Positions 1 to 64,000 of a DNA stretch of 64,000 nt are shown piece after piece (positions within the stretch are counted from its first letter, which is position 1; each line of letters opens with the position of its first letter). The stretch comes from Anaeroplasmataceae bacterium (GTDB lineage Bacteria; Bacillota_I; Bacilli_A; Acholeplasmatales; JAEDCM01): positions 15,703-79,702 of the forward strand of contig JAEDCM010000003.1 in assembly GCA_016294165.1 (NCBI GenBank), in the 5' to 3' direction. Under the pieces are notes generated by a model, which ran no database searches, was not told the origin of the DNA, and saw only the letters and a list, made by a program, of their open reading frames with translations. The translations under genes were made by a program, and so were the position numbers.

Positions 1-138
1 AAACTTTGTAATTTAATTAATGATGGCTACTATTTAAGTGGCCATTTTTATATTAATATAAAAAATTTGCTTTTTACTATTTCAATTTAAAGTAATAAGG
101 TTTATAATAATTTTAAGGTATTTTTGGAGGGATTAAAA

Positions 139-1200
139 ATGGAATTAAAAATAATAAAATCAAACGAACTAAAAAAGAAGCCTGAGGGAGCTTTAGGTTT
201 TGGAAAATATTTCTCTGACCATATGTTCGTAATGGATTATCAAGATGGTAAATGGCAAAATGCGCGTATTGAGAAATACGGACCACTTTTAATGGATCCA
301 TCAATGTGTACATTTCATTATGCGCAAGAGACTTTTGAAGGCTTAAAGGCTTATAAAGCAGTGGATGGTCGTACATTATTATTTAGGCCAAATAAGAATT
401 TTGCAAGATTGAATAAATCAAATGAAAGATTATGCATTCCAACATTTGATGAAGACTTTGTATTATATGCTTTAAAGGAATTGGTAAAGATTGATCGTGA
501 TTGGATTCCAACTGAACCAAATACATCATTATATATTAGACCATTCTGTATTGCGACTGATGAAACTGTTGGAGCTCATACTTCTCATAATTATAAGTTT
601 ATTATTATTCTTTCACCTGTTGGAACTTATTATAAGGAAGGTTTAAACCCAGTTAAAATTATGGTTGAGACAAATTATGTAAGAGCTGTAAAGGGTGGAG
701 TTGGATTTGCGAAAACTGGTGGAAACTATGCTTCAAGCTTAAGAGCTCAAGAGGATGCAGCTGCTAAAGGATATTCACAAGTTCTTTGGTTAGATGGTGT
801 TGAGCGTAAGTATGTTGAAGAAGTAGGAACAATGAATGTAATGTTTAAAATTAATGGTGAAGTTATCACTCCATCATTAGAAGGAAGCATCCTTGCTGGT
901 GTAACTAGAGATTCAATTATTCACGTATTAAAGGATATGGGAGTTAAAGTAACTGAAAGAAAGATTAGTATTGATGAGGTTTATGAAGCATATTTAAATG
1001 GAACATTAGAAGAAGCTTTCGGTACTGGTACAGCTGCGGTTATTTCTCCAATTGGAGTTCTTGGATGGAAGGATAAGGTTATGACAATTAATAATGGAGA
1101 AACAGGACCTCTATCTAAGAAATTATATGAAACATTAACTGGTATCCAAAAGGGTGAAATTGAAGATAAATTCAATTGGACTGTTGATGTAGATAAATAA
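139..1200 (+). CDS. ilvE: Branched-chain amino acid aminotransferase (class IV, PLP-dependent)
   Basis: 358-aa ORF with a typical BCAT-like N-terminus (MELKIIKSNELKKKPEGALGFGKYFSDHMF); GGAGGG RBS about 7 nt before the ATG at 139, so the track start at 124 is probably too early. Confidence 0.88.
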   Translation: MELKIIKSNELKKKPEGALGFGKYFSDHMFVMDYQDGKWQNARIEKYGPLLMDPSMCTFHYAQETFEGLKAYKAVDGRTLLFRPNKNFARLNKSNERLCIPTFDEDFVLYALKELVKIDRDWIPTEPNTSLYIRPFCIATDETVGAHTSHNYKFIIILSPVGTYYKEGLNPVKIMVETNYVRAVKGGVGFAKTGGNYASSLRAQEDAAAKGYSQVLWLDGVERKYVEEVGTMNVMFKINGEVITPSLEGSILAGVTRDSIIHVLKDMGVKVTERKISIDEVYEAYLNGTLEEAFGTGTAAVISPIGVLGWKDKVMTINNGETGPLSKKLYETLTGIQKGEIEDKFNWTVDVDK

Positions 1201-1206
1201 TAAATT

Positions 1207-1240
1207 ATCTCTTATGTGTAATGCATAAGAGATTTTTTTA
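1207..1240. terminator. Bidirectional intrinsic terminator between ilvE and the HD-GYP gene
   Basis: Inverted repeat atctcttatg/cataagagat followed by a T7 run (and A-run on the opposite strand) in the convergent intergenic region. Confidence 0.7.
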
Positions 1241-1257
1241 TGAAAAAAAGATGAGAT

Positions 1258-2895
1258 TTACTCATCTTTATAATCATCGTGAATTTTAACTAATTCTTTA
1301 AATTTCTTTTTGAATATTTCAACAATTCTTGGATCAAATTGTTTTCCACTTTCTGAAACAATAATATTATATACTTCATTAGGTGGAAGACCATCTTTAT
1401 ATGATCTCTTGCTTATTAAAGCATCGAAGACATCTGCAACAGCAATTAAACGTCCGATTGTGTGAATTTCGTTTCCTTTTAATCCTAAATATCCATTTCC
1501 GTCCCATCTTTCATGATGTTCCTTAATCATGATTTTAGCAAGGTTCATTACATCACCTGGACAGTTTTTGATTAAATCAACACCTTGAGTAACATGGGTT
1601 TTAATGATTTTATATTCTTCATCAGTTAATGAATGCTTTTTCTCGAGAATTTCACTTGGAATAAATATTTTACCAATATCGTGCATCATTGAGGCTATAC
1701 CAATTTTTTCAGAATATTCAGCGGAGAATCCAGCTTCTTTTGCTAGGACTGTCATATATTCGCGAACACGTCTAATGTGATTACCTGTTTGATGTGATTT
1801 GCTATCAGTAATAGAAGAGAAAGCATAAATCATCTCAGATTGAGTATCTAATAAATCTAGGGTAAGCTTTAAGTTTTTAATCGCAATTCCCATATTGTTT
1901 GTAAGGATTTGGATGATATCTCTAAGGGTTCCTAAATCCTCCGCAGTTATTTGACAATCGACGATAATAAATCTTATTAATCCTTTTTCATTATAAAATT
2001 TAATGATAATACTATTATTATTTATTTCAAAGCTATTAGTACGATCAAGACGCTCAGTTTTAATTGTAAGCATTTGATTTGCTGTTCCTAATGTTAATTC
2101 GCCATTAATTGGCATTAGTGTTGAGTACAATTTTCCACTTTTAATAACGGAGAATGATTTATTGCTTAAATGTCCAAAATAGATTCCTTGATTATATTGT
2201 GGATTAATAAAAGGTCTAATTGCATCTTTTAGAGCCTTTTCACATGTTTCATAAAATTCATTTAAGTTCTTTGATGAAAAGATATCAATTGAATTTGAAA
2301 TAGTTTGATCTAATGAACGATTCTCATCATTAATTTGTTTTGATTTATCATTTGCTAGTTCATATAGCCTAGAAGAATAACGCATTGCTAGAATAACATA
2401 TATTGTAATTGCAATGTAGACTAAAATAAAGGATAATACTTCATTTTTTAATAAAATCTTAAAATCATCAAAACCATCATATTTTAATTGCAATCTAATA
2501 ATTGAACAAACAACTGCAGCTATTAAAACAGTGATAAATGAAATAGAATTAAGCTTTTTATCTAAATATAGATTTAACATTAATGCTGGTGCTAATAAAA
2601 TAATCATTACGGGATATTTTAAAAATGTCACAATTATTGAAAATCCAATGATTGAAGTAAATAAAATAACATATTTTATATATTGCTTTTCGTTATGAAA
2701 AAAATCAACAAAAATGGTTGGAAGAAGGAAGAATACTATCGCAGGTAGAAATGCATATCCATCTTCATTTAGCTTATTAAAGGGTGTAATATCTATTAGC
2801 GATAAAATAACTATTATGAATACAATGTAACTAATTACTCGTAATATCCTTGACAAGACTTTGTTGACTTCTATATCTCTATTTTCTAAATCCAT
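1258..2895 (-). CDS. 7TM-receptor with HD-GYP-type phosphohydrolase domain (c-di-GMP phosphodiesterase family, GYL variant)
   Basis: N-terminal about 200 aa multi-TM hydrophobic region; C-terminal HD motif (MMHDIGKIFIP) and HHERWDGNGYLGL (HD-GYP signature with GYL instead of GYP). Confidence 0.75.
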   Translation of the reverse strand: MDLENRDIEVNKVLSRILRVISYIVFIIVILSLIDITPFNKLNEDGYAFLPAIVFFLLPTIFVDFFHNEKQYIKYVILFTSIIGFSIIVTFLKYPVMIILLAPALMLNLYLDKKLNSISFITVLIAAVVCSIIRLQLKYDGFDDFKILLKNEVLSFILVYIAITIYVILAMRYSSRLYELANDKSKQINDENRSLDQTISNSIDIFSSKNLNEFYETCEKALKDAIRPFINPQYNQGIYFGHLSNKSFSVIKSGKLYSTLMPINGELTLGTANQMLTIKTERLDRTNSFEINNNSIIIKFYNEKGLIRFIIVDCQITAEDLGTLRDIIQILTNNMGIAIKNLKLTLDLLDTQSEMIYAFSSITDSKSHQTGNHIRRVREYMTVLAKEAGFSAEYSEKIGIASMMHDIGKIFIPSEILEKKHSLTDEEYKIIKTHVTQGVDLIKNCPGDVMNLAKIMIKEHHERWDGNGYLGLKGNEIHTIGRLIAVADVFDALISKRSYKDGLPPNEVYNIIVSESGKQFDPRIVEIFKKKFKELVKIHDDYKDE

Positions 2896-3063
2896 AAATT
2901 TATATGGTCAAAACTATATTATTCTTGTAAAAAAGAATTAAATATTTAGTATGTATATAATGTTTTGACTTTCTCCTTTCCTAAAAAATTATATTTATTT
3001 ATAAATATATTTTAATCTAAATAATATAGTTTATCAAGAGATTAAGCCTTTAAATAAAAAATA

Positions 3064-3735
3064 TTACTTTTGTTTTACAATTACTAATTTATCGTCGATA
3101 TATAATCCTAATAAAACATTGTTTAATTCATATTTTTGCTTCTTAAGTTCATTATAAATCCATTGTTCTGTTTTGTTTATCTTTAATAGATTATCTTTAA
3201 GAATTTTTTTATCGATAATCAGAGTTATCGGTAGTTTGTTATGGAACTTTTTGATGTTTAGGTCCTTGCAGGTTGGTGTTTGATATTTTTCATAGGGCAG
3301 AAAGCTGATTTTTCCATTGTTTTCCATTATGGCATAAGCAATTTCTGTTATATTAAAATATCCAGCAATCCGCGCTTCAGTTAGTAATTCATTGACTTCA
3401 ATTAAACCTTTTTTCATGTTTTCTTTAATTAGGACACCATTATCGATGAGAATAATAGGTGTACCATTAATCATTTTTCTTATAAAATTACTTTTGATGG
3501 TAATGTAATTAGAAAAAACGGCAACCAATGTATAAACTCCCATACTTAAAAATCCATGTAAATAAATATATTCGGTATTGATTGCCATTTCAGCCGCAAT
3601 GGAACCCATTGATATACCAATTACATAGTCAAAGAAGTTTAATTGGGAAATTTGTCTATGTCCAAGCAGTTTTGTCATTAAAAATAAAAAAGAGATTGAG
3701 ATTAGCGATCTAAAAATTATATTGATTAAATCCAT
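3064..3735 (-). CDS. DUF421/YetF-family membrane protein
   Basis: 223 aa, N-terminal TM helices and motif NFFDYVIGISMGSIAAEMA typical of YetF/DUF421. Confidence 0.65.
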   Translation of the reverse strand: MDLINIIFRSLISISFLFLMTKLLGHRQISQLNFFDYVIGISMGSIAAEMAINTEYIYLHGFLSMGVYTLVAVFSNYITIKSNFIRKMINGTPIILIDNGVLIKENMKKGLIEVNELLTEARIAGYFNITEIAYAIMENNGKISFLPYEKYQTPTCKDLNIKKFHNKLPITLIIDKKILKDNLLKINKTEQWIYNELKKQKYELNNVLLGLYIDDKLVIVKQK

Positions 3736-3782
3736 AAATAACCACCAATTTTATTTTGAACATAAAACAAAAAAATAACCGA

Positions 3783-4838
3783 TTAAATAATAATCGGTTT
3801 CAAAAATTCCATTTTTTTAACATCTTTAAAATATTTTAAAGAATAAATTGCACTAGCTTTGATTTCAAAATCAAGGATGGGATTAATATTTTCTTTAACC
3901 TTGCTGATGATATTGATATCATTTTTAATTTTGCTTAAATATCCTTGACCTTTTTGGTTCATTCCTAATACTCTAATATATGGAGGGTTAGCATCTAATC
4001 CTTCCTTAAAGTCTAATAAATTCTTTAACAAATAACGATTTATTCTACTCTTAGTGTATCTTTTACTAACAAGAGAATCGATAAGGGTAGAAATAGAAGA
4101 ATTTGGCTCTATAAGCTTATTTTCTAATCCTTCATCCTTTATTAAGTTTCCACGACTGATTAAAAATCTTAAATAATCATAATAGCGTTTAAAATCATTA
4201 AATCCATGGGCCTGATAAAATAAAGAAACTTCAAGCGGAGTGTCATTATTGCAACCATACTCTCTAATATGTGAGGCACTGTTAAAATTTAAATTTCTTT
4301 TGATGGCTATTGGTTTTATTTTAGAATTTAATTTATTAATAGCTTTAATATAACATAGATTTAGGATATCACCACTTTTGGGTTCATCTAATCCAAATTC
4401 ATTAAAAGCTAGAGCGTTTGCCTTTGGATAACTATATCCTTCATCTAAATACTTTTTTACTTGATTATTAAAAGTTTCGGTAATAGATAATTCATATAAT
4501 TTATTTATGTAGTCTAAATCATTAGTTTCACTTCCAAAAATCATTTCATCAACTTTTAGTTGATTTAGTAAATAAACAGAAGCATAGGCAAAAATATCAG
4601 CATTTTGAATAGTGTAGTATGTTGGTAATTCAACAACTAGATCTACACCATATTTTAATGCTAGCTCAGTTTTAAAAAATTTATCAAATGGAGCTGGTTC
4701 ACCACGCATTGTATAGTTTCCACCTAAAATACAAACTAAAACATCACAATCTTTTTTTGCTTGTTCTAAGTGGTAAATATGGCCATTGTGCATGGGATTA
4801 TATTCAACAATTATTCCTCTAACTCGCATTAATGTCAC
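3783..4838 (-). CDS. tmcAL: tRNA(Met) cytidine acetate ligase (UPF0348/YlbM nucleotidyltransferase)
   Basis: N-terminal MRVRGIIVEYNPMHNGHIYHLEQAK (HxGH nucleotidyltransferase motif) matching the TmcAL/YlbM family; 351 aa. Confidence 0.7.
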   Translation of the reverse strand: MTLMRVRGIIVEYNPMHNGHIYHLEQAKKDCDVLVCILGGNYTMRGEPAPFDKFFKTELALKYGVDLVVELPTYYTIQNADIFAYASVYLLNQLKVDEMIFGSETNDLDYINKLYELSITETFNNQVKKYLDEGYSYPKANALAFNEFGLDEPKSGDILNLCYIKAINKLNSKIKPIAIKRNLNFNSASHIREYGCNNDTPLEVSLFYQAHGFNDFKRYYDYLRFLISRGNLIKDEGLENKLIEPNSSISTLIDSLVSKRYTKSRINRYLLKNLLDFKEGLDANPPYIRVLGMNQKGQGYLSKIKNDINIISKVKENINPILDFEIKASAIYSLKYFKDVKKMEFLKPIII

Positions 4839-4940
4839 CTCAACATTACTTATATTTTATATTATATATAATTATTATAAAAAATACTAGAAATAAGTTG
4901 ACATTATTGATAATATTAAGTATAATTTATAGGTGCTGAG

Positions 4941-5417
4941 GTGATGTTTATGAAGTGGACTTTAGGACAACTTGCAAAAATGCCTAAACCAATCATGGTA
5001 TCCTATGAGTTAGATTTAAAGGAACACTTAGATAAAATGACTGACTGCAAGGATATTGATATAGTCAAGGTTAATGTTACAGGATATGAAACAAGCTTTG
5101 ATGAATATGTATTTTCGTTAGATATTACTACGACATTGACAATGCAATGTGCGGTGACATTAGAGGATATTTTATATCCATTAAATGTTCACGCTGATGA
5201 AGTGTTTAGTACAACTAATGAAGATGGTGATGATGTAAATTTAGTTATAAACAATATGGTTGATTTAGATCCCGTTGTTTTAGCAAATATCATTATGTCA
5301 ATACCAATGAAAGTAGTTAAACCGGGTGCAGAGGATTTATTTGCTAGTGAAGATTCTTTTAATAAAGATGATAAGGTAAATCCAGCCTTTGCCGATTTAG
5401 AAGAATATTTAAAATAA
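4941..5417 (+). CDS. yceD: YceD/DUF177 family protein (ribosomal large-subunit accumulation protein)
   Basis: 158 aa acidic protein immediately upstream of rpmF, the conserved yceD-rpmF arrangement. Confidence 0.75.
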   Translation: MMFMKWTLGQLAKMPKPIMVSYELDLKEHLDKMTDCKDIDIVKVNVTGYETSFDEYVFSLDITTTLTMQCAVTLEDILYPLNVHADEVFSTTNEDGDDVNLVINNMVDLDPVVLANIIMSIPMKVVKPGAEDLFASEDSFNKDDKVNPAFADLEEYLK

Positions 5418-5435
5418 TTTTTAGGAGGTGAAAAT

Positions 5436-5621
5436 ATGGCAGTACCTTTTAGACGTACATCTAAGACAAAGAAACGTATGCGTCGTACACACTTTAAATT
5501 AAGCATGCCTGGTATGGTAATGTGTAAAAATTGTGGACAAATGATGTTATCACACCGCGTATGTCCAAGTTGTGGAAGTTATAACGGTAAACAAGTTGTA
5601 GCTCAAAAAGAAGAAAAATAA
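5436..5621 (+). CDS. rpmF: 50S ribosomal protein L32
   Basis: [22 protein letters not shown]... with Cys cluster CKNCGQ...CPSCG; GGAGGTG RBS. Confidence 0.95.
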
Positions 5622-5687
5622 TTTTAGAAATAGATGCAAACGGGCATCTATTTTCTATATATAGCGATATTTTGGAGGTGAATATAA

Positions 5688-6608
5688 ATGGAACATATCA
5701 CTGTTTTGTTAAATGAAGGAGTAGATAGTCTTAATATCAATCCTGATGGGATTTATGTGGATGCAACCCTCGGTGGAGGCGGACATTCTAGTTTAATTTT
5801 ATCTAAGCTTAAAAATGGTCATTTATATTCATTTGACCAAGATGAATATGCAATTAATAAGGCTAAGTCTCGTTTAGATAGTGTTGGGAGCAATTACACA
5901 ATAATTAAGTCTAATTTTTGTAATTTAAAGGAAGAATTAAATAAATTAGGTGTGATGAATATTGACGGAATTATTTATGATTTAGGGGTATCATCATTTC
6001 AATTTGATGATGGAGAAAGAGGATTCTCATATAATTATGAGGCGAGATTAGATATGCGCATGAATAAGGAACAAGCATTAAGTGCATATGAGATTATTAA
6101 TGAATATTCATTAGAAGAGATTTCTAATATTTTATATCGCTATGGTGAAGAAGATTTTGCTAGAAAAATTGCATCAGAGATTGTTAAGGAACGAAATAAT
6201 AAACCAATTGAAACAACAATTGATTTAGTTAATGTTATAAAAAAAGCTTTGCCACAAAAGATCTTAAATAAGAAGGGACATCCTGCAAAGAAAACCTTTC
6301 AAGCGTTAAGGATTGCGGTAAATGATGAATTAAGAGTATTTGAAAAATCGCTTTATGATGCGATTGATATGCTAAATAAGAATGGTAGAGTTGTTGTGAT
6401 TAGTTTTCATTCATTAGAGGATCGTATTTGTAAACAAATATTTAAAGAAAAATCAACTATATATATTCCTAAGGGATTACCAGTTATTAATAATGAGGTT
6501 GCTCCTTTAGAAATAATTAGTAAAAAACCAATTCTTCCTAGTGATGAGGAAGTCTTAAATAATAATAGATCGCATAGTGCAAAAATGCGTGTCGCGAAAA
6601 GGAATTGA
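5688..6608 (+). CDS. rsmH: 16S rRNA (cytosine1402-N4)-methyltransferase RsmH (MraW)
   Basis: VDATLGGGGHS SAM-binding motif, 306 aa, GGAGGTG RBS. Confidence 0.9.
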   Translation: MEHITVLLNEGVDSLNINPDGIYVDATLGGGGHSSLILSKLKNGHLYSFDQDEYAINKAKSRLDSVGSNYTIIKSNFCNLKEELNKLGVMNIDGIIYDLGVSSFQFDDGERGFSYNYEARLDMRMNKEQALSAYEIINEYSLEEISNILYRYGEEDFARKIASEIVKERNNKPIETTIDLVNVIKKALPQKILNKKGHPAKKTFQALRIAVNDELRVFEKSLYDAIDMLNKNGRVVVISFHSLEDRICKQIFKEKSTIYIPKGLPVINNEVAPLEIISKKPILPSDEEVLNNNRSHSAKMRVAKRN

Positions 6609-6612
6609 TAAT

Positions 6613-8184
6613 ATGTTAAAAGCAATAAACGTTGGAGTTAGATATGGTTCAAGAAAATTGTTTGAAGAGGTAAATTTAGAATTCACTTCTGGAAATTGTT
6701 ACGGAATCATTGGAGCAAATGGAGCTGGTAAGTCAACATTTATTAAAATTTTATCTGGTGAGATTGAGCCAACAAGCGGGCAAGTAATTATTGGCCCAAA
6801 TCAAAGAATGTCCGTTTTAAGGCAAAATCAAAATGCTTATGATGATAAGACCGTTTTAGATACTGTTTTATTAGGACATAAGAGACTTGTGGAAATTATG
6901 GAAGAAAAGAATGCTTTATATTGTAAGGACCCATTTACTGATGAGGATGGAATTAAACTTGGTGAATTAGAAGGTGAATTTGCGGATCTTAATGGGTGGG
7001 AAGCCGAGAGTGATGCGGCTACCTTATTAAATGGATTAGGAGTAAGTGAAGAATTCCATTATTCATTGATGGCAGATTTGGATGGTAAGCAAAAGGTTAA
7101 GGTTTTATTAGCCCAAGCAATTTTTGGTAATCCGGATATTTTATTATTGGATGAGCCTACTAATAACTTAGATATTAAGGCGACTCGTTGGTTGGAAAAT
7201 TTCTTGGCTAATTTTGATAATACTGTATTAGTTGTATCACATGACCGCCATTTTTTAAATAACGTTTGTACTCATATTTGTGATGTTGATTATGGTAAAA
7301 TCAATTTATATGCTGGAAACTATGAGTTTTGGTATGAGTCTAGTCAACTAGCTTTAAAACAAGCAAAGGATCAAAATAAAAAGAGTGAACAAAAAATAAA
7401 AGAACTTGAAGAATTTATTGCTAGATTTAGCGCAAATGCTTCTAAAAGCAAGCAAGCAACATCAAGAAAGAAGTTATTAGATAAGATAGTATTAGAGGAA
7501 ATTAAGCCTTCTACACGTAGATATCCATTCATTGAATGGAAGGCTGATCGTGAGGTTGGTAATGATATTCTATTTGTTGAAAACCTTACTGTTAACGGAT
7601 TATTTGAAAACTTAAGCTTTACCGTTAATAAAAATGATAAGATTGGATTGATCTCTTCAAACAGCTTAGTTATCACGGCTTTATTTAATGTTTTATCTGG
7701 TAAGATTAAGCCGGATGGTGGAACATTTAAATGGGGAGTAACAACATCATTATCATATCTTCCACAAGCAAATGATGAGTTTTTTAATGTTGATTTGACG
7801 TTAGTTGATTGGTTAAGACAATACAGTGATGATCAAAATGAAACATTTATTCGTGGATTCTTAGGGCGTATGCTATTTAGTGGAGAAGAGGCACTAAAAA
7901 AATCAAATGTTTTAAGTGGAGGGGAAAAGGTAAGGTGTATGCTTTCAAGAATGATGCTTTCTGGAAGTAATGTATTACTATTAGATGAACCAACTAACCA
8001 TTTAGATTTGGAGAGCATCCAAAGCTTAAACAAAGGTATGTCAATGTTTAGAGGTAATATGCTATTTACAACTCATGATGCAGAAATTATGCAAACAGTT
8101 GGTAATCGTTTCATCCTAATTGAAAAGGATAAGGTTATTGATAAGGTTTGTACATATGAAGAATTTTGCGATTATTTAGGATAA
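6613..8184 (+). CDS. ABC-F family ATPase (two tandem ABC cassettes, no TMD)
   Basis: Two Walker A motifs (GANGAGKST; second degenerate), LSGG signature twice, inter-domain linker; AAGGAA RBS before the ATG at 6613 (track start 6577 overlaps rsmH). Confidence 0.8.
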   Translation: MLKAINVGVRYGSRKLFEEVNLEFTSGNCYGIIGANGAGKSTFIKILSGEIEPTSGQVIIGPNQRMSVLRQNQNAYDDKTVLDTVLLGHKRLVEIMEEKNALYCKDPFTDEDGIKLGELEGEFADLNGWEAESDAATLLNGLGVSEEFHYSLMADLDGKQKVKVLLAQAIFGNPDILLLDEPTNNLDIKATRWLENFLANFDNTVLVVSHDRHFLNNVCTHICDVDYGKINLYAGNYEFWYESSQLALKQAKDQNKKSEQKIKELEEFIARFSANASKSKQATSRKKLLDKIVLEEIKPSTRRYPFIEWKADREVGNDILFVENLTVNGLFENLSFTVNKNDKIGLISSNSLVITALFNVLSGKIKPDGGTFKWGVTTSLSYLPQANDEFFNVDLTLVDWLRQYSDDQNETFIRGFLGRMLFSGEEALKKSNVLSGGEKVRCMLSRMMLSGSNVLLLDEPTNHLDLESIQSLNKGMSMFRGNMLFTTHDAEIMQTVGNRFILIEKDKVIDKVCTYEEFCDYLG

Positions 8185-8186
8185 AA

Positions 8187-8240
8187 AAAGCTGTGAAAAA
8201 CCTTGTTTTTAAAAATAGGCTTTCACAGCTTTTTTTATTT
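8187..8240. terminator. Bidirectional intrinsic terminator
   Basis: agctgtgaaa ... tttcacagct inverted repeat flanked by A-run and T-run, between convergent ABC-F and isomerase genes. Confidence 0.65.
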
Positions 8241-9074
8241 TAACAATTCTTTAATATAAGCTAAGCTTGTTGTCATGCTTTCAAATGGAACACCCTCAAA
8301 TACTAAATATGCATTAGGACAGTTTTCTTTAGCTTTTTTGACAATGTATTTTAAATCCATCATCCCTTCACCTAATCCAACGCGTTTTAATGGTTGTTCA
8401 TTCATTGTGAAGTCTTTTAAGTGGAAAATACGGATCTTATCCTTGAAAAGATCAATACATTCATCAATTATTTGGTGCTGGTATTCTACACTATAATTTT
8501 GTTCATTTAAATAGTTGTAAACATCCACTGTAATAAACATATGACCATTATCGATATCATCTAATAATCTTTTTAATGCTTTTGGTTGGTAGATGCAATG
8601 ACCATCAGCACCTTCGATACAAATGTTAGAATTTACTTCCTTAGCATAGCTGATGATATCTGTAAAAATTCTTTTAACCTCTTGATAAGCTTCTTCGGTA
8701 CGGTTTAAAGGATTATATGTCCATTTGTCATCATTGAAAGAACCAGTTTCAGTCCCAACATATAAAGTGTTAAATTTATGGGCAAATCTTAAATGATCTT
8801 TAAATTTTAAAATGTTTTTATTTACTGTCTCTTTGTTAGAATGAACAGGGTTAAAGTATGACCCAATAAGTGGAATGATTAATCCTTCATCGCTAAAGGC
8901 TTTAGCCATTTCATCTAATCTTTCATCGCTCATACTACCAGCCTGAGCAGTCTCATTGATAATGCATTTATTGATTGCTAATTGAAGACCATCAAAGCCT
9001 AATTCTTTGATTTTTTTCGCTAATGTTTTTTCATCAGTTTTTCCAACATCATGGGCTCTAACTATAATTTTCAT
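8235..9074 (-). CDS. Sugar phosphate isomerase/epimerase (xylose-isomerase-like TIM barrel)
   Basis: 279 aa, TIM-barrel isomerase/AP-endonuclease-2-like composition; function inferred from family-level resemblance only. Confidence 0.55.
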   Translation of the reverse strand: MKIIVRAHDVGKTDEKTLAKKIKELGFDGLQLAINKCIINETAQAGSMSDERLDEMAKAFSDEGLIIPLIGSYFNPVHSNKETVNKNILKFKDHLRFAHKFNTLYVGTETGSFNDDKWTYNPLNRTEEAYQEVKRIFTDIISYAKEVNSNICIEGADGHCIYQPKALKRLLDDIDNGHMFITVDVYNYLNEQNYSVEYQHQIIDECIDLFKDKIRIFHLKDFTMNEQPLKRVGLGEGMMDLKYIVKKAKENCPNAYLVFEGVPFESMTTSLAYIKELLK

Positions 9075-9155
9075 ATTTATATCTCCTTATATTTTTGTTA
9101 TAATTATATTATAATTCTTTTAATTTAGATTTTCAAATAAAATAGAGGTGAGAAT

Positions 9156-10673
9156 ATGCAACTTGATGTTTTATTGGTTACACAAACGAGTGTTTCTTTA
9201 GAAATAATCAATGATTATCCATATTATACAAATGGATTATATAATGTGTATTTAAATGATAAATTAGTTTTAAAAAATAGAAAAACTAATGTTTTTTCTT
9301 TGTATAAATTAAAACCAAATACAGATTATAAGATAAGTGTTAAATTTGATAATGAAGCCATTTCTACAAACTTTAAAACATTATATGAAGAGGTTTGCTT
9401 GAATGTTTTAGATTTTAATGCAAAAGCGGATGGTACTAAGGATGATACTTTAGCAATTCAAGCGGCGATCATGGCTTGTCCAAGAAATGGTCGAGTATTT
9501 ATTCCAAAAGGAAAATATTTAATAACATCGTTATTTTTACGTGATGATGTCAGTATTGAATTATCAAAAAATGCAGTTTTAATTGGAAATGTTAATCGTA
9601 ATGATTATCCAATATTACCAGGTTTAAAGAATAATTGTTACTTAGGAACATGGGAGGGGTCTCCGGATTTAGCTTTTACGAGCATTATTACGGGAATAAA
9701 TGTTAAAAATGTTTTGATTTATGGATTAGGAGTTATCGATTGTAATGCACAAAATGGAGATTGGTGGGTTAATCATCGAGAAATGCGCATTGCGAGAAGA
9801 CCTAATGGGATATTTTTAAACAATTGTGAAAATATTTCATTTCAAGGTATCACTGTAAAAAATACGCCATCATGGAACCAACACCCTTTTTTTAGTCGCA
9901 ATTTAAAATATATTGATATATCTTTATTAAGCCCTAAGAATTCCCCAACAACTGATGGAATTGATCCGGAAAGCTGTGATAATGTATTGATATGTGGAGT
10001 GAAGATTAGTGTTGGTGATGATTGTATTGCGATTAAGTCTGGTAAATTAGCAATGGCAAAAAAATTTAAAACACCTTCTAGTAATATTACAATTAGAAAT
10101 TCTTTGATGAAATATGGGCATGCTGGTGTGACCATTGGAAGTGAATTGTCTGGAGGCATTAATAACATAAATGTGAATAAATGCGTTTTTTATAAGACTG
10201 ATCGTGGATTAAGAATTAAGAGCCAAAGAGGTCGCGGAAAGGATGCAATTGTTAATAATGTTAAATTTGATAATATTGTTATGAATAATGTTTTATGCCC
10301 ATTAGTTATTAATATGATGTATAAGGCTGGTAGTGATAAGGGTAATGAGGAGCGTTGGAGTGGTGAAAAACAATCAGTGACATCCCTAACTCCAAGCCTT
10401 GGGACCTTTGAGTTTAATAATATAAAAGCAACCAATATTGAATGGGGTGCTGGTTATTTTTGGGGATTAAAAGAAAGCCCAATTAAAAAAATAATTATTA
10501 ATAATTCTAGTTTTGTGTTCAAAAACAAAGCTAGAGGGGGTATAATAGCCATGAGTCTAAAAAATAACTACTGTAAGAAACAGGGGTTAACGTTTATAAA
10601 TGTTAAAAATTATGAATTGAATAATGTCTATATTGATGGACAAAAGGGAGAAAAAATAATAGAGGTGAAATAA
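9156..10673 (+). CDS. Glycoside hydrolase family 28 (polygalacturonase/exo-poly-alpha-galacturonosidase), cytoplasmic
   Basis: LNVLDFNAKADGTKDDTLAIQAAI (pectate-lyase-superfamily N-terminus of the beta-helix), GDDCIAIKSG and RIK motifs of GH28; no signal peptide. Confidence 0.75.
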   Translation: MQLDVLLVTQTSVSLEIINDYPYYTNGLYNVYLNDKLVLKNRKTNVFSLYKLKPNTDYKISVKFDNEAISTNFKTLYEEVCLNVLDFNAKADGTKDDTLAIQAAIMACPRNGRVFIPKGKYLITSLFLRDDVSIELSKNAVLIGNVNRNDYPILPGLKNNCYLGTWEGSPDLAFTSIITGINVKNVLIYGLGVIDCNAQNGDWWVNHREMRIARRPNGIFLNNCENISFQGITVKNTPSWNQHPFFSRNLKYIDISLLSPKNSPTTDGIDPESCDNVLICGVKISVGDDCIAIKSGKLAMAKKFKTPSSNITIRNSLMKYGHAGVTIGSELSGGINNINVNKCVFYKTDRGLRIKSQRGRGKDAIVNNVKFDNIVMNNVLCPLVINMMYKAGSDKGNEERWSGEKQSVTSLTPSLGTFEFNNIKATNIEWGAGYFWGLKESPIKKIIINNSSFVFKNKARGGIIAMSLKNNYCKKQGLTFINVKNYELNNVYIDGQKGEKIIEVK

Positions 10674-10675
10674 GT

Positions 10676-11605
10676 ATGGTTGTAACAATTAAGGATTTAC
10701 ACAAGACCTATAAAGGTGGAAACAAGGCCCTTAACGGCTTATCTTTAGAGGTTAGAGAAGGAGAAATTTTTGGGCTTCTTGGCCCAAATGGTAGTGGTAA
10801 GACGACCGCAATCAATTGTTTATTGTCATTATTAAAATATGATAGTGGAGAAATTAAAGTTTTTGATACAGAAATCTCTCCTGACAATTATGAAATTAAG
10901 AAGAACATTGGTGTTGTTTTTCAAAATGTGGCGGTTTTTGATGAATTAACGGTATATGAAAATATTGATTATTTTTGTGGATTATACATCAAGGATAAAC
11001 AATTAAGAAAACAATATGTTGCGGAGGCTATTAGTTTCACATCACTTGAGGGTTATGAAAAATTTCGACCTAAAAAGCTATCTGGTGGTTTATTAAGACG
11101 CTTAAACATTGCTTGTGGTATTGCTCATAAGCCAAAGCTGATTATTCTTGATGAGCCAACAGTTGCGGTTGATCCACAATCAAGAAATAGCATTTTAGAA
11201 AAAATTGTTGAATTAAAGAATCAAGGATCAACTATTATATACACCTCACATTATATGGAAGAGGTTGAACAAATTTGTGATTATATCACGATTATTGATA
11301 AAGGAAATGTCATTGCTCATGGCACAAAGGAAAAGTTGAAATCAATGATTGATTTAGAGGAAACAATTGGTGTTGAAATCAATGATATTAAGCCTGAATA
11401 CTTAGAATTATTTAAAGATTTCCTTCATGCCGAAATTGTGGATAAAAAGGTAATCAAAATAAAATGCAATAATACTGATCATAATATTGTATCAGTTCTT
11501 AAGATTCTTCAAGATAATAATATTAGCTATGGAAGAATTTATTCAGAACGCCCAACATTAAACGATGTCTTCCTAGAGTTAACTGGAAAGGAACTTCGTG
11601 ATTAA
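10676..11605 (+). CDS. ABC transporter ATP-binding protein (ABC-2 type)
   Basis: Walker A GPNGSGKTT, LSGG signature, Walker B ILDEPT. Confidence 0.85.
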   Translation: MVVTIKDLHKTYKGGNKALNGLSLEVREGEIFGLLGPNGSGKTTAINCLLSLLKYDSGEIKVFDTEISPDNYEIKKNIGVVFQNVAVFDELTVYENIDYFCGLYIKDKQLRKQYVAEAISFTSLEGYEKFRPKKLSGGLLRRLNIACGIAHKPKLIILDEPTVAVDPQSRNSILEKIVELKNQGSTIIYTSHYMEEVEQICDYITIIDKGNVIAHGTKEKLKSMIDLEETIGVEINDIKPEYLELFKDFLHAEIVDKKVIKIKCNNTDHNIVSVLKILQDNNISYGRIYSERPTLNDVFLELTGKELRD

Positions 11606-12705
11606 TGAATGTTTATTTAAACCGTTTGAAATGTATTTTAAGAAATAAAGCAACAGTATTTTGGACATTAATTTTTCCAATAATTATGGCTTTGTTATTT
11701 AAAATGGCATTTGGTGATGTATTCACAACTAGTGATTTTAAAACAATTAATGTTGGGGTTATTAATTCAAGCAGTGTTAATACTGATTTGATTACATATT
11801 TAGAATCAGAAACGTTTGGAGAAAAAAAAGCTTTTAAGATTACATATTATGATGAAGAGAGTGAGGATATCCTTTCAAAAGAAGAAGGATATTTAAGATT
11901 TGGCACTGAGATTGATTTAGTTATTAAAGAATCAGGTATCAATCAAAATATTATCAAATCATATGTAGATGGATATCTACAAACAACCGATCTAGTTTAT
12001 AATGTTATATCGATTACCGGTAATATTGGTGTTTTAGATGAATTATCAAATTATGATCGCTATGTTTTAAATAGAACAAAGGATATTGATTTGATTATGA
12101 ATTACTTTTACACTCTAATTGCTATGAGTGTAATGTTTGGTTGTACCTTCTCATTAGAGGATTTACATGCTAGTGAGGCAAATATGTCAGATGTTGGAAA
12201 GCGTGTTAATATAGCGCCTACTCACAAGTTAAAACTATTAGTTTCTAACCTATGTGCATCATTCACGATAATATTTAGTGAAATACTTATTTATTTATTG
12301 TTCTTAAGATTTGCATTAAATGTTGATTTTGGAAACAATGCTTTAATAATTTTAGGAGTTGTAGTTATTGGATGCCTTAATAGTCTATTATTTGGACTAT
12401 TTGTAGGTGTATTAATAAAGGGAAGTGAAGCATTTAAAAATGGTATTGTAACGGGTATTGTTTTATTTATGTGTTTCCTATCAGGTATGATGATGGCCAC
12501 AATTAAATTTACCATTTATGAGAATGCTAAATTCCTGCATTATTTAAATCCATGTAGCTTAATTACTGATAGTTTATATATGATTTATATTGATCAAATT
12601 GATGAAAGATTTGTTGGAAATATAATTGCTTTAGGAGGATTGTCAATAATCTTCTTGGTGGTAAGTTACATTAAATTAAGGGGGCGTAGATATGAGTCTG
12701 TATAA
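11605..12705 (+). CDS. ABC-2 family transporter permease
   Basis: 366 aa, N-terminal TM then large extracytoplasmic loop then 5 TM; overlapping start/stop with the upstream ATPase. Confidence 0.65.
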   Translation: MNVYLNRLKCILRNKATVFWTLIFPIIMALLFKMAFGDVFTTSDFKTINVGVINSSSVNTDLITYLESETFGEKKAFKITYYDEESEDILSKEEGYLRFGTEIDLVIKESGINQNIIKSYVDGYLQTTDLVYNVISITGNIGVLDELSNYDRYVLNRTKDIDLIMNYFYTLIAMSVMFGCTFSLEDLHASEANMSDVGKRVNIAPTHKLKLLVSNLCASFTIIFSEILIYLLFLRFALNVDFGNNALIILGVVVIGCLNSLLFGLFVGVLIKGSEAFKNGIVTGIVLFMCFLSGMMMATIKFTIYENAKFLHYLNPCSLITDSLYMIYIDQIDERFVGNIIALGGLSIIFLVVSYIKLRGRRYESV

Positions 12706-13801
12706 AGCCTTTTTAAAAATATTAAAGTGTAATCTATTAGTAATTGTAATATACGTTGCTATTTTTTGTGCGATTGCTGTTTTAGCTTCAGGAGATAATA
12801 ATAGTGGATATTCAGAGGTTTCTGTTGATGTGGCAGTTGTTGATTATGATAATTCTCTAGCATCAAAGGAAATTGTTAAGTTTTTAGATGAAAAAGCTAA
12901 TATCAAGGATATTGAAAATATTGATGATGCCTTATATTTAGGAGGTATTAGAGTTTATATTGAAATACCTGAGGGCTTTGGTGAAAAGTTGTTTACGGAA
13001 GATAGAATAAATGTTTTATATGAAATAAGCGCTGCATCAACAAACGGAATGTATTTAGTTGAAAAGCTTAATGATTATATTAATAAGCTCGTGATAGCGC
13101 ATAATGGTGGAGTTAGTGAGGATCAAGTTTTTGATGTTGTAAATGCATCATTAGAGAACGAAGCTAAGCCGGTAGTCATCGCCAAGGATAGTAGCCTATT
13201 AAGTGATGCAAAATATTATATGAATTATTTATCATATATCCTTACCGCAGTTATTACTACAATCATTTCAACAGTAATGCTTTCTTTTGGATCTAAGGAT
13301 GTCAGAAGAAGAAATGATATATCGCCAGTAAATATCTCAAAATTTAATTTAATTTTATTTGGTTTAAACCTATTATTTAGTTTTGTATTATTAGGTATAA
13401 TGTTGATGGTATGCGGTTTTATGTATAATTGGGTAGTGTTTAAGGGCACAGGATTATTGTTTATATTAAATAGTGTTATCTATGTTGCGTTCATTGTTAG
13501 TGTTGGATATTTAATTGGTATTGCTTGCAAGAAAAAACAAGTTTCATCTGCCGTTATAAACATTGTTTCATTAGCACCATCATTTCTATGTGGAGTATTC
13601 GTCCCACAAGAGCTTTTAAATATTCCGATTAGTAAAGCATTAGCTCCATATTATTATGTAAGAGCTAATGAATTGATTTACAAGACTGGTGAAGTTAATC
13701 AGGATGTTATTAATTGTTTTATTTTCCAAATTGTATCGACAATAGTTGTTCTTGGAGTTTGTTTGATTATTGTTAGGAAGAATCGAAAAAGCGAAAACTA
13801 A
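12692..13801 (+). CDS. ABC-2 family transporter permease (second subunit)
   Basis: 369 aa with the same topology as the preceding permease; coupled start. Confidence 0.65.
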   Translation: MSLYKAFLKILKCNLLVIVIYVAIFCAIAVLASGDNNSGYSEVSVDVAVVDYDNSLASKEIVKFLDEKANIKDIENIDDALYLGGIRVYIEIPEGFGEKLFTEDRINVLYEISAASTNGMYLVEKLNDYINKLVIAHNGGVSEDQVFDVVNASLENEAKPVVIAKDSSLLSDAKYYMNYLSYILTAVITTIISTVMLSFGSKDVRRRNDISPVNISKFNLILFGLNLLFSFVLLGIMLMVCGFMYNWVVFKGTGLLFILNSVIYVAFIVSVGYLIGIACKKKQVSSAVINIVSLAPSFLCGVFVPQELLNIPISKALAPYYYVRANELIYKTGEVNQDVINCFIFQIVSTIVVLGVCLIIVRKNRKSEN

Positions 13802-13944
13802 TTAAAAAAATTCTCTTATTTTTGACCTTAATATTGAAGGAATAGATGTATTTATAAGGTTTATAGCTGAATAAAAAAGAGGAATATAAACTAGTACCAT
13901 TAGATTAATTACTTTAAATCTAAGATATTAGGAATATTCCTTTT

Positions 13945-16608
13945 TTATTTTGTAAAAATATTTTGTATATTTTTAAATACCATTTTTGCTTCAGATGCGA
14001 TTGATTCATCATCACTTTCTAGTAATGTTAATTTTAGTTTAGTTTCTCCGTTTTCATAAGATATATAAATCGAAGAATTCCTATAAATATATAAAGAGGC
14101 TTCTCTTGTGAAACCAACTTGTTGTAAAAAAATTACTAAACCTTCTGTGGTTCCATATTCTACGTATTCATACCAATCATTTTTAAGATGTTCAATTTTT
14201 TTTATTTTTTTGTATTGGCTTGAGAATTTGTGAAAATAATTAGAAAACTTAAAGAGAATAATACGCTCAATTTCTTTTAAAGTATCATTGATGAGTTTAT
14301 TACGATGAAGTTTGGAATCATTATATGGTACATCTTTATACCATGGAAATGGTTCAATTTCTTTTTCTTCTTTAGTTTTGGCAAATCTTAGTGTCATTTC
14401 ATTTTTAGGGTTACTGTAGTAAGAGATTGAATCGTTTATTATTTCATTTATTGTCAATCCATATAGCCATTTATTTAGTGCAACCGCATGTCTCTTAATT
14501 ATAGGATGTTCTCCATAATAATTAATATTACCAGCTAATGATTTATCATATTTATCCCAATTAAAAATATAACATAATTGTTCTAAAAAATTTACTATAT
14601 CGTCATATCTTGTATCTGAATGTAGAGATGGATATTCTAAACCTTTTTCTATAGCGTTATTAAGTCTAATAACTTGATCTAAAGATGTGTTTATATCATC
14701 ATCAATATGTTCTTTAAATGATGAAAATTGCTCATTAATTTCATTTCTAACATTACCTTGAAGATAAGTACTAAACTCATTAGTAATCAAGGTATCTTTA
14801 TTATCTATAATATCTTTTAATAAAATTAACGTGTATCTTCTGACTATATCAAATTCTCCAGTTGGTATAAAATCTGGTCTATCAAAATTAACAATTCCTT
14901 CTTTTAATTTTTCAACAATAAAACACTTATATTCATCTTTTAAAGAAGAAGTAACAGATAGTTTTTGTTTTGCTATTTTTTTCTGAATTAGATCTTGGAA
15001 AGTATTTATTTGAGAAGAATCATTTATAACTGCAAATACATTGCCATATAGATTGTACTTAATTCTTCCAACTCTACCTATTAAATTTTTAAATTCAACA
15101 GATGTAAAGTTTTTTTTCCCATTTTCATAACTTAATATAAATAAATTATCAGCTGGAAGATTAATTCCTTCAATTAATGTACTAGTACAAAATAATGTAT
15201 GGATAATATTATTTATATATAACTTTTCTATTTTCAATCTAACAGAAGTACTTAAATTACCTATGTGATAAGCTACACCTTTTTTTACTAAATCAGCCAA
15301 ATAAATAGATTGATGAATTTCTTTTTTTATATATTCAGATAACTCTATTAGTTCCTTGTATCCACGTTCATTTGGATTAATGTAATCCAAGTTTTTAGAG
15401 AATTCTAAAGCTAAATCTTGAACATCAGAAATTTTATTAGCATAAATAAGATTTTGGATATTATTATTTGAAAATATTGTTGATTTGATTAGTTGAAAAT
15501 AATCAATTTCCTCATTTAAAGTTATTAAATCAACAAAATTATTTGTGTATTGGTTGTAAAAACTAATAGTATTATTTGTTTTATTGATAATATATTGTAC
15601 TTGATTAACCGGTGAATAAACAGTGTGAATATTGTTACTGATATATTCTGATTTTAGGTTTTTATTAGATATTAAATTAAGATATATTTCAGGATTTGGT
15701 ATATTTGGTGAAGCAAAATAAATATGAGCATCAGGATTTAAATCTAATGACATATTTATTACTTTATAGTAAAATGAACTTCTAATGTCTGTATCGGAAA
15801 TTTTATGAGCTTCATCTATAAATAAATCATGAATAATTGAAGATTTTTGCATCAATAAATATAATAATCTTTCTGGGGTTAAAATAAATACATAATTACT
15901 TTTTTCATTTACTATTGGAGTGCTAGCTGAAGTAATCACTTTATAGTTATACTCGTGCAAGTAATCTCCAAAATCATCAATTGCAGTCCTATATATATCA
16001 TTAATTAATGATTTACTTGGGACTATAATTGCATAGTTCTTTTTAATACCCTTTAGGATTTCATTTTTTATTTTAACAAGCATAATAAATGTTTTACCTA
16101 AGGAAGTTTTTCCAGAATAACTAAAGTATTTATGATTTAATGAATCATAAATTTGTTTTTGATTTATGAAGAAATACTTATTATTTTCATTAGGTATTTT
16201 TAATACTTCTTTTTGCAATTCATCAAAAATTTTATCTTTTAAATTTAAGTGTTTATAGTCCGGAAGTTTGTTAGCTATTCCTTGATAATTGCCTAAGTTA
16301 GATAAAATATTTCCAACAATATTTCTAACATCTTTATTGTCAAAATACTGATTTAGGGTTAATATTGCAATTTCTTGTCCCCATTGGCGATATAAGTCTT
16401 CATTTTTCACATATGAAGCTTTTGATAGAATATCAGCAAATTGCAATGCATGTAATGGATTATATTGTTCATGTTCATTTTGTAATTTTAAAGTGTCGAT
16501 TAAATTATTATAAATTATTCTTTCATATATAGTAATTAGATAATCGTTTTTTTCTAAATTATCATATAAAGTTTCTCTGATACTTTTTGCCATATTTTTA
16601 TTCTCCAA
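13945..16608 (-). CDS. DEAH-type superfamily-2 helicase, HamB-like (candidate Hachiman-type defence helicase)
   Basis: Motif I SGKTSLGKTF, motif II LFIDEAHKIS (DEAH), motif VI IGRVGRIKYN; 887 aa with about 370-aa non-helicase C-terminal extension; very AT-rich; translationally coupled to the upstream 434-aa gene. Confidence 0.55.
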   Translation of the reverse strand: MENKNMAKSIRETLYDNLEKNDYLITIYERIIYNNLIDTLKLQNEHEQYNPLHALQFADILSKASYVKNEDLYRQWGQEIAILTLNQYFDNKDVRNIVGNILSNLGNYQGIANKLPDYKHLNLKDKIFDELQKEVLKIPNENNKYFFINQKQIYDSLNHKYFSYSGKTSLGKTFIMLVKIKNEILKGIKKNYAIIVPSKSLINDIYRTAIDDFGDYLHEYNYKVITSASTPIVNEKSNYVFILTPERLLYLLMQKSSIIHDLFIDEAHKISDTDIRSSFYYKVINMSLDLNPDAHIYFASPNIPNPEIYLNLISNKNLKSEYISNNIHTVYSPVNQVQYIINKTNNTISFYNQYTNNFVDLITLNEEIDYFQLIKSTIFSNNNIQNLIYANKISDVQDLALEFSKNLDYINPNERGYKELIELSEYIKKEIHQSIYLADLVKKGVAYHIGNLSTSVRLKIEKLYINNIIHTLFCTSTLIEGINLPADNLFILSYENGKKNFTSVEFKNLIGRVGRIKYNLYGNVFAVINDSSQINTFQDLIQKKIAKQKLSVTSSLKDEYKCFIVEKLKEGIVNFDRPDFIPTGEFDIVRRYTLILLKDIIDNKDTLITNEFSTYLQGNVRNEINEQFSSFKEHIDDDINTSLDQVIRLNNAIEKGLEYPSLHSDTRYDDIVNFLEQLCYIFNWDKYDKSLAGNINYYGEHPIIKRHAVALNKWLYGLTINEIINDSISYYSNPKNEMTLRFAKTKEEKEIEPFPWYKDVPYNDSKLHRNKLINDTLKEIERIILFKFSNYFHKFSSQYKKIKKIEHLKNDWYEYVEYGTTEGLVIFLQQVGFTREASLYIYRNSSIYISYENGETKLKLTLLESDDESIASEAKMVFKNIQNIFTK

Positions 16609-17902
16609 ACATTAGTTTTGTATACAACTCAGAAGTAGTATCATCAATGCTATTTAATGGTAGAAGATAAATATAAAAAGAATAATTATTTAAATTCAAA
16701 TCAATAATTTTTTTCTCAATACATTCTTTTGCAACTTTAAAATCATGTTCATATTGTTCTTTAAATTCTTTCATAATATTAGGTTTAGAAATATCTAATT
16801 TAAAAGTATATCCTATAAAAACTCCAAATGCATTTGGCCCTCTTAATGGACGATCAGTTAAATCTTCTGGTTTAGGTAAAAAAATACTTTTAATATCAAC
16901 ACCTTCAGGAAGGGTATAATCTAAACATTCTTCAGATAATAAATTTATTTCTTTATGAGAATTATTTTTTATTTTTATCACTTTCTCAAATGCTCTATCT
17001 ATTGCCTCTTTTATATTATTTAGTGCACAGGAGGATCCAAAAACTATATCAAATTGAGGCTCACTATTGATGATTGGTAATCTGTGTATATGAATTCCAT
17101 CTGAATATGAATGGACATTAATATCATCTAGTTGTATTTTACTCATTATTTTAGGAGCATTTAATGAAGCTTCTAAAAAAATATACAATAGCATCTCACT
17201 TAATTGTTTTGCTTTATCACCAATTGACATTCTTTTTAATACTTTTTGTAGTGATTCTATAGCAATTAAGTCATTTATTTTGTTGTTTTTAGCTTTAATA
17301 GTAACATAATTTTTAATGTTATCATTTATTAATTTAAACATATCTTCTTGATTGAATTTAAATGCAGAAGAATCAAAATTTAGTATATATATAGATATTT
17401 TTTGGTTTTTATTAGGTGCAAATGTGTATTGATTTTTCAGATAAAATGTTTTGTTGAATTCATCTTTTTTAACTGAGACATCTAGTATTTCTTTTTTCTT
17501 TGTAATTCTTTTTTGAGAAGCAATATTTCTTAGAACATTAGATAAATCAGCGGATAATTTATTTACTATATCATTAGTAGTTTTTTCCTTTCTTAATCCA
17601 AGCGCAGAGCCTAACTCTATTAATCTATTCTCATTAATATGTTCTGTTAAATAGATTTCAACCTTTTTATTATTAATATTTATTAGATTTTTAGCATCCG
17701 CAGCAGATAAAGGATTATTGTCAAAATATCTATTTAGAGTATTTTTATCCCATTGAAGAACAGGGATTGATGGGTCGTTCTTGTCTACAACATAATTAAA
17801 AAAATCTTTTATGAATTCTCCTTGCCCTAATTCTGGAATAAAATGATATAATAATAAAATTAAATTTTTAAATTCTTCTTGATGTTTAGTCATTATATTC
17901 AC
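16598..17902 (-). CDS. Hypothetical protein, partner of the helicase (possible HamA/DUF1837-like effector)
   Basis: 434 aa, no recognisable ATPase motifs, 11-nt overlap with the downstream helicase start, AAGAAGGTGAA RBS; role assigned only from gene context. Confidence 0.3.
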   Translation of the reverse strand: MNIMTKHQEEFKNLILLLYHFIPELGQGEFIKDFFNYVVDKNDPSIPVLQWDKNTLNRYFDNNPLSAADAKNLININNKKVEIYLTEHINENRLIELGSALGLRKEKTTNDIVNKLSADLSNVLRNIASQKRITKKKEILDVSVKKDEFNKTFYLKNQYTFAPNKNQKISIYILNFDSSAFKFNQEDMFKLINDNIKNYVTIKAKNNKINDLIAIESLQKVLKRMSIGDKAKQLSEMLLYIFLEASLNAPKIMSKIQLDDINVHSYSDGIHIHRLPIINSEPQFDIVFGSSCALNNIKEAIDRAFEKVIKIKNNSHKEINLLSEECLDYTLPEGVDIKSIFLPKPEDLTDRPLRGPNAFGVFIGYTFKLDISKPNIMKEFKEQYEHDFKVAKECIEKKIIDLNLNNYSFYIYLLPLNSIDDTTSELYTKLMFGE

Positions 17903-18184
17903 CTTCTTTTTAACTTACTGTAGCTTACGAACACTTACTAACGCTTTCAGTTGCATTTGTAGATTTATTGATTTATAAGTGTTATAATTTATTTGAAAAG
18001 GAAATTATTTTGTATATTTATTTAGATTATACCAATTTTTTCTAAAATCCTCAATTGGTCATTTATTTAAATAAAAGAATAATTATCTTTTTATAAAAAT
18101 TAGGCTTTGGTGGGCTAAAAAAACACCAGAATTTAATACTTGCAATATCCTTAGGAGAACCGCGCGGTGTAATGAACCGTTTGA

Positions 18185-18248
18185 GACGGGCGGAAAGAAA
18201 AACATATTAAATTATGTTAAGTCTTTCTGCTCGTCTTTTTGTTTTTTT
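18185..18248 (+). terminator. Strong intrinsic terminator ending a non-coding element upstream of the sigma-like gene
   Basis: 13-bp stem gacgggcggaaag/ctttctgctcgtc (two G-U pairs) enclosing an internally palindromic loop, followed by tttttgttttttt. Confidence 0.7.
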
Positions 18249-18304
18249 AAGGATGTGCAGGTACTTTCTAGGGATTTGCATTTATTAATTCGAAAGGATT
18301 ATAA

Positions 18305-18739
18305 ATGAAAAAAGACACAAAAATTGTTAAGCTACAAGTTTCTAGGAAGAACTATGAATTTATTGAAGTAAAAGATGATAATGAATTGAAATTAATTGAA
18401 GAACTGAATCGTGATTTTTATAGATTCGAAAAAAGTCAAGAAAGATTAAGAAGAAAATCTGTTTCTTGCGATAATCTTTTAGAAGATTATAAATATGAGA
18501 TTCCATCTATTGAAAATGACCCATTTGAAAAAGTGGTAATTGTAAAAAGGAATAAAGCTTTGTATGATGCTATAAATTCTTTAGAAGAAATAGAAAAAAA
18601 GATTTTTATTTTAAGAGCAAGTGATGAAATGTCTTTTAATTCTATTGCTAATAGTGTTAATTTGTCAAAGACCGCTGTAATAAAAAAATATAATGCTATT
18701 ATTTTGAAACTTCATTATTTATTAAAAGATTATATGTAA
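18305..18739 (+). CDS. Sigma-70 region-4-like HTH protein (minimal alternative sigma / TcdR-UviA-like or Tn916 Orf7-like regulator)
   Basis: C-terminal LYDAINSLEEIEKKIFILRASDEMSFNSIANSVNLSKTAVIKKYNAIILKL fits the sigma-70 region 4.2 HTH pattern; 144 aa. Confidence 0.5.
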   Translation: MKKDTKIVKLQVSRKNYEFIEVKDDNELKLIEELNRDFYRFEKSQERLRRKSVSCDNLLEDYKYEIPSIENDPFEKVVIVKRNKALYDAINSLEEIEKKIFILRASDEMSFNSIANSVNLSKTAVIKKYNAIILKLHYLLKDYM

Positions 18740-18755
18740 TCTACTTCTATACATA

Positions 18756-18788
18756 GGCAAATTTTGAGGATTATTTGCCTTTTTTTTA
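18756..18788 (+). terminator. Intrinsic terminator after the sigma-like gene
   Basis: ggcaaat/atttgcc hairpin followed by a T9 run. Confidence 0.7.
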
Positions 18789-19125
18789 TTCTTTGGTGTT
18801 CAAAATGCCATCTAAGTGTCCAGTACTATTGTAGGGATAAGCTTACACGTCCTTTGATAACTGTTATGGCGCCTAACATTTATCAAATTTGGACAATCCA
18901 TAAGGAGGTGGTTCCTATGATTTAGGTTGTGATCAAAAAGGTAGTAAATATTAAATATAGAGTACTAATTGGTAGTAAAAAAAAGAAAGAAATAGTGCTA
19001 CAAAAATGATCGAAATTTTAAAAAACTTGATATTGATTAGGGCTGCGTATGATTAATTATGCATTATAGCACTAAGGTTAAGCTCTTACCAAAATAGAGT
19101 AAAAAAATTATAAGGAGAATAAAAA

Positions 19126-19821
19126 ATGAAAGTAACATTAAAAGAAAAAGCGCAAGCAAATTTATGGAAATTAAGAAAGGCAAATGAATCAAATTTCACC
19201 GAATATTACATTTTAGAGGCAGATAATAATGTAATTGATGAGGGAACAGAGCTAAATGAGGAATTTTATGAAAAGATTAATTATAATGATGAAGCGATTA
19301 TGGGTTTAACCATCAATAATGAGGTAACAGCTTTACCAAATGCAAAAGCCTTACAAGCTCAAATTGTATTATTACCAAATGGAGAAATCTGGGTAGTACC
19401 ACCACAAAATAAAGGAGTTAAATACAAACTAGAAGAAAGAGAAGTTTTATTTGAGGGTAATAGAACCTTAACCACAAATACAACACTAACATGTAGTAAG
19501 TCATTATATGGAAGTGGATTTAAAAGTATGATGATTGAGGTTTATAAAGATAATACAACATACGAAGATTGTACAGATTATATCTATGAAGGAAACACAA
19601 GACATTATGTTGAGATCATTGATGAAACGATAAATGATGGAGATTCATTTTATAATGAGTTTAGTTTTATCACAAAAATTGATAATGAATCAATTGAATG
19701 GATTAGCGGAAATGTAAATGGTAATAATGTAGTGCTTAGGGCGTATAAGAGAATTTTTTCAACAAATACAGTTGTTAGTGTATCAAATGGTTTCCATATA
19801 AGAATTACGGGGGTTAAATAA
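19126..19821 (+). CDS. Hypothetical protein, first gene of the Rhs toxin operon
   Basis: 231 aa, no signal peptide or TM; stop overlaps the start of the next gene (TAATG). Confidence 0.5.
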   Translation: MKVTLKEKAQANLWKLRKANESNFTEYYILEADNNVIDEGTELNEEFYEKINYNDEAIMGLTINNEVTALPNAKALQAQIVLLPNGEIWVVPPQNKGVKYKLEEREVLFEGNRTLTTNTTLTCSKSLYGSGFKSMMIEVYKDNTTYEDCTDYIYEGNTRHYVEIIDETINDGDSFYNEFSFITKIDNESIEWISGNVNGNNVVLRAYKRIFSTNTVVSVSNGFHIRITGVK

Positions 19822-20078
19822 TGGAATACATTGAGCTGTTGTCAATAATTTTTATAATACTAGGAATAATATTAGGATTATTTAAAAAAAGAAAATCATT
19901 GGCGTTAGTAAAAGTATCTAAAAAAATGCTAGAACTAATAGATGAAGTAAAGGATACAGAAAAAAGTAAAAAAGAAAAAGAGGAATATGTTCTAACTAGT
20001 CTAATAGAATATACGCTTGAGGAAAGTATCACATATATAGAAGAAGAGGGAAAAGAAAATGAAGAGAAAGATGTTTAA
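19821..20078 (+). CDS. Small single-pass membrane protein with acidic C-terminus (possible holin-like/release or accessory factor)
   Basis: 85 aa; IELLSIIFIILGIILGLF TM helix then KKRK and a Glu/Lys-rich tail; coupled on both sides. Confidence 0.4.
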   Translation: MEYIELLSIIFIILGIILGLFKKRKSLALVKVSKKMLELIDEVKDTEKSKKEKEEYVLTSLIEYTLEESITYIEEEGKENEEKDV

Positions 20079-23000
20079 AATTGATGATAATTTAAATGTA
20101 GAGTTATCAAAAGGTTTATTAAATCTAAAGCTTAATGATATCAGCACAGCTGGTATCATTCCTTTAGAAATAGCCCATGTTTATAATAAAAATGTTAATA
20201 GAGGATATGGGTATAATTTTAATATGAGCACCGATATTACAATTAAAGATAATGAAATAACGTATCCTGATGGTCATAAAGAAGAGATTAAAGAGAGCAT
20301 TTACTATATCAAAGAAGGGAAAAGGACATATGAAAAAGAAGATGGAAGCAAACTTACAAAAGAAGATTTAACAGAGGTAAGTAATGGATATAAATATTTA
20401 GATTATGATGCTTATATAGAATTTAAAACAGATGAAGGATATATATTAAGCCAGTCAACTCATGAGAAATTTGAGGAAAGAAATGAAGAATATGTGGCAC
20501 AGGAATTAAGGTGTAGTGAGTTAAGACAAGCATTAGAGGAACTTAAATATAATCGTGTAGAGATGACAAAATATTTAGATTTAGAAGTTCCAGAAGGATA
20601 TACTTCATATGAATCAGTTGGAGAAGAATTATATAATGCAAGAGATGATTATTACAATTTTACAAATAAGGAAAAGGTAGAAAATACTTATGGACTAACT
20701 AATGATAAAGAAGCGTCTTTTCCAAGCAACTTTAATATTGATAGTATAACGTTTGAAAACACTGATGAATCTGTGCAATACTTGCCAAAAAATCCTATTA
20801 GTAAGCGATTATTTGAATTAAATCATATATCGAGTTATGGGTTTCCTAACATTCCGCTTAAATTTAATTCTTTTGAAGATTATCAAAAAGAAATGTATGG
20901 TTTAAATGATTTATATAACTATTATTTAGGAGAGATTGAAAGTAGAATTGGTGAAAGTAATCAAATGATTGATAAGGTTTCACATGATAATTTAACTGAA
21001 TATTATAATAAGATAATTGATGAGATTAATTATAAAATATCTTATTATGAGAAGGAATTAAATAAACAAGAAGAAATTTTTCAAGAGATGCAAAAAACAT
21101 TTCCTCAAAAATATTTATACAAGGATGGAAGTATTGTATATGGGTTTAATGTTTTTGGACAGTTGGCGGTTATTTTTGATAAATATGGAAATCAAGTATT
21201 GATTAAATATGATAAAAAAAATAATATTGATGAGATTATTGAAAAGAATAACACAATTAGATTTATATATAAGAACTCTTTACTTTCAAGTATTAAGGAT
21301 GATCACTTAAATGAGATTACATATGAATATGATACTAATGGAAAATTATTAACAATCACAAAAAAGGGAATAAAATCCCAATTGAGCTATAGTAATGAAA
21401 AATTAACTGGAATTGTTCATAATAAAAGAAGGTATAGTATTGGATATAATGGGAATGGAATGGTTTCTAATATTACAAATTTAAGAACAAGTAATGATAG
21501 TTTATCATTTAGTTATGAGCTTACTGAAACAGATAATATTTCAAGTGTAAAAGTAATTAGAAATAAAACAAATGATGAATATATTTATCTATTTAATACT
21601 AAAGAGTGTTATTGTGAATATCAATTAAGAAATAATAGGATGCATAATTTAATTACCCATGAGAATAAAGATAATAAATATGAGCTAGAGGTAAAGGCAA
21701 ATAAGGATTCAAATATTATTTATAGCGGAGTTAATCTAAGTGGAAATGTTAATGTTTGGAATTTAAAGAGAAGAGATTATGTATTAATATGTGATATTAC
21801 AATGGAAAGTGCAGCGATAATTAATAATCAAATTAAGACAAGTATGTTTGAATATATTGAAAATGATTCTAATAAGAGCTTATTTACTGTTGTGGTTGAA
21901 TTGAAATATGATAATGAGACAATTACTTATAAGAATTCATTTGAAAGTGGTATTGGAAGAAAACAGGTAATCATTCCAATTTCTTTAAAAGAAAATTATT
22001 TGAAGGAAGTAGTTATTCCAAATGAATTTGTAATTAGCAGAAATATTCATAGAATAGGATCTTATAAAGTAAATAGTGTTAAGCTTTTTGAATCAAACTA
22101 TAGCTATAAAGAATATGATGAACATAAAAATGTAATTTATGTTTATAATAGTGAAGAAAAGCTACCAATGCTTGAAGGTAACGATTATGCATATATTAGT
22201 AGTGATATTAATTATACATATGATGATTATAATAGATTATTAAAGGAAGAAAAAATAATTCATTATAAATATTTAGAAAGAAAAGAGGATAAAAGTGAGG
22301 TTAGAGAATACTTTTATAATAGTTTAGGAAGGTTAGCTAGAAAAGAGTATAAGGATATAGTTACTAAATATACATATGATGAATATGGACAAGTTATTAA
22401 AGAAGAGATGTATCATTTTAGTAATCCAGTAAATAAGTATTGTAAGGAATATGTTTATAATGAATCAGGATTATTAATTAAAGAAATCATTGATGGTAAT
22501 GAAAATAATATAAGCTATAATAAGGATAGTAATCTTATAGAAAAAGATGATGATTATGTTTATGGATATGATAAATATAAAAATCTAATTGGAATTACAA
22601 GTTCAAAAAACAGTAATAATTATAACTTACAAGAGATAAAAAATGGCCTTATCATGAGCAAATCTAGTCCAACAAATAAATATAATTATACATATGATAG
22701 TATGGATAGATTAATTAAGGTTGAAGGAGAAAATGTATTAATTGAATATCAATATCATGATGAAGAGTTTAAAGAAATTATTAATTGTAATTCTTTAAAA
22801 ATCATTAATATTAAAGACAAATATGATAAGTTATTAAGCACTGAATATTTAAAGGATGATATAAGAATTGGATTTGTTAATTATACATATGAAGATGATT
22901 TATTATTAAGTGTGTATGAAGAAAATAATGATTATGAAAATCAAACTTCTTATGAATATTTTGATAAAAAATTAAAAAGATTATCAAAAAATGATTATCA

Positions 23001-24744
23001 AATCACTTACAAAAATGATTATTATGATAATATAGTTGAAATTAATTATGAATTTGAAGATGATTCATTGAGTTATGAATATGAATATGAAGAGGAATTA
23101 TTAAAAAGAATTAGTGTCTTAGATTTTAATAATGAAATAGCATATGATGATTTAAAAAGAATCAAAAAGGAAACACTTAATAATATCACAAAGGAATATT
23201 ATTATGAATCAACTTTAGGAAATGTCACAAATAGGATCATTGGAATCAAGGAAGTAATTAATAATAGTGTTTCATATAAAAAATATAAGTATGATGATTT
23301 AGGAAATATTATTGAGATTAATGATGGGAATAAAGTAAGCTATGTATATGATAGTCTAGGACAATTAATAAGAGAAAACAATAAGAATCTAAATAAGACG
23401 GTTATTTATGAATATGATAATAATGGTAATATAATATTAGAATATAAATATGATTATACATTAGATGATAATCTTGAAAATGAAGAGATAAAGACGTATA
23501 ATTATGATAAAGATAAGCTTATTAAATGTAATGATTTAGAGTTTATTTATGATGATTTAGGAAATATTATTAGTTATGATAATAATAGTTTAGAATATGA
23601 AAATAATCATTTAAGTAGATTTAATAATATAAGCTTTAAATATGATTTAAGTGGAAATAGGATCAAAAAGATTATTGGGAATAAGGAACATAGATATGTA
23701 TTAGAAGATGATAAGATTCTAAAAGAAATTATTAGAACTTATACAAATTTTAATGGACAAGCATATTCTAAAGATGAAATATTATATTTATATGGTCATA
23801 ATGGAATAATTGGATTTAAATATAATGAAGAAGAGTATCATTATAATAGAAATATCCTTGGAGATATTACTGAGATTTACAAGGGAAATGAATTAGTAGG
23901 AAAGTATGAATATGATGCATGGGGAAAACATAGTGTAGTATTAGATATAAATGGAATAGCAAGTATTAATCCATTTAGATATCGAGGATATTATTATGAT
24001 GAAGAGAGTGGACTTTATTGGTTACTTTCACGTTACTATGATCCTAGTATTGGTAGATTCATAAGTCCAGATAGTGTGAATTATTTAGATTCTCAAAATA
24101 TCAATGGATTGAATTTATATTCTTACTGTGGAAACGATCCAATAAATCGATTCGATCCAACAGGTCATTCTTGGGAATCGTTCTGGAATGGTGTTGGAGA
24201 TTGGTTTAGCTATCATTTGAAGGAAGTTGTGATTGGAACAGCATTTATTGTCGGTGGAGCATTGGTGACAGCTTTTACAGCAGGAGCTGGAGTAGGATTT
24301 ATGGCCGCATTTGGAAGTGCTTTGTTGTCATCCACAATTCAAGTTGGAATAAGTGTTGGTACAAGTGTTTTAGTCGGAGGTCTCGTATCTGTAGCAAATG
24401 GAGGCGGTTTCTTTGACAATGTCGGTGATAATATAGCCAGTGCATATATGTGGGGTGGTATTTTCTCTGGTGGTGCGCAAATTCTTGGTGGTGGTTTTAG
24501 AATTGCTGCTAATAAAGGAGTAACTACAGGTAGAGCAGGCGGAATCAAACTTGGTAATTCCGGTGTGAAAATATTGTCTCCAGATAAAAATAATTGGGCC
24601 AAAGCAGGCGGAACATTAATTAAATTCGGTAATGGCTTTAGAATCGATACAGGTGCTATGTGGGGATTGCATATGCACATACTAAGTTCTGGACATCTTC
24701 CAATTGGTGCTGTTATTGCAGGATTTATTGGAACAGAGTATTAA
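20059..24744 (+). CDS. Rhs/YD-repeat polymorphic toxin with C-terminal glycine-zipper hydrophobic toxin domain
   Basis: Many YD-repeat units (YxYDxxGNxI pattern throughout). Rhs shell start motif at residue about 20 (LNLKLNDISTAGIIPLEIAHVYN...GYGYNF). Conserved Rhs core end RYYDPSIGRFISPDS and DPxG motif (NRFDPTGH) at 24154..24165. A 192-aa Gly-rich hydrophobic CT follows (24166..24741). Confidence 0.85.
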   Translation: MKRKMFKIDDNLNVELSKGLLNLKLNDISTAGIIPLEIAHVYNKNVNRGYGYNFNMSTDITIKDNEITYPDGHKEEIKESIYYIKEGKRTYEKEDGSKLTKEDLTEVSNGYKYLDYDAYIEFKTDEGYILSQSTHEKFEERNEEYVAQELRCSELRQALEELKYNRVEMTKYLDLEVPEGYTSYESVGEELYNARDDYYNFTNKEKVENTYGLTNDKEASFPSNFNIDSITFENTDESVQYLPKNPISKRLFELNHISSYGFPNIPLKFNSFEDYQKEMYGLNDLYNYYLGEIESRIGESNQMIDKVSHDNLTEYYNKIIDEINYKISYYEKELNKQEEIFQEMQKTFPQKYLYKDGSIVYGFNVFGQLAVIFDKYGNQVLIKYDKKNNIDEIIEKNNTIRFIYKNSLLSSIKDDHLNEITYEYDTNGKLLTITKKGIKSQLSYSNEKLTGIVHNKRRYSIGYNGNGMVSNITNLRTSNDSLSFSYELTETDNISSVKVIRNKTNDEYIYLFNTKECYCEYQLRNNRMHNLITHENKDNKYELEVKANKDSNIIYSGVNLSGNVNVWNLKRRDYVLICDITMESAAIINNQIKTSMFEYIENDSNKSLFTVVVELKYDNETITYKNSFESGIGRKQVIIPISLKENYLKEVVIPNEFVISRNIHRIGSYKVNSVKLFESNYSYKEYDEHKNVIYVYNSEEKLPMLEGNDYAYISSDINYTYDDYNRLLKEEKIIHYKYLERKEDKSEVREYFYNSLGRLARKEYKDIVTKYTYDEYGQVIKEEMYHFSNPVNKYCKEYVYNESGLLIKEIIDGNENNISYNKDSNLIEKDDDYVYGYDKYKNLIGITSSKNSNNYNLQEIKNGLIMSKSSPTNKYNYTYDSMDRLIKVEGENVLIEYQYHDEEFKEIINCNSLKIINIKDKYDKLLSTEYLKDDIRIGFVNYTYEDDLLLSVYEENNDYENQTSYEYFDKKLKRLSKNDYQITYKNDYYDNIVEINYEFEDDSLSYEYEYEEELLKRISVLDFNNEIAYDDLKRIKKETLNNITKEYYYESTLGNVTNRIIGIKEVINNSVSYKKYKYDDLGNIIEINDGNKVSYVYDSLGQLIRENNKNLNKTVIYEYDNNGNIILEYKYDYTLDDNLENEEIKTYNYDKDKLIKCNDLEFIYDDLGNIISYDNNSLEYENNHLSRFNNISFKYDLSGNRIKKIIGNKEHRYVLEDDKILKEIIRTYTNFNGQAYSKDEILYLYGHNGIIGFKYNEEEYHYNRNILGDITEIYKGNELVGKYEYDAWGKHSVVLDINGIASINPFRYRGYYYDEESGLYWLLSRYYDPSIGRFISPDSVNYLDSQNINGLNLYSYCGNDPINRFDPTGHSWESFWNGVGDWFSYHLKEVVIGTAFIVGGALVTAFTAGAGVGFMAAFGSALLSSTIQVGISVGTSVLVGGLVSVANGGGFFDNVGDNIASAYMWGGIFSGGAQILGGGFRIAANKGVTTGRAGGIKLGNSGVKILSPDKNNWAKAGGTLIKFGNGFRIDTGAMWGLHMHILSSGHLPIGAVIAGFIGTEY

Positions 24745-24761
24745 TTCAGGAGGGAATATAA

Positions 24762-25169
24762 ATGGAAAAACAAATTATGATAAAACACTCATATAGTGAT
24801 AGAACTTTAAAAATTAAAAATACTATTAGCTATTTAGAACTATTTGTTGATTCATTGAGTGATAAAATTGTTATTAACTGTTGCTTGAATGTAAATCAAT
24901 CTAAAATTATTGATGAAATAATGCGTTTGAAGCATTCGGGTATTGTTGATAGCTTTAATTTAGAAATAGACAAAAAACATTATAACTTTAATATTACTAC
25001 TAGTATGGATAATGTTATACACATTCTTAGTCTTATAGAAAATTATGAACTAAATGTTATGATTTATTGTAATGGTATAAAAATGTTTATTAATGATAAT
25101 GACGGTGATTTTATCATAATTAATTCAAACCATGGAAAATATAGTATGATTAAAAACAAAAATAATTAA
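24762..25169 (+). CDS. Putative cognate immunity protein (hypothetical, soluble)
   Basis: 135-aa ORF with GGAGG RBS 17 nt after the toxin stop; role inferred from position only. Confidence 0.35.
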   Translation: MEKQIMIKHSYSDRTLKIKNTISYLELFVDSLSDKIVINCCLNVNQSKIIDEIMRLKHSGIVDSFNLEIDKKHYNFNITTSMDNVIHILSLIENYELNVMIYCNGIKMFINDNDGDFIIINSNHGKYSMIKNKNN

Positions 25170-25203
25170 CACAAATTTGCAAATTACTTTCACAAGCAAA
25201 ACT

Positions 25204-25242
25204 AGGTGAGTTTACCTTTGGGTAAGCTTACCTTTTCTTTTT
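25204..25242 (+). terminator. Intrinsic terminator closing the toxin/immunity operon
   Basis: 12-nt perfect palindrome ggtaagcttacc (plus the overlapping aggtgag/cttacct pairing) followed by ttttcttttt. Confidence 0.6.
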
Positions 25243-25482
25243 ATAAAATGAGATTTAAATGATAACATATATATATATTAATTTACATGTTTTTTGAGGA
25301 AATTATGATATAACTTTAGTACAATTATTTGAAAAAAATAGAAAGTAGTGGTGAAGATAATTTGGGATTTAAAAGTTATTGTTGAAACATTGGGACAACA
25401 AGTTTTAGAGTTGATCAATTAAACTATAAAAATGAGTGTTAATTAAGATATTTAAATGAATATGCTATCAAAACTTAAATAT

Positions 25483-25512
25483 TTGACTAGAGAAGAATTC
25501 ACTTAGTATTAT
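25483..25512 (+). promoter_or_regulatory. Sigma-A-type promoter of the pheST leader
   Basis: TTGACT - 18 nt - TATTAT. Confidence 0.6.
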
Positions 25513-25518
25513 TTATCT

Positions 25519-25850
25519 AATCATTGAAATTAAGATAAAGTATATCCATTGAATTACCTGAAAAAGTAAAAGTTAGTTAGCTAATTAAAAAAATTTCTTG
25601 ATTATGATTTATAAAAGGAATATAATATCAAATAGAGATTGTGAAAAAGAAGTAGTAACTACAAGATGCAAGGCTTTAGAGAGAACCTGTCACCGGCTGA
25701 AAGCAGGTTTAGATACGCTAGTAGTGAATTCACCTTTGGAGTCTAATCGTATTCCTGCGTTAAAGGATTTGAGGGCTAGATTTATTCTAGAACTAAGGTG
25801 GTACCGCGTATTTTACGTCCTTAGATTTATTCTAAGGATTTTTTTTATTA
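25519..25850 (+). promoter_or_regulatory. T-box riboswitch leader (tRNA-Phe-responsive) of pheST
   Basis: AGAGA box (tagagagaacc), conserved T-box sequence aactaaggtggtaccgcg at 25791..25808, followed by terminator hairpin ccttaga/tctaagg plus a T8 run at about 25817..25845. Confidence 0.8.
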
Positions 25851-25863
25851 AGGAGGAGATAAC

Positions 25864-26895
25864 ATGGACAATTTAGAAGCTTTAAAGGAAACGGCCATTG
25901 GCGAAATTAATGGTTCAGCGGATTTAAAGGAATTAAATGATTTAAGAGTTAAATATCTTGGGAAAAAAGGTTTAGTCCAAGAATTTATGAGTCAAATGCG
26001 TAATCTTACACCTGAGGAAAGACCAGCATTTGGCGCAAAGGTTAACAGTATCAAACAAAGCTTAGAAGAAGCCATCAAGGATAGAGTTGTTGTATTAGAG
26101 GAAAAAGCTGTAAGTGAAGCGTTAAAAAAAGAAGAAATTGATGTTACATTACCTGGTTATGAATTCAATTTAGGAACTGTTCATCCTTTGATGCAAACAA
26201 TTGAAGAAATTGAAGATTTATTTATTGGAATGGGTTATGAAGTTGCGGAAGGCCCAGAGGTTGAAATGGATCATTATAATTTTGAATTATTAAATCTTCC
26301 AAAGGATCATCCAGCTCGAGATATGCAAGATACATTCTATATTGATCCTACTACTTTACTTAGAACTCATACTTCACCAGTTCAAGCTCGTACAATGCTT
26401 GCGAAGGGTGGAAAACCAATTAAAATCATTTGTCCAGGTAAGGTTTACCGTCGTGATGATGATGATGCAACTCACAGTCATCAATTTATGCAAGTTGAAG
26501 GTCTTGTTTTAGGAAAGAATATTTCACTTGGTGATTTAAAAGGAACATTACTTGCGGTAGCGAAAAAAATCTTTGGTGATGAAAGAGAGATTAGATTGCG
26601 CCCATCATACTTCCCATTTACTGAACCATCAGTAGAGGTTGATGTTACATGCTTCAAATGTGGCGGAAAGGGATGCTCTATGTGTAAAGGTTCTGGATGG
26701 ATTGAGGTTTTAGGTGCTGGTATGGTTAATAATAACGTATTAACAATGTGCGGATATGATCCAAATGAAATCCAAGGATTTGCTTTTGGTATTGGAGTAG
26801 AAAGATTTACAATGCTTAAATATGGAATTGATGATATTAGAAATTTCTATTTATCAGATATTCGTTTCTTAAAACAATTTAAGGTGGTGAAATAA
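25864..26895 (+). CDS. pheS: Phenylalanine--tRNA ligase alpha subunit
   Basis: 343 aa with class II aaRS motifs ([16 protein letters not shown]). Confidence 0.95.
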
Positions 26896-29252
26896 TGAGA
26901 GCGAGCTTAAATTTTATTAAAGATTTTGTGGATGCTAATATGAGCATCGAGGAATTAGAAAGATTGATTTCCTTACATGTAATTGAAGTAGAAGGCATTT
27001 CTAAATTAGTTGAAGCTTCAAATTTAACTATTGGTGAGGTTCTTGAATGTGAAATGTATCCCGATAGTGACCATCTTCATGTGTGTAAGGTTGATGTTGG
27101 TAATGAAGAATTACAAATCGTTTGTGGTGCACCGAACTGTACTAAAGGAATTAAGGTAATCGTAGCTTTAGTTGGCGCTGTTTTACCTGGTGATTTTAAA
27201 ATTAAAAAATCAAAGGTTCGTGGAATTGAATCATGTGGAATGCTATGCTCACTACAAGAATTAGGTATTCCAGAATCATTTGTGCCTGAAGAGTTTAAAA
27301 ATGGAATCTTTATTTTTGATGAAAACGCGCAAGTAGGGGAAAATCCTTTAGCTTATTTAGGTTTAGATGACACAATTATTGAGTTAGGTTTAACGCCAAA
27401 TAGAGGTGACTTATTAAGCCATTTAGGAATTGCATATGACATCGCTGCTGCATCTAAAAAGCCTGTTACTTATCTAGCTCCTATTATGAAAAATAATAAG
27501 GAAAGTAGTTTAAGTGTTAAATTAGAAACTAGTGATTGTTATGCATATTATGCAAGAAAAATCAATAATGTTAAAATTGCTGAATCACCATGGTGGTTAA
27601 AGTCAAGATTAATGGCATGTGGTGTAAGACCAATTAATAATGTGGTGGATATCACAAACTATGTCATGCTTGAGTTAGGTCAACCACTACATGCATTTGA
27701 TGCCGATGTTATTGGAAATAATATTGTTGTTAGAAATGCTTATGATAATGAAGAAATGAACACATTAGATGAGATGAAGCGTGTACTAAATTCTGGTGAT
27801 ATTGTGATTACTGATGGAACTAAACCAATGGCTTTAGGAGGAGTAATGGGTGGATTGGAATCTTCTGTTACAGATAAAACAGTAAATATTGTTTTAGAAT
27901 CAGCAATATTTAATCCACAAGCAATTAGAAAAACATCAACAAGATTAGCATTAAGAAGTGAATCATCAATGCGTTATGAAAGAAAGGTTGATCCAAATCG
28001 TGTAATGCTTGCGCTTGATCGTGCATCACAATTGTTTAATGAATTAGCAGGGGCTCTAGTTGATGAAAACTATACATGCGTTGATAATACCGATAAGAAT
28101 GATAAGATTATTTATGTTAATGTTGAAAGATTAAATAATTATCTAGGAACTAAATTGTCTAATGAAGAGGTTATTTCTATTTTTGAAGATTTATGCTTTG
28201 AAGCTTGCTTAGAAAATAATGAAATTAAGGTAATGGTTCCTACAAGAAGAGTAGATATCAACAATTATCAAGATTTAACTGAAGAGATCGCAAGAATGTA
28301 TGGGTTTGAAAACATTGAATCAACTCTTCCAGTTACTGATTCAAAGGGCGCCTTAACTGAAACACAAAAGAAGGTTCGTTCATTAAGACATGCTTTAGCT
28401 AATTTAGGTTTCAATGAAACAGTGAATTATTCATTGATTGCTAAAAAGGATGTAGATAAATTTAGAGAGGTTGAAAGCTCTATTTCATTGTTAATGCCAA
28501 TGACTGAAGAAAGAGAAACTCTAAGATTATCATTGATTAATAGTATGGTTGAGGCTTTCAAATACAATAAAGCTCGTCAAAATTCCAATTTAGCTCTATT
28601 TGAAATTGGCCGAATTTATAATGAAAATGAAGATTTAGTATTATCATGCGGATTAATGGGATTGTATGAATCATCATTATGGCAAGGTAAGAAGGTTTTA
28701 GCTGATTTCTATTTATTAAAAGGAATTTTAGATCATACATTAGATCTATTAGGATATAAAGCAACTTATAAAAAAGCTGTTAATAGAGGATTACATGATG
28801 GTCAAACAGCTGAAGTATATGTTAATAACACAAAAATTGGAGTTATCGGAGCATTACATCCAAATGTTTTAAAGGAAAATGATTTAGATAAAGCTTATGC
28901 TTTTGAACTTAACTTAACTACTTTATTTAATTGTAAGCCGGAAGAATTCAAATATATGTCAACTCCAAAATATCCAGCTATTACTAGAGATTTAGCAATT
29001 CTAATTAATAAAGATGTTGCGGCTCAAGATATTTTAGCTTTAGTTAAGCAAACAGGAAAAAAGACATTAGTTGATTTAAAAGTATTTGATGTTTATGAAG
29101 GAGATAAAATTGATTCTAGTTTAAAATCAATTGCTATTTCATTAACATTTAGAGACAACGAAAAAACATTATTGAGTGAAGATGTTGATAAATTAGTTGG
29201 TAGTATTTTAAAAAGATTAGAATTTATTTATCAAGCTAAATTAAGATCATAA
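26895..29252 (+). CDS. pheT: Phenylalanine--tRNA ligase beta subunit
   Basis: 785 aa, N-terminal tRNA-binding domain, B3/B4 and C-terminal FDX-ACB domain; overlapping start with the pheS stop. Confidence 0.95.
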   Translation: MRASLNFIKDFVDANMSIEELERLISLHVIEVEGISKLVEASNLTIGEVLECEMYPDSDHLHVCKVDVGNEELQIVCGAPNCTKGIKVIVALVGAVLPGDFKIKKSKVRGIESCGMLCSLQELGIPESFVPEEFKNGIFIFDENAQVGENPLAYLGLDDTIIELGLTPNRGDLLSHLGIAYDIAAASKKPVTYLAPIMKNNKESSLSVKLETSDCYAYYARKINNVKIAESPWWLKSRLMACGVRPINNVVDITNYVMLELGQPLHAFDADVIGNNIVVRNAYDNEEMNTLDEMKRVLNSGDIVITDGTKPMALGGVMGGLESSVTDKTVNIVLESAIFNPQAIRKTSTRLALRSESSMRYERKVDPNRVMLALDRASQLFNELAGALVDENYTCVDNTDKNDKIIYVNVERLNNYLGTKLSNEEVISIFEDLCFEACLENNEIKVMVPTRRVDINNYQDLTEEIARMYGFENIESTLPVTDSKGALTETQKKVRSLRHALANLGFNETVNYSLIAKKDVDKFREVESSISLLMPMTEERETLRLSLINSMVEAFKYNKARQNSNLALFEIGRIYNENEDLVLSCGLMGLYESSLWQGKKVLADFYLLKGILDHTLDLLGYKATYKKAVNRGLHDGQTAEVYVNNTKIGVIGALHPNVLKENDLDKAYAFELNLTTLFNCKPEEFKYMSTPKYPAITRDLAILINKDVAAQDILALVKQTGKKTLVDLKVFDVYEGDKIDSSLKSIAISLTFRDNEKTLLSEDVDKLVGSILKRLEFIYQAKLRS

Positions 29253-29326
29253 AAAAGGACAAAAGAATAAATTGTCCGTGTACAAAAAACAAGTGGTATA
29301 TTTTTGTGCTTTATTTTAATAAAGTG

Positions 29327-29355
29327 TTGACTTTAAAGAGCCAATTATATATAAT
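29327..29355 (+). promoter_or_regulatory. Sigma-A-type promoter of the ilv-leu leader
   Basis: TTGACT - 17 nt - TATAAT. Confidence 0.65.
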
Positions 29356-29361
29356 ATAAAA

Positions 29362-29630
29362 AAATAGCAAAGGTTATGATTGGGACGAGTAATTTAGTGT
29401 ATTCCTTTGTAGAGAGCTATCATTTGGTGAAAGATAGTAAGGAGCTTAAATGAATATCACCCATAAACTGTCTTCTGAAATTATAGTAGGAAAGAACGGC
29501 TGATGTCCGTTATGTCATCTAGTATCTATTTTATAGATATCAACAAGGTGGTTATCGAGAGATAACAATTAGAGTGGTACCGCAGAACAGTATGGTTTTG
29601 TCTCTTTGAGATGAAACCATTTTTTTATAG
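29362..29630 (+). promoter_or_regulatory. T-box riboswitch leader of the ilv-leu operon
   Basis: AGAGA box (gtagagagc), T-box sequence aattagagtggtaccgcag at 29568..29586, terminator atggtttt/aaaccat plus a T7 run at 29592..29627. Confidence 0.75.
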
Positions 29631-29650
29631 CGAAGAAAAGAGGTTATAAG

Positions 29651-30145
29651 ATGGAAAGACATATTTTATCAGTACTAGCCTTAAATCATTCGGGAGTTTT
29701 AAGTAAAATTTCAGGATTGTTTAGCCGCCGCGGGTATAATATTGATTGCTTCTCAGCTGGTGTAACTGAAGATCCAAAGCTATCACGAATGACAATTGTT
29801 GTTCACACTGATCCAATTACCTTAGAACAAATTAAAAATCAATTAGAAAAATTAATTGATGTTATTAAGGTTGTGGAGCTTAAAGAGAATGAAGCAGTAT
29901 TTCGTGAACTAGTAATGATTAAGATTGAGGCAACCAAAGAAAATAGAGCGGAAATATTAGAAATTGTAAATATTTTTAGAGCTCATATCGTGGATGTAGG
30001 TAAGAATTCATTAGTTGTTGAAATAACTGGTGATGAGAGTAAGATTAATGCCTTAATTGGAATGTTAGAAGGTTATGGTATCAAAGAAATTACGCGTACA
30101 GGATTATCCGCAATTATGCGTGGTAGTCAAGAATTAAAGGATTAA
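29651..30145 (+). CDS. ilvN: Acetolactate synthase small (regulatory) subunit
   Basis: 164 aa, ACT domain N-terminus HILSVLALNHSGVLSKISGLFSRRGYNI. Confidence 0.9.
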   Translation: MERHILSVLALNHSGVLSKISGLFSRRGYNIDCFSAGVTEDPKLSRMTIVVHTDPITLEQIKNQLEKLIDVIKVVELKENEAVFRELVMIKIEATKENRAEILEIVNIFRAHIVDVGKNSLVVEITGDESKINALIGMLEGYGIKEITRTGLSAIMRGSQELKD

Positions 30146-30166
30146 CCAAGTTAATCAACTTGTTAA

Positions 30167-31219
<1,053 letters not shown>

Positions 31220-31250
31220 TTAGTTTTTGATTATAAGTGGAGGTGAGAAA

Positions 31251-32822
31251 ATGAAAGAGATTGCCATTTTTGATTCAACACTTAGAGATGGAGCACAAGG
31301 CGAAGGAATTTCATTTTCGGTAGCCGATAAAATTAGAATAGCTTTAACATTAGATGAACTAGGAATCCCGTTTATTGAAGCGGGAAATCCTGGTTCTAAT
31401 GCTAAAGATTTAGAGTTTTTTAAGGAAGCTAGCAAGCTTGAATTAAAAAAATCGATGCTAGTTGCTTTTGGGGCAACAAGAAGAGCTAATACAAATGTAT
31501 GTGATGATGCAAACCTAAATGCTTTATTAACTGCTAATACTAAGGCAGTTGCTATTTTTGGTAAGTCATGGGATTTTCATGTTACAGACATCATCAAGAC
31601 AACCTTAGAAGAAAACATTAACATGATTAGTGATACTATTAAGTATTTAAAATCTAAAGGAAAAATCGTCATCTATGATGCCGAGCATTTTTTTGATGGG
31701 TATAAAAATAATATGGAATATGCACTAAGAACTTTGAAGGCTGCCTCTGATGCTGGAGCTGATTACATTACCCTATGTGATACAAATGGTGGAGCATTTC
31801 CTGATGAGGTTTTTGAAATTAGTAGAACAGTTTGTAAGTTGATTGGTGGAAATATTGGGATTCATGCACATGAAGATGCAGGGATGGCTATAAGTAATAG
31901 TATTATGGCTGTGTTCGCTGGATGCAATATGGTTCAAGGGACCTTTGTTGGATTTGGTGAAAGATGTGGAAATGCAAATTTGAGTGCGATTATTTCTAAC
32001 CTACAGCTAAAGAAAAATTATCATTGTATTGATGATTTATCAAAGCTAACATCATATGCCAATAAAATATGCGAAATCTCTAATGTTCAATTAAATGAAA
32101 AGCTTCCGTATGTTGGAAAAAGTGCGTTTGCGCATAAGGCGGGAATGCATATTGATGGTGTTTTAAAGAATAGCGAATCTTTTGAGCATGTCAGTCCAAG
32201 TGCGGTTGGAAATGATAGAAGATTTTTAGTTAGTGAAGTAGCTGGAAGAAGCACAGTTGTGGAGAAAATATGTAGGTTTGTACCTAACGTTGATAAAAAT
32301 GATCCAGTGATTTCTGAGATAATCAGTCGTATAAAGGAATTAGAATATCTTGGTTATCAATTTGAGGGTGCAGATGCATCATTTGAATTATTAGTTAGAA
32401 AGATTATGGGAACTTATAAGAGTTCATTTGTTTTGGATAAATTTAAGATTATAACTGAGGATAGATTAGGAGCTAAAGGACATTCTGCATCAGCAATCAT
32501 TAAGATTAACGTTGATGGTAAGGAAGAAATCAAAGCATCCGAAGGAGAAGGTCCGGTTAACGCTCTAGATACGGCGTTAAGAAATGCTCTTGAGGTTTTT
32601 TACCCAAAATTAAAGGACGTACGTTTAACCGATTATAAGGTTAGAGTTTTAGAACCTAAGGAGGCAACAGCTGCCAACGTTAGAGTTTTGATTGAATCAT
32701 CTGATGGTGTTGATTCATGGTCGACTGTTGGGGTTTCAAATGACATTATTGAAGCCAGCTGGCAAGCATTAGTTGATTCTTTAGAATATAAGATAATTAA
32801 AGATTATGAGGGAGGAAATTAA
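31251..32822 (+). CDS. 2-isopropylmalate synthase / (R)-citramalate synthase family enzyme (LeuA/CimA; RDGAQ variant)
   Basis: [24 protein letters not shown] metallolyase N-terminus and C-terminal LeuA-dimer-like regulatory domain; GGAGGTG RBS before the ATG at 31251. Confidence 0.8.
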
Positions 32823-32824
32823 TT

Positions 32825-34096
32825 ATGGGAATGACAATGACTCAAAAAATTCTAGCAGCTCATGCTGGACTAGATAGTGTTGTTGCAGGACAATTAATTG
32901 AAGCAAAATTAGATTTAGTATTAGGAAATGACATTACAAGCCCTGTAGCTGTAAAGGAATTTTCTAAAATTGGAAAAGAAAAGGTATTTGATAATAGTAA
33001 AATTGCCATTGTACCTGACCACTTTACACCAAATAAAGATATTAAGGCGGCTGAACAATGCAAATTAATTCGTGAATTTGCGGTTAAGCAAGATCTTAAA
33101 AACTATTTTGAAGTTGGACAAATGGGAATTGAACATGCATTAATCCCTGAAAAAGGATTAGTAGTTGCTGGTGATGTTGTAATCGGTGCTGATTCACATA
33201 CTTGTACATATGGAGCATTAGGTGCTTTCTCAACAGGTGTTGGATCAACAGATATGGCTGCTGGTATGGCAACTGGTAAAGCATGGTTTAAGGTTCCAGG
33301 AGCATTAAAATTTGTTTTAACTGGAAAACCAAGTAAATATGTAACAGGTAAAGATGTTATCCTACATATCATCGGTATGATTGGTGTTGATGGAGCATTA
33401 TATAAATCAATGGAATTCGTTGGTGATGGTATTAAAAATTTAAGCATGGATTCACGTTTATCAATGGCTAATATGGCAATTGAAGCGGGAGCTAAAAATG
33501 GTATCTTCCCAGTTGATGAATTAACTATTGAATACATTAAGGCTCACAGTACTAAAGAATATAAGGCTTATGAAGCTGATCCAGATGCTGTATATGATGC
33601 AGTATATGAGATTAATCTTGCAGAGGTAAGACCTACTGTTGCTTTCCCTCATTTACCAGAAAACACAAAGACAGTTGATGAAATTGGTGAAACTGAGGTT
33701 AAGATTGATCAAGTAGTAATTGGTTCATGTACAAATGGACGTATGGAAGATTTACGTATGGCACGTGATATCTTAAAAGGTAAAAAGGTTGCTAAAGGAG
33801 TAAGAGTTGTTGTTTTCCCTGGTACTCAAAAGATTTATTTACAAGCTATTAAAGAAGGAATTGCAACTGATTTAGTGGAAGCTGGATGTGTATTTAGTAC
33901 TCCAACATGCGGACCATGCTTAGGTGGACATATGGGTATTTTAGCTGAAGGTGAAAGAGCTGTTTCAACAACAAACAGAAACTTTGTTGGACGTATGGGA
34001 CATGTTAAATCAGAGGTTTATTTAGCAAGCCCTGCTGTTGCTGCTGCATCAGCATTAACAGGATATATTTCAAATCCAGAAAAGGTGGTAAAATAA
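32825..34096 (+). CDS. leuC: 3-isopropylmalate (or citramalate) dehydratase large subunit, short archaeal-type
   Basis: 423 aa aconitase-family catalytic domain, Cys ligands (CTNGR..., CGPCLG). Confidence 0.88.
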
Positions 34097-34097
34097 C

Positions 34098-34601
34098 ATG
34101 GAAAATGCAAAAGGAAGAGTTTTTCGCTATGGGGAAAATATTGATACAGACGTTATCATTCCCGCACGCTTTTTAAACACAAGCGATCCTCAAGAGTTAG
34201 CACAACACTGCATGGAGGATTCAATGCAAGATATCAACGCTGGATTGCCTAAATTTATTTTAAGAGTTAACCAAGGTGATATTATTGTTGCTGATAAGAA
34301 CTTTGGATGTGGTTCAAGTAGAGAGCATGCACCAATCGCTATTAAAGCTGCTGGTGTTAGCTGCGTAATCGCAAGAACATTTGCTCGTATCTTCTATCGT
34401 AATGCTATTAACATTGGATTGCCAATCCTTGAATGTGATGAAGCATGTGATAATATCAAGGATGGAGATATTGTAAGCGTTGATTTTAATACAGGAATTA
34501 TTACAAACGAAACAACAAATCAAAAATTTCAAGCACAACCATTCCCAGAATTTATGCAAAAGATTATCGCTGCTAATGGTTTAGTAAATTATATTAAATA
34601 A
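34098..34601 (+). CDS. leuD: 3-isopropylmalate dehydratase small subunit
   Basis: 167 aa aconitase swivel domain, coupled to leuC. Confidence 0.88.
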
Positions 34602-34615
34602 GGGAGTATTAGAAA

Positions 34616-35701
34616 ATGGAATTTAATATTGTTACATTACCTGGTGATGGAATTGGACCAGATATCGTAAGAGAAGCTGTAAAAGTTTTGAATAAGGTTG
34701 GAGAATTATACAACCACAAATTTAACATTGTTGAAAAAAGAATGGGTGGAATTGCTATTGATATGGATGGTTGTTCACTACCTCAAGATACAATTGATGC
34801 ATGTCTTAAATCAGATGCTGTTTTACTAGGAGCTGTTGGTGGTCCTAAATGGGACAATCTTCCAAACGGAGATCGTCCTGAAAAAGGATTACTTGGAATT
34901 CGTGGAGCTTTAAAACTTTTCGCTAATCTAAGACCAGCGGTTTTATATCCACAATTAAAGTTTGCTTCACCTTTAAAGGAAAGTGTTATTGGTGATTCAT
35001 TAGATATTTTAATTGTACGTGAATTAACTGGTGGTATGTATTTTGGTGAAAAAGCTAATTCTCCTAAATATAATCCAGAAGATCCAATGTGCTGGGCATC
35101 AGATCAAGAAAAATACTACGTTTATGAAATTGAAAGAATCATTAAGGTAGGTATGGATGCTGCTATGAAGCGTAATAAAAAAGTATGTTTAGTTGACAAA
35201 GCTAACGTGCTTGAATCTTCAAGATTATGGAGAAGAGTAATGGAAAGAATTGCTCCATTATACCCAGAAGTAAGTGTAACATATCAATATGTTGATAACG
35301 CTGCAATGCAATTAATTGGAAATCCAGGACAATTTGATGTTATAATTACATCAAACATCTTTGGAGATATTTTAAGTGATGAAGCATCAAGAGTTACTGG
35401 TTCAATTGGTATGCTTGCATCAGCTTCATTAGGAAGTGAAAAGTTAGGATTATATGAACCAATTCATGGTTCTGCGCCAGATATCGCTGGTATGAATATT
35501 GCTAATCCACTTGCGACAATTCTATCAATCCCTATGATGTTTAGATATTCTTTAGGTTTAGATAAAGAAGCTAAGGCTATTGAAGACGCTGTAATGACTG
35601 TTTTAAATAACAATTATCGTACTGGAGATATCATGAGTGAAGGTATGATTAAGGTCGGAACAAAAGAAATGGGAGACTTAGTTGTAAATGCGTTAAAATA
35701 A
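34616..35701 (+). CDS. leuB: 3-isopropylmalate dehydrogenase
   Basis: 361 aa, isocitrate/isopropylmalate dehydrogenase motifs ([12 protein letters not shown]). Confidence 0.9.
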
Positions 35702-35748
35702 TTGGGTACCTAGGTACCCTTTTAAAGCAAAATAAGGAGGATTTAAAA

Positions 35749-37410
35749 ATGAAAAGTGATAGTATAAAAAAAGGAGCTGCAAGAGTTCCAAATCGTTCAT
35801 TATTTAAAGCAATGGGTTATACTGATGAGGAAATCGATCGTCCATTGATTGGAGTTGTTACTGCCAAGAGTGAAATCGTTCCCGGTCATATTAATCTTGA
35901 TAAAATAACAGAGGCTGTTAAACGTGGTATTTTAATGGCTGGTGGTACTCCAATTGAAATTCCTGCTATCGGTGTATGCGATGGTATTGCAATGGGACAT
36001 ATCGGAATGAAATATTCACTAGTAACAAGAGAATTGATTGCGGATTCATTAGAATGTATGGCAACAGCTCATGCTTTTGATGGTTTAGTTTTAGTTCCTA
36101 ACTGTGATAAGATTGTTCCAGGAATGCTTATGGGTGCTTTAAGAATGAATTTACCTACAGTTGTATGTAGTGGTGGACCAATGCTTGCTGGTCATGTAAA
36201 TGGTAAAAAATCAAATTTATCAGTCACATTTGAAGCTGTTGGGGCATACAATGCTGGTAAAATAACTGAAGCTGAATTAAAGGAATATGAAGATCATGCT
36301 TGTCCAGGATGCGGTTCTTGTAGTGGAATGTATACGGCCAACTCAATGAACTGTATGTGCGAGGTTTTAGGTATTGCTTTACCAGGGCATGGAAGTATTC
36401 CAGCTGTGTTTGCAGAAAGAATTCGTCTTGCTAAGCAATCTGGTATGCAAGTAATGGAAATGTATAGAAAAAATATTAAGATTAGAGATATCTTAAATGA
36501 AAAAGCTTTTGAAAATTCATTAACTGCAGATATGGCATTAGGATGTAGCACAAATACAATGCTACATTTACCTGCTATTGCTCATGAAGCAGGTGTAAAA
36601 ATAAATTTAGATTTGGCCAATGAAATTAGTAAGAGAACACCAAATCTTTGCCATTTAGCTCCAGCGGGAGATACTCATATGGAGGATTTATATTACGCTG
36701 GTGGGGTTAGTGCAGTAATGAAAGAATTAACTAAGAAAAACTTATTACACACTGATTTGATGACAGTTACAGGTATGACTATTGAACAAAACTTAAAATT
36801 AGCGGTTAATAAGAATCCAAATATTATTAGACCTATCGATAATCCATATTCTGAAACTGGTGGAATCGCGGTATTAAGAGGTAATTTGGCTGTTGATTCA
36901 TGCGTTGTTAAGCGTAGCGCAGTAGCTCCTGAAATGCTTAAACATACAGGGCCTGCTAAGGTATTTAATAGTGAAGAAGAAGCAACTGAAGCAATTAATG
37001 GTGGAAAGATTGTTAAGGGTGATGTAGTTGTTATTCGTTATGAAGGTCCTAAGGGAGGACCTGGTATGCGTGAAATGCTTGCACCAACAGCATGTATTGC
37101 TGGTATGGGATTAGATAAGGATGTTGCTTTAATCACTGATGGTCGTTTCAGTGGTGCAACACGTGGAGCAAGTATTGGTCATGTTTCTCCAGAAGCAGCA
37201 ATGGGTGGTTTAATTGCTTTTGTTGAGGATGGAGATTTAATTAGTATTGATATTAATAACTATAAGATTGAATTATTAGTTTCTGATGAAGAAATTAAAC
37301 GTCGTAAAGAAAATTGGGTTAAACCTGAACCAAAGGTTAAGTCAGGTTACCTTGCAAGATATGCAAAATTAGTAACATCTGCTAATACAGGAGCAATTTT
37401 CGAAGAGTAG
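35749..37410 (+). CDS. ilvD: Dihydroxy-acid dehydratase
   Basis: 553 aa, ILVD/EDD family ([17 protein letters not shown] Fe-S ligands). Confidence 0.95.
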
Positions 37411-37420
37411 GAGTGATTTT

Positions 37421-39088
37421 ATGCGATTGAATGGGTCAGATATTTTAGTTGAATGCCTTGTTGAGCAAGGTGTTGATACTGTCTTTGGATATCCCGGAGG
37501 AGCAGTTTTAAATATATATGATGCATTATACAAAAATAAAGATCGTATTAAACATATTTTAACATCGCATGAGCAAGGTGCTAGTCATGCAGCTGATGGA
37601 TATGCTCGTACAACTAAAAAGGTTGGTGTGTGTATTGCAACATCTGGGCCAGGAGCTACAAATACGGTAACAGGGATTGCTACAGCTTATATGGATAGCG
37701 TTCCAATGGTTGTTATTACCGGAAATGTTGGGCTTGCCTTATTAGGTAAGGATTCATTTCAAGAGGTAGATATCACTGGGATAACAACACCGATTACTAA
37801 GCATAATTACATTGTTAAGGATGTTAATTTATTAGCTGATACTGTCCGTGAAGCATTCTATATTGCTTCATCAGGAAGACCAGGACCTGTTTTAATCGAT
37901 ATTCCCAAAAACGTTAGTGCGGAATTTGCGGAGTATACTTATGTTAAGCCTCGTGAAATTATTAGAAGCACTTTCAGAATGAAGGAAAATGATATTATAA
38001 ATGTCGCAAATATTATCAATCAAGCTAAGCGTCCGTTTATTTATGCTGGTGGTGGAGTAAATATTAGTGGTGCAAGTGCAGAATTATTAGAATTTGCTAA
38101 TAAATTAAATGCACCTGTTAGCACTTCATTAATGGGAATAGGTGCATTTCCTGCCAATCACGAGCTTTCAACTGGTTTAATTGGAATGCATGGAAGTCAA
38201 GCTTCAAATATTGGTGCTTCAACATGTGATTGTTTGATTGCTATTGGTGCTAGATTTAGTGATCGTATTGTGAGTGATGTGAAGAATTTTGCTAAAAATG
38301 CTAAAATTGTTCATATTGACATTGATCCAGCAGAAATAGGAAAAAATGTTAAAGTTAGTGGACGTATTATCGGGGATGTTAAGGAAGCTTTGACTAAATT
38401 AATTCCGCTTATTAATAATCAAAGTCTTGATTATGATTGGCTAGAAAAAAACAAACAATTGCGAGAAAATAAAAATAAATGTTATAAGGATGAGGAAAAT
38501 TTAACGCCTAAATTTATCATGGAAGAACTTGATAAGGCCACTAAAAATGATGCAATTGTGACTACTGAAGTAGGTCAACATCAGATGTGGGCTGCTCAGT
38601 TTTACCAGTTCAATAAGCCAAATACCTTAATTACATCAGGTGGCCTAGGAACAATGGGATATGGTATGGGTGCTGCAATTGGTGCTAGTGTTGGTAATCC
38701 GGGAAAAACTATTTGTCATATTGCTGGTGATGGTTCATTTAGAATGAATTTTAATGAGCTTTCAACTGTTAAATATTATGATTTGCCTATTATCACTGTA
38801 ATCATGAACAATGAGGTTTTAGGTATGGTTAGACAATGGCAAACAGCTTTTTATGAGAAACGTTATTCAGAAAGTGTTTTAGATCGTGGTCCAAATTTTA
38901 ATAAGCTTGCGGATGCCTTTGAAATAAATAATTATGATATTTATACAAAAGAAGAATTTGTTAAAGCAATTGATGAAGCAGTTAAGAGCAAAAAAGCTGC
39001 TGTCTTGAATTGTCATATTGCTAAAGATGATAAGGTTTTACCAATGGTTGCTCCGGGTGCTGCAATTGATAATTTAATTTTGGAATAA
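37421..39088 (+). CDS. ilvB: Acetolactate synthase large (catalytic) subunit, ThDP-dependent
   Basis: 555 aa, ThDP-binding GDGSF...N motif, N-terminal pyrimidine-binding domain. Confidence 0.9.
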   Translation: MRLNGSDILVECLVEQGVDTVFGYPGGAVLNIYDALYKNKDRIKHILTSHEQGASHAADGYARTTKKVGVCIATSGPGATNTVTGIATAYMDSVPMVVITGNVGLALLGKDSFQEVDITGITTPITKHNYIVKDVNLLADTVREAFYIASSGRPGPVLIDIPKNVSAEFAEYTYVKPREIIRSTFRMKENDIINVANIINQAKRPFIYAGGGVNISGASAELLEFANKLNAPVSTSLMGIGAFPANHELSTGLIGMHGSQASNIGASTCDCLIAIGARFSDRIVSDVKNFAKNAKIVHIDIDPAEIGKNVKVSGRIIGDVKEALTKLIPLINNQSLDYDWLEKNKQLRENKNKCYKDEENLTPKFIMEELDKATKNDAIVTTEVGQHQMWAAQFYQFNKPNTLITSGGLGTMGYGMGAAIGASVGNPGKTICHIAGDGSFRMNFNELSTVKYYDLPIITVIMNNEVLGMVRQWQTAFYEKRYSESVLDRGPNFNKLADAFEINNYDIYTKEEFVKAIDEAVKSKKAAVLNCHIAKDDKVLPMVAPGAAIDNLILE

Positions 39089-39096
39089 TTTATGAT

Positions 39097-39122
39097 GGGT
39101 GAATTTATTCACCCTTTTTTAT
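39097..39122 (+). terminator. Intrinsic terminator of the ilv-leu operon
   Basis: gggtgaat/attcaccc hairpin plus a T6 run directly after the ilvB stop. Confidence 0.75.
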
Positions 39123-39152
39123 TAAATATTTAATAAAATAATTTGTTTTTCA

Positions 39153-39181
39153 TTGACTAAAATGCGAGGTTTAAGTATAAT
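39153..39181 (+). promoter_or_regulatory. Sigma-A-type promoter of the pectinesterase lipoprotein gene
   Basis: TTGACT - 17 nt - TATAAT. Confidence 0.6.
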
Positions 39182-39244
39182 TAAAGTGTATGCGTTTACA
39201 CTTTTTTTGTTAAAACAAAAGGTGCAAAGAAGGGAGAAGAAATT

Positions 39245-42200
39245 ATGATAAATAATTCTAAAAAAATTCTTGCGTTACTTTTAGTAGCTATAGGATGTTT
39301 TTTAGTTGTTGGATGCGGTTCTAACAAGAAAACAACAACAACAACTACAACTACCGTTACTACAAAGAGTCCAGCAGAATTAAATGAAGCTAGTACAATA
39401 AAAAGAGTTGCTGTATCAAGCGACATTTATGAAGAAGATGAAGGGGTTTATTCAGATCGTTATGGCATGACAACATTCTCAACAATTAATGCTGCAATTG
39501 AGTATATTCAAGCGCAAATTGATGCTGGAAAAATGACAAATGAAGAAGAAAAAGCCATCTTCTTAATGTATGGAGCTCCAAAGTCTTATGGAGTTTATAA
39601 AGAAAAGGTTACAATTGATATTCCTAACCTTTCATTAATCGGATCAAATGATGAAGTTACCATCTCTTACGGAGATTATGCATCACTAAATGGTATGGGT
39701 ACTGATAAGACTGCTACTGTTACTATTACAAGTAAGGCTGTTAACTTTAAAGCTTCAAATATCACATTTGTAAATTCATTTGATTATATCGCAAACAAAG
39801 ATAAGAGTGATATTCAAGCTTTAGCAGTAAACTGTCAAGCTGACCAATCAACATTCTATAATTGTACATTTAAGGGTTACCAAGATACTCTTGAAGCTAA
39901 AAATGGTCGTCAATATTATTATGATTGTACAATTGAAGGTTGTGTAGACTTCATCTTTGGGGCTGATGCTGTTGCATATTTTGATAATTGTATTATTAGA
40001 AGTTTAGATAGAAAAAATTCTAATCAAGGATATATTTGTGCTCCTAAGGGTGGAGCAGATGATATGTCTAAATTATTAGACTATGGATTTATTTTTAATA
40101 ATTGCTCATTATTATTTGATGAGGATTCAGATATTAATTTATATGCTGGTTCAGTTAAATTAGCTAGGCCTTGGAGACAAGGAGCATATACAGCTTATGT
40201 AAATTGCTTTATGGATAAACATATTGCTTCAACTTATGCTGATATGAGTGGAAACACAGCTGCTAATGCTCGTTTCTATGAATATGGAAACTATGGTCCA
40301 GGGGCAATTGAAAATAGAACTGATAAGAAGGATATGAATGCTGAACAAGCTGCTAAAGCAACTGATTTAGCAACAGTATTTGGAACTACAAATGGTGATT
40401 ATACATTTGAAACTGCATTTGATGCAAAAGCTGCAATTAAATTCTTAGCAACAACATCTTATGTTCTTGTTAATAATACAAAGGACACTACAATTAGAGT
40501 TCAAGAAGATTATGCTGGTTTAAATTTACCTTATGATTTAAATACAATCGTTACAAATATTGATTTACCTACTAGAGGATTAAACGGAACAACTATTGAA
40601 TGGACATCAAGCAATCCTGCCGTTTTAAATACTCAAGGTATTATTAATAGACCTGCTTATGAAGAAGCAGATGCTAATGTTACATTAACTGCTAAGATTA
40701 CTTATCGAGAAGTAAGTATGACTAAAACTTTTAATGTAGTTGTTCCAAAACATAATAAGACAATCATTATTACAAAGATTGATGAGAACTTTGATTATGA
40801 AATTGGAAAGGACTTAAGTTCAGCTAACAAGTGGGTTGTTGCTGGTATTGGTAAATTATCAGAAATTGTTGATAATGTTCCATACAATAATGATGCTGGT
40901 GATGCAACTAAGGCTGTTAAGTTTGTTCAATCAAATGGTGGTGAAGCATCATATACTCGTAGTATTAATATTGATGGAGAGATGGCAATTGAATTCTTTG
41001 CACTTCAATCACAAGACGGTGCAAATATTAAATATTCATTATTAAATGAAAATTCAGAAGAAATGTTCTTTATTAAATTTAATGCTAAGGATGCTGATGG
41101 AAAACGTCTAGTATCTGTAAATGGTGTAAATACAACATTAGATTTATTAGAAGGTGTTTGGTATAAATATCGTGTTACATTCAATCAAGAAGCTGGTACA
41201 TTTACATTTGGATATTACGATTATCAAGCAAATGCCTATGTAGAAGTTAAGAATGGTAAATATATTAATGAATTTGATATTAAATATATGAGATTTACTA
41301 GTGATCAAGGTAAGATTGCCGAAGATTCAGCATTCTATTTAGCAGATATGTATGTTGATAAGGTTAGCGAATTTGCTGGTGAAGTAGGAACAAATCCAAA
41401 TAAAGAATATGGTATTGGTATTGTTGAAGGAATTAAAGATCGTGTAATCCAAAATCAAGGTGAAGAATATGTTCATGCAGAGATTAAGGTTTACAACCGT
41501 TTCACATTACAATTATTAACATTAGGTACTGATTATACTATTGAATATACAGGATTAGATGGTATTGATGTAAATAATGAAGGACGTTATACAACATATG
41601 TTACAATCACATTAAATGATGGTGAACAACTAGTATTTACAGAAATCGTTGATGTTCAACCTGCCGATAAGGCAATTGAATTAACAAATTACAAGCAAGG
41701 TGTTATTTTAGCTGGTAAAGCAACATTTAGCGTTACAGCATCTCGTGATGATGGTAAATTATATTATATGTTCACTAAGAAAACTGATGTTCAACCAACT
41801 ATTGATGATGTTATTGCTCAAAGTTCAATATGGTTTGACTCTTCATGGAATAGTGCTGAACCAGTTGGAAAAGGTGTAATTAACCTTGCAAATGGAATGG
41901 ATATTGAAATTACACAAGATTTTGCTGATTCAACAATTGAATACTTATTATACATTGTTGCGGTTAAGAATGATAACACTAGATCAAATGTTATTACATC
42001 TGATCCAATCAATGATAAGTTCATGGCTAAGACAGCTGATGATTTAATCAATGTTTTAGTAGACCCTGCAAGTGTTGATGCTAAGATTTATTTAGCAAAT
42101 GATATTGATTTTACTGGTATAGGATATGCTGGTACAACAATTAAGTTCAAAGGAATTATTGATGGTCAAGGATATACAATTAAGAACTTAACTGCAGACT

Positions 42201-43021
42201 TCGCACTTTCTAAGGTTGGACTTCTTGCTGGTGTTTTAACAGGTGGTACAGTTAGAAATATTAACTTTGAAAATATTACTATTAATGCTATGGGTGGATA
42301 TAATGGTATTATTGCTGGAGAAGCTGAAAACGGAACAATTTCAAATGTTAAAATTAATGGATTCAAATTTACAAGTAGCGGACAATACAATGGTGGTATT
42401 ATTGGACGTTTAAATAATTCAACTGGAACATTAAATATTTCAAATACAAGTATTGTTGGTGCTGATTTCAAATTCTCTACAAAATATGGTGGAGGAATCA
42501 TGGCTGGTATTGAAAATGGTACATTAAATTTAGACAATGTATTATTTGCCGGAAGTGTTTCTTGTCCTGAAGCAACATCTACAATTTTAGGACGTCTAAA
42601 AGCTGGTAAGGTTATAATGAACAATGTTGCTGTATTTGGTACAATTAATGATGTTAAGAAACAAGCTGGTGCATTCATTGGATTCGTTGATGGAAGTACA
42701 AATGCTACAATTTCTAACTCAGTAGTAAATATTACAATTAATGGTGTAGATAAAATTTCTTCAAGCAATGCTGGTACATTTGGAAACATTACTGGTACAG
42801 GTAATGGTGGTGTTGCAGAAAGCAACTTAACTAACATTCATATCATCGATTACACATTACCAGGCGCAGCTATTACTGATGGTTCTGCTGATCAAAAAGG
42901 TATTATTCAACCAAAATCATCTGTTGATTTCACAACAGCCGATGGATATACTACTGCAGGATTTGATATGACTACTGAATGGGTATTTGATGCTGAAACA
43001 AAAGAAATTAGATTAGCTTAA
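39245..43021 (+). CDS. Large surface lipoprotein with CE8 pectin methylesterase domain and C-terminal GLUG-like/beta-helical repeat region
   Basis: Lipoprotein signal (LLVAIGCFLVVGCGS) then poly-Thr linker; pectinesterase motifs QALAVN, GYQDTL, GCVDFIFG, DxxR; C-terminal repeated GIIAGE/GGIIGR/GGIMAGI units. Confidence 0.8.
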   Translation: MINNSKKILALLLVAIGCFLVVGCGSNKKTTTTTTTTVTTKSPAELNEASTIKRVAVSSDIYEEDEGVYSDRYGMTTFSTINAAIEYIQAQIDAGKMTNEEEKAIFLMYGAPKSYGVYKEKVTIDIPNLSLIGSNDEVTISYGDYASLNGMGTDKTATVTITSKAVNFKASNITFVNSFDYIANKDKSDIQALAVNCQADQSTFYNCTFKGYQDTLEAKNGRQYYYDCTIEGCVDFIFGADAVAYFDNCIIRSLDRKNSNQGYICAPKGGADDMSKLLDYGFIFNNCSLLFDEDSDINLYAGSVKLARPWRQGAYTAYVNCFMDKHIASTYADMSGNTAANARFYEYGNYGPGAIENRTDKKDMNAEQAAKATDLATVFGTTNGDYTFETAFDAKAAIKFLATTSYVLVNNTKDTTIRVQEDYAGLNLPYDLNTIVTNIDLPTRGLNGTTIEWTSSNPAVLNTQGIINRPAYEEADANVTLTAKITYREVSMTKTFNVVVPKHNKTIIITKIDENFDYEIGKDLSSANKWVVAGIGKLSEIVDNVPYNNDAGDATKAVKFVQSNGGEASYTRSINIDGEMAIEFFALQSQDGANIKYSLLNENSEEMFFIKFNAKDADGKRLVSVNGVNTTLDLLEGVWYKYRVTFNQEAGTFTFGYYDYQANAYVEVKNGKYINEFDIKYMRFTSDQGKIAEDSAFYLADMYVDKVSEFAGEVGTNPNKEYGIGIVEGIKDRVIQNQGEEYVHAEIKVYNRFTLQLLTLGTDYTIEYTGLDGIDVNNEGRYTTYVTITLNDGEQLVFTEIVDVQPADKAIELTNYKQGVILAGKATFSVTASRDDGKLYYMFTKKTDVQPTIDDVIAQSSIWFDSSWNSAEPVGKGVINLANGMDIEITQDFADSTIEYLLYIVAVKNDNTRSNVITSDPINDKFMAKTADDLINVLVDPASVDAKIYLANDIDFTGIGYAGTTIKFKGIIDGQGYTIKNLTADFALSKVGLLAGVLTGGTVRNINFENITINAMGGYNGIIAGEAENGTISNVKINGFKFTSSGQYNGGIIGRLNNSTGTLNISNTSIVGADFKFSTKYGGGIMAGIENGTLNLDNVLFAGSVSCPEATSTILGRLKAGKVIMNNVAVFGTINDVKKQAGAFIGFVDGSTNATISNSVVNITINGVDKISSSNAGTFGNITGTGNGGVAESNLTNIHIIDYTLPGAAITDGSADQKGIIQPKSSVDFTTADGYTTAGFDMTTEWVFDAETKEIRLA

Positions 43022-43083
43022 TAGAATATAAGGGATGGGTTAAAAACTCATCCTTTTTTTCATATATATAACTAGGTGATTTA

Positions 43084-44292
43084 ATGATTATTTTAATCTT
43101 TATTTTGGTTGTTGGACTAGTTATTATGTTTAAAACAAGATTTATTATGTATAAGGATATGCCTAATTCTTTAGGATATCTAAAGAAAAAAGAAAAGGGG
43201 ATAAGTTTTTTATCTGGTCTATTTACATCACTAGCTGCGGCTCTTGGGGTTGGTAATATTTTAGGCGTTACCCAAGCATTGATTTTGGGGGGCATTGGTA
43301 GTATTTTTTGGATGTGGCTAAGCTCAATTATCGGTTGTGCAACGAAATATGCTGAAGCATATTTATCCACTTTATATAAAGAGAAAAAAGATGATGAGTA
43401 TGTTAGTGGACCAATGTATTTTATTAAAAATGGTTTAGACAATAAATATATGATTTTGGCTTATTTATACGCTTTTTTTGGAGTTATTGCATCACTTGGG
43501 ATTGGAAATATGATTCAAGCTAATGCGATTAATAAAGCTTTAAAATTTAATTCAATTATATTGGGAGTCGTATTAGTTATCATTGTATATCTAACAATAA
43601 GATATGGAATAAAAGTAATTAGCAAAATAAACAATATGTTAGTGCCTTTTATTATTGTTTTGTTTTTATCTTGCTCAATAATAATATTGGTAAAAAACTA
43701 TAAAGTTATTGATGATATATTTATCTTAATTATGAAAGAGGCTTGTTCTTATAAGGCTTTTTTAGGTGGAAATTTATATGTAATGATTAAATATGGAATA
43801 TCACGAGGTTTATTATCTAATGAAGCAGGATTGGGAAGCTCGGGAATCATTTATGGGTGCGTAGAAGAGGATCCCCATGAGGTTGGAGTTATCGCGGCAT
43901 TAGATCCGATTATTGACACAATTATTTTATGTAGCTTAACCTTTGTGATTATTATAATTGATAATAACTATTTGGGAATGAATATAAACAATGATTATCA
44001 CGTTGTTTATAACGCCTTTAAAAATCAAATTGGGTTTTATGGAGGAATAACTATTTTTTTATCAGTTATTATTTTGGGCTTTTTAACGATTATCAGTTGG
44101 TATTATTATGGACTATGTTGCTATAGGTTTCTTTTTAAAAATCAGAAGGTTTATTTATCCTTATATTTATTGTTTATTTTTTTAGGTGTTTTATATAAAA
44201 GTGAAGGTATCTATCAGTTTTGTGAAATCGCGAATATGCTAATGGCTATTCCAAATTTAATTGGTATTTTATTATTAATAAAAAAACTATAA
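43084..44292 (+). CDS. Alanine/glycine:cation symporter (AGCS) family transporter
   Basis: GGIGSIFWMWLSSIIGCATKYAEAYL and GPMYFIKNGL motifs characteristic of AGCS; 402 aa multi-TM. Confidence 0.65.
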   Translation: MIILIFILVVGLVIMFKTRFIMYKDMPNSLGYLKKKEKGISFLSGLFTSLAAALGVGNILGVTQALILGGIGSIFWMWLSSIIGCATKYAEAYLSTLYKEKKDDEYVSGPMYFIKNGLDNKYMILAYLYAFFGVIASLGIGNMIQANAINKALKFNSIILGVVLVIIVYLTIRYGIKVISKINNMLVPFIIVLFLSCSIIILVKNYKVIDDIFILIMKEACSYKAFLGGNLYVMIKYGISRGLLSNEAGLGSSGIIYGCVEEDPHEVGVIAALDPIIDTIILCSLTFVIIIIDNNYLGMNINNDYHVVYNAFKNQIGFYGGITIFLSVIILGFLTIISWYYYGLCCYRFLFKNQKVYLSLYLLFIFLGVLYKSEGIYQFCEIANMLMAIPNLIGILLLIKKL

Positions 44293-44339
44293 TTAGATGA
44301 TTCTTTGTGATATAATAACCTAGGAAGACAATAAAGGAG

Positions 44340-45368
44340 ATGATTTCAATGGGTTCTTATGGTTTGGAATTAAAGGATTTAGAAGAATTATTAGTAAACA
44401 TGAACGAAAAAAAATTCCGTGCTAAACAAATATTTCATGGAATATATAAGGATTTTATTGATGATTTTACAGAGCTTACAACCATTAAAAAGGATTTAGC
44501 TATTAAATTAAATGAAGTCATTCCTTTAAAACATTTTAAACTTGTTAAAAGACAAATTAGTAATGATAAAACGGAAAAGTTTTTATTTGAACTTGATGAT
44601 CATGAATTGATTGAAACAGTGTTGATGGATCATAATTATGGATTATCATTGTGTGTTTCAAGTCAAGTTGGTTGTGCAATGGGATGCGCATTTTGTGCAT
44701 CAGGACTATTAGGATTAAAAAGAAGCCTTACAACAGATGAGATTGTTAATCAGGTTGTTGAGGTTAGTAAAATAACAAAAAAAAGAATATCAAGTATCGT
44801 AGTAATGGGGATTGGAGAGCCTTTTACAAATTATCATAATGTTATGAAGTTCATTAGGATTATTAATTATGATTTAGGATTAGCAATAGGAGCGAGGCAC
44901 ATTACTGTTTCAACTTGCGGAATTGTTCCAAAGATTTATGATTATGCTTATGAAGGACTACAAACTAATCTAGCAATCAGCCTTCACGCACCAAATGATG
45001 CGATTAGAGATCGCATTATGAAGATTAATCACAAGTATTCCATTAATGAGGTTTGCAAGGCTGTTAAGGATTATATTGATATTACAAACAGGCGTGTAAC
45101 AATTGAATATATTTTATTAGATGGAATTAATGATTCTCATGAAAATGCTCTTGAATTAGCTAAATTGTTAAAAGGATTAAACGTGTATATAAATTTAATT
45201 CCATACAATAGTGTTAATGAAAATGAATTTAGAAGAAGTAAGAGAATAGATGAGTTCTTTGATGATTTAAAAAAACAAGGATTAAATGTGACTGCAAGAA
45301 AGGAACAAGGCGGTGATATTGACGCAGCTTGTGGCCAATTGCGAAGTTTAAATATGCATAAAAAATAG
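44340..45368 (+). CDS. rlmN: 23S rRNA (adenine2503-C2)-methyltransferase / tRNA m2A37 methyltransferase, radical SAM
   Basis: CVSSQVGCAMGCAFCASG radical-SAM cluster motif, 342 aa. Confidence 0.9.
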   Translation: MISMGSYGLELKDLEELLVNMNEKKFRAKQIFHGIYKDFIDDFTELTTIKKDLAIKLNEVIPLKHFKLVKRQISNDKTEKFLFELDDHELIETVLMDHNYGLSLCVSSQVGCAMGCAFCASGLLGLKRSLTTDEIVNQVVEVSKITKKRISSIVVMGIGEPFTNYHNVMKFIRIINYDLGLAIGARHITVSTCGIVPKIYDYAYEGLQTNLAISLHAPNDAIRDRIMKINHKYSINEVCKAVKDYIDITNRRVTIEYILLDGINDSHENALELAKLLKGLNVYINLIPYNSVNENEFRRSKRIDEFFDDLKKQGLNVTARKEQGGDIDAACGQLRSLNMHKK

Positions 45369-45398
45369 TTTAAACGCAAAAAATAACACGGGTGAACT

Positions 45399-46343
45399 AT
45401 GATGAAATTTATATTTTATTTTGTGTTATATATTATAAGCTTAGTTGGCATTTTTATGTTTACATTATTTTATTATGCACCACAGTTTTATTATCGTGAA
45501 AATGTGATGGTTCCTGATTGTCTAAATATGGATGTGGCTGAGGCAAAACTTTTATTAGAGGATCTAGGTTTAAGAGCGTCAGTTAGTTATATCGATGATA
45601 GTTTAACAAAAGATATTGTAAAAAAAATAGAACCAGAAGCGTTAGTTATGGTTAAAGAAAATAGCATTATAAAGCTATATGTATCAAATGGATCTTTGGG
45701 TAAAAAAATGCCTAATGTGTGCGATTATTTAATTGATACTGCTAAGGAAAAATTAAAGAGTTTAGATTTAAATTTGAATATAATGATTGAGTATATTAAA
45801 GATTCTAATCTTCCTAGTGATTTGGTTAAAATGCAGGTTCCTACGAGTGATACTCCATTAAAAGAAAATGATAATGTTGTATTATATGTGACATATAGTG
45901 ACGATTATGTCGTGATTCCTAATATGCAGTATTGGACAAAAGCGGAATGCGAGACCTTTTGTAAAAATAATGACATCAACCCGATTTTTGAATATGATTA
46001 TAGTTTGAACATTTCCAATGGGCTTGTGATTAGTCAAAGCATTTCTAAGGGCGACAAGCTTTTAAGAAATAAGCAAAATCAAATTTTGATTATTTTATCA
46101 AAGGGTGTCAATGATGATTTTATTCCGGATATTATACAGTGGGATGTACTCATTGCTAAAGAGTATTTGGATGGATTAAATATTAAGTATGTTATTAAGT
46201 ATGTCGATGGAGATAGTTTCAATCAAGTATTAGATGTTTATAAAAATGATGATTGCTATATTGTGATTGTTTCAGGAGGAGAATATGAAGAAGGGCTTAG
46301 TTGTAAAGTTAATAGGAGGTCTATATACAGTTTTAGATTCTGA
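45399..46343 (+). CDS. Membrane-anchored PASTA-repeat protein without kinase domain (PrkC-sensor-like)
   Basis: N-terminal TM helix then about 3 PASTA-like repeats (VPDCLNMDVAEAKLLLEDLGLRASVSYI...); no Hanks kinase motifs; 3' end overlaps rsgA by about 59 nt. Confidence 0.6.
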   Translation: MMKFIFYFVLYIISLVGIFMFTLFYYAPQFYYRENVMVPDCLNMDVAEAKLLLEDLGLRASVSYIDDSLTKDIVKKIEPEALVMVKENSIIKLYVSNGSLGKKMPNVCDYLIDTAKEKLKSLDLNLNIMIEYIKDSNLPSDLVKMQVPTSDTPLKENDNVVLYVTYSDDYVVIPNMQYWTKAECETFCKNNDINPIFEYDYSLNISNGLVISQSISKGDKLLRNKQNQILIILSKGVNDDFIPDIIQWDVLIAKEYLDGLNIKYVIKYVDGDSFNQVLDVYKNDDCYIVIVSGGEYEEGLSCKVNRRSIYSFRF

Positions 46344-47220
46344 AACGAAGGAAAGAATTGTATGTAATGCTAGTGGAAAGCTTAGACATAGTAAGGTATC
46401 AAAGGATAGTAGTTTTAAAAAGGACAGTCTAGATAAGGATGCTCGCATTATTAAAATGAGCCCTAAGGTTGGTGATTATGTTACCTATCAAGAAGAAGGT
46501 AGATATATTTTAGACGTAATGCCTCGTAATAATAGTTTAAGAAGGCCAGATGTAGCTAATGTTGATCAGGTGCTATTAATATTTGCAGCAACGAATCCAA
46601 AACTAAGCTTTAATCTTTTAGACCATTTTATTGTATTAATTGAAAAGGAAGAAATCGATTTAAAGATTATTATAACTAAGTTTGATTTGTTGGATGATCA
46701 ATCACAAATTGAATTAAAAGAAAACATGAAATATTATGAAAAAATCGGATATAATGTTTATTATACATCAATGCATGATAAGATGGGATTTGATGAAATA
46801 AAGCCAATTTTCAAGGATAAAATAAGCGTTTTGGCTGGGCAAACAGGTGCTGGTAAATCAACTTTCTTGAATTGTCTAGATGAAAGCTTTAATCTTCAAA
46901 CCCAGGAGATTTCAAAGGCTCTAGGTCGTGGTAAGCACACTACTAGACATTCAGAGTTATTAGATTTTAATGATGGTTTAATTGCAGATACTCCGGGATT
47001 TAGTTCGCTTGATTTCTTTAATTTTGAGGTATCAGATTTAAATGAGTGCTTTATTGATTTTAAAGAGTTATCTAATGGATGTCGTTTTAAAGGGTGTAGC
47101 CATATTAATGAGCCAAACTGTAATGTTAAAAATCATTTAGGAGAAACAATGATAAATTCTCGTTATGAGAATTATGTTAAATTCTACAATGAAATAAAGC
47201 AACAAAAGAAAATATATTAG
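46285..47220 (+). CDS. rsgA: Ribosome small-subunit-dependent GTPase A (RsgA/YloQ/CpgA)
   Basis: OB-fold N-terminus, circularly permuted GTPase motifs (GQTGAGKST), C-terminal Zn-finger CRFKGCSHINEPNC; AGGAGGAG RBS before the ATG at 46285. Confidence 0.9.
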   Translation: MKKGLVVKLIGGLYTVLDSETKERIVCNASGKLRHSKVSKDSSFKKDSLDKDARIIKMSPKVGDYVTYQEEGRYILDVMPRNNSLRRPDVANVDQVLLIFAATNPKLSFNLLDHFIVLIEKEEIDLKIIITKFDLLDDQSQIELKENMKYYEKIGYNVYYTSMHDKMGFDEIKPIFKDKISVLAGQTGAGKSTFLNCLDESFNLQTQEISKALGRGKHTTRHSELLDFNDGLIADTPGFSSLDFFNFEVSDLNECFIDFKELSNGCRFKGCSHINEPNCNVKNHLGETMINSRYENYVKFYNEIKQQKKIY

Positions 47221-47297
47221 AGAGCTATGCTCTCTAATTTTTGCTTATATTGACTTATACGACTAATTTTGATATCATATCACTTGGGAGGGATATT

Positions 47298-47873
47298 ATG
47301 ATTGAATGGTGGAATAGTTTAGGAGTTTTTCAACAAATATTGTTTATATTAGCGATGGCGTCGACAATTATTTTTGCGATTCAATTGATATTAATGCTTA
47401 TTGGAATCGGATTTGAAGATGCAGATTTTGATGTTGATATTGATAATGATTTTTTAAATATTTTTGGTTTAAAAATTATTACTATCAGAGGAGCACTTGC
47501 ATTTTTAAGTATTGGTTCATGGACAGCTTTAGTTTTGATTGAAGCTACCGATAATTTATGGGTTGGTACGTTAGTTGGTGTTATTGCGGGTCTTATAGCG
47601 ATGATATTAGTGGCATATGCTATTAAAAAGGCAATGAATCTTCAACAGGATGGGAATATTAATGCCGAAAATGCAATTGGTAAGGTTGCTAATGTATATT
47701 TATCAATTCCAAAGAATAAAAGTGGAATTGGAAAAGTAAATGTATTAGTTCAAGATCGTTTGTCAGAAATGGAAGCGATGACTGCTGATGAGGAGAACAT
47801 TCCAACAGGCGCAGAGGTAAAAGTTGTTGATGTTGTAAATGGAATTTTAATTGTGAAGAGGATAGGTGAATAA
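47298..47873 (+). CDS. NfeD-like membrane protein (flotillin-associated, C-terminal OB-fold)
   Basis: TM N-terminus and C-terminal beta-rich region GAEVKVVDVVNGILIVKRI; GGGAGGGA RBS before the ATG at 47298; immediately precedes and overlaps the flotillin gene. Confidence 0.65.
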   Translation: MIEWWNSLGVFQQILFILAMASTIIFAIQLILMLIGIGFEDADFDVDIDNDFLNIFGLKIITIRGALAFLSIGSWTALVLIEATDNLWVGTLVGVIAGLIAMILVAYAIKKAMNLQQDGNINAENAIGKVANVYLSIPKNKSGIGKVNVLVQDRLSEMEAMTADEENIPTGAEVKVVDVVNGILIVKRIGE

Positions 47874-47874
47874 G

Positions 47875-49269
47875 ATGTTAGTATTAAGTGTTGGTGGTTT
47901 AGTCACAGGATTAGTAACAGCCATTATCATTATCGCTTTTGTGGTTGTTGCTTTAATAGTTTCAAGATATAAAAAATGTCCATCAGATAAAATTATGGTT
48001 ATTTATGGACAAGTTGGTTCTACAAAGGATGGACAAAGCCGTAGTGCTAAGTGTGTTCATGGAGGTGCATCATTTGTTTGGCCATTCTTCCAAGCTTATG
48101 AATTTATGGATTTAACTCCAATGTCAATTCAAGTGGATTTAAGAAATGCTTTATCAAAACAAAATATCCGTATTGATGTTCCTTCAAGATTTACAGTTGG
48201 AATTTCAACTGAAACGGGAGTTATGCAAAATGCAGCTGAGCGTTTATTAGGATTAGGGTTAAATGATATTCAAGAGTTAGCTAAAGACATTATCTTTGGA
48301 CAGTTGCGTTTAGTAATTGCTACAATGGATATTGAAGAGATTAATACAGACCGTGATAAATTTCTTGAGGCGGTCAGTCGCAACGTTGAAACTGAGTTAA
48401 AGAAAATTGGTTTAAGATTAATTAACGTTAACGTTACGGATATTACTGATGAATCAGGATATATTGATGCATTAGGAAAAGAAGCGGCTGCTAAAGCTAT
48501 CAATGATGCAAAAAAATCAGTTGCTGAACAAAATAGAGATGGATCTGTTGGTGAAGCTAATGCTCAAAGAGACCAACGTGTAAGGGTTGCGGAAGCAAAT
48601 AGTATTGCGATTGCCGGAGAGAATGCGGCTTTAGCAGAAATTTCCAAATCAAATGCTAGTCGTCGTGAAATCGAAGCAGAATCAATGCGTCTTGCCACAT
48701 CAGCTGAAAAGATTGCGGAAGCTCGTGCATTAGAAGAATCATATGCTGCTCAAATGAAAGCCGAGCTTGCTCGTGCTGAACGTGAAAAAGCAACACTAGA
48801 AGCTGATGTTATTGTTAAGAGTGAAATTGAAAAGAAAAAAATCGAAATTGAAGCTGATGCTGTTGCTGAGCGTATTAGACGTGAAGCTCAAGGTGAGGCT
48901 GACGCTATTTATGCAAAAATGGAAGCTGAGGCCCGTGGTATTCAAGCTAAGTTAATGAAACAAGCTGAAGGTTACTTAGAGATTGTAAGGGCTACAGGTA
49001 GCGCTAATGAAGCGGCAATTCTTATGATTACTGACAAGCTTGAGGATATCGTTGCTAAACAAGTTGAAGCAATTAGCAACTTAAAGATTGATAAGATCAC
49101 TGTTTGGGATTCAGGAGCAAACTCTGATGGTACTTCAACAACCGCAAATTTTGCTCAATCATTAATTAAAGCTGTTCCACCGATGAATGAAATATTCAAA
49201 ATGGCCGGAATGGAGTTACCTTCTTATTTAGGTAAGGAATTAAAGACTGAAGAAAAAATAGAAAAATAA
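47875..49269 (+). CDS. Flotillin-like SPFH/band-7 protein (FloT/YuaG-like)
   Basis: N-terminal membrane hairpin, SPFH domain, long Ala/Glu-rich coiled-coil (EA repeats) C-terminal region; about 465 aa. Confidence 0.8.
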   Translation: MLVLSVGGLVTGLVTAIIIIAFVVVALIVSRYKKCPSDKIMVIYGQVGSTKDGQSRSAKCVHGGASFVWPFFQAYEFMDLTPMSIQVDLRNALSKQNIRIDVPSRFTVGISTETGVMQNAAERLLGLGLNDIQELAKDIIFGQLRLVIATMDIEEINTDRDKFLEAVSRNVETELKKIGLRLINVNVTDITDESGYIDALGKEAAAKAINDAKKSVAEQNRDGSVGEANAQRDQRVRVAEANSIAIAGENAALAEISKSNASRREIEAESMRLATSAEKIAEARALEESYAAQMKAELARAEREKATLEADVIVKSEIEKKKIEIEADAVAERIRREAQGEADAIYAKMEAEARGIQAKLMKQAEGYLEIVRATGSANEAAILMITDKLEDIVAKQVEAISNLKIDKITVWDSGANSDGTSTTANFAQSLIKAVPPMNEIFKMAGMELPSYLGKELKTEEKIEK

Positions 49270-49301
49270 ATCGGATATTTTATCCGATTTTCTTTTTTTT
49301 T
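49270..49301 (+). terminator. Intrinsic terminator after the flotillin gene
   Basis: atcggata/tatccgat hairpin followed by a T-rich run. Confidence 0.75.
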
Positions 49302-49344
49302 ATCGTCTTTTATGATAATCTATTAAAAGAAGGAGTGAAAAAAG

Positions 49345-49968
49345 ATGAAAGTTAGTCCATCAATATTATCAGCGGATTTTGCAATTTTAAAAGAAGAAAT
49401 AGAAACGATTAAAAGCTCTGATATGGTACATATTGATGTAATGGATGGGATGTTTGTTCCAAATATTACAATTGGGCCATGTGTTATTAAATCAATTCGT
49501 GCATATACTGATATGTTTTTTGATGTTCATTTGATGATTGAAAATCCGATTCGTTATATCGATGATTTTGTAAAAGCTGGATCAGATTTAATTACAATTC
49601 ATTATGAAACAGAAAACGTTAAGGAATGCTTAGAATATATTAGAAATAAAAATGTTAAGGTTGGTTTATCAATTAAACCAAAAACAGCTGTAAAAGAAAT
49701 TATTCCTTATTTAGGGATGGTGGATCTAGTTTTAGTTATGAGTGTTGAACCAGGATTTGGTGGCCAATCATTTATGTATGATGCAGTAAATAAAATTAAA
49801 GAATTAAGTGATTTAAAAAATAAATATCATTATGAAATTGAGGTTGACGGGGGAATTAATGCCCAAACTGCTGCTTTATGCAAAGAAGCAGGAGCTGATA
49901 TTTTAGTGGCAGGTAGCTATATCTTTAAATTAGATGATCGAAAAAAAGGAATTGACAGCTTAAGATGA
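49345..49968 (+). CDS. rpe: Ribulose-phosphate 3-epimerase
   Basis: MKVSPSILSADF...HIDVMDGMFVPNITIGP; 207 aa. Confidence 0.92.
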   Translation: MKVSPSILSADFAILKEEIETIKSSDMVHIDVMDGMFVPNITIGPCVIKSIRAYTDMFFDVHLMIENPIRYIDDFVKAGSDLITIHYETENVKECLEYIRNKNVKVGLSIKPKTAVKEIIPYLGMVDLVLVMSVEPGFGGQSFMYDAVNKIKELSDLKNKYHYEIEVDGGINAQTAALCKEAGADILVAGSYIFKLDDRKKGIDSLR

Positions 49969-50564
49969 GAGTAGTAATTGTAAGTTCAAGCCCGTCACTT
50001 TCGATTATGCACAATGATAATTATTGTATTGGTGTTGATCATTGGTGCTTAGAATTAATGAAAAACAATATAAAAATTGATTTAGCCATTGGCGATTTTG
50101 ATTTTTTAAGTGAAGAGGAGATCGCCTCAATTAAGGATTATGCTAAGGAATTTATCAAATTAAATGCCATAAAAAATGAAACTGATACGTTATCAGCTGT
50201 TAAAATAGCATTACAGATGAGTGAAGATATTTTAATTGTTGGGGGAATAAAAGGACCTCGTATCGAGCACTTCCTTGTGAATTTAAAATTGGTTTCAAAA
50301 TATAACATTAAGATGATTGACGATAATTCATTAATTTATAAATTAGAAACAGGAAATCATATGTTTTACAATGATGAATATAAATATATTTCTTTCTTTA
50401 CTGATTCTAATGCCGAATTAACCTTAGAGGGATTTAAGTATCCATTAACAAAATATAATTTAACTAAAGAAGATACCTTGTGTATTAGTAACGAAGTTCT
50501 ATCTAAAGGAAAATTGACTTTAAAAGGAGAAGTAATTGTTATAAAAAGTAAGAGTGATGAATAA
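49965..50564 (+). CDS. Thiamine pyrophosphokinase
   Basis: 199 aa, TPK catalytic motif GVDHW...AIGDFD, overlapping start with the rpe stop. Confidence 0.85.
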   Translation: MRVVIVSSSPSLSIMHNDNYCIGVDHWCLELMKNNIKIDLAIGDFDFLSEEEIASIKDYAKEFIKLNAIKNETDTLSAVKIALQMSEDILIVGGIKGPRIEHFLVNLKLVSKYNIKMIDDNSLIYKLETGNHMFYNDEYKYISFFTDSNAELTLEGFKYPLTKYNLTKEDTLCISNEVLSKGKLTLKGEVIVIKSKSDE

Positions 50565-50672
50565 AAATTAATTAGAGGTGATTTTTATCCGCTTTTATTG
50601 TTTAAAGCTTCCCAAATTTTTATCAAAGATTATAACAGGGATTATTTCTTTGTTTAGTAAAAAAGAAAAATA

Positions 50673-50702
50673 AAAAAGCATACGATTTCGTATGCTTTTA
50701 CT
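50673..50702. terminator. Bidirectional intrinsic terminator (TPK operon / rpmB)
   Basis: gcatacga-tt-tcgtatgc perfect hairpin flanked by A6 and a T-run. Confidence 0.75.
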
Positions 50703-50711
50703 CTTTAATAA

Positions 50712-50900
50712 CTACGCTCTAGCGATATTTCCTTTTTTTAATGCACGTGCGGAGATTTTAACTTTTTTCACAGTTCCGTCTTCTAAAACGATTCGAACAG
50801 TTTGTAAGTTAGCTTTCCAAGTACGTCTAGTCGCATGTACTGAGTGTGAACGATAGTTACCTGTAGTAGTTGTTTTACCTGTGATATAACATTTTGCCAT
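50712..50900 (-). CDS. rpmB: 50S ribosomal protein L28
   Basis: [33 protein letters not shown]... (62 aa from the internal ATG at 50900 with GGAGG RBS). Confidence 0.93.
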
Positions 50901-51021
50901 AGTTTTGACCTCCTTCTGCATAATTTAATATCTTCAGCATTAATTAATTTACCATATATAAAAATAAAATGCAATAGTTTTTTAGAAAAAAACGTGAAAA
51001 AGTTTGTTGAAAAATTATTTG

Positions 51022-51050
51022 TTGCATTTTTAAAATTACTATGTTATACT
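51022..51050 (+). promoter_or_regulatory. Sigma-A-type promoter of fakA
   Basis: TTGCAT - 17 nt - TATACT. Confidence 0.5.
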
Positions 51051-51128
51051 AATAGGGAAATAAATGTTTAAAAAAGAATTTATCACATTTGTGTTATATA
51101 TATAGAAATTTAATATGGAGGGAATAGT

Positions 51129-52754
51129 ATGCCAGTAACAAAGGTTAGTGGGGCTCTTTTAAAGAGAATGTTAATTAATGGTGCTATTAATTTAAAGAAC
51201 AACTATAAAGAAGTTGATGCCCTAAATGTCTTCCCTGTACCAGATGGTGACACAGGAACAAACATGCAAATGACTATTATGGTCGGTGTTCGTGAAATTG
51301 AGAACGCAGACGTTAAAAAGATATCAGAACTATTAAAAATGCTATCGAGAGGATTATTAATGGGTGCTAGAGGAAACTCTGGAGTAATCCTATCACAATT
51401 TTTCCGTGGAATTTTTGATACTTTAAAGGATACAAAAAACGGAACAATTACTCTTCAAGAATTCCAACAATCACTTGTTGGCGGATACAAAATGGCTTAT
51501 AAGGCTGTTATGGAACCAGTTGAAGGAACTATCTTAACTGTAGTTAGAGAAGCAGCTGAAGCGCTTGAAGAAAAAATGGCAGAAATCAATGATTTAGAAA
51601 CCTTACTAAAGGTTTATTTAGCTGCGGCTAAAGAAGCATTAAGTCGTACACCTGAATTATTGCCAGTTTTAAAAGAAGCTGGTGTAGTGGATTCAGGAGG
51701 AGCTGGATTTGTTAAAATTGTTGAAGGTATGCTTTTAATGGTTCAAGGTAAAAAGTTAGAGCTATTAGAAGAAGAGTCTAAAGAAAAGAATGAAAGTGAA
51801 TTCCAAAGCACTGATATTAAATATGGATATTGTACAGAATTTATTTGTGAATTAAGAGAACCTGATAAATTTGAAGAAGCGGATTTAAGAGACATATTAT
51901 TAAGCATGGGTGACTCATTAGTATTGGTACAAGATGATTCATTAGTAAAAGTACATGTGCATGTTAATCGTCCGGGAGATGTATTGAATTTAGCTTTACA
52001 ATATGGTGATATTGTAACTACGAAAATCGAAAATATGCGTTTACAACATAGTGCTTTAATTGAAGCAGAAGCTAAACCTACTGTAAAAGAAAGAAAAGAA
52101 TATGCAATTATTGCCGTATGCTTTGGACAAGGTATCAAGGATTCATTTAAGGAGTTAGGTGTTGACTATATTATTGATGGTGGACAAACAATGAACCCTG
52201 CGACTGAGGATTTCATTAAAGCAATTGATGAAGTAAATGCGGATAATATTATTATCATTCCAAATAACTCAAATGTTATTTTAGCTGCTGAACAAGCTGC
52301 TAGTATGGTTAGTGATTCTAACATTGTAGTTTTAAAGGCTAAGACAATTGCGGCTGGATATGCATCATTGATGGTCTTTGATTCTACAAGTGATATTAAT
52401 ACAAATTTTGAAGAAATGTCTAGCGCAATTAATAGAATGAAGGCTGGAGAAGTAACTTACGCTGTAAGAGATACTGAACTTAAAGGTGTTAAAATTCAAT
52501 CTGGAGATTTCATTGGTATCTCAAAAGGAGAAATTGTTGTTTCTGTTCCAGAAAGAGTAGAAGCCACAAAAACTCTAATTGAAAAGATGTTAGATGATGA
52601 ATCAGAAATTGTTACAATTTTCTATGGTAATGATGTTTCAGAAGATGAAATTAACATTATCGCTGAGTTTGTTAACGAGGTTAACGATGAGGTTGAAGTT
52701 GAAGTTGTAAGTGGTAAACAAGATATTTATTCTTATATTATCGCTGTTGAATAA
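51129..52754 (+). CDS. fakA: DAK2-domain fatty acid kinase subunit A (YloV family)
   Basis: N-terminal DAK2 domain (PVPDGDTGTNM), C-terminal DegV-like/YloV domain; 541 aa; conserved position before recG. Confidence 0.85.
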   Translation: MPVTKVSGALLKRMLINGAINLKNNYKEVDALNVFPVPDGDTGTNMQMTIMVGVREIENADVKKISELLKMLSRGLLMGARGNSGVILSQFFRGIFDTLKDTKNGTITLQEFQQSLVGGYKMAYKAVMEPVEGTILTVVREAAEALEEKMAEINDLETLLKVYLAAAKEALSRTPELLPVLKEAGVVDSGGAGFVKIVEGMLLMVQGKKLELLEEESKEKNESEFQSTDIKYGYCTEFICELREPDKFEEADLRDILLSMGDSLVLVQDDSLVKVHVHVNRPGDVLNLALQYGDIVTTKIENMRLQHSALIEAEAKPTVKERKEYAIIAVCFGQGIKDSFKELGVDYIIDGGQTMNPATEDFIKAIDEVNADNIIIIPNNSNVILAAEQAASMVSDSNIVVLKAKTIAAGYASLMVFDSTSDINTNFEEMSSAINRMKAGEVTYAVRDTELKGVKIQSGDFIGISKGEIVVSVPERVEATKTLIEKMLDDESEIVTIFYGNDVSEDEINIIAEFVNEVNDEVEVEVVSGKQDIYSYIIAVE

Positions 52755-52765
52755 TAAAAGGACTC

Positions 52766-53134
52766 TTATGAGTCCTTTATTTTTATCAAATTCTCTTCGT
52801 TTTTTATTTTTGGAAGAACAATGGTTAAAATTCCATCGTTATAGGTAGCACTTGATTTTTCATAATCAATATTAGGGATTAAAAAGCTTCTTTTTTGATA
52901 ATTGGTTTTGATTTCTTTTTTAATGTAGGATAAATCAAAATCTTCTTCAACTTCAATTATTTCAATTGATAGTTGATCATTACTATAGTTAATTTTGATA
53001 TTATCTTTATTTACTCCCCCAATTAAAGCTTTAAACTCATATTGATCATCATGCTCTTTAATGTTTACCTTCATTTTTGGAGCTTTGAGATCAAATATGA
53101 AGCCCTCTAAATCATTCATAACTTGATTTATCAT
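52766..53134 (-). CDS. Hsp20/alpha-crystallin family small heat-shock protein
   Basis: 122 aa; C-terminal ATYNDGILTIVLPK matches the Hsp20 alpha-crystallin domain end. Confidence 0.65.
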   Translation of the reverse strand: MINQVMNDLEGFIFDLKAPKMKVNIKEHDDQYEFKALIGGVNKDNIKINYSNDQLSIEIIEVEEDFDLSYIKKEIKTNYQKRSFLIPNIDYEKSSATYNDGILTIVLPKIKNEENLIKIKDS

Positions 53135-53196
53135 AAAAAAATCCTTTCGATAAAATTTTAAATTTTTATTGTATAATATAATAAGAGGCGATTTTA

Positions 53197-55188
53197 ATGT
53201 TTATTTCAAAAATTGAATTAAATAGTAAAATAGGAATCACACCGAAGACTAAAGAGATTTTAAACCAAGAGGGTATAATCTCTATTTTTGACTTAATTAC
53301 CCTTTATCCTAAAAGATATTTAAATTTTAGTATCAGTGAATTAACTGAAGGACCAGTTTTAGTTAAAGGTGTTATTCAAGGTGATGTCAAGGCTGTTAGG
53401 TTTAGAAATAACCTTAACATGCTAAGCTTTGAATGCTTTATCAATGATAGAATTGTTAAGATTGTAATTTTTAATCGTCTTTTTTTAAAGAATCGATTAG
53501 TTAATAATAAAACGATATATATAAGTGGAAAATATGAAAGAAAAAAAGAAACGATTACGGCATCAGATATTTATTTTAAGCTTGATGAGGGAAAAATTAC
53601 ACCGGTTTATAAAAGTAAAGCTGATCAAAAGGTAATTCATGAGGCTATTACGGCATCGCTTTTAAGATATAAGGATTATATCAATGATGAGGTTCCTGAA
53701 TATTTATTAAGCAGGTATAGATTATTAGATTTTTATACATGTTTAATGATGATTCATAATCCTTCATCACTTGATGATGTGAAGGAAGCTCTTAGAAGGC
53801 TTAAATTTGAAGAATTTTTCCGTTTTCAATTAAAACTAGCTTACTCTAGATTAGATAATGAAAGCACGCTAAAAGCCCCTAAAATCATTGATATGGCACG
53901 TGTGCGAAAGTTTATAAGCACTATTCCTTTTGAATTAACGGATGATCAAAAGGAAGTAGTAAACGATATATATCGTGATATGAAATCGCCCAAGGCAGCA
54001 AATAGGTTGGTTCAAGGTGATGTAGGTAGTGGTAAAACAATTGTTGCTGCAATATCATTATATGCAGTTGCGATAAATAGGTGTCAAAGCTGCTTGATGG
54101 CTCCAACCGAAATTTTAGCAAGACAGCACTATAAAAATCTGATGGATATTTTTAAAGATGAAGATATCCGAATTGAACTTTTAACAAGCTCAATATCAAA
54201 AGTAAAAAGAAGAGAGCTATTAGAAAGATTATCTAATGGAGATATTGATATATTAATTGGTACGCATGCGGTTATAAGTGATGATGTTATATTTAAAAAT
54301 CTAGAATTAGTTATTACTGATGAGCAACACCGTTTTGGGGTTAATCAGCGACAAATATTAAGAAAAAAGGGTAATAATCCGGATGTAATATATTTAACTG
54401 CAACTCCAATTCCAAGAACGCTTGCTATTGGTTTATTTGCTGATTTGGATATATCTAGTATTAGGACAATGCCTAAGGGAAGAAGTCCGATTAAGACAAA
54501 GGTGATTAATAATGAAAATCTCAAACCGGTTTTTAATTTTATAAATGATGAAATCAAACACGGCCATCAGGCATATATCATTGCACCACTTATCACGGAA
54601 TCTGATAAAATTGATCTTCATGATGTTAATAATGTATATGAGATGGTTAAAGAGCATTTTGATTGTAATATTGGTTTGATGCATGGAAAGCTTAAGGATA
54701 ATGAGAAGGATGCAATCATGCAATCATTTGTGAATAATGAAATACAAATTTTAGTATCAACAACAGTAATTGAAGTTGGAATTGATAATAAAAATGCTAG
54801 TGTTATTTTAATACTAGATGCCGAAAGATTTGGATTGTCACAATTGCACCAATTAAGAGGGCGCGTTGGTCGAGGAAATATCAAGTCATATTGTTTCCTA
54901 TCATCAACATATGAAGAAATTGAAAGACTTAAAATCATGGAGGAGACCACTGATGGATTTAGATTGTCAGAGGAGGATTTAAGACTTCGTGGACCTGGAG
55001 ATTTCTTTGGAAATAAGCAATCAGGAATGCCAGAATTTAAGTTAGTGGATATCGTCAAGGATTATAAAATTTTAGAGGTGGCAAAAAAAGAGGCAACCTA
55101 CATAATAAATAATAATTTGCTAAAAAAATATAAATATTTATATGAATATATAAAAAATGAATTTGATAATTCTAGTATATTGGATTAG
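53197..55188 (+). CDS. recG: ATP-dependent DNA helicase RecG
   Basis: 663 aa, wedge domain N-terminus, SF2 motifs (GDVGSGKT, DEQHRFG, QLRGRVGRG). Confidence 0.93.
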   Translation: MFISKIELNSKIGITPKTKEILNQEGIISIFDLITLYPKRYLNFSISELTEGPVLVKGVIQGDVKAVRFRNNLNMLSFECFINDRIVKIVIFNRLFLKNRLVNNKTIYISGKYERKKETITASDIYFKLDEGKITPVYKSKADQKVIHEAITASLLRYKDYINDEVPEYLLSRYRLLDFYTCLMMIHNPSSLDDVKEALRRLKFEEFFRFQLKLAYSRLDNESTLKAPKIIDMARVRKFISTIPFELTDDQKEVVNDIYRDMKSPKAANRLVQGDVGSGKTIVAAISLYAVAINRCQSCLMAPTEILARQHYKNLMDIFKDEDIRIELLTSSISKVKRRELLERLSNGDIDILIGTHAVISDDVIFKNLELVITDEQHRFGVNQRQILRKKGNNPDVIYLTATPIPRTLAIGLFADLDISSIRTMPKGRSPIKTKVINNENLKPVFNFINDEIKHGHQAYIIAPLITESDKIDLHDVNNVYEMVKEHFDCNIGLMHGKLKDNEKDAIMQSFVNNEIQILVSTTVIEVGIDNKNASVILILDAERFGLSQLHQLRGRVGRGNIKSYCFLSSTYEEIERLKIMEETTDGFRLSEEDLRLRGPGDFFGNKQSGMPEFKLVDIVKDYKILEVAKKEATYIINNNLLKKYKYLYEYIKNEFDNSSILD

Positions 55189-55220
55189 TTTGTGTTAAAA
55201 TACAAAAAGAGGTGGATAAA

Positions 55221-56219
55221 ATGATGAAAATTGGCGTTGATGCAATGGGTGGAGATTTCGCTCCAAAAATTACAGTTTTAGGTGCGATGGCTGCCATAAA
55301 AAAATTTGATGACATCGAAATCGTTCTTTATGGTAAAGAAGAGGAAATAAAAAAATATTTAACTGATGATACAAGAATTACAATTAAAAATTGTAATGAA
55401 GTTATTTCAATGGGAGAAAAGGATCCAGTAAAAATTGTAAGAAGTAACCTAGATTATTCTTTAGTTGAGGCATTAAAGGATGGAAAGGATTTAAAGGTTG
55501 ATGCAGTTGTATCAAGTGGTCCAACTCAAGCTGTTGTTGCAATCTCTCGTTTAATTGTTAAACCGATGAAAGGAATGAGACGTGTTGCTTTAGGACCAGT
55601 TATTCCATCTTTAGATGGTAAGGGGAAATTCCTTTTAGATGCTGGGGCTAATGTTGAATTAAATGCGGAAAACATTGATCAATTAGCTTACTTTGCGACA
55701 GTTGTTGCAGAAAATGCACTAGGATGGAAGAACCCAAAGGTTGGTTTAGTTAATATCGGTGAGGAACCTGGAAAGGGTCGTCAAGTTGATAAAGAAGCTT
55801 ATGAACTTTTAAAAGCTGATAAACGTATTAATTTCTTTGGCAATATTGAGCCAAAGGAAATGCATTTTGTGGATTGTGATATTTTCGTTACTGATGGATT
55901 CAGTGGAAATATTTTAATGAAATCAATGGAAGGTACTGCAAAAATGATGAGTGTGATGCTTAAGGAAGAAATTAAGCGCAATACTCGTGGGAAAATTGGG
56001 TATTTATTTATGAAAAAAAATTTAGACAAATTCAAAAAACGCTTCGATGTAACTGAGGTTGGTGGAGCAATGGTTTGTGGAGTAAATATTCCAATTGTTA
56101 AGGCTCACGGAAATAGTGATGAGTATGCATTTAGTAATGCTATTCGTTTAGCTCGTGGGATGGTAAAAAATGATGTAATAGGAAAAGTTAAAGCAGGATT
56201 AGGTGAGCTAGGTGAATAA
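55221..56219 (+). CDS. plsX: Phosphate acyltransferase PlsX
   Basis: MKIGVDAMGGDFAPK N-terminus; AGAGGTGG RBS before the ATG at 55221 (track start 55212 is GTG). Confidence 0.92.
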   Translation: MMKIGVDAMGGDFAPKITVLGAMAAIKKFDDIEIVLYGKEEEIKKYLTDDTRITIKNCNEVISMGEKDPVKIVRSNLDYSLVEALKDGKDLKVDAVVSSGPTQAVVAISRLIVKPMKGMRRVALGPVIPSLDGKGKFLLDAGANVELNAENIDQLAYFATVVAENALGWKNPKVGLVNIGEEPGKGRQVDKEAYELLKADKRINFFGNIEPKEMHFVDCDIFVTDGFSGNILMKSMEGTAKMMSVMLKEEIKRNTRGKIGYLFMKKNLDKFKKRFDVTEVGGAMVCGVNIPIVKAHGNSDEYAFSNAIRLARGMVKNDVIGKVKAGLGELGE

Positions 56220-56886
56220 TCTAGAAAAATTGTTAGAAATCGAATTTAATAATAAAGAATTACTTAAAACAGCTATGACTCATTCATCTTATGCCAATGA
56301 GCATAATGTCACAAACAATGAACGATTAGAGTTTTTAGGTGATGCGGTTATTGAACTTTTAATGAGTCAATATTTGTATCGTAATTTTGATATGACTGAA
56401 GGTAAAATGACAAAAAAAAGAGCTCAATCTGTTTGTGAAGAAGCCCTAGTTCAATATGCACAAGAAATTGATTTGCCTAAGTATTTATTGCTAGGGCATG
56501 GTGAAGAACAAAGCGAAGGAAGAAAAAGAAAAGCAATTATTGCGGATGCTTTTGAGGCCTTATTTGGGGCAATATATTTAGACCAAGGCTTTGAAAAGAG
56601 CTTAGAGGTTTTTAACAAAATTGTTGTTCCGTATATTGATTTAACGGAGATTATTAAGGATTATAAATCAACATTACAAGAGTGCGTACAATCATTTAAA
56701 AAATCGTTGTCATATTCTGTTTTGAGTGAAGAGGGACCAGCCCACAATAAAAAATTCGTTGTTGCAGTTTCAATGGAGGATGTTGTTTTGGGTAAGGGGT
56801 CTGGAAAGACTAAAAAAGAGGCTGAACAAATGGCCGCTAAGAAAGCTCTAGAAAAGGGAGTTTTTGAACAAAATGAAACTTATTGA
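56212..56886 (+). CDS. rnc: Ribonuclease III
   Basis: ERLEFLGDAV RNase III signature and C-terminal dsRBD; overlaps the plsX stop. Confidence 0.93.
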   Translation: MNNLEKLLEIEFNNKELLKTAMTHSSYANEHNVTNNERLEFLGDAVIELLMSQYLYRNFDMTEGKMTKKRAQSVCEEALVQYAQEIDLPKYLLLGHGEEQSEGRKRKAIIADAFEALFGAIYLDQGFEKSLEVFNKIVVPYIDLTEIIKDYKSTLQECVQSFKKSLSYSVLSEEGPAHNKKFVVAVSMEDVVLGKGSGKTKKEAEQMAAKKALEKGVFEQNETY

Positions 56887-57424
56887 GAAAACATTAAAAT
56901 CAAATATTATTTATGAGGGTAAGGTCATTACAGTTAACTGTGATGACGTTATTTTACCTAATGATAATATCGCTAAGCGTGAAATTGTTCATCATCGCGG
57001 TGGAGTTGCTGTTTTAGCAATTGAGGATGGACATGCATATATGATTAGGCAATTTAGATATGCTTATAGAAAAGAATTATTAGAAATTCCTGCTGGGAAA
57101 TTAGAAAAAGGTGAAGAGCCTTATAGTGCTGCTTTACGAGAATTAGAAGAAGAGGTTGGGCTTAAGGCCTCAAAATTGATTTCCTTAGGACAAATATATC
57201 CGACAGTAGGATATTGTGATGAGATAATTTATCTTTATTTGGCCTTAGATTTTACAAAGAGTCAAGCATCCTTAGATGAAGATGAATTTTTAAACGCTTT
57301 TAAGATGAAATTAGAAGACTTATATCAAATGATAAGCGATAATAAGATAAGTGATGCAAAAACCATTATTAGTCTATTAAAATATAAAGGAGGGGATTAC
57401 GATGATAAAAAAGCTAATAAATAA
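56864..57424 (+). CDS. NUDIX hydrolase (ADP-ribose pyrophosphatase-like)
   Basis: Nudix box GKLEKGEEPYSAALRELEEEVG. Confidence 0.85.
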   Translation: MNKMKLIEKTLKSNIIYEGKVITVNCDDVILPNDNIAKREIVHHRGGVAVLAIEDGHAYMIRQFRYAYRKELLEIPAGKLEKGEEPYSAALRELEEEVGLKASKLISLGQIYPTVGYCDEIIYLYLALDFTKSQASLDEDEFLNAFKMKLEDLYQMISDNKISDAKTIISLLKYKGGDYDDKKANK

Positions 57425-58022
57425 TCAAATTATTGATTTTAATAAAATACTATTTCAAAATTATGTTGATCTAGGATTAAACGAGGCAGAATTTGTGATG
57501 CTTTTACATCTTTTCTCTTTATATGAAAAAAAGAAAACAGTCTTGTCATTTAATGGGTTGAAATCCAAAATGACTTTATCCTCAAATGAACTATCAAATA
57601 CTTTAACATCATTAATTAACAAAGGATTTTTGGATATTAATAGCGAAATATCAAAAACTGGTAAGGAACAGGAATGCTTTGATCTTACGCCAACATTTAC
57701 TTTAATTGAAAAGCTGTTTTATGATGAACAAGAAGAATTGGAAAATAGAGTTAAAATGGAGGATTCTTCAAAGATTGTTTCGGTGTTTGAAAGAGAATGG
57801 GGTAGAAGCTTATCTCCATTAGAATTAAATGTAGTTTCAAGCTTGTCTAAGGAATATAGCTTTGATGAGATTTATAGTGCGGCATTAGAATCAGTAAAAG
57901 CTTCAAAGGTTAATTTGAAATATATTGAAGCTATTTTGAGAAACAATAAAGGAGAAAGTAAAGAAATCAATCCGGATAAAGCCAAGGCAATTGATGATTT
58001 CTTTAGTAAAATTGCCCGATGA
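57402..58022 (+). CDS. dnaD: DnaD-domain replication initiation/membrane attachment protein
   Basis: C-terminal DnaD/DnaB-2 domain (FEREWGRSLSPLELNVV...YIEAILRN); located next to nth as in the Bacillus dnaD-nth locus. Confidence 0.7.
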   Translation: MIKKLINNQIIDFNKILFQNYVDLGLNEAEFVMLLHLFSLYEKKKTVLSFNGLKSKMTLSSNELSNTLTSLINKGFLDINSEISKTGKEQECFDLTPTFTLIEKLFYDEQEELENRVKMEDSSKIVSVFEREWGRSLSPLELNVVSSLSKEYSFDEIYSAALESVKASKVNLKYIEAILRNNKGESKEINPDKAKAIDDFFSKIAR

Positions 58023-58618
58023 TTTTAGAAAACCTAGATAAAATGTTTCCTGATGCGGATTGTGAATTAGATTATAGTAATCCTTTTGAACTATTAATTG
58101 CTGTTGTTTTAAGTGCTCAAACAACTGATAAGGGAGTTAATAAGGTGACTCCGCTATTATTTAGTAAATATGGTACACCAGAAAAAATGATGAATGCCAA
58201 TCTAGAGGATATTGAAAATATTATTAGACCTTTAGGCTTATATAAAAACAAGGCTAAAAATATTATTAATTTATCTAAAGATTTAGTATTAAAATTTGAT
58301 GGTAATGTTCCAAATAATAGAATTGATTTAGAATCCTTGAGTGGAGTTGGTAGAAAGACATGCAATGTTATTTTAGCAACGATTTTTAACGTGCCAGCTA
58401 TTGCGGTAGACACTCATGTCTCAAGAGTTGCTAAAAGGTTAAAATTAGCAGATCAAGATGATGATGTTTTGGAAATTGAAAAAAAACTTATGGCCATAAT
58501 TCCCAAAGAAAAATGGGCTAAGTTTCATCATCAAATGATTTTTCTAGGTCGATATATTTGCCATAGTAAAAATCCTTCTTGTAATAAATGTTTATTTAAC
58601 GGTTATTGTCGTCAATAA
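58019..58618 (+). CDS. nth: Endonuclease III (DNA-(apurinic or apyrimidinic site) lyase)
   Basis: HhH-GPD motif and C-terminal 4Fe-4S Cys cluster CHSKNPSCNKCLFNGYC. Confidence 0.93.
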   Translation: MILENLDKMFPDADCELDYSNPFELLIAVVLSAQTTDKGVNKVTPLLFSKYGTPEKMMNANLEDIENIIRPLGLYKNKAKNIINLSKDLVLKFDGNVPNNRIDLESLSGVGRKTCNVILATIFNVPAIAVDTHVSRVAKRLKLADQDDDVLEIEKKLMAIIPKEKWAKFHHQMIFLGRYICHSKNPSCNKCLFNGYCRQ

Positions 58619-58669
58619 TCGTTTATTTTTTTATATTATTAGGATTAAAATAGATAAGGGTGATAAGTA

Positions 58670-58834
58670 ATGAAGGTTAAGGTTATTGATTCGGAACACG
58701 AAAGTGATTTAGAAGAGGAAATTAATAAATTTATTGTAGATAAGAAGGTAATTGATATAAAGTATCAATTGAGCCATTTTTTTGATGGAAGGGATCAAAT
58801 ATATTCGTTTTCCGCCATGATAATTTATGAATAA
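58670..58834 (+). CDS. Cse60/YteV-like small protein (54 aa) - ORF absent from the supplied track
   Basis: ATG at 58670 with AAGGGTGA RBS; product MKVKVIDSEHESDLEEEINKFIVDKKVIDIKYQLSHFFDGRDQIYSFSAMIIYE resembles, from memory, the Bacillus Cse60 sporulation-protein family pattern (KVxxFDxEHExDLE...IDIKY...QIYSFSAMI). Confidence 0.5.
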   Translation: MKVKVIDSEHESDLEEEINKFIVDKKVIDIKYQLSHFFDGRDQIYSFSAMIIYE

Positions 58835-58891
58835 TTGCTATCTTTGGTCGGTTGAATGTTTGAACATTATTTATTATGATTTACTTAGGTG

Positions 58892-60073
58892 ATGATAATG
58901 ATTAATGAACTATATAAAGCATTTAAAAGAAATAGAAAAAATAATTCCCATATTGGATATTTAATAAAAAAGGCACGAAAGGAAAATGGATTTACGCTTG
59001 CGGATGCGAGTGATAATATTTGTTGTGTTAGCTATTTATCAAAAATCGAAAACGGAAACATCAATGTTGCGCCAAAAATATTAGAAGAGATTAAATATCG
59101 TTTAAATGTATCCGAAAAATATTTTAAAACTGATGAGGAATATAAAAATATTATTTTAGATTTGATTAAGGGGATGTGCCTTAGCGATGAAAAAAAGGTT
59201 AATCATTGCTTTTCTTTAGTGGATAATAAGGATGAGGTGTTTTATGCCGATATTATCAGAATGGGGCATTCTTTATATTTCAAACAAATTAAAAAGGCTT
59301 ATCATTATTTAGAACAAATTATGATGTATAAGGATGAATTTTTTGATTTTGAATTAATAGTTGTTTCACTATTTATGGCTATTTTATATAGTTTAGAATA
59401 CAAACATGAATTAGCTTTAAGCTGTTTAGATATGACTAATGAGTTTAATATTAAGAATACCTATATTAAAGAGATCGTTTATGAAATGAAAGCAAATATT
59501 TATTTACATAAAGGGGATATTAGTACAGTTATGTCTATTTTAGATGAATACCATGATTATGCTTCAGGAAGCTTAAATTTTAAATTAATAAAGGGTATTT
59601 GTTTAAAAAAAATAGTGGCTATATCAATAGATAATAGTAATAAAGCATATGAATTGTTAGAAAAGCTATTTTTAAACAAAAAGGAAAAAAGCAAATATCG
59701 AGCCATTTTAAATATCATAACAAATCGTTATGAGGATATTAATATCATGGATGATGAGCTAAATAAAGTATATCAGTTATATATGGGAAATTTATGTATG
59801 GATTATGATAAAATTGTTAACAACATCGATCATAAATTTGATAATCCCGATTATGAATTGTTTCGTAATTCAATAATTATAAAGTATAATAATAGGAAGG
59901 AATATTCATCATTCATAAGGGAACATTGCCTCAACCGAGCAATTGAAGAAAAAAATATTTTTTCTATTAAATACTATGCTAGAGAGTTAGTGGATGAACT
60001 AGCATCCAATGCGAAATACAAGGATATATATGAGCTATTAAAGAAAATAGATCTAAAAATAAGTATTAAATAG
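58892..60073 (+). CDS. XRE-HTH plus TPR-like Rgg/RNPP-family transcriptional regulator
   Basis: N-terminal HTH_3 (IGYLIKKARKENGFTLADASDNICCVSYLSKIENG) followed by about 300-aa helical repeat region typical of peptide-binding RNPP/Rgg regulators. Confidence 0.65.
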   Translation: MIMINELYKAFKRNRKNNSHIGYLIKKARKENGFTLADASDNICCVSYLSKIENGNINVAPKILEEIKYRLNVSEKYFKTDEEYKNIILDLIKGMCLSDEKKVNHCFSLVDNKDEVFYADIIRMGHSLYFKQIKKAYHYLEQIMMYKDEFFDFELIVVSLFMAILYSLEYKHELALSCLDMTNEFNIKNTYIKEIVYEMKANIYLHKGDISTVMSILDEYHDYASGSLNFKLIKGICLKKIVAISIDNSNKAYELLEKLFLNKKEKSKYRAILNIITNRYEDINIMDDELNKVYQLYMGNLCMDYDKIVNNIDHKFDNPDYELFRNSIIIKYNNRKEYSSFIREHCLNRAIEEKNIFSIKYYARELVDELASNAKYKDIYELLKKIDLKISIK

Positions 60074-60100
60074 TGTTTTATGACACTATTTTTTAATTTA
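60072..60100 (+). terminator. Intrinsic terminator after the regulator gene
   Basis: atagtgt/acactat hairpin plus a T6 run. Confidence 0.65.
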
Positions 60101-60149
60101 ACTATTTACATTTTATACCAATAGTTTTAGAATAAAGAAGGAAGGAAGA

Positions 60150-60227
60150 TGATACTAATGAGCAAATCAAAGATTTTAATTGTTAATACTATGCATATGT
60201 ATTGTCTTTTACTATGCACTAATTAGT
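60150..60227 (+). CDS. Candidate short hydrophobic peptide (25 aa, MILMSKSKILIVNTMHMYCLLLCTN) - possible signalling-peptide precursor
   Basis: AAGGAAGGAAG RBS immediately upstream; lies between the Rgg-like regulator and the ABC exporter pair; not in the ORF track (too short). Confidence 0.25.
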
Positions 60228-60296
60228 GTGGTTTTTATTTTAGAGAGAATTAATATAAAGCCATTAATGGCTTATTTTTTTTAGGAGTAGATAGTA

Positions 60297-62111
60297 ATGA
60301 GAGTAAAAAAATTAATTAAGTGGGGGAAAAAGTATTGGTATTTAATATTTACTGTATTTTTCTTAACCGCGACGCTTCAATTGTTATATTCATATCTTCC
60401 AATTTTTATTCAATATGGAATAAATGTTTTAAGTAATGAAGATGTTAGTAATGTAAATTTCCCTAAACCATATTTGGAGTTTTTAGCTAAACAAACAGAT
60501 ACTATAACAATCATCATTATTCTTGGTGTTTCAATGATTAGCTTACAATTAGTAAGATCATTTATGCGTTTTACCGATAGTTATTTAAAAGGAAGAATTA
60601 CCGAAAACATATCAAAGGATATGCGATTAGAGTTATATGATCATATCACTGATTTATCATATACTTATCACAATAATGTGGATACTGGTGATTTAATTCA
60701 AAGATGTACATCAGATATTGATACATCATGTGGGTTTATTAGTAATCGATTTCCTGAAATCGTTAATATCATCGCAACGGTTTTAAGTGGTGCTTATCAG
60801 GTTGGTAGAATTAATTTTACCTTGATGCTTATAAGCTTAATAATTATGCCGATTACTATTATTTCTTCCATCATTTATTTCCGCTATGTTAATCGTAAAT
60901 TTCAAGAAATTGAAGAGGCTGAATCACAGATGATGACAGTTATTCAAGAGAATTTAGCAGGTGCTCGTGTTGTTCGTGCTTTTGCGAATGAGCAATATGA
61001 AATAGAAAAACTTGAAGAAAAGAATTCCGATTATTCAAAGAAAAATGGTAGATTCAATACTATGATGGCTATCTATTGGGGATCATCTGATTTTCTAGTT
61101 TTTGCGCAATATTCTTTAACGATGCTAGTGGGAGTTTACTTTGCTCAAAAGGGAATTATTCAAACTGCCGATTTGATAGCATGTCTAATGCTTATGGGAA
61201 TGCTTATTTGGCCATTTAGAGGCCTTGGAAGAATTATTGCGGATTTTGGTATTACATTAGTTGCTATTGATCGTATTGAAGAGGTTTTAGATATTAAGAG
61301 TGAATTTACGGAAGATAACCTAACAAAGCCAAAAATCAGTGGTGAGATTGAGTTTAAAAATGTTGGATTTAAGTTCAGTGATGATAACAAACCAGTCTTA
61401 AAAGATATCAATTTTAAGATTAAAAAGGGAGAAATGATTGCTTTTGTTGGAAAAACTGGTAGTGGTAAATCGACAATTGTAAATCTAATAACTCGATTAT
61501 TAGAAAATACTGAGGGACAAATTCTTATTGATGGAGTAGATTTAAAATCAATTGATAAAAGGCATATAAGAAGAAATGTTGGAATGGTTTTACAGGATCC
61601 GTTCTTATTCTCTAAAACTGTTTATGAGAATATTGCAATTGCTAATCGTCATGCATCAGATGAGGAAATTTATGAGGCTGCTAGATTAGCATGTATTGAT
61701 GAAGATATTAAGGGATTTGAAAAAGGGTATGACACTATTGTTGGTGAAAAGGGAACTACTTTATCGGGAGGTCAAAAGCAAAGAATAGCGATTGCACGTA
61801 TTTTAGTTAACAAGCGTCCAATTGTAATTTTTGATGATTCATTGAGTGCAGTAGATACCAAAACGGATTTATCAATTAGAACTTCGTTAAAAAATGCTCA
61901 AAGTGATATGACAATGATCATTATTACTCACCGAACTACAACCGCAAAGGAAGCAGATCGTATTATTGTTTTAGAGGATGGAATGATTAGTGAAATTGGA
62001 ACTCATGAAGAACTATCACATAAGGAAGGTTTATATAAGGACTTATGGGATGTTCAAGGCCGTCTTGAGGAAAAATTTATGGAGCTAATAGGAGGTGAAA
62101 AGCATGAGTAG
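60297..62111 (+). CDS. ABC transporter permease/ATP-binding protein (type I exporter half-transporter, subunit 1)
   Basis: 6-TM N-terminal domain plus NBD (GKTGSGKST, LSGGQKQR, IVIFDDSLS with degenerate Walker B, consistent with a heterodimeric exporter). Confidence 0.85.
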   Translation: MRVKKLIKWGKKYWYLIFTVFFLTATLQLLYSYLPIFIQYGINVLSNEDVSNVNFPKPYLEFLAKQTDTITIIIILGVSMISLQLVRSFMRFTDSYLKGRITENISKDMRLELYDHITDLSYTYHNNVDTGDLIQRCTSDIDTSCGFISNRFPEIVNIIATVLSGAYQVGRINFTLMLISLIIMPITIISSIIYFRYVNRKFQEIEEAESQMMTVIQENLAGARVVRAFANEQYEIEKLEEKNSDYSKKNGRFNTMMAIYWGSSDFLVFAQYSLTMLVGVYFAQKGIIQTADLIACLMLMGMLIWPFRGLGRIIADFGITLVAIDRIEEVLDIKSEFTEDNLTKPKISGEIEFKNVGFKFSDDNKPVLKDINFKIKKGEMIAFVGKTGSGKSTIVNLITRLLENTEGQILIDGVDLKSIDKRHIRRNVGMVLQDPFLFSKTVYENIAIANRHASDEEIYEAARLACIDEDIKGFEKGYDTIVGEKGTTLSGGQKQRIAIARILVNKRPIVIFDDSLSAVDTKTDLSIRTSLKNAQSDMTMIIITHRTTTAKEADRIIVLEDGMISEIGTHEELSHKEGLYKDLWDVQGRLEEKFMELIGGEKHE

Positions 62112-63921
62112 TTTTCAAGAAAAAGATTATCATAAAGAAGAAGGTGTTTGGAAAAAAATATTTAAAACAGTTTTAAATGATAAGAAAGATTTATTCATGA
62201 TGCTTTTCTTCGTTATTGTTTTAGCAATACTAGATGTTGTTTATCCATTGATCAATACTTATGCTATTGATAAGGTTATTGAGGTCAAAAATTATGATCG
62301 TGTTTATCTTTTAATCATCTTTTATGCTATAGCTACTATTGCTTATGGTATAACTGTTTTTGGGTTTTTAAAATATGGTGGTAAAATTGAAGTTTTTGTT
62401 AGCTATCAATTGCGTAAGGAATCATATGAAAACCTTCAAAAACTGCCATTTTCATATTTTGATCGTACACCACAAGGATGGTTGATGGCCCGTATGACAA
62501 GTGATTCTCGAAAACTTGCAAATATTCTTTCATGGGGAATGATTGATATGCTTTGGGGAATTCTAAATATGATTGGTATTTTGATTGTAATTTTCTTTAT
62601 TAATGTTAAATTAGCGTTGATTATTTTAATATTAATGCCAATTTTATTACTATTTGCAATATTTTGTAGACGCAAAATGTTAAAACATTACCGTAGTGCT
62701 CGTAAGATTAATTCGCAGATTACTGCCGCATATAATGAAGGTTTTATGGGAAGTAAAACAACAAAAAGCTTAGTAATTGAAAATGATAATAAGAAGGAAT
62801 TTAATGATTTAGCTTATAATTATCGTCGTTCATCATTAAGAGCGATTTTCTTTCAAGCATTATTTGGACCAGTCATTTTTATCTTAGGATACACTGGAGT
62901 AGCAACTACTTTATTCTTTGGTGGAAAGATGGTTTTAAATGGAGTAATTACTGTTGGGGTATTATATTTGTTTATTGATTATACAATTAAGTTCTTTGAC
63001 CCAGTTATGCAGGTTTCTAGAGTTTTAGGAGATTTTCAAAATGCGCAAGCATCAGCGGAGCGTATTGTTTCATTAATTAATACTATACCGGAAATTCAAG
63101 ATACGCCAGAGGTTGTGGAAAAATATGGTGATACCTTCAATCATAAAAAGGAAAATTGGGAAGAATTAGTTGGTGATGTGGAATTTAAGGATGTAACATT
63201 CAAATATAATGAAGGCGAAACAGTTTTAAAAAACTTCAATTTAAAGATTAAACATGGTCAATCAGTCGCCTTAGTTGGACATACTGGAAGTGGAAAATCG
63301 ACAATTGTTAATTTGATTTGCCGTTTTTATGAGCCAACAAGTGGTGAAATTTTGATTGATGGTAGAAACTATAAAGAAAGAAGTGTAGCTTGGCTACATT
63401 CAAATATAGGATATGTATTACAAAGTCCGCAATTATTTAGTGGAACAATCATGGAAAATATTCGCTATGGAAACTTGGAGGCATCAGATGATGATGTAAT
63501 CAATGCGGCAAAGATTGTTAACGCACATGATTTTATAATGAAGATGGATAAAGGATATCAAAGTATCGTTGGTGAGGGTGGAAATAATATGAGCTTAGGA
63601 GAAAAGCAATTGATTAGCTTTGCTCGTGCGATAATTGCTGATCCAAAGATTTTAATTCTAGATGAGGCAACATCAAGTATTGATACTTTGACAGAAGAGT
63701 CTATTCAATCTGCCATAGCAAAGGTTATGGAAAATAGAACAAGCTTTGCAATAGCTCATCGTCTTTCAACAATTGTTAATTCAGATTTAATTTTAGTATT
63801 AGATAAGGGTGAAGTCGTAGAAAGTGGAACCCATGAAGAACTGCTAAACTTAAGAGGATATTATTTTGAATTATATAAAAATCAATTTATGCAAGAATTA
63901 AGCGAGAGTGTTGCAAAATAA
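62104..63921 (+). CDS. ABC transporter permease/ATP-binding protein (exporter subunit 2)
   Basis: TMD plus NBD (GHTGSGKST, LSLGEKQ, ILILDEATSS); GGAGGTG RBS before the ATG at 62104; overlaps the upstream partner. Confidence 0.85.
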   Translation: MSSFQEKDYHKEEGVWKKIFKTVLNDKKDLFMMLFFVIVLAILDVVYPLINTYAIDKVIEVKNYDRVYLLIIFYAIATIAYGITVFGFLKYGGKIEVFVSYQLRKESYENLQKLPFSYFDRTPQGWLMARMTSDSRKLANILSWGMIDMLWGILNMIGILIVIFFINVKLALIILILMPILLLFAIFCRRKMLKHYRSARKINSQITAAYNEGFMGSKTTKSLVIENDNKKEFNDLAYNYRRSSLRAIFFQALFGPVIFILGYTGVATTLFFGGKMVLNGVITVGVLYLFIDYTIKFFDPVMQVSRVLGDFQNAQASAERIVSLINTIPEIQDTPEVVEKYGDTFNHKKENWEELVGDVEFKDVTFKYNEGETVLKNFNLKIKHGQSVALVGHTGSGKSTIVNLICRFYEPTSGEILIDGRNYKERSVAWLHSNIGYVLQSPQLFSGTIMENIRYGNLEASDDDVINAAKIVNAHDFIMKMDKGYQSIVGEGGNNMSLGEKQLISFARAIIADPKILILDEATSSIDTLTEESIQSAIAKVMENRTSFAIAHRLSTIVNSDLILVLDKGEVVESGTHEELLNLRGYYFELYKNQFMQELSESVAK

Positions 63922-63946
63922 AAAAAGCAGGAAGTGAAATGAAGCG

Positions 63947-64000
63947 AACCCCTTAAGTTGGACTAGAGAAATCTAGAAAAACTTAGGGGGTTTTTATTTT
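63947..64000 (+). terminator. Intrinsic terminator after the ABC exporter operon
   Basis: aaccccttaagtt/aacttaggggg stem enclosing the ctagagaaatctag palindrome, followed by tttttatttt. Confidence 0.7.

Follow-up and report, generated by a model that had tools for sequence, protein, structure and literature searches.

The 64-kb window (the whole stretch of DNA analysed here) carries two co-oriented minus-strand genes that the original prediction had likened to a Hachiman-type anti-phage system, with the caveat that the first product is larger than canonical HamA and might belong to a divergent pairing. The locus therefore raises two questions: whether the pair belongs to Hachiman, and which part of its HamA would carry the output. 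We found HamA and HamB family members with conserved adjacency, a HamA that has lost the catalytic Glu and Lys of its DUF1837 domain, and an extra N-terminal domain in the same protein. The features are collected in Table 1.

Table 1. Features of the hamAB locus and its island (positions in the window)
Feature	Position	Strand	Details
hamA (longest ORF)	16598..17902	-	434 aa, GTG start at 17902
hamA (likely)	16598..17893	-	431 aa, ATG at 17893; N-terminal domain and DUF1837
HamA N-terminal domain, residues 1-141	17471..17893	-	compact, eight helices, orphan
HamA DUF1837 (PD-(D/E)xK-like) domain	16601..17470	-	alignment A1, structure model, Foldseek
Codons G286-S287-S288-C289, canonical G-E-x-K position	17027..17038	-	alignment A1, hmmalign survey
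hamB (longest ORF)	13945..16608	-	887 aa, TTG start at 16608
hamB (likely)	13945..16593	-	882 aa, ATG at 16593; SF2 (Ski2/Hel308-like) DEAH helicase
Candidate hamAB promoter	18026..18054	-	TTGAGG, 17-nt spacer, TATAAT, extended -10 TG; consensus match only
Conserved structured RNA	18101..18272	+	upstream of sigma-like gene; alignments A4, A6
Sigma-70 region-4-like protein	18305..18739	+	144 aa, divergent from hamA
Toxin cassette	19126..25169	+	231-aa protein, 85-aa membrane (holin-like) protein, 1561-aa RHS/YD-repeat toxin, 135-aa candidate immunity protein
Strain-variable island	13813..25595	.	11,783 bp, GC 0.253; hamAB, RNA, sigma-like gene, RHS cassette
Left 15-bp direct repeat	13798..13812	+	CTAATTAAAAAAATT; overlaps ABC-2 permease stop codon; junction alignment A7
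Right 15-bp direct repeat	25581..25595	+	just upstream of pheS T-box leader
T-box (pheS leader)	25632-25825		

Coding sequences and family membership of the pair

Both ORFs were found where the original prediction had placed them, but the 11-nt overlap that it described is an artefact of having chosen the longest ORFs. The in-frame hamB ATG has a GGAG 9 nt upstream, and GAAGGTG precedes the hamA ATG at 17893. An independent gene call on an identical contig gives a HamA of 431 aa and a HamB of 882 aa with a 4-nt gap between them. All close HamA homologues are 431-441 aa long, and public data hold an identical 431-aa HamA (P0001). These shorter products probably reflect the real starts, which replace the overlap by the 4-nt gap. 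The proposed coupling holds without it, because the hamB ribosome-binding site sits within the final hamA codons. The operon consists of these two genes only: the next gene on the hamA side is transcribed divergently, and hamB ends 132 bp inside the left edge of the island and 143 bp from a convergent ABC-2 permease gene.

HamA, which lacks ATPase motifs as had been noted, matched Pfam PF08878 (HamA/DUF1837) with 87.7 bits (gathering cutoff 25; profile positions 2-230 of 230) and nine PADLOC HamA models, HamA1 being the best (E 1.3e-49). In agreement with these profiles, the sole significant Foldseek match of its structure model in the PDB was 8zue_A, the HamA of an E. coli Hachiman system (E 2.8e-5), and the HamA family profile matched 9wh1_A (E 3.6e-25). 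The ECOR31 HamA (8VX9_A) was undetected by phmmer or the HamA family profile at E<=1; a canonical short HamA query also did not detect it at the E-value limits used. HamB matched the PADLOC model HamB1 (PDLC00190) almost from end to end (E 2.1e-259, 861.5 bits, residues 5-886, profile positions 3-865 of 866), together with Pfam DEAD, ResIII and Helicase_C. The helicase motif strings quoted earlier are present and, in 882-aa numbering, comprise GKTSLGKTF at 161 (Walker A K167), FIDEAH at 258 (DEAH 260-263) and GRVGR of motif VI at 506-510. The best PDB sequence match of HamB was 9wh1_B (E 2.2e-58, residues 123-844).

The pairing itself is conserved. A HamB-like helicase lies directly downstream of hamA in all nine close-family loci and in 78 of the 79 distant ones, and distant relatives adjoin restriction-modification, Shedu and GmrSD genes. 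A DUF1837 HamA, a HamB-specific helicase and an adjacent, co-oriented arrangement are the gene criteria of Hachiman type I, and their joint presence supports the predicted identity of the pair as a Hachiman (HamA-HamB) type I anti-phage system. Of the three outcomes that the original prediction had named as refuting it, none was observed: HamA has the DUF1837 domain, the helicase falls with HamB and not with the housekeeping Ski2/Hel308 type, and the pair is co-localised elsewhere. A role in phage resistance has indirect support from the neighbours of the distant relatives and from the strain-variable island.

Loss of the ExK pair and an orphan N-terminal domain in HamA

Canonical short HamAs read GESK at the catalytic position in alignment A1, whereas the window HamA has GSSC, as do five of the six close homologues, the sixth (P0007) having GSSS; the essential Glu and Lys of the ExK motif are thus Ser and Cys in the window HamA. 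The motif is essential in the HamAs of ECOR31 (E138/K140; PMC12278908), DEC14B (E150/K152; PMC11914072) and S. thermophilus (E147/K149; PMC13064477). By the same alignment E233, E241, K248 and D265 are retained. The first three are invariant and also conserved in 9wh1_A; D265 is shared by every close-family member and by 64 of 79 relatives. In the structure model E241 lies on a helix, D265 starts one strand and residues 286-289 are on the next, which, in our reading, would place them where the ExK of the PD-(D/E)xK fold is expected; this mapping comes from the alignment to canonical HamAs and the model, not from a direct alignment to 8VX9_A. The distant relatives include 22 short HamAs with neither ExK nor any N-terminal domain. 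An ExK-less DUF1837 can thus persist with no output domain fused to it, although 12 of the 22 follow immediately on a type I hsdR gene.

The caveat of the original prediction proved correct: the extra length of HamA is a separate domain of ~140 residues, followed by a Lys-rich linker (QKRITKKKE). The domain is a very rare all-helical orphan, and 1.84 billion proteins included no convincing relative of it beyond its own family. Its model contained no strands of at least three residues, no nuclease or other enzyme fold and no structural similarity to anti-sigma domains, and no peptidase domain was found in HamA. Comparison with the commoner N-terminal domain (~190-220 aa) of Listeria/Clostridia-type long HamAs gave an hhalign probability of 0.4%.

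Both HamA domains are under purifying selection, with dN/dS of 0.18-0.43 for the N-terminal domain and 0.13-0.30 for DUF1837; the values for HamB are 0.07-0.12, and most of the compared pairs had a dS of about 1 or more. Wherever a close-family contig covers both ORFs they are intact, in lineages separated by dS of ~1-1.5. The low dN/dS and the intact HamB motifs I, II and VI suggest a functional system that is not decaying. Public data also include P0025, a protein in which residues 1-63 of HamA are joined to the C-terminus of HamB; it could be a deletion derivative, or, as it lies on an 879-bp contig, it may be an assembly chimera.

The strain-variable island and its divergent control region

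The island is an accessory and probably horizontally acquired element in an uncultured low-GC member of Bacilli; the closest named PheS comes from an Acholeplasmatales MAG. On three contigs of near-identical sister strains (L094, L095 and L096, flanks 98.9-99.4% identical) position 13820 is joined straight to 25581. This empty site and the 15-bp direct repeats, which are exact and occur only twice within the 64-kb window, indicate the mobile and accessory character of the island. L097 carries an IS3-type transposase at the same site, and L098 shares the breakpoint with L097 but has almost no upstream sequence on its contig. No integrase or transposase was found among the ORFs screened with Pfam, and no tRNA in the window. 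The AT-richness ascribed to the pair is real (GC 0.24 for hamAB) but extends over the whole island, with 0.295 and 0.319 in the flanks, where the genes are housekeeping.

As described, hamAB lies between an ABC-2 transporter and an RHS toxin cassette. The 1561-aa toxin has RHS_repeat and Rhs_assc_core (residues 1285-1370) domains, and the layout in L002 is homologous, with a protein of the Phage_holin_6_1 family and an RHS-like one at 34% identity. The view of this neighbourhood as a typical defence island does not stand: none of the tested neighbours matched PADLOC defence models, except for generic ABC-ATPase similarity and one marginal match to a Cas10 HD-domain model (E 8e-4, 16 bits) by the HD-domain protein at 1258-2895.

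Between hamA and the divergent sigma-like gene sits a conserved structured RNA of ~150 nt. It comprises a P1 hairpin (18103-18116) and a core (18126-18272) in which a long closing helix surrounds two hairpins, the larger one (18185-18235) being followed by a U-run. Its minimum free energy is -59 kcal/mol, with z -7.5 on the plus strand versus -4.2 on the minus strand. The alignment supports 57 pairs, 6 with compensatory changes; 97.5% of its cells are paired versus 41-51% in slid registers, and 0 of 500 shuffles attained the observed figure. No Rfam family matched. The candidate hamAB promoter was the top-scoring site of the scan (10 of 12 matches plus the TG), is conserved in related loci and would give a 5' UTR of ~125 nt.

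The sigma-like protein matched a PHROG annotated as RNA polymerase sigma factor (E 1.9e-9), and, both below threshold, Pfam Sigma70_r4_2 (22.8 bits) and the NCBIfam 'positive control sigma-like factor' (28.6 bits). Its gene lies beside hamAB in each close-family locus whose contig extends far enough; in L003 it is followed by a Phage_holin_5_2 protein.

The pair among known Hachiman types

Type I-A systems (ECOR31 HamAB, PDB 8VX9; DEC14B; S. thermophilus) share with the window pair the two-gene hamA-hamB operon and a DUF1837 protein beside a Ski2/Hel308-like DEAH helicase that has intact motifs and, at its N-terminus, an additional helical region. A common mode of sensing, in which DNA ends or damage lead to ATP-driven activation, is presumed. 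However, their HamAs are ~250-310 aa long with a D...ExK DNase site, and the HamB of 8VX9 matched that of the window at E 4.7e-8 only. We rejected type I-A given GSSC instead of GESK (with D265 kept) and the added 141 residues. In type I-B (AbpAB of E. coli K-12, PDB 8ZUE) HamA also bears an N-terminal fusion, and the catalytically degenerate DUF1837 of AbpA docks on HamB; this Cap4-HamA is a precedent for a scaffold with an N-terminal output domain (PMC11914072). The AbpA fusion is a Cap4-type PD-(D/E)xK nuclease that contains a mixed beta-sheet, whereas the window domain is all-helical and has no nuclease fold, and type I-B was set aside.

By sequence, the closest solved relative of both proteins is the type I-C-like trypsin-HamAB-MBL, to which 9wh1, 9whk and 9whu probably belong. 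We infer that 9wh1 contains trypsin-HamA because its chain A has 528 aa and DUF1837 aligns at ~242-524, compared with 236-528 in the preprint on trypsin-HamA (bioRxiv 10.1101/2025.09.03.673762), whose DUF1837 has neither the catalytic residues nor nuclease activity. There, DUF1837 is a non-nucleolytic module and the output lies on the N-terminal domain, a trypsin-like protease that activates the MBL nuclease encoded by a third gene. The window HamA has a helical orphan in place of the peptidase and the operon has no third gene, and we did not adopt this assignment. Type II was likewise rejected, as there are two co-oriented genes only and no HamC (DUF3223) match among the tested neighbours. 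Type I-D is defined by a HamA whose added N-terminal domain, 'X', is of unidentified type and in which PD-(D/E)xK is absent (PMC11914072); the window HamA shows both traits and we file the pair under this type, a bioinformatic catch-all without a characterised member.

We consider it likely that the locus is a type I Hachiman on a strain-variable island in which DUF1837 is mainly a HamB-docking scaffold and the N-terminal domain the output or adaptor. HamA could, alternatively, still be a nuclease with a rearranged DUF1837 site (D265 with E233/E241, and K248 or another Lys), its N-terminal domain only modulating sensing, DNA binding or assembly. Catalytic residue migration does occur in PD-(D/E)xK enzymes, and the retained acidic and Lys residues, the purifying selection on DUF1837, the short ExK-less HamAs and an N-terminal domain without an enzyme fold are all compatible with this. 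Yet the lost Glu and Lys are those whose mutation ends both defence and nuclease activity in three HamAs, and no compensating Lys or Glu column is evident in alignment A1. Moreover, E233, E241 and K248 also occur in the presumed trypsin-HamA of 9wh1_A, a non-nuclease, so that their conservation is no sign of catalysis. We judge a persisting nuclease rather unlikely. Decay into a non-functional remnant with an inactivated nuclease would agree with the missing ExK pair, the absence of the island from sister strains and, if it is a deletion derivative, P0025. It is very improbable in view of the ORFs kept intact in diverged lineages, the dN/dS of 0.07-0.43 in every domain, the unbroken helicase motifs and the family-wide conservation of the GSSC/GSSS substitution; P0025 itself may be a chimera.

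A further reading connects hamAB to the rest of the island: the N-terminal domain would be an adaptor, for instance anti-sigma-like, for the sigma-like protein, and a HamB trigger would lead to holin/RHS expression and abortive lysis or toxin release. None of the 80 distant Hachiman loci has the N-terminal domain or the sigma-like gene, in three lineages, whose holin families differ, the sigma-like gene stands ahead of a holin-type gene, and a compact, conserved back-to-back control region would drive hamA and the sigma leader; each characterised ExK-less HamA, moreover, drives another effector through its N-terminal domain. This wiring nevertheless appears improbable to us, since the co-occurrence could be mere shared descent in one small related group, no anti-sigma likeness was found in the domain model, the sigma-like assignment is itself below threshold, and a generic variable island would also show an RHS toxin beside a defence system. 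As for the view that the pair is a DNA-repair helicase of the housekeeping Ski2/Hel308 type, with an accessory protein and no role in defence, HamB does have the Hel308/Ski2 core and the genes flanking the island are housekeeping. The Hel308-type NCBIfam equivalogs, however, scored 49-62 bits against cutoffs of 887-1216, compared with 861 bits for HamB1. The partner is a DUF1837 protein, the genes are absent in near-identical strains and the neighbours of distant relatives are restriction-modification, Shedu and GmrSD genes, which leaves this explanation hardly credible.

For the scaffold reading that we prefer, the characterised systems suggest how the pair may work. HamA and HamB would form a 1:1 complex in which HamB surveys DNA, with the free or damaged ends of DNA produced during infection as its trigger. 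ATP-driven movement of HamB would then switch on the output carried by HamA. DUF1837 would serve mainly as a regulated, HamB-docking scaffold, as in the two ExK-less HamAs already characterised, Cap4-HamA/AbpA and trypsin-HamA, and the N-terminal domain may be the output or adaptor module. On the strength of its sequence, hamAB is predicted to provide phage defence.

The hamAB pair is a type I Hachiman system

The original prediction described a Hachiman-type helicase operon of two minus-strand ORFs; both were recovered where it had placed them (see table), and the helicase motif strings that it quoted were found in the hamB product. The 11-nt overlap that it reported between the two genes, in contrast, arises from choosing the longest ORFs, and likelier starts give a 4-nt gap. 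At the junction (...GGAGAATAAAAATATG), a GGAG lies 9 nt 5' of an in-frame ATG for hamB, and for hamA a start at an ATG with GAAGGTG upstream is likelier. In an identical public contig, genes called independently encode proteins of 431 and 882 aa and lie 4 nt apart, and all close HamA homologues are 431–441 aa long. On these grounds, hamA and hamB are tightly coupled and probably do not overlap. Residues are numbered here on the 431-aa and 882-aa proteins (the longer ORFs are offset by +3 for HamA and +5 for HamB). The hamA 5' UTR carries four tandem repeats of ~10 nt with a 10-nt period (consensus GTAAGCGTTC; GGAAGCGTTC in the related contig L002), which abut the ribosome-binding site on its upstream side and may constitute a putative regulator binding site.

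Features of the hamAB island, in window positions
Feature	Position	Strand	Description
Island	13813-25595		11,783 bp
Direct repeat	13798-13812 and 25581-25595		15 bp, CTAATTAAAAAAATT; exact copies at both junctions
hamB, longest ORF	13945..16608	-	887 aa, TTG start
hamB, likelier start	16593	-	ATG
hamA, longest ORF	16598..17902	-	434 aa, GTG start
hamA, likelier start	17893	-	ATG
hamA stop codon	16598-16600	-
hamA 5' UTR repeats	17911-17950	-	four tandem copies
Conserved structured RNA	18101-18272	+	about 150-170 nt, between hamA and sigma-like gene
RNA core	18126-18272	+
Hairpin and U-run	18185-18249	+	within RNA core
CUUUCU	18264-18269	+	predicted alternative pairing
Sigma-like gene			144 aa
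231-aa gene			231 aa
Holin-like gene			85 aa
RHS toxin gene	20059-24744		1561 aa
Candidate immunity gene	24762-25169		135 aa

HamA covered the entire Pfam HamA/DUF1837 profile (PF08878; 87.7 bits, cutoff 25) and matched nine PADLOC HamA models (top E 1.3e-49). HamB aligned end to end with the PADLOC HamB1 model PDLC00190 (861.5 bits, E 2.1e-259), whereas it reached only 49–62 bits against NCBIfam Hel308-type equivalogs, the cutoffs of which are 887–1216. The closest solved structure to HamB was 9wh1_B (E 2.2e-58, residues 123–844), and a profile of HamA relatives found 9wh1_A (E 3.6e-25), deposited as 'Anti-bacteriophage protein A/HamA C-terminal domain-containing protein'; judging by chain length and domain boundaries, which agree, 9wh1 is probably the trypsin-HamA complex. 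When the AlphaFold model of HamA (pLDDT 74.8) was compared with the PDB by Foldseek, the sole significant match was 8zue_A, the HamA of E. coli Hachiman. A HamB-like helicase lies immediately 3' of hamA in 9/9 close-family loci (L001–L005 and L090–L093, among which L001 duplicates the window locus and four contigs stop within hamB), and the adjacency recurs in Listeria-type loci and, among species-representative genomes, in 78 of 79 non-redundant relatives; the lone exception is at a contig end. Thus, with DUF1837 present, the helicase scoring with HamB rather than with housekeeping models and the pair co-localised elsewhere, the predicted Hachiman identity held on every count: the window hamAB is a type I Hachiman system.

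Type I HamAs have been divided into I-A (DUF1837 alone, intact active site, 86% of systems), I-B (Cap4 nuclease at the N-terminus), I-C (peptidase at the N-terminus) and I-D (an N-terminal domain 'X' of unknown type), the last three being without the PD-(D/E)xK residues (PMC11914072). The window HamA shows both I-D traits and departs from the definitions of I-A, I-B and I-C; within Hachiman type I, the system belongs to class I-D, which has no characterised member.

The HamA N-terminal domain and its relatives

An exhaustive HMMER search of 1.84 billion representative proteins with a profile of the N-domain (HamA residues 1–141, all-helical) brought up, beyond its own cluster, just two fragments and a single stand-alone protein of marginal significance. 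Peptide patterns of the domain revealed no more family members in JGI metagenome contigs or IMG/VR, and none were found among 185,579 species-representative genomes, where the top match (38% identity) was to DUF1837 only; matches in phage and plasmid records were likewise confined to DUF1837. Foldseek comparison with viral models gave three uncharacterised Siphoviridae proteins (TM 0.62–0.68). The N-domain looks non-enzymatic.

Two single proteins were also recorded. P0031, a stand-alone protein of 195 aa (L009 213–800, a contig too short for gene context), aligns with the whole N-domain at a marginal E of 6e-4 and has in common with it the motifs FF..V.D and L..Y....LS..DA..I. P0025, encoded on an 879-bp contig (L100), is a 242-aa protein that reads as HamA residues 1–63 joined, in frame, to the ~180 C-terminal residues of HamB, and represents either a natural internal hamAB deletion or an assembly chimera.

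We also surveyed the 80 loci with the HamAs most similar to that of the window, a sample biased to its own neighbourhood. Excluding duplicates and 5'-truncated genes, 45 HamAs were long (at least 430 aa) and lacked the canonical catalytic Glu-x-Lys (ExK), 22 were short (at most 330 aa) and also lacked it, and 7 were short and carried GESK, indicating that ExK loss is the rule among these relatives, also beyond the N-terminally extended HamAs. A co-oriented type I restriction hsdR gene, with HSDR_N, SWI2_SNF2 and T1R_D3 domains, was found 6–74 nt 5' of 12 of the 22 short ExK-less hamA genes, none of which has an N-terminal domain (L014, L016, L017, L020, L027, L036, L046, L051, L052, L064, L074 and L076). 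At these loci, ExK-less Hachiman may be linked in an operon to type I restriction-modification. Other recurring neighbours were DNA methyltransferases and GmrSD, together with Shedu beside ExK-bearing HamAs. The window N-domain and sigma-like neighbour were absent from all 80 survey loci.

Insertion site, cargo and control region of the island

The window is ordinary chromosome, with rsmH and yceD, genes for an ABC-F protein, a GH28 glycosidase and an ABC-2 transporter, T-box-regulated pheST, and the ilv/leu genes. It has no tRNA, and the ORFs screened with Pfam comprise no integrase or transposase and, on the island, no recombinase. The host is an uncultured low-GC member of the Bacilli; among named PheS proteins the best match, with 78% identity, comes from 'MAG: Acholeplasmatales bacterium', ahead of Anaeroplasmataceae (68%) and Thomasclavelia (66%). 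The pair had been predicted to be inserted between housekeeping blocks, which was correct, but the inserted unit is three times its size. This unit is not a defence island as proposed: when neighbouring genes were scanned with PADLOC and Pfam, no other credible PADLOC defence match came up among those tested. A search of the genome collection for synteny with the flanking ABC-2 permease returned no relatives; an identical PheS was found on other contigs, and through it the empty site was located. In three of these contigs (L094, 9719–9741; L095; L096), the pheS leader directly follows the ABC-2 permease and window position 13820 is joined to 25581, with flanks 98.9–99.4% identical to the window. 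The 15-bp repeat is present there as a single copy with one mismatch and has no further copy in the window, and its position at the junctions delimits the island. GC content is 0.253 in the island versus 0.295 and 0.319 in the flanks.

A contig from another strain (L097, 1–1448; 97% identical) carries at the same site (window ~25522) an IS3-type transposase (HTH_Tnp_1, HTH_21); of the window island it has no more than the final ~59 nt. It also contains a 35-aa ORF (VGIYCRLSLDD) with a putative likeness to a serine-recombinase N-terminus. L098 has the same breakpoint as L097, with almost no upstream sequence. Taken together, the empty sites and the different content in L097 indicate that the position upstream of pheS is variable, and it looks like an insertion hotspot.

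Within the close family, identity to the window is 74–88% for HamB, 59–73% for HamA and 56–62% for the sigma-like gene, which resembles sigma-70 region 4 and whose best NCBIfam match, below threshold, is 'positive control sigma-like factor'. This gene adjoins hamA divergently on every close-family contig long enough, and three lineages (window 18305–25169, L002 1–6498 and L003 54–1452) have a holin-type gene downstream of it. The holin types differ: the window has an 85-aa membrane protein, L002 a Phage_holin_6_1 protein and L003 a Phage_holin_5_2 protein, and an RHS toxin is also downstream in two of the three lineages. On the hamB-distal flank we found an ABC-2 transporter (window), small ORFs and pyrG (L002) or a penicillin-binding protein (L003). 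The sigma-like/holin/RHS order is similar to that of toxin or lysis cassettes that are controlled by a sigma factor and depend on a holin. In the RHS protein, residues ~1371–1561 form a C-terminal toxin region of ~190 aa past Rhs_assc_core; it is hydrophobic and rich in Gly and Ala, suggesting that the toxin is membrane-active. No family matched the 135-aa ORF downstream of it.

The intergenic region between hamA and the sigma-like gene is more conserved at the nucleotide level (identity to the window 0.80–0.86) than hamA (0.70–0.76) or the sigma-like gene (about 0.71), and the core of the structured RNA it contains is 79–94% identical even though most pairs have a dS of about 1 or above. The fold energy of the plus strand is -59 kcal/mol (z -7.5; z -4.2 for the other strand). 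In seven related sequences only, and with the structure derived from the same alignment, RNAalifold gave 57 pairs, and compensatory double changes were seen in 6 of these; paired cells amounted to 97.5% versus 41–51% with partners slid, and the observed count of double changes was matched in 0/500 shuffles, while slid registers had at most 1. The core includes a hairpin of 15 bp, two of them G-U, then a U-run, and a CUUUCU with two alternative pairing partners, the 5' end of the core and the ribosome-binding site of the sigma gene at 18292–18298. Given this hairpin, U-run and alternative pairing, which make up a typical leader layout, the RNA is probably a cis-regulatory leader. Rfam held no family for it at gathering score or E<=10; exact-pattern scans of metagenome and viral collections and blastn of phage records found no copy, and a covariance model run over 725 kb of sequence recovered the known copies only. 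In the collections and sequences searched, the RNA was thus seen only in this island family. This conserved, unannotated control region, with predicted back-to-back promoters, a covariation-supported RNA of ~150 nt and a sigma-like gene before holin/toxin genes, may merit its own description.

HamA catalytic residues and possible mechanism

In an alignment of 17 HamAs, the canonical short proteins carry G-E-S-K at the catalytic position, where the window HamA and 5 of 6 close homologues have G-S-S-C (G286–C289) and P0007 has G-S-S-S. The Glu and Lys have been found essential by experiment in the HamAs of ECOR31 (E138/K140; PMC12278908), DEC14B (E150/K152; PMC11914072) and S. thermophilus (E147/K149; PMC13064477). 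Since ECOR31 HamA (8VX9_A) was not reached by phmmer with the window HamA, by the 17-HamA profile or by a canonical short HamA, the catalytic mapping rests on the aligned GESK-bearing HamAs and the strand order of the model. E233, E241, K248 and D265 are kept. The D-to-E spacing of 20 residues in S. thermophilus HamA corresponds to 22 at the aligned positions in the window HamA. In the predicted structure, E241 is on a helix, D265 opens one strand and residues 286–289 are on the next, which is the layout expected for a PD-(D/E)xK site. With dS about 1–1.5 for most pairs, dN/dS is 0.18–0.43 for the N-domain, 0.13–0.30 for DUF1837 and 0.07–0.12 for HamB; as judged from these ratios, the N-domain and DUF1837 are both under purifying selection and neither is decaying.

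A residual nuclease with a rearranged DUF1837 active site is a serious rival explanation, which we regard as unlikely. In both characterised ExK-less systems, DUF1837 is a HamB-docking scaffold and the output comes from the fused domain. In trypsin-HamA, the protease switches on a separate MBL nuclease and DUF1837 has neither catalytic residues nor nuclease activity (bioRxiv 10.1101/2025.09.03.673762); in AbpA, the fused output domain is a Cap4 nuclease, whereas the N-domain of the window HamA is a small helical domain with no enzyme fold. By extrapolation from ECOR31 and AbpAB, HamB would detect DNA ends or damage, and its ATP-driven ratcheting would then activate HamA. By analogy with the ExK-less HamAs, we favour a reading in which the window DUF1837 would act as a regulated scaffold and the N-domain as an output or adaptor module. 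That the N-domain is a new kind of Hachiman output or adaptor, providing defence without a DUF1837 nuclease, is a proposal that we consider distinctly improbable; in its strongest form, the N-domain would link damage sensing by HamB to the sigma-like factor, with its conserved structured leader RNA, and so turn on the holin and RHS cassette, making the island one 'sense and lyse' unit. The module shared by the three lineages could stem from common descent or from functional linkage, and functional coupling of hamAB with the sigma-like and holin neighbours seems to us very unlikely.

For annotation the locus is routine, as both genes are called by existing PADLOC models and standard pipelines would annotate Hachiman type I. 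It is of value because HamA departs from the canonical type, the island and its empty site are defined to the base, the system is small, and an unannotated RNA/sigma control region lies beside it. Public near-identical strains with and without the island, with junctions known to the base, provide natural isogenic comparators. The window hamAB is a clean I-D example, in which ExK is lost, the N-domain is essentially without relatives and has no enzyme fold, and both parts are under purifying selection. As the output of a small helical domain would be unlike that of a fused nuclease or protease, the pair would offer a tractable two-gene test of a non-nuclease HamA.

What the first reader, a model, noticed from the sequence alone, without database searches (positions are those of the whole stretch)
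18305..25242. Rhs/YD-repeat polymorphic toxin cassette with its own sigma-like regulator and no N-terminal secretion domain
The cassette runs sigma-like gene, 231-aa unknown gene, 85-aa single-TM gene, 1561-aa Rhs gene and 135-aa putative immunity gene, ending at a terminator. The last three genes before the immunity gene are chained by TAATG and a 20-nt overlap. The Rhs shell motif starts at about residue 20, so there is no signal peptide, LXG, PAAR or other trafficking domain. This means delivery or release must be provided in trans, and the upstream 231-aa protein and the small TM protein are the candidates. A dedicated minimal sigma, a small membrane protein and a signal-less large toxin loosely parallel the TcdR/TcdE/large clostridial toxin and UviA/UviB/bacteriocin arrangements. 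In those systems a holin-like protein releases the toxin.
Basis: partly seen in the sequence, partly recalled or inferred. Interest (0 to 1): 0.7.

Follow-up and report, generated by a model that had tools for sequence, protein, structure and literature searches.

The report
Fibre–holin–Rhs toxin cassette
A gut Gram-positive bacterium carries a large Rhs toxin with no export signal, always next to a phage-type holin and a phage receptor-binding-like protein, which suggests a way of releasing and aiming such toxins that I could not find described.

Summary
The Rhs protein has no N-terminal trafficking domain, and six relatives start at the same point.

In every unrelated bacterial locus recovered through the fibre-like protein with enough sequence (6 of 6), the order is fibre-like, then holin, then signal-less Rhs. 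One of two loci recovered through Rhs similarity shows it too. An archaeal contig pairs the N-domain protein with the same Rhs subtype. No other phage genes accompany the module.

The toxin tip and immunity gene are 98–99% identical to those on a different Rhs scaffold, the classic sign of module swapping.

The "sigma" is only a region-4-type HTH and is not conserved between loci.

Best reading: a domesticated phage-derived release-and-targeting module for an antibacterial Rhs toxin. Homologies are shown; release and targeting are inferred.

The parts
18305..18739 (+). 144-aa regulator with a sigma-70 region-4-type HTH. It is not a complete sigma factor and forms its own transcription unit, with a terminator-like hairpin at about 18756-18788.
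   Evidence: Sigma70_r4_2 scores 22.8 bits, below the 25.7 cut-off, and there is no region-2 hit. The best NCBIfam match is the 'positive control sigma-like factor' family over residues 47-127. phrog_1740 sigma factor gives E 1.9e-9. Residues 36-142 align to FliA 140-248. There is no detectable homology to the regulators of related cassettes.
19126..19821 (+). 231-aa phage receptor-binding-protein-like (fibre-like) protein. It has a conserved N-domain (about residues 1-105) and a C-terminal beta-sandwich domain. It has no signal peptide.
19821..20078 (+). 85-aa LL-H-type (Phage_holin_6_1) holin homologue in shortened form. It has an N-terminal TM segment (residues 1-24) and a charged C-terminal tail. 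Its start overlaps the upstream stop (TAATG) and its end overlaps the Rhs start by 20 nt.
   Evidence: hhalign against the alignment of the small proteins of related cassettes gives probability 95.3%, E 2.2e-8. blastp to the L006 and L008 proteins gives E about 1e-6. Those relatives pass the PF09682 gathering score at 25.0-36.3 bits against 24.9, and match holin phrog_6918. The window protein itself has no direct Pfam hit.
20059..24744 (+). 1561-aa Rhs/YD-repeat cocoon toxin without a trafficking domain. Its regions are: plug-like region, residues 14-75 (20098-20283); helical insert, about residues 138-347 (20470-21099); YD shell; Rhs core, residues 1285-1370 (23911-24168); and C-terminal toxin domain, residues 1371-1561 (24169-24741), which has Gly-rich hydrophobic segments at residues 1387-1447.
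   Evidence: Family matches are. The N-terminus and helical insert are conserved in L006, L008, L012, L013, L015 and archaeal L017. Secondary structure comes from a low-confidence AF2 model, used only as a hint. Hydropathy and the 21% Gly content are.
23965..25461 (+). Exchanged module: the end of the Rhs core, the CT toxin, the immunity gene, the terminator and about 220 nt beyond. It is shared at the DNA level with a different class of Rhs locus.
   Evidence: blastn gives 94.6% identity to L005 over 1500 nt and 89.7% to L004, while the rest of the shell has no DNA similarity. At protein level the CT is 98% and 97% identical, and the immunity protein 99% and 86%.
24762..25169 (+). 135-aa putative immunity protein, soluble, with no TM segment.
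   Evidence: No family matches. It travels with the CT in L004 and L005.
25204..25243 (+). Intrinsic-terminator-like hairpin that closes the operon.
   Evidence: 13-bp stem with 5 GC pairs, followed by a T-run.

Best explanation
This is a self-contained chromosomal antibacterial weapon built from domesticated phage parts around an Rhs toxin.

The Rhs protein folds in the cytoplasm into a YD-repeat cocoon. The cocoon encloses its C-terminal toxin, a Gly-rich hydrophobic domain that probably acts on or through membranes. The 135-aa immunity protein protects the producer.

The Rhs has no signal peptide, LXG, PAAR or other export domain. It therefore leaves the cell through the translationally coupled LL-H-type holin homologue. 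This most likely happens by permeabilising or lysing a subpopulation of producer cells, because no peptidoglycan hydrolase is encoded in the cassette.

The co-translated 231-aa protein has the fold of a phage receptor-binding protein. Its conserved N-domain is proposed to dock onto this Rhs subfamily, possibly onto the family-specific helical insert. Its variable C-domain is proposed to bind the surface of the target cell. It would then play the part that TcA or a tail fibre plays in other systems.

The upstream region-4-type HTH protein is the likely transcriptional switch.

Shown: gene anatomy, the homologies, conserved synteny, and the exchange of the CT/immunity module.
Inferred: holin-dependent release, whether release is lytic or non-lytic, a physical fibre-Rhs complex, the targeting role, the toxin's activity, and control by the regulator.
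For: 1. Anatomy and translational coupling are confirmed.

2. The 85-aa protein is an LL-H-holin homologue. Its counterparts in L006, L008, L011 and L012 pass the PF09682 gathering score and match holin phrog_6918.

3. The gene order fibre-like, sometimes a ~130-aa protein, holin, then signal-less Rhs recurs in every unrelated bacterial locus recovered through the fibre-like protein that had enough sequence: L006, L008, L011, L012, L013 and L015. Fibre N-domain identity in these loci is only 30-38%.

4. Two Rhs homologues chosen by Rhs similarity alone served as an independent test. P0065 (L019) has an N-domain protein and an LL-H holin directly upstream. P0012 does not.

5. The L012 and L019 modules sit among housekeeping genes with no other phage genes. 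The window cassette lies between a Hachiman system and pheST.

6. No relatives of the fibre-like family turned up in IMG/VR or in 50,697 GenBank phages.

7. Convergence: L005 carries a different, long-N, also signal-less Rhs with the same CT and immunity. It has an unrelated Hol44-family holin (37 bits against a 29.2 cut-off) overlapping its start.

8. Archaeal contigs L017 and L018 pair an N-domain protein, followed by an LRR protein, with an Rhs of the same N-terminus and helical-insert type.

9. The RBP-like fold is supported by three searches.

11. There is precedent: holin-based release of signal-less cocoon and large toxins, namely YenTc by a T10SS (PMC10847048) and TcdA/B by TcdE (PMC10516005, PMC12150058).
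Against: - There is no experimental evidence.
- The window's own 85-aa protein does not reach any Pfam or PHROG holin model directly. It also lacks about 15 residues of the hydrophobic stretch found in its relatives.
- No endolysin is present, so passage of a 175-kDa cocoon through a Gram-positive wall is unexplained unless the cell lyses.
- The fibre-like family has no detectable sequence relatives in phages, and its fold assignment rests on an AF2 model built from only 16 sequences, with TM-scores of 0.32-0.41.
- The proposed docking of the N-domain onto the Rhs insert rests on co-occurrence alone. The insert could not be modelled (pLDDT 36).
- The immunity protein is soluble, whereas immunity to pure pore-formers is usually membrane-bound (from my own knowledge). 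The toxin's activity is therefore uncertain.
- The regulator is not conserved across loci.
- One short-N Rhs relative (P0012) has neither a holin nor a fibre gene.
- Many related loci are short metagenomic contigs.
Confidence: 0.5

Rival explanations
1. The holin homologue works as a non-lytic export or anchoring device. The Rhs and the fibre-like protein are passed across the membrane, or held at it, in living cells. The toxin then acts by cell contact, like WapA or CDI, rather than as a released particle.
For: No endolysin is found in any of the cassettes. The holin homologues keep a conserved ~70-residue charged cytoplasmic tail that could bind cargo. Non-lytic holin-dependent secretion is discussed for TcdE and others (PMC9527704, PMC10516005). 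Tight translational coupling to the Rhs gene is seen.
Against: From my own knowledge, a single-TM holin has not been shown to pass a folded 175-kDa cocoon without forming lesions. The Gram-positive wall would still block a particle of about 10 nm. In the best-studied cocoon toxin, release is lytic (PMC10847048).
Confidence: 0.2
2. This is a decayed prophage remnant. The fibre-like and holin genes are leftovers of a tail and lysis module, and the Rhs/immunity pair is a moron inserted where the endolysin used to be. There is no functional link, and the Rhs is released by ordinary lysis or by an unrelated system.
For: The order tail fibre, holin, then lysin is the usual end of a phage late operon (from my own knowledge). 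The regulator has phage-type relatives, phrog_1740 and phrog_36. The region is a low-GC island next to a defence system.
Against: The same arrangement is kept in at least seven unrelated bacterial loci at 30-38% identity, with overlapping start and stop codons. No other phage genes are present in the complete flanks of L012, L019 or the window. Sequenced phages and IMG/VR hold no sequence relatives of the fibre family. The pairing of N-domain and Rhs persists in archaea without the holin.
Confidence: 0.1
3. It is an abortive-infection or anti-phage module. The RBP-like protein senses or decoys phage components, the holin and the Rhs toxin kill the infected cell, and the 135-aa protein keeps the toxin in check.
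For: The cassette lies immediately next to a Hachiman system in a low-GC island. L006 is flanked by genes carrying MC2 and CTD6 domains. These are conflict-system domains as far as I recall; I did not check this.
Against: No PADLOC model matches any cassette protein. The exchange of CT plus immunity between scaffolds, and the orphan CT/immunity modules in L004, are hallmarks of interbacterial polymorphic toxins. An autoproteolytic cocoon is a delivery device, which would be unnecessary for killing one's own cell.
Confidence: 0.08
4. It is a toxin aimed at the host or at eukaryotes, a miniature Tc toxin, with the fibre-like protein binding host glycans.
For: The Rhs cocoon and holin logic resembles Tc toxins (PMC10847048). 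The carrier bacteria live in animal guts.
Against: A dedicated immunity gene travels with the CT, which points to bacterial targets. There are no TcA-like or SpvB-like domains. The closest structural matches are receptor-binding proteins of phages that infect Gram-positive bacteria.
Confidence: 0.05

Closest known systems
Tc (ABC) toxin complexes released by a type 10 secretion system, for example Yersinia entomophaga YenTc with the YenLC lysis cassette and the RoeA regulator (PMC10847048)
   Same: Both have a signal-less YD-repeat cocoon that encloses an autoproteolytically released C-terminal toxin. Both have a separate receptor-binding component, a phage-derived holin encoded beside the toxin genes, and a dedicated regulator. 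In the known case release is by lysis of a subpopulation, which is the model proposed here.
   Different: There is no TcA pentamer. The partner is a 231-aa RBP-like protein. The cocoon is a single Rhs chain rather than TcB plus TcC. The cassette has no endolysin or spanin. The host is Gram-positive. An immunity gene is present, which implies bacterial rather than animal targets. The holin family (LL-H) matches no other holin model in my searches.
Large clostridial toxin loci (TcdR/TcdE/TcdA-B of C. difficile) and UviA/UviB bacteriocin loci
   Same: A signal-less large toxin, a small phage-holin-like membrane protein and a small dedicated sigma-related regulator sit in one locus (PMC10516005, PMC12150058, PMC12485765).
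   Different: The regulator here lacks sigma region 2. The holin has one TM segment and belongs to the LL-H family; it does not match any other holin model. The toxin is an Rhs cocoon with an immunity gene. An RBP-like gene is also present.
Canonical Gram-positive Rhs/YD toxins (WapA type with a Sec signal and wall anchor; LXG-Rhs exported by T7SS) and T6SS PAAR-Rhs effectors
   Same: They share the YD shell, the Rhs core with a DPxG cleavage motif, a polymorphic CT followed by an immunity gene, and recombinational exchange of the CT/immunity module.
   Different: There is no signal peptide, LXG, PAAR, prePAAR or wall-binding domain. A helical insert of about 200-300 residues follows the plug region and is specific to this subfamily. 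The Rhs is linked to fibre-like and holin genes.
Receptor-binding proteins of Twort-like staphylococcal phages (phi812 baseplate RBP, phage K gp144) and the side fibre FtbP of the Listeria monocin tailocin
   Same: They are the best structural matches to the 231-aa protein. The family also shows the RBP-like pattern of a conserved N-terminus with variable C-termini.
   Different: There is no sequence-level relationship and no PHROG or Pfam hit. The cassette has no tail, baseplate or sheath genes, and the protein is not found in sequenced phages.

Membership tests
Rhs/YD-repeat polymorphic toxin | YD/RHS repeats forming a shell | tested here: met
   PF05593 E 5.1e-15 and TIGR01643 E 2.5e-11. 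About 30% identity over residues 700-1370 to many 1.6-2.2-kaa Rhs proteins.
Rhs/YD-repeat polymorphic toxin | Rhs-associated core with a DPxG-type autoproteolysis motif in front of the toxin | tested here: met
   TIGR03696 E 1e-21 at residues 1285-1370. The sequence shows RYYDPSIGRFISPD ... PINRFDPTGH. Cleavage itself was not tested.
Rhs/YD-repeat polymorphic toxin | Variable C-terminal toxin plus a cognate immunity gene, exchangeable between scaffolds | tested here: met
   The CT is 98% and 97% identical, and the immunity protein 99% and 86%, to L005 and L004, whose shells are only 54-59% identical. The DNA breakpoint lies inside the core at 23965. L004 has an orphan CT/immunity pair.
Rhs/YD-repeat polymorphic toxin | N-terminal trafficking domain (signal peptide, LXG, PAAR, VgrG-binding and similar) | tested here: not met
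   There is no such Pfam or NCBIfam hit, no hydrophobic N-terminus, an in-frame stop 18 nt upstream, and a conserved start in six homologues.
LL-H holin family (Pfam PF09682 Phage_holin_6_1) | Match to the family model | tested here: inconclusive
   The window protein has no direct hit, even at E up to 10. It does match the alignment of its cassette counterparts (hhalign 95.3%, E 2.2e-8; local HMM E 1.5e-6). Four of those counterparts pass the gathering score.
LL-H holin family (Pfam PF09682 Phage_holin_6_1) | Small protein with an N-terminal TM segment and a charged C-terminal tail | tested here: met
   The TM segment is at residues 1-24. The tail holds 13 K+R and 18 D+E residues.
LL-H holin family (Pfam PF09682 Phage_holin_6_1) | Membrane-lesion (holin) activity, normally paired with an endolysin gene | not testable with these tools
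   No endolysin or peptidoglycan hydrolase is present in the cassette or in L012, L015 or L019. Activity needs an experiment.
Group 5 sigma-70 factors (TcdR/UviA/BotR/TetR type) | Sigma region 2 (core binding, -10 recognition) together with region 4 | tested here: not met
   There is no region-2 hit at E up to 0.1. Region 4 falls below the Pfam cut-offs (22.8 against 25.7 bits). Residues 36-142 align to FliA 140-248, leaving only 35 N-terminal residues.
Type 10 secretion system (holin, peptidoglycan hydrolase, with or without spanin) | Holin together with a dedicated peptidoglycan hydrolase | tested here: not met
   A holin homologue is present, but no hydrolase lies among the cassette genes.
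Tc (ABC) toxin complex | TcA-type pentameric translocator and a TcB/TcC split cocoon | tested here: not met
   There are no TcA, SpvB or TcB-propeller domains. The Rhs is a single chain.
Phage tail fibre / receptor-binding protein | RBP-type fold | tested here: met
Phage tail fibre / receptor-binding protein | Encoded with tail or baseplate genes of a phage or tailocin | tested here: not met
   No tail genes lie in the window or in L012 or L019. The family is absent from IMG/VR scans and from GenBank phages.

The most novel reading that the evidence does not exclude
The conserved N-domain of the fibre-like protein docks onto the helical insert of this Rhs subfamily. Once freed by the holin, the two proteins form an extracellular two-component particle: a receptor-binding adaptor plus a toxin cocoon. 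This would be a secretion-system-independent, phage-RBP-guided way of delivering Rhs toxins. It would be used by gut Bacillota and, after horizontal transfer and without the holin, by archaea. Target range would be re-programmed by swapping the adaptor's C-domain (fibre, beta-sandwich or LRR) and the killing activity by swapping the CT/immunity module.
Probability: 0.3. Interest if true: 0.85.

Novelty: new variant of a known kind. Interest (0 to 1): 0.72.

Why it matters
How signal-less Rhs/YD toxins leave Gram-positive cells and find their targets is largely open. The known routes are Sec/WapA and LXG/T7SS, with T6SS in Gram-negatives.

This locus and its relatives define a compact, recurrent gene set: an HTH regulator, an RBP-like adaptor, an LL-H holin, a short-N Rhs with a helical insert, and an immunity gene. 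That makes the question directly testable with five genes.

If the model holds, three things follow. The holin or T10SS-like release logic of Tc and large clostridial toxins would extend to interbacterial Rhs toxins of gut Firmicutes. A new use of phage receptor-binding modules would be added. And the system would offer a toxin that is programmable at two points, adaptor C-domain and toxin CT.

The archaeal loci suggest that the adaptor-Rhs pairing crosses domains of life.

Five full-text searches that combined Rhs or YD-repeat with holin found no description of such a system, though most subscription journals are not covered.

Tried and rejected
**Programmed frameshift.** I tested whether a frameshift could fuse the 85-aa TM protein to the Rhs as a signal anchor. 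I rejected this. The Rhs frame is +1 relative to the 85-aa frame, there is no slippery heptamer, a TAG lies in the Rhs frame at 20038-20040, and a good GAGGG ribosome-binding site lies 8 nt upstream of the ATG. Relatives also keep separate genes.

**Split N-terminal domain.** I tested whether the 231-aa protein is a split-off N-terminal domain (DNRLRE type) of long Rhs homologues. phmmer against the 86 Rhs homologues gave nothing significant.

**Wall-less host.** I considered that a Mollicute-like host would explain the missing endolysin. I set this aside without testing it. The window encodes BCAA biosynthesis and pectinases and looks like an ordinary Firmicute chromosome, but this does not establish that a cell wall is present, and wall-synthesis genes were not examined.

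**Relatives in phages.**
- blastn of the cassette against phages found no match.
- IMG/VR scans with two N-domain alignments, the regulator and a holin found none.
- tblastn of two fibre-like proteins against GenBank phages found none, and the holin gave one marginal hit.

**Searches that gave nothing.**
- PADLOC matched no cassette protein.
- Rfam matched nothing in 17900-19130.
- A PDB sequence search with the CT found nothing.

**Structure of the Rhs N-terminus.** The single-sequence run gave pLDDT 36 and is unusable.

The afdb50 fold library was unavailable.

**Other checks.** Regulator homology across loci gave no signal. Flanking repeats as island borders gave only AT-rich, chance-level matches. 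The producing organism could not be named, because no source gives a name.
Full report
**1. The observation**

The five ORFs are exactly as described: a sigma-like gene at 18305-18739, a 231-aa gene at 19126-19821, an 85-aa gene at 19821-20078, a 1561-aa Rhs gene at 20059-24744 and a 135-aa gene at 24762-25169. The 231-aa and 85-aa genes share TAATG at 19818-19822. The 85-aa and Rhs genes overlap by 20 nt. A strong terminator-like hairpin lies at 25204-25233, and the T-box leader of pheST starts at 25632.

The sigma-like gene is followed by its own hairpin and T-run (about 18756-18788), so it is a separate transcription unit. Upstream, on the other strand, is a Hachiman defence system: HamA at 16598-17902 and HamB at 13945-16608. 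The whole stretch 14-24 kb has 22-28% GC against 30-37% in the flanks.

The surrounding genes are chromosomal housekeeping and pectin-degradation genes. The organism is an unnamed low-GC Firmicute. The window matches an NCBI contig of 79.7 kb, and no source names the organism.

**2. The Rhs protein**

- RHS repeats and the Rhs-associated core (residues 1285-1370) are clear. The RYYDP...GRF and PINRFDPTGH motifs are present.
- The only N-terminal feature is a weak DUF6531-like plug region at residues 14-75.
- There is no hydrophobic N-terminal segment.
- An in-frame TAG lies 18 nt upstream of the ATG, with a GAGGG ribosome-binding site between them. The ORF therefore cannot be extended.
- A frameshift fusion to the 85-aa ORF is not supported. 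It would need a +1 shift, and there is no slippery site.
- The nearest database relatives align only over residues ~700-1370 at about 30% identity. They are 2.0-2.2-kaa "DNRLRE-domain" Rhs proteins of Clostridia and Bacilli with about 500-700 extra N-terminal residues.
- The first ~700 residues of the window protein have relatives only in the loci described in section 5. These share the same start, the plug region and a helical insert of roughly 200-300 residues before the first YD repeats. The helices are indicated only by a low-confidence single-sequence model and by composition.
- A strain variant (P0002 / L001) carries an in-frame 351-nt deletion inside this insert.

**3. Toxin tip and immunity**

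Residues 1371-1561 are 21% glycine and have hydrophobic segments at 1387-1447. No family or solved structure matches them. The 135-aa ORF is soluble and also has no family.

Two MAGs carry Rhs proteins of 1995 and 1876 aa with different N-termini and shells only 54-59% identical: L004 (uncultured Bacillales) and L005 (Bacilli bacterium HGM10900). Even so, their CTs are 97% and 98% identical to the window's, and their downstream 135-aa ORFs are 86% and 99% identical.

At the DNA level, identity to L005 (94.6%) begins at 23965, inside the Rhs core. It runs through the CT, the immunity gene, the terminator and on to 25461. Window 25362-25460 is a decayed fragment, with two stop codons, of the gene that follows the immunity gene in L005. 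So the module appears to have been imported from an L005-like locus. L004 also has an orphan core-CT plus immunity pair.

This is the textbook behaviour of polymorphic toxin/immunity modules. What the CT does remains inferred. The hydrophobic Gly-rich half suggests membrane insertion or entry. The soluble immunity protein suggests that the last ~85 residues may be a separate effector.

**4. The two accessory proteins**

*The 85-aa protein.* It has one TM segment (residues 1-24) and a charged tail, and no direct Pfam or PHROG hit. Its positional counterparts in related cassettes are clear LL-H-type holins: PF09682 at 25.0-36.3 bits against a cut-off of 24.9, and holin phrog_6918. The window protein matches their alignment with hhalign probability 95.3%, E 2.2e-8. 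blastp gives E about 1e-6 and a local HMM gives E 1.5e-6. It is a shortened member that lacks about 15 hydrophobic residues.

*The 231-aa protein.* The word-indexed search found only its own species. An exhaustive HMMER scan of 1.84 billion representatives found 16. All share the N-terminal ~105 residues. Five of them (400-438 aa) also share the C-terminal ~125 residues and carry an extra fibre-repeat-like middle part. The rest have unrelated C-termini and are 214-604 aa long. None has a Pfam or PHROG assignment.

An AF2 model built from this alignment (pLDDT 78) matches phage receptor-binding proteins best:
- T5 pb5 and T7 gp17

Foldseek against PDB returns the same top four (E 2e-6 to 9e-4). 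BFVD returns Twort ORF024 and Brochothrix phage A9 gp49.

**5. Conservation of the module**

The table lists the contexts recovered with the fibre-like relatives.

| Locus | Upstream regulator | Fibre-like | Extra protein | Holin | Rhs | Immunity |
|---|---|---|---|---|---|---|
| L006 | HTH, 197 aa | 438 aa | – | 114 aa | window-type N-terminus, contig ends | – |
| L008 | – | 400 aa | – | 120 aa | N-terminus with helical insert | – |
| L011 | – | 230 aa | 139 aa | 198 aa | N-terminus | – |
| L012 (GCA_029057785.1, among rplM/rpsI and metabolic genes) | HTH, 104 aa | 530 aa | 125 aa | 113 aa | 1678 aa | 106 aa |
| L013 | 371 aa, HTH with a C-terminal part that looks TPR-like by eye | 457 aa | 129 aa | 120 aa | present | – |
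| L015 (human gut) | – | 411 aa | 129 aa | 120 aa | 1664 aa | – |
| L007, L009, L010 | – | present | – | holin start | contig ends | – |

Every one of these loci with enough sequence shows the same order, and the start and stop codons overlap or abut.

As an independent test I looked up two short-N Rhs homologues that had been found by Rhs similarity alone.
- P0065 (L019, GCA_964323185.1) has a sigma-4-like 111-aa gene, an N-domain gene, a 234-aa gene and a 143-aa LL-H holin that ends 1 nt before the Rhs start.
- P0012 (L020) has none of these.

A profile search with the N-domain also found N-domain-only proteins on archaeal contigs that carry MCM, aIF2-gamma, S6e and NMD3 genes and have GC 47-48%. 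In L017 and L018 the 136-aa N-domain gene is followed by an LRR protein. It lies divergent from an 1842-aa Rhs with the same N-terminus and helical insert and a Gly-rich CT, and that Rhs is followed by a TM protein. No holin is present.

Separately, the long-N Rhs of L005 is also signal-less. It is immediately preceded by a Hol44-family holin (PF16079, 37 bits against 29.2) and by a phage-associated protein with a TM segment and a coiled coil (phrog_1863). The Rhs of L004 is preceded by a multi-TM coiled-coil protein.

**6. Not a prophage**

The flanks of the window, L012 and L019 contain no phage structural, replication or lysin genes. The fibre family and the regulator have no relatives in IMG/VR or in 50,697 GenBank phages. 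The holin subfamily has one marginal hit. The parts are phage-derived in family or fold, but they now form a distinct lineage specific to this cassette.

**7. The regulator**

Only a region-4-type HTH is detectable, below the Pfam cut-offs. Residues 36-142 align to regions 3-4 of FliA, so only 35 residues remain for a region 2, and no region-2 model matches. It resembles phage "sigma-like" positive regulators.

The regulators in related cassettes are other small HTH proteins with no detectable homology to it, although L009 and L012 are related to each other. A dedicated switch is therefore plausible, but "minimal sigma factor" is not established.

No promoter-like site scoring 9 of 12 or better is listed between 18790 and 19125 on the + strand. 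That is compatible with dependence on an activator, but it is weak evidence.

**8. Mechanism**

Best-supported model, confidence about 0.5:
1. The HTH regulator switches on the operon.
2. The Rhs folds in the cytoplasm and encloses its CT. The immunity protein protects the producer.
3. The LL-H holin homologue permeabilises the membrane. Because no hydrolase is encoded, release of a 175-kDa cocoon most likely involves lysis of the expressing cells, as shown for YenTc (PMC10847048).
4. The RBP-like protein, made from the same message, provides binding to the target surface.

The pattern of a conserved N-domain with variable C-domains, and the pairing of the N-domain with this particular Rhs subfamily in both bacteria and archaea, suggest that the N-domain docks onto the Rhs, possibly at the helical insert. 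The homologies, synteny and module exchange are shown. Every functional step is inferred.

Rivals are a non-lytic or anchoring role for the holin (0.2), a prophage remnant (0.1), abortive infection (0.08) and an anti-eukaryotic toxin (0.05).

**9. Comparison and novelty**

In logic, the closest known system is the Tc toxin with its T10SS and regulator. Membership tests for group 5 sigma factors, T10SS (no hydrolase), Tc toxins (no TcA) and true tail fibres (no tail genes) all fail. Membership of the Rhs polymorphic toxin family is met except for the trafficking domain.

Five full-text searches that combined Rhs or YD-repeat with holin, tail-fibre, receptor-binding and related terms found no description of this arrangement in Gram-positive bacteria or archaea. 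I could not complete a literature search specific to archaea (one search failed). The library also lacks most subscription journals. I therefore rate this a new variant of a known kind, with interest of about 0.7.

Noticed in passing
window 13945-17902 (- strand): A complete Hachiman anti-phage system (HamA 434 aa, HamB 887-aa helicase) lies directly upstream of the cassette, in the same low-GC island (22-28% GC).
   Followed up: yes
window 18095-18304 (+ strand): A strongly structured leader lies upstream of the regulator gene: MFE -73.5 kcal/mol, z-score -8.4, with a terminator-like hairpin and T-run at about 18183-18250. No + strand gene lies upstream of it, no Rfam family matches, and the element is unique in the window. 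It could be an attenuator, a riboswitch-like leader or a small RNA.
   Followed up: partly
window 25362-25460: A decayed 5' fragment (start lost, two stop codons) of the 656-aa gene that follows the immunity gene in L005. It shows that the CT/immunity module was imported together with flanking DNA from an L005-like locus.
   Followed up: yes
window ~20579-20929 versus L001 / P0002: Another strain of the same species carries an in-frame 351-nt (117-aa) deletion inside the helical insert of the Rhs, bounded by a 7-nt repeat. This is either a natural length polymorphism or an assembly artefact.
   Followed up: partly
L005 5610-6212 and L004 5115-5642: Long-N (DNRLRE-type), also signal-less Rhs genes in other Bacilli are immediately preceded by unrelated holin-type genes. 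L005 has a Hol44-family PF16079 holin plus a phrog_1863 protein. L004 has a 175-aa multi-TM coiled-coil protein. Holin-Rhs linkage may be general in this group.
   Followed up: partly
L017 3276-11757, L018, L016: Archaeal contigs (MCM, aIF2-gamma, S6e; GC about 47%) carry the fibre N-domain as a stand-alone 136-179-aa protein. It is followed by an LRR_5 protein or by Gp10_C fibre-tip-like proteins. In L017 and L018 it lies next to an 1842-aa Rhs of the same subfamily, which is followed by a 117-aa TM protein.
   Followed up: partly
L019 3297-3479 and 4792-5496: The L019 cassette holds a 60-aa fragment identical to the N-terminus of the L015 fibre-like protein, probably a remnant of an exchanged adaptor. 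It also has a 234-aa GT_PLOD-like protein between the N-domain gene and the holin. Its Rhs carries PT-HINT followed by a different C-terminal domain, which I did not identify.
   Followed up: no
L012 11609-11986, L013 3199-3588, L015 1826-2215, L011 824-1243: A conserved 125-139-aa protein with no family match sits between the fibre-like gene and the holin in four related cassettes. It is absent from the window. It may be a fibre assembly chaperone.
   Followed up: no
window 25632-25825 and 29367-29608: Two T-box leaders. The first precedes pheS/pheT, and the second precedes the gene cluster that starts at 29651.
   Followed up: no
window 9156-10673 and 39245-43021: Polygalacturonase and a 1258-aa pectinesterase-domain protein suggest that the host is a pectin-degrading gut Firmicute.
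   Followed up: no
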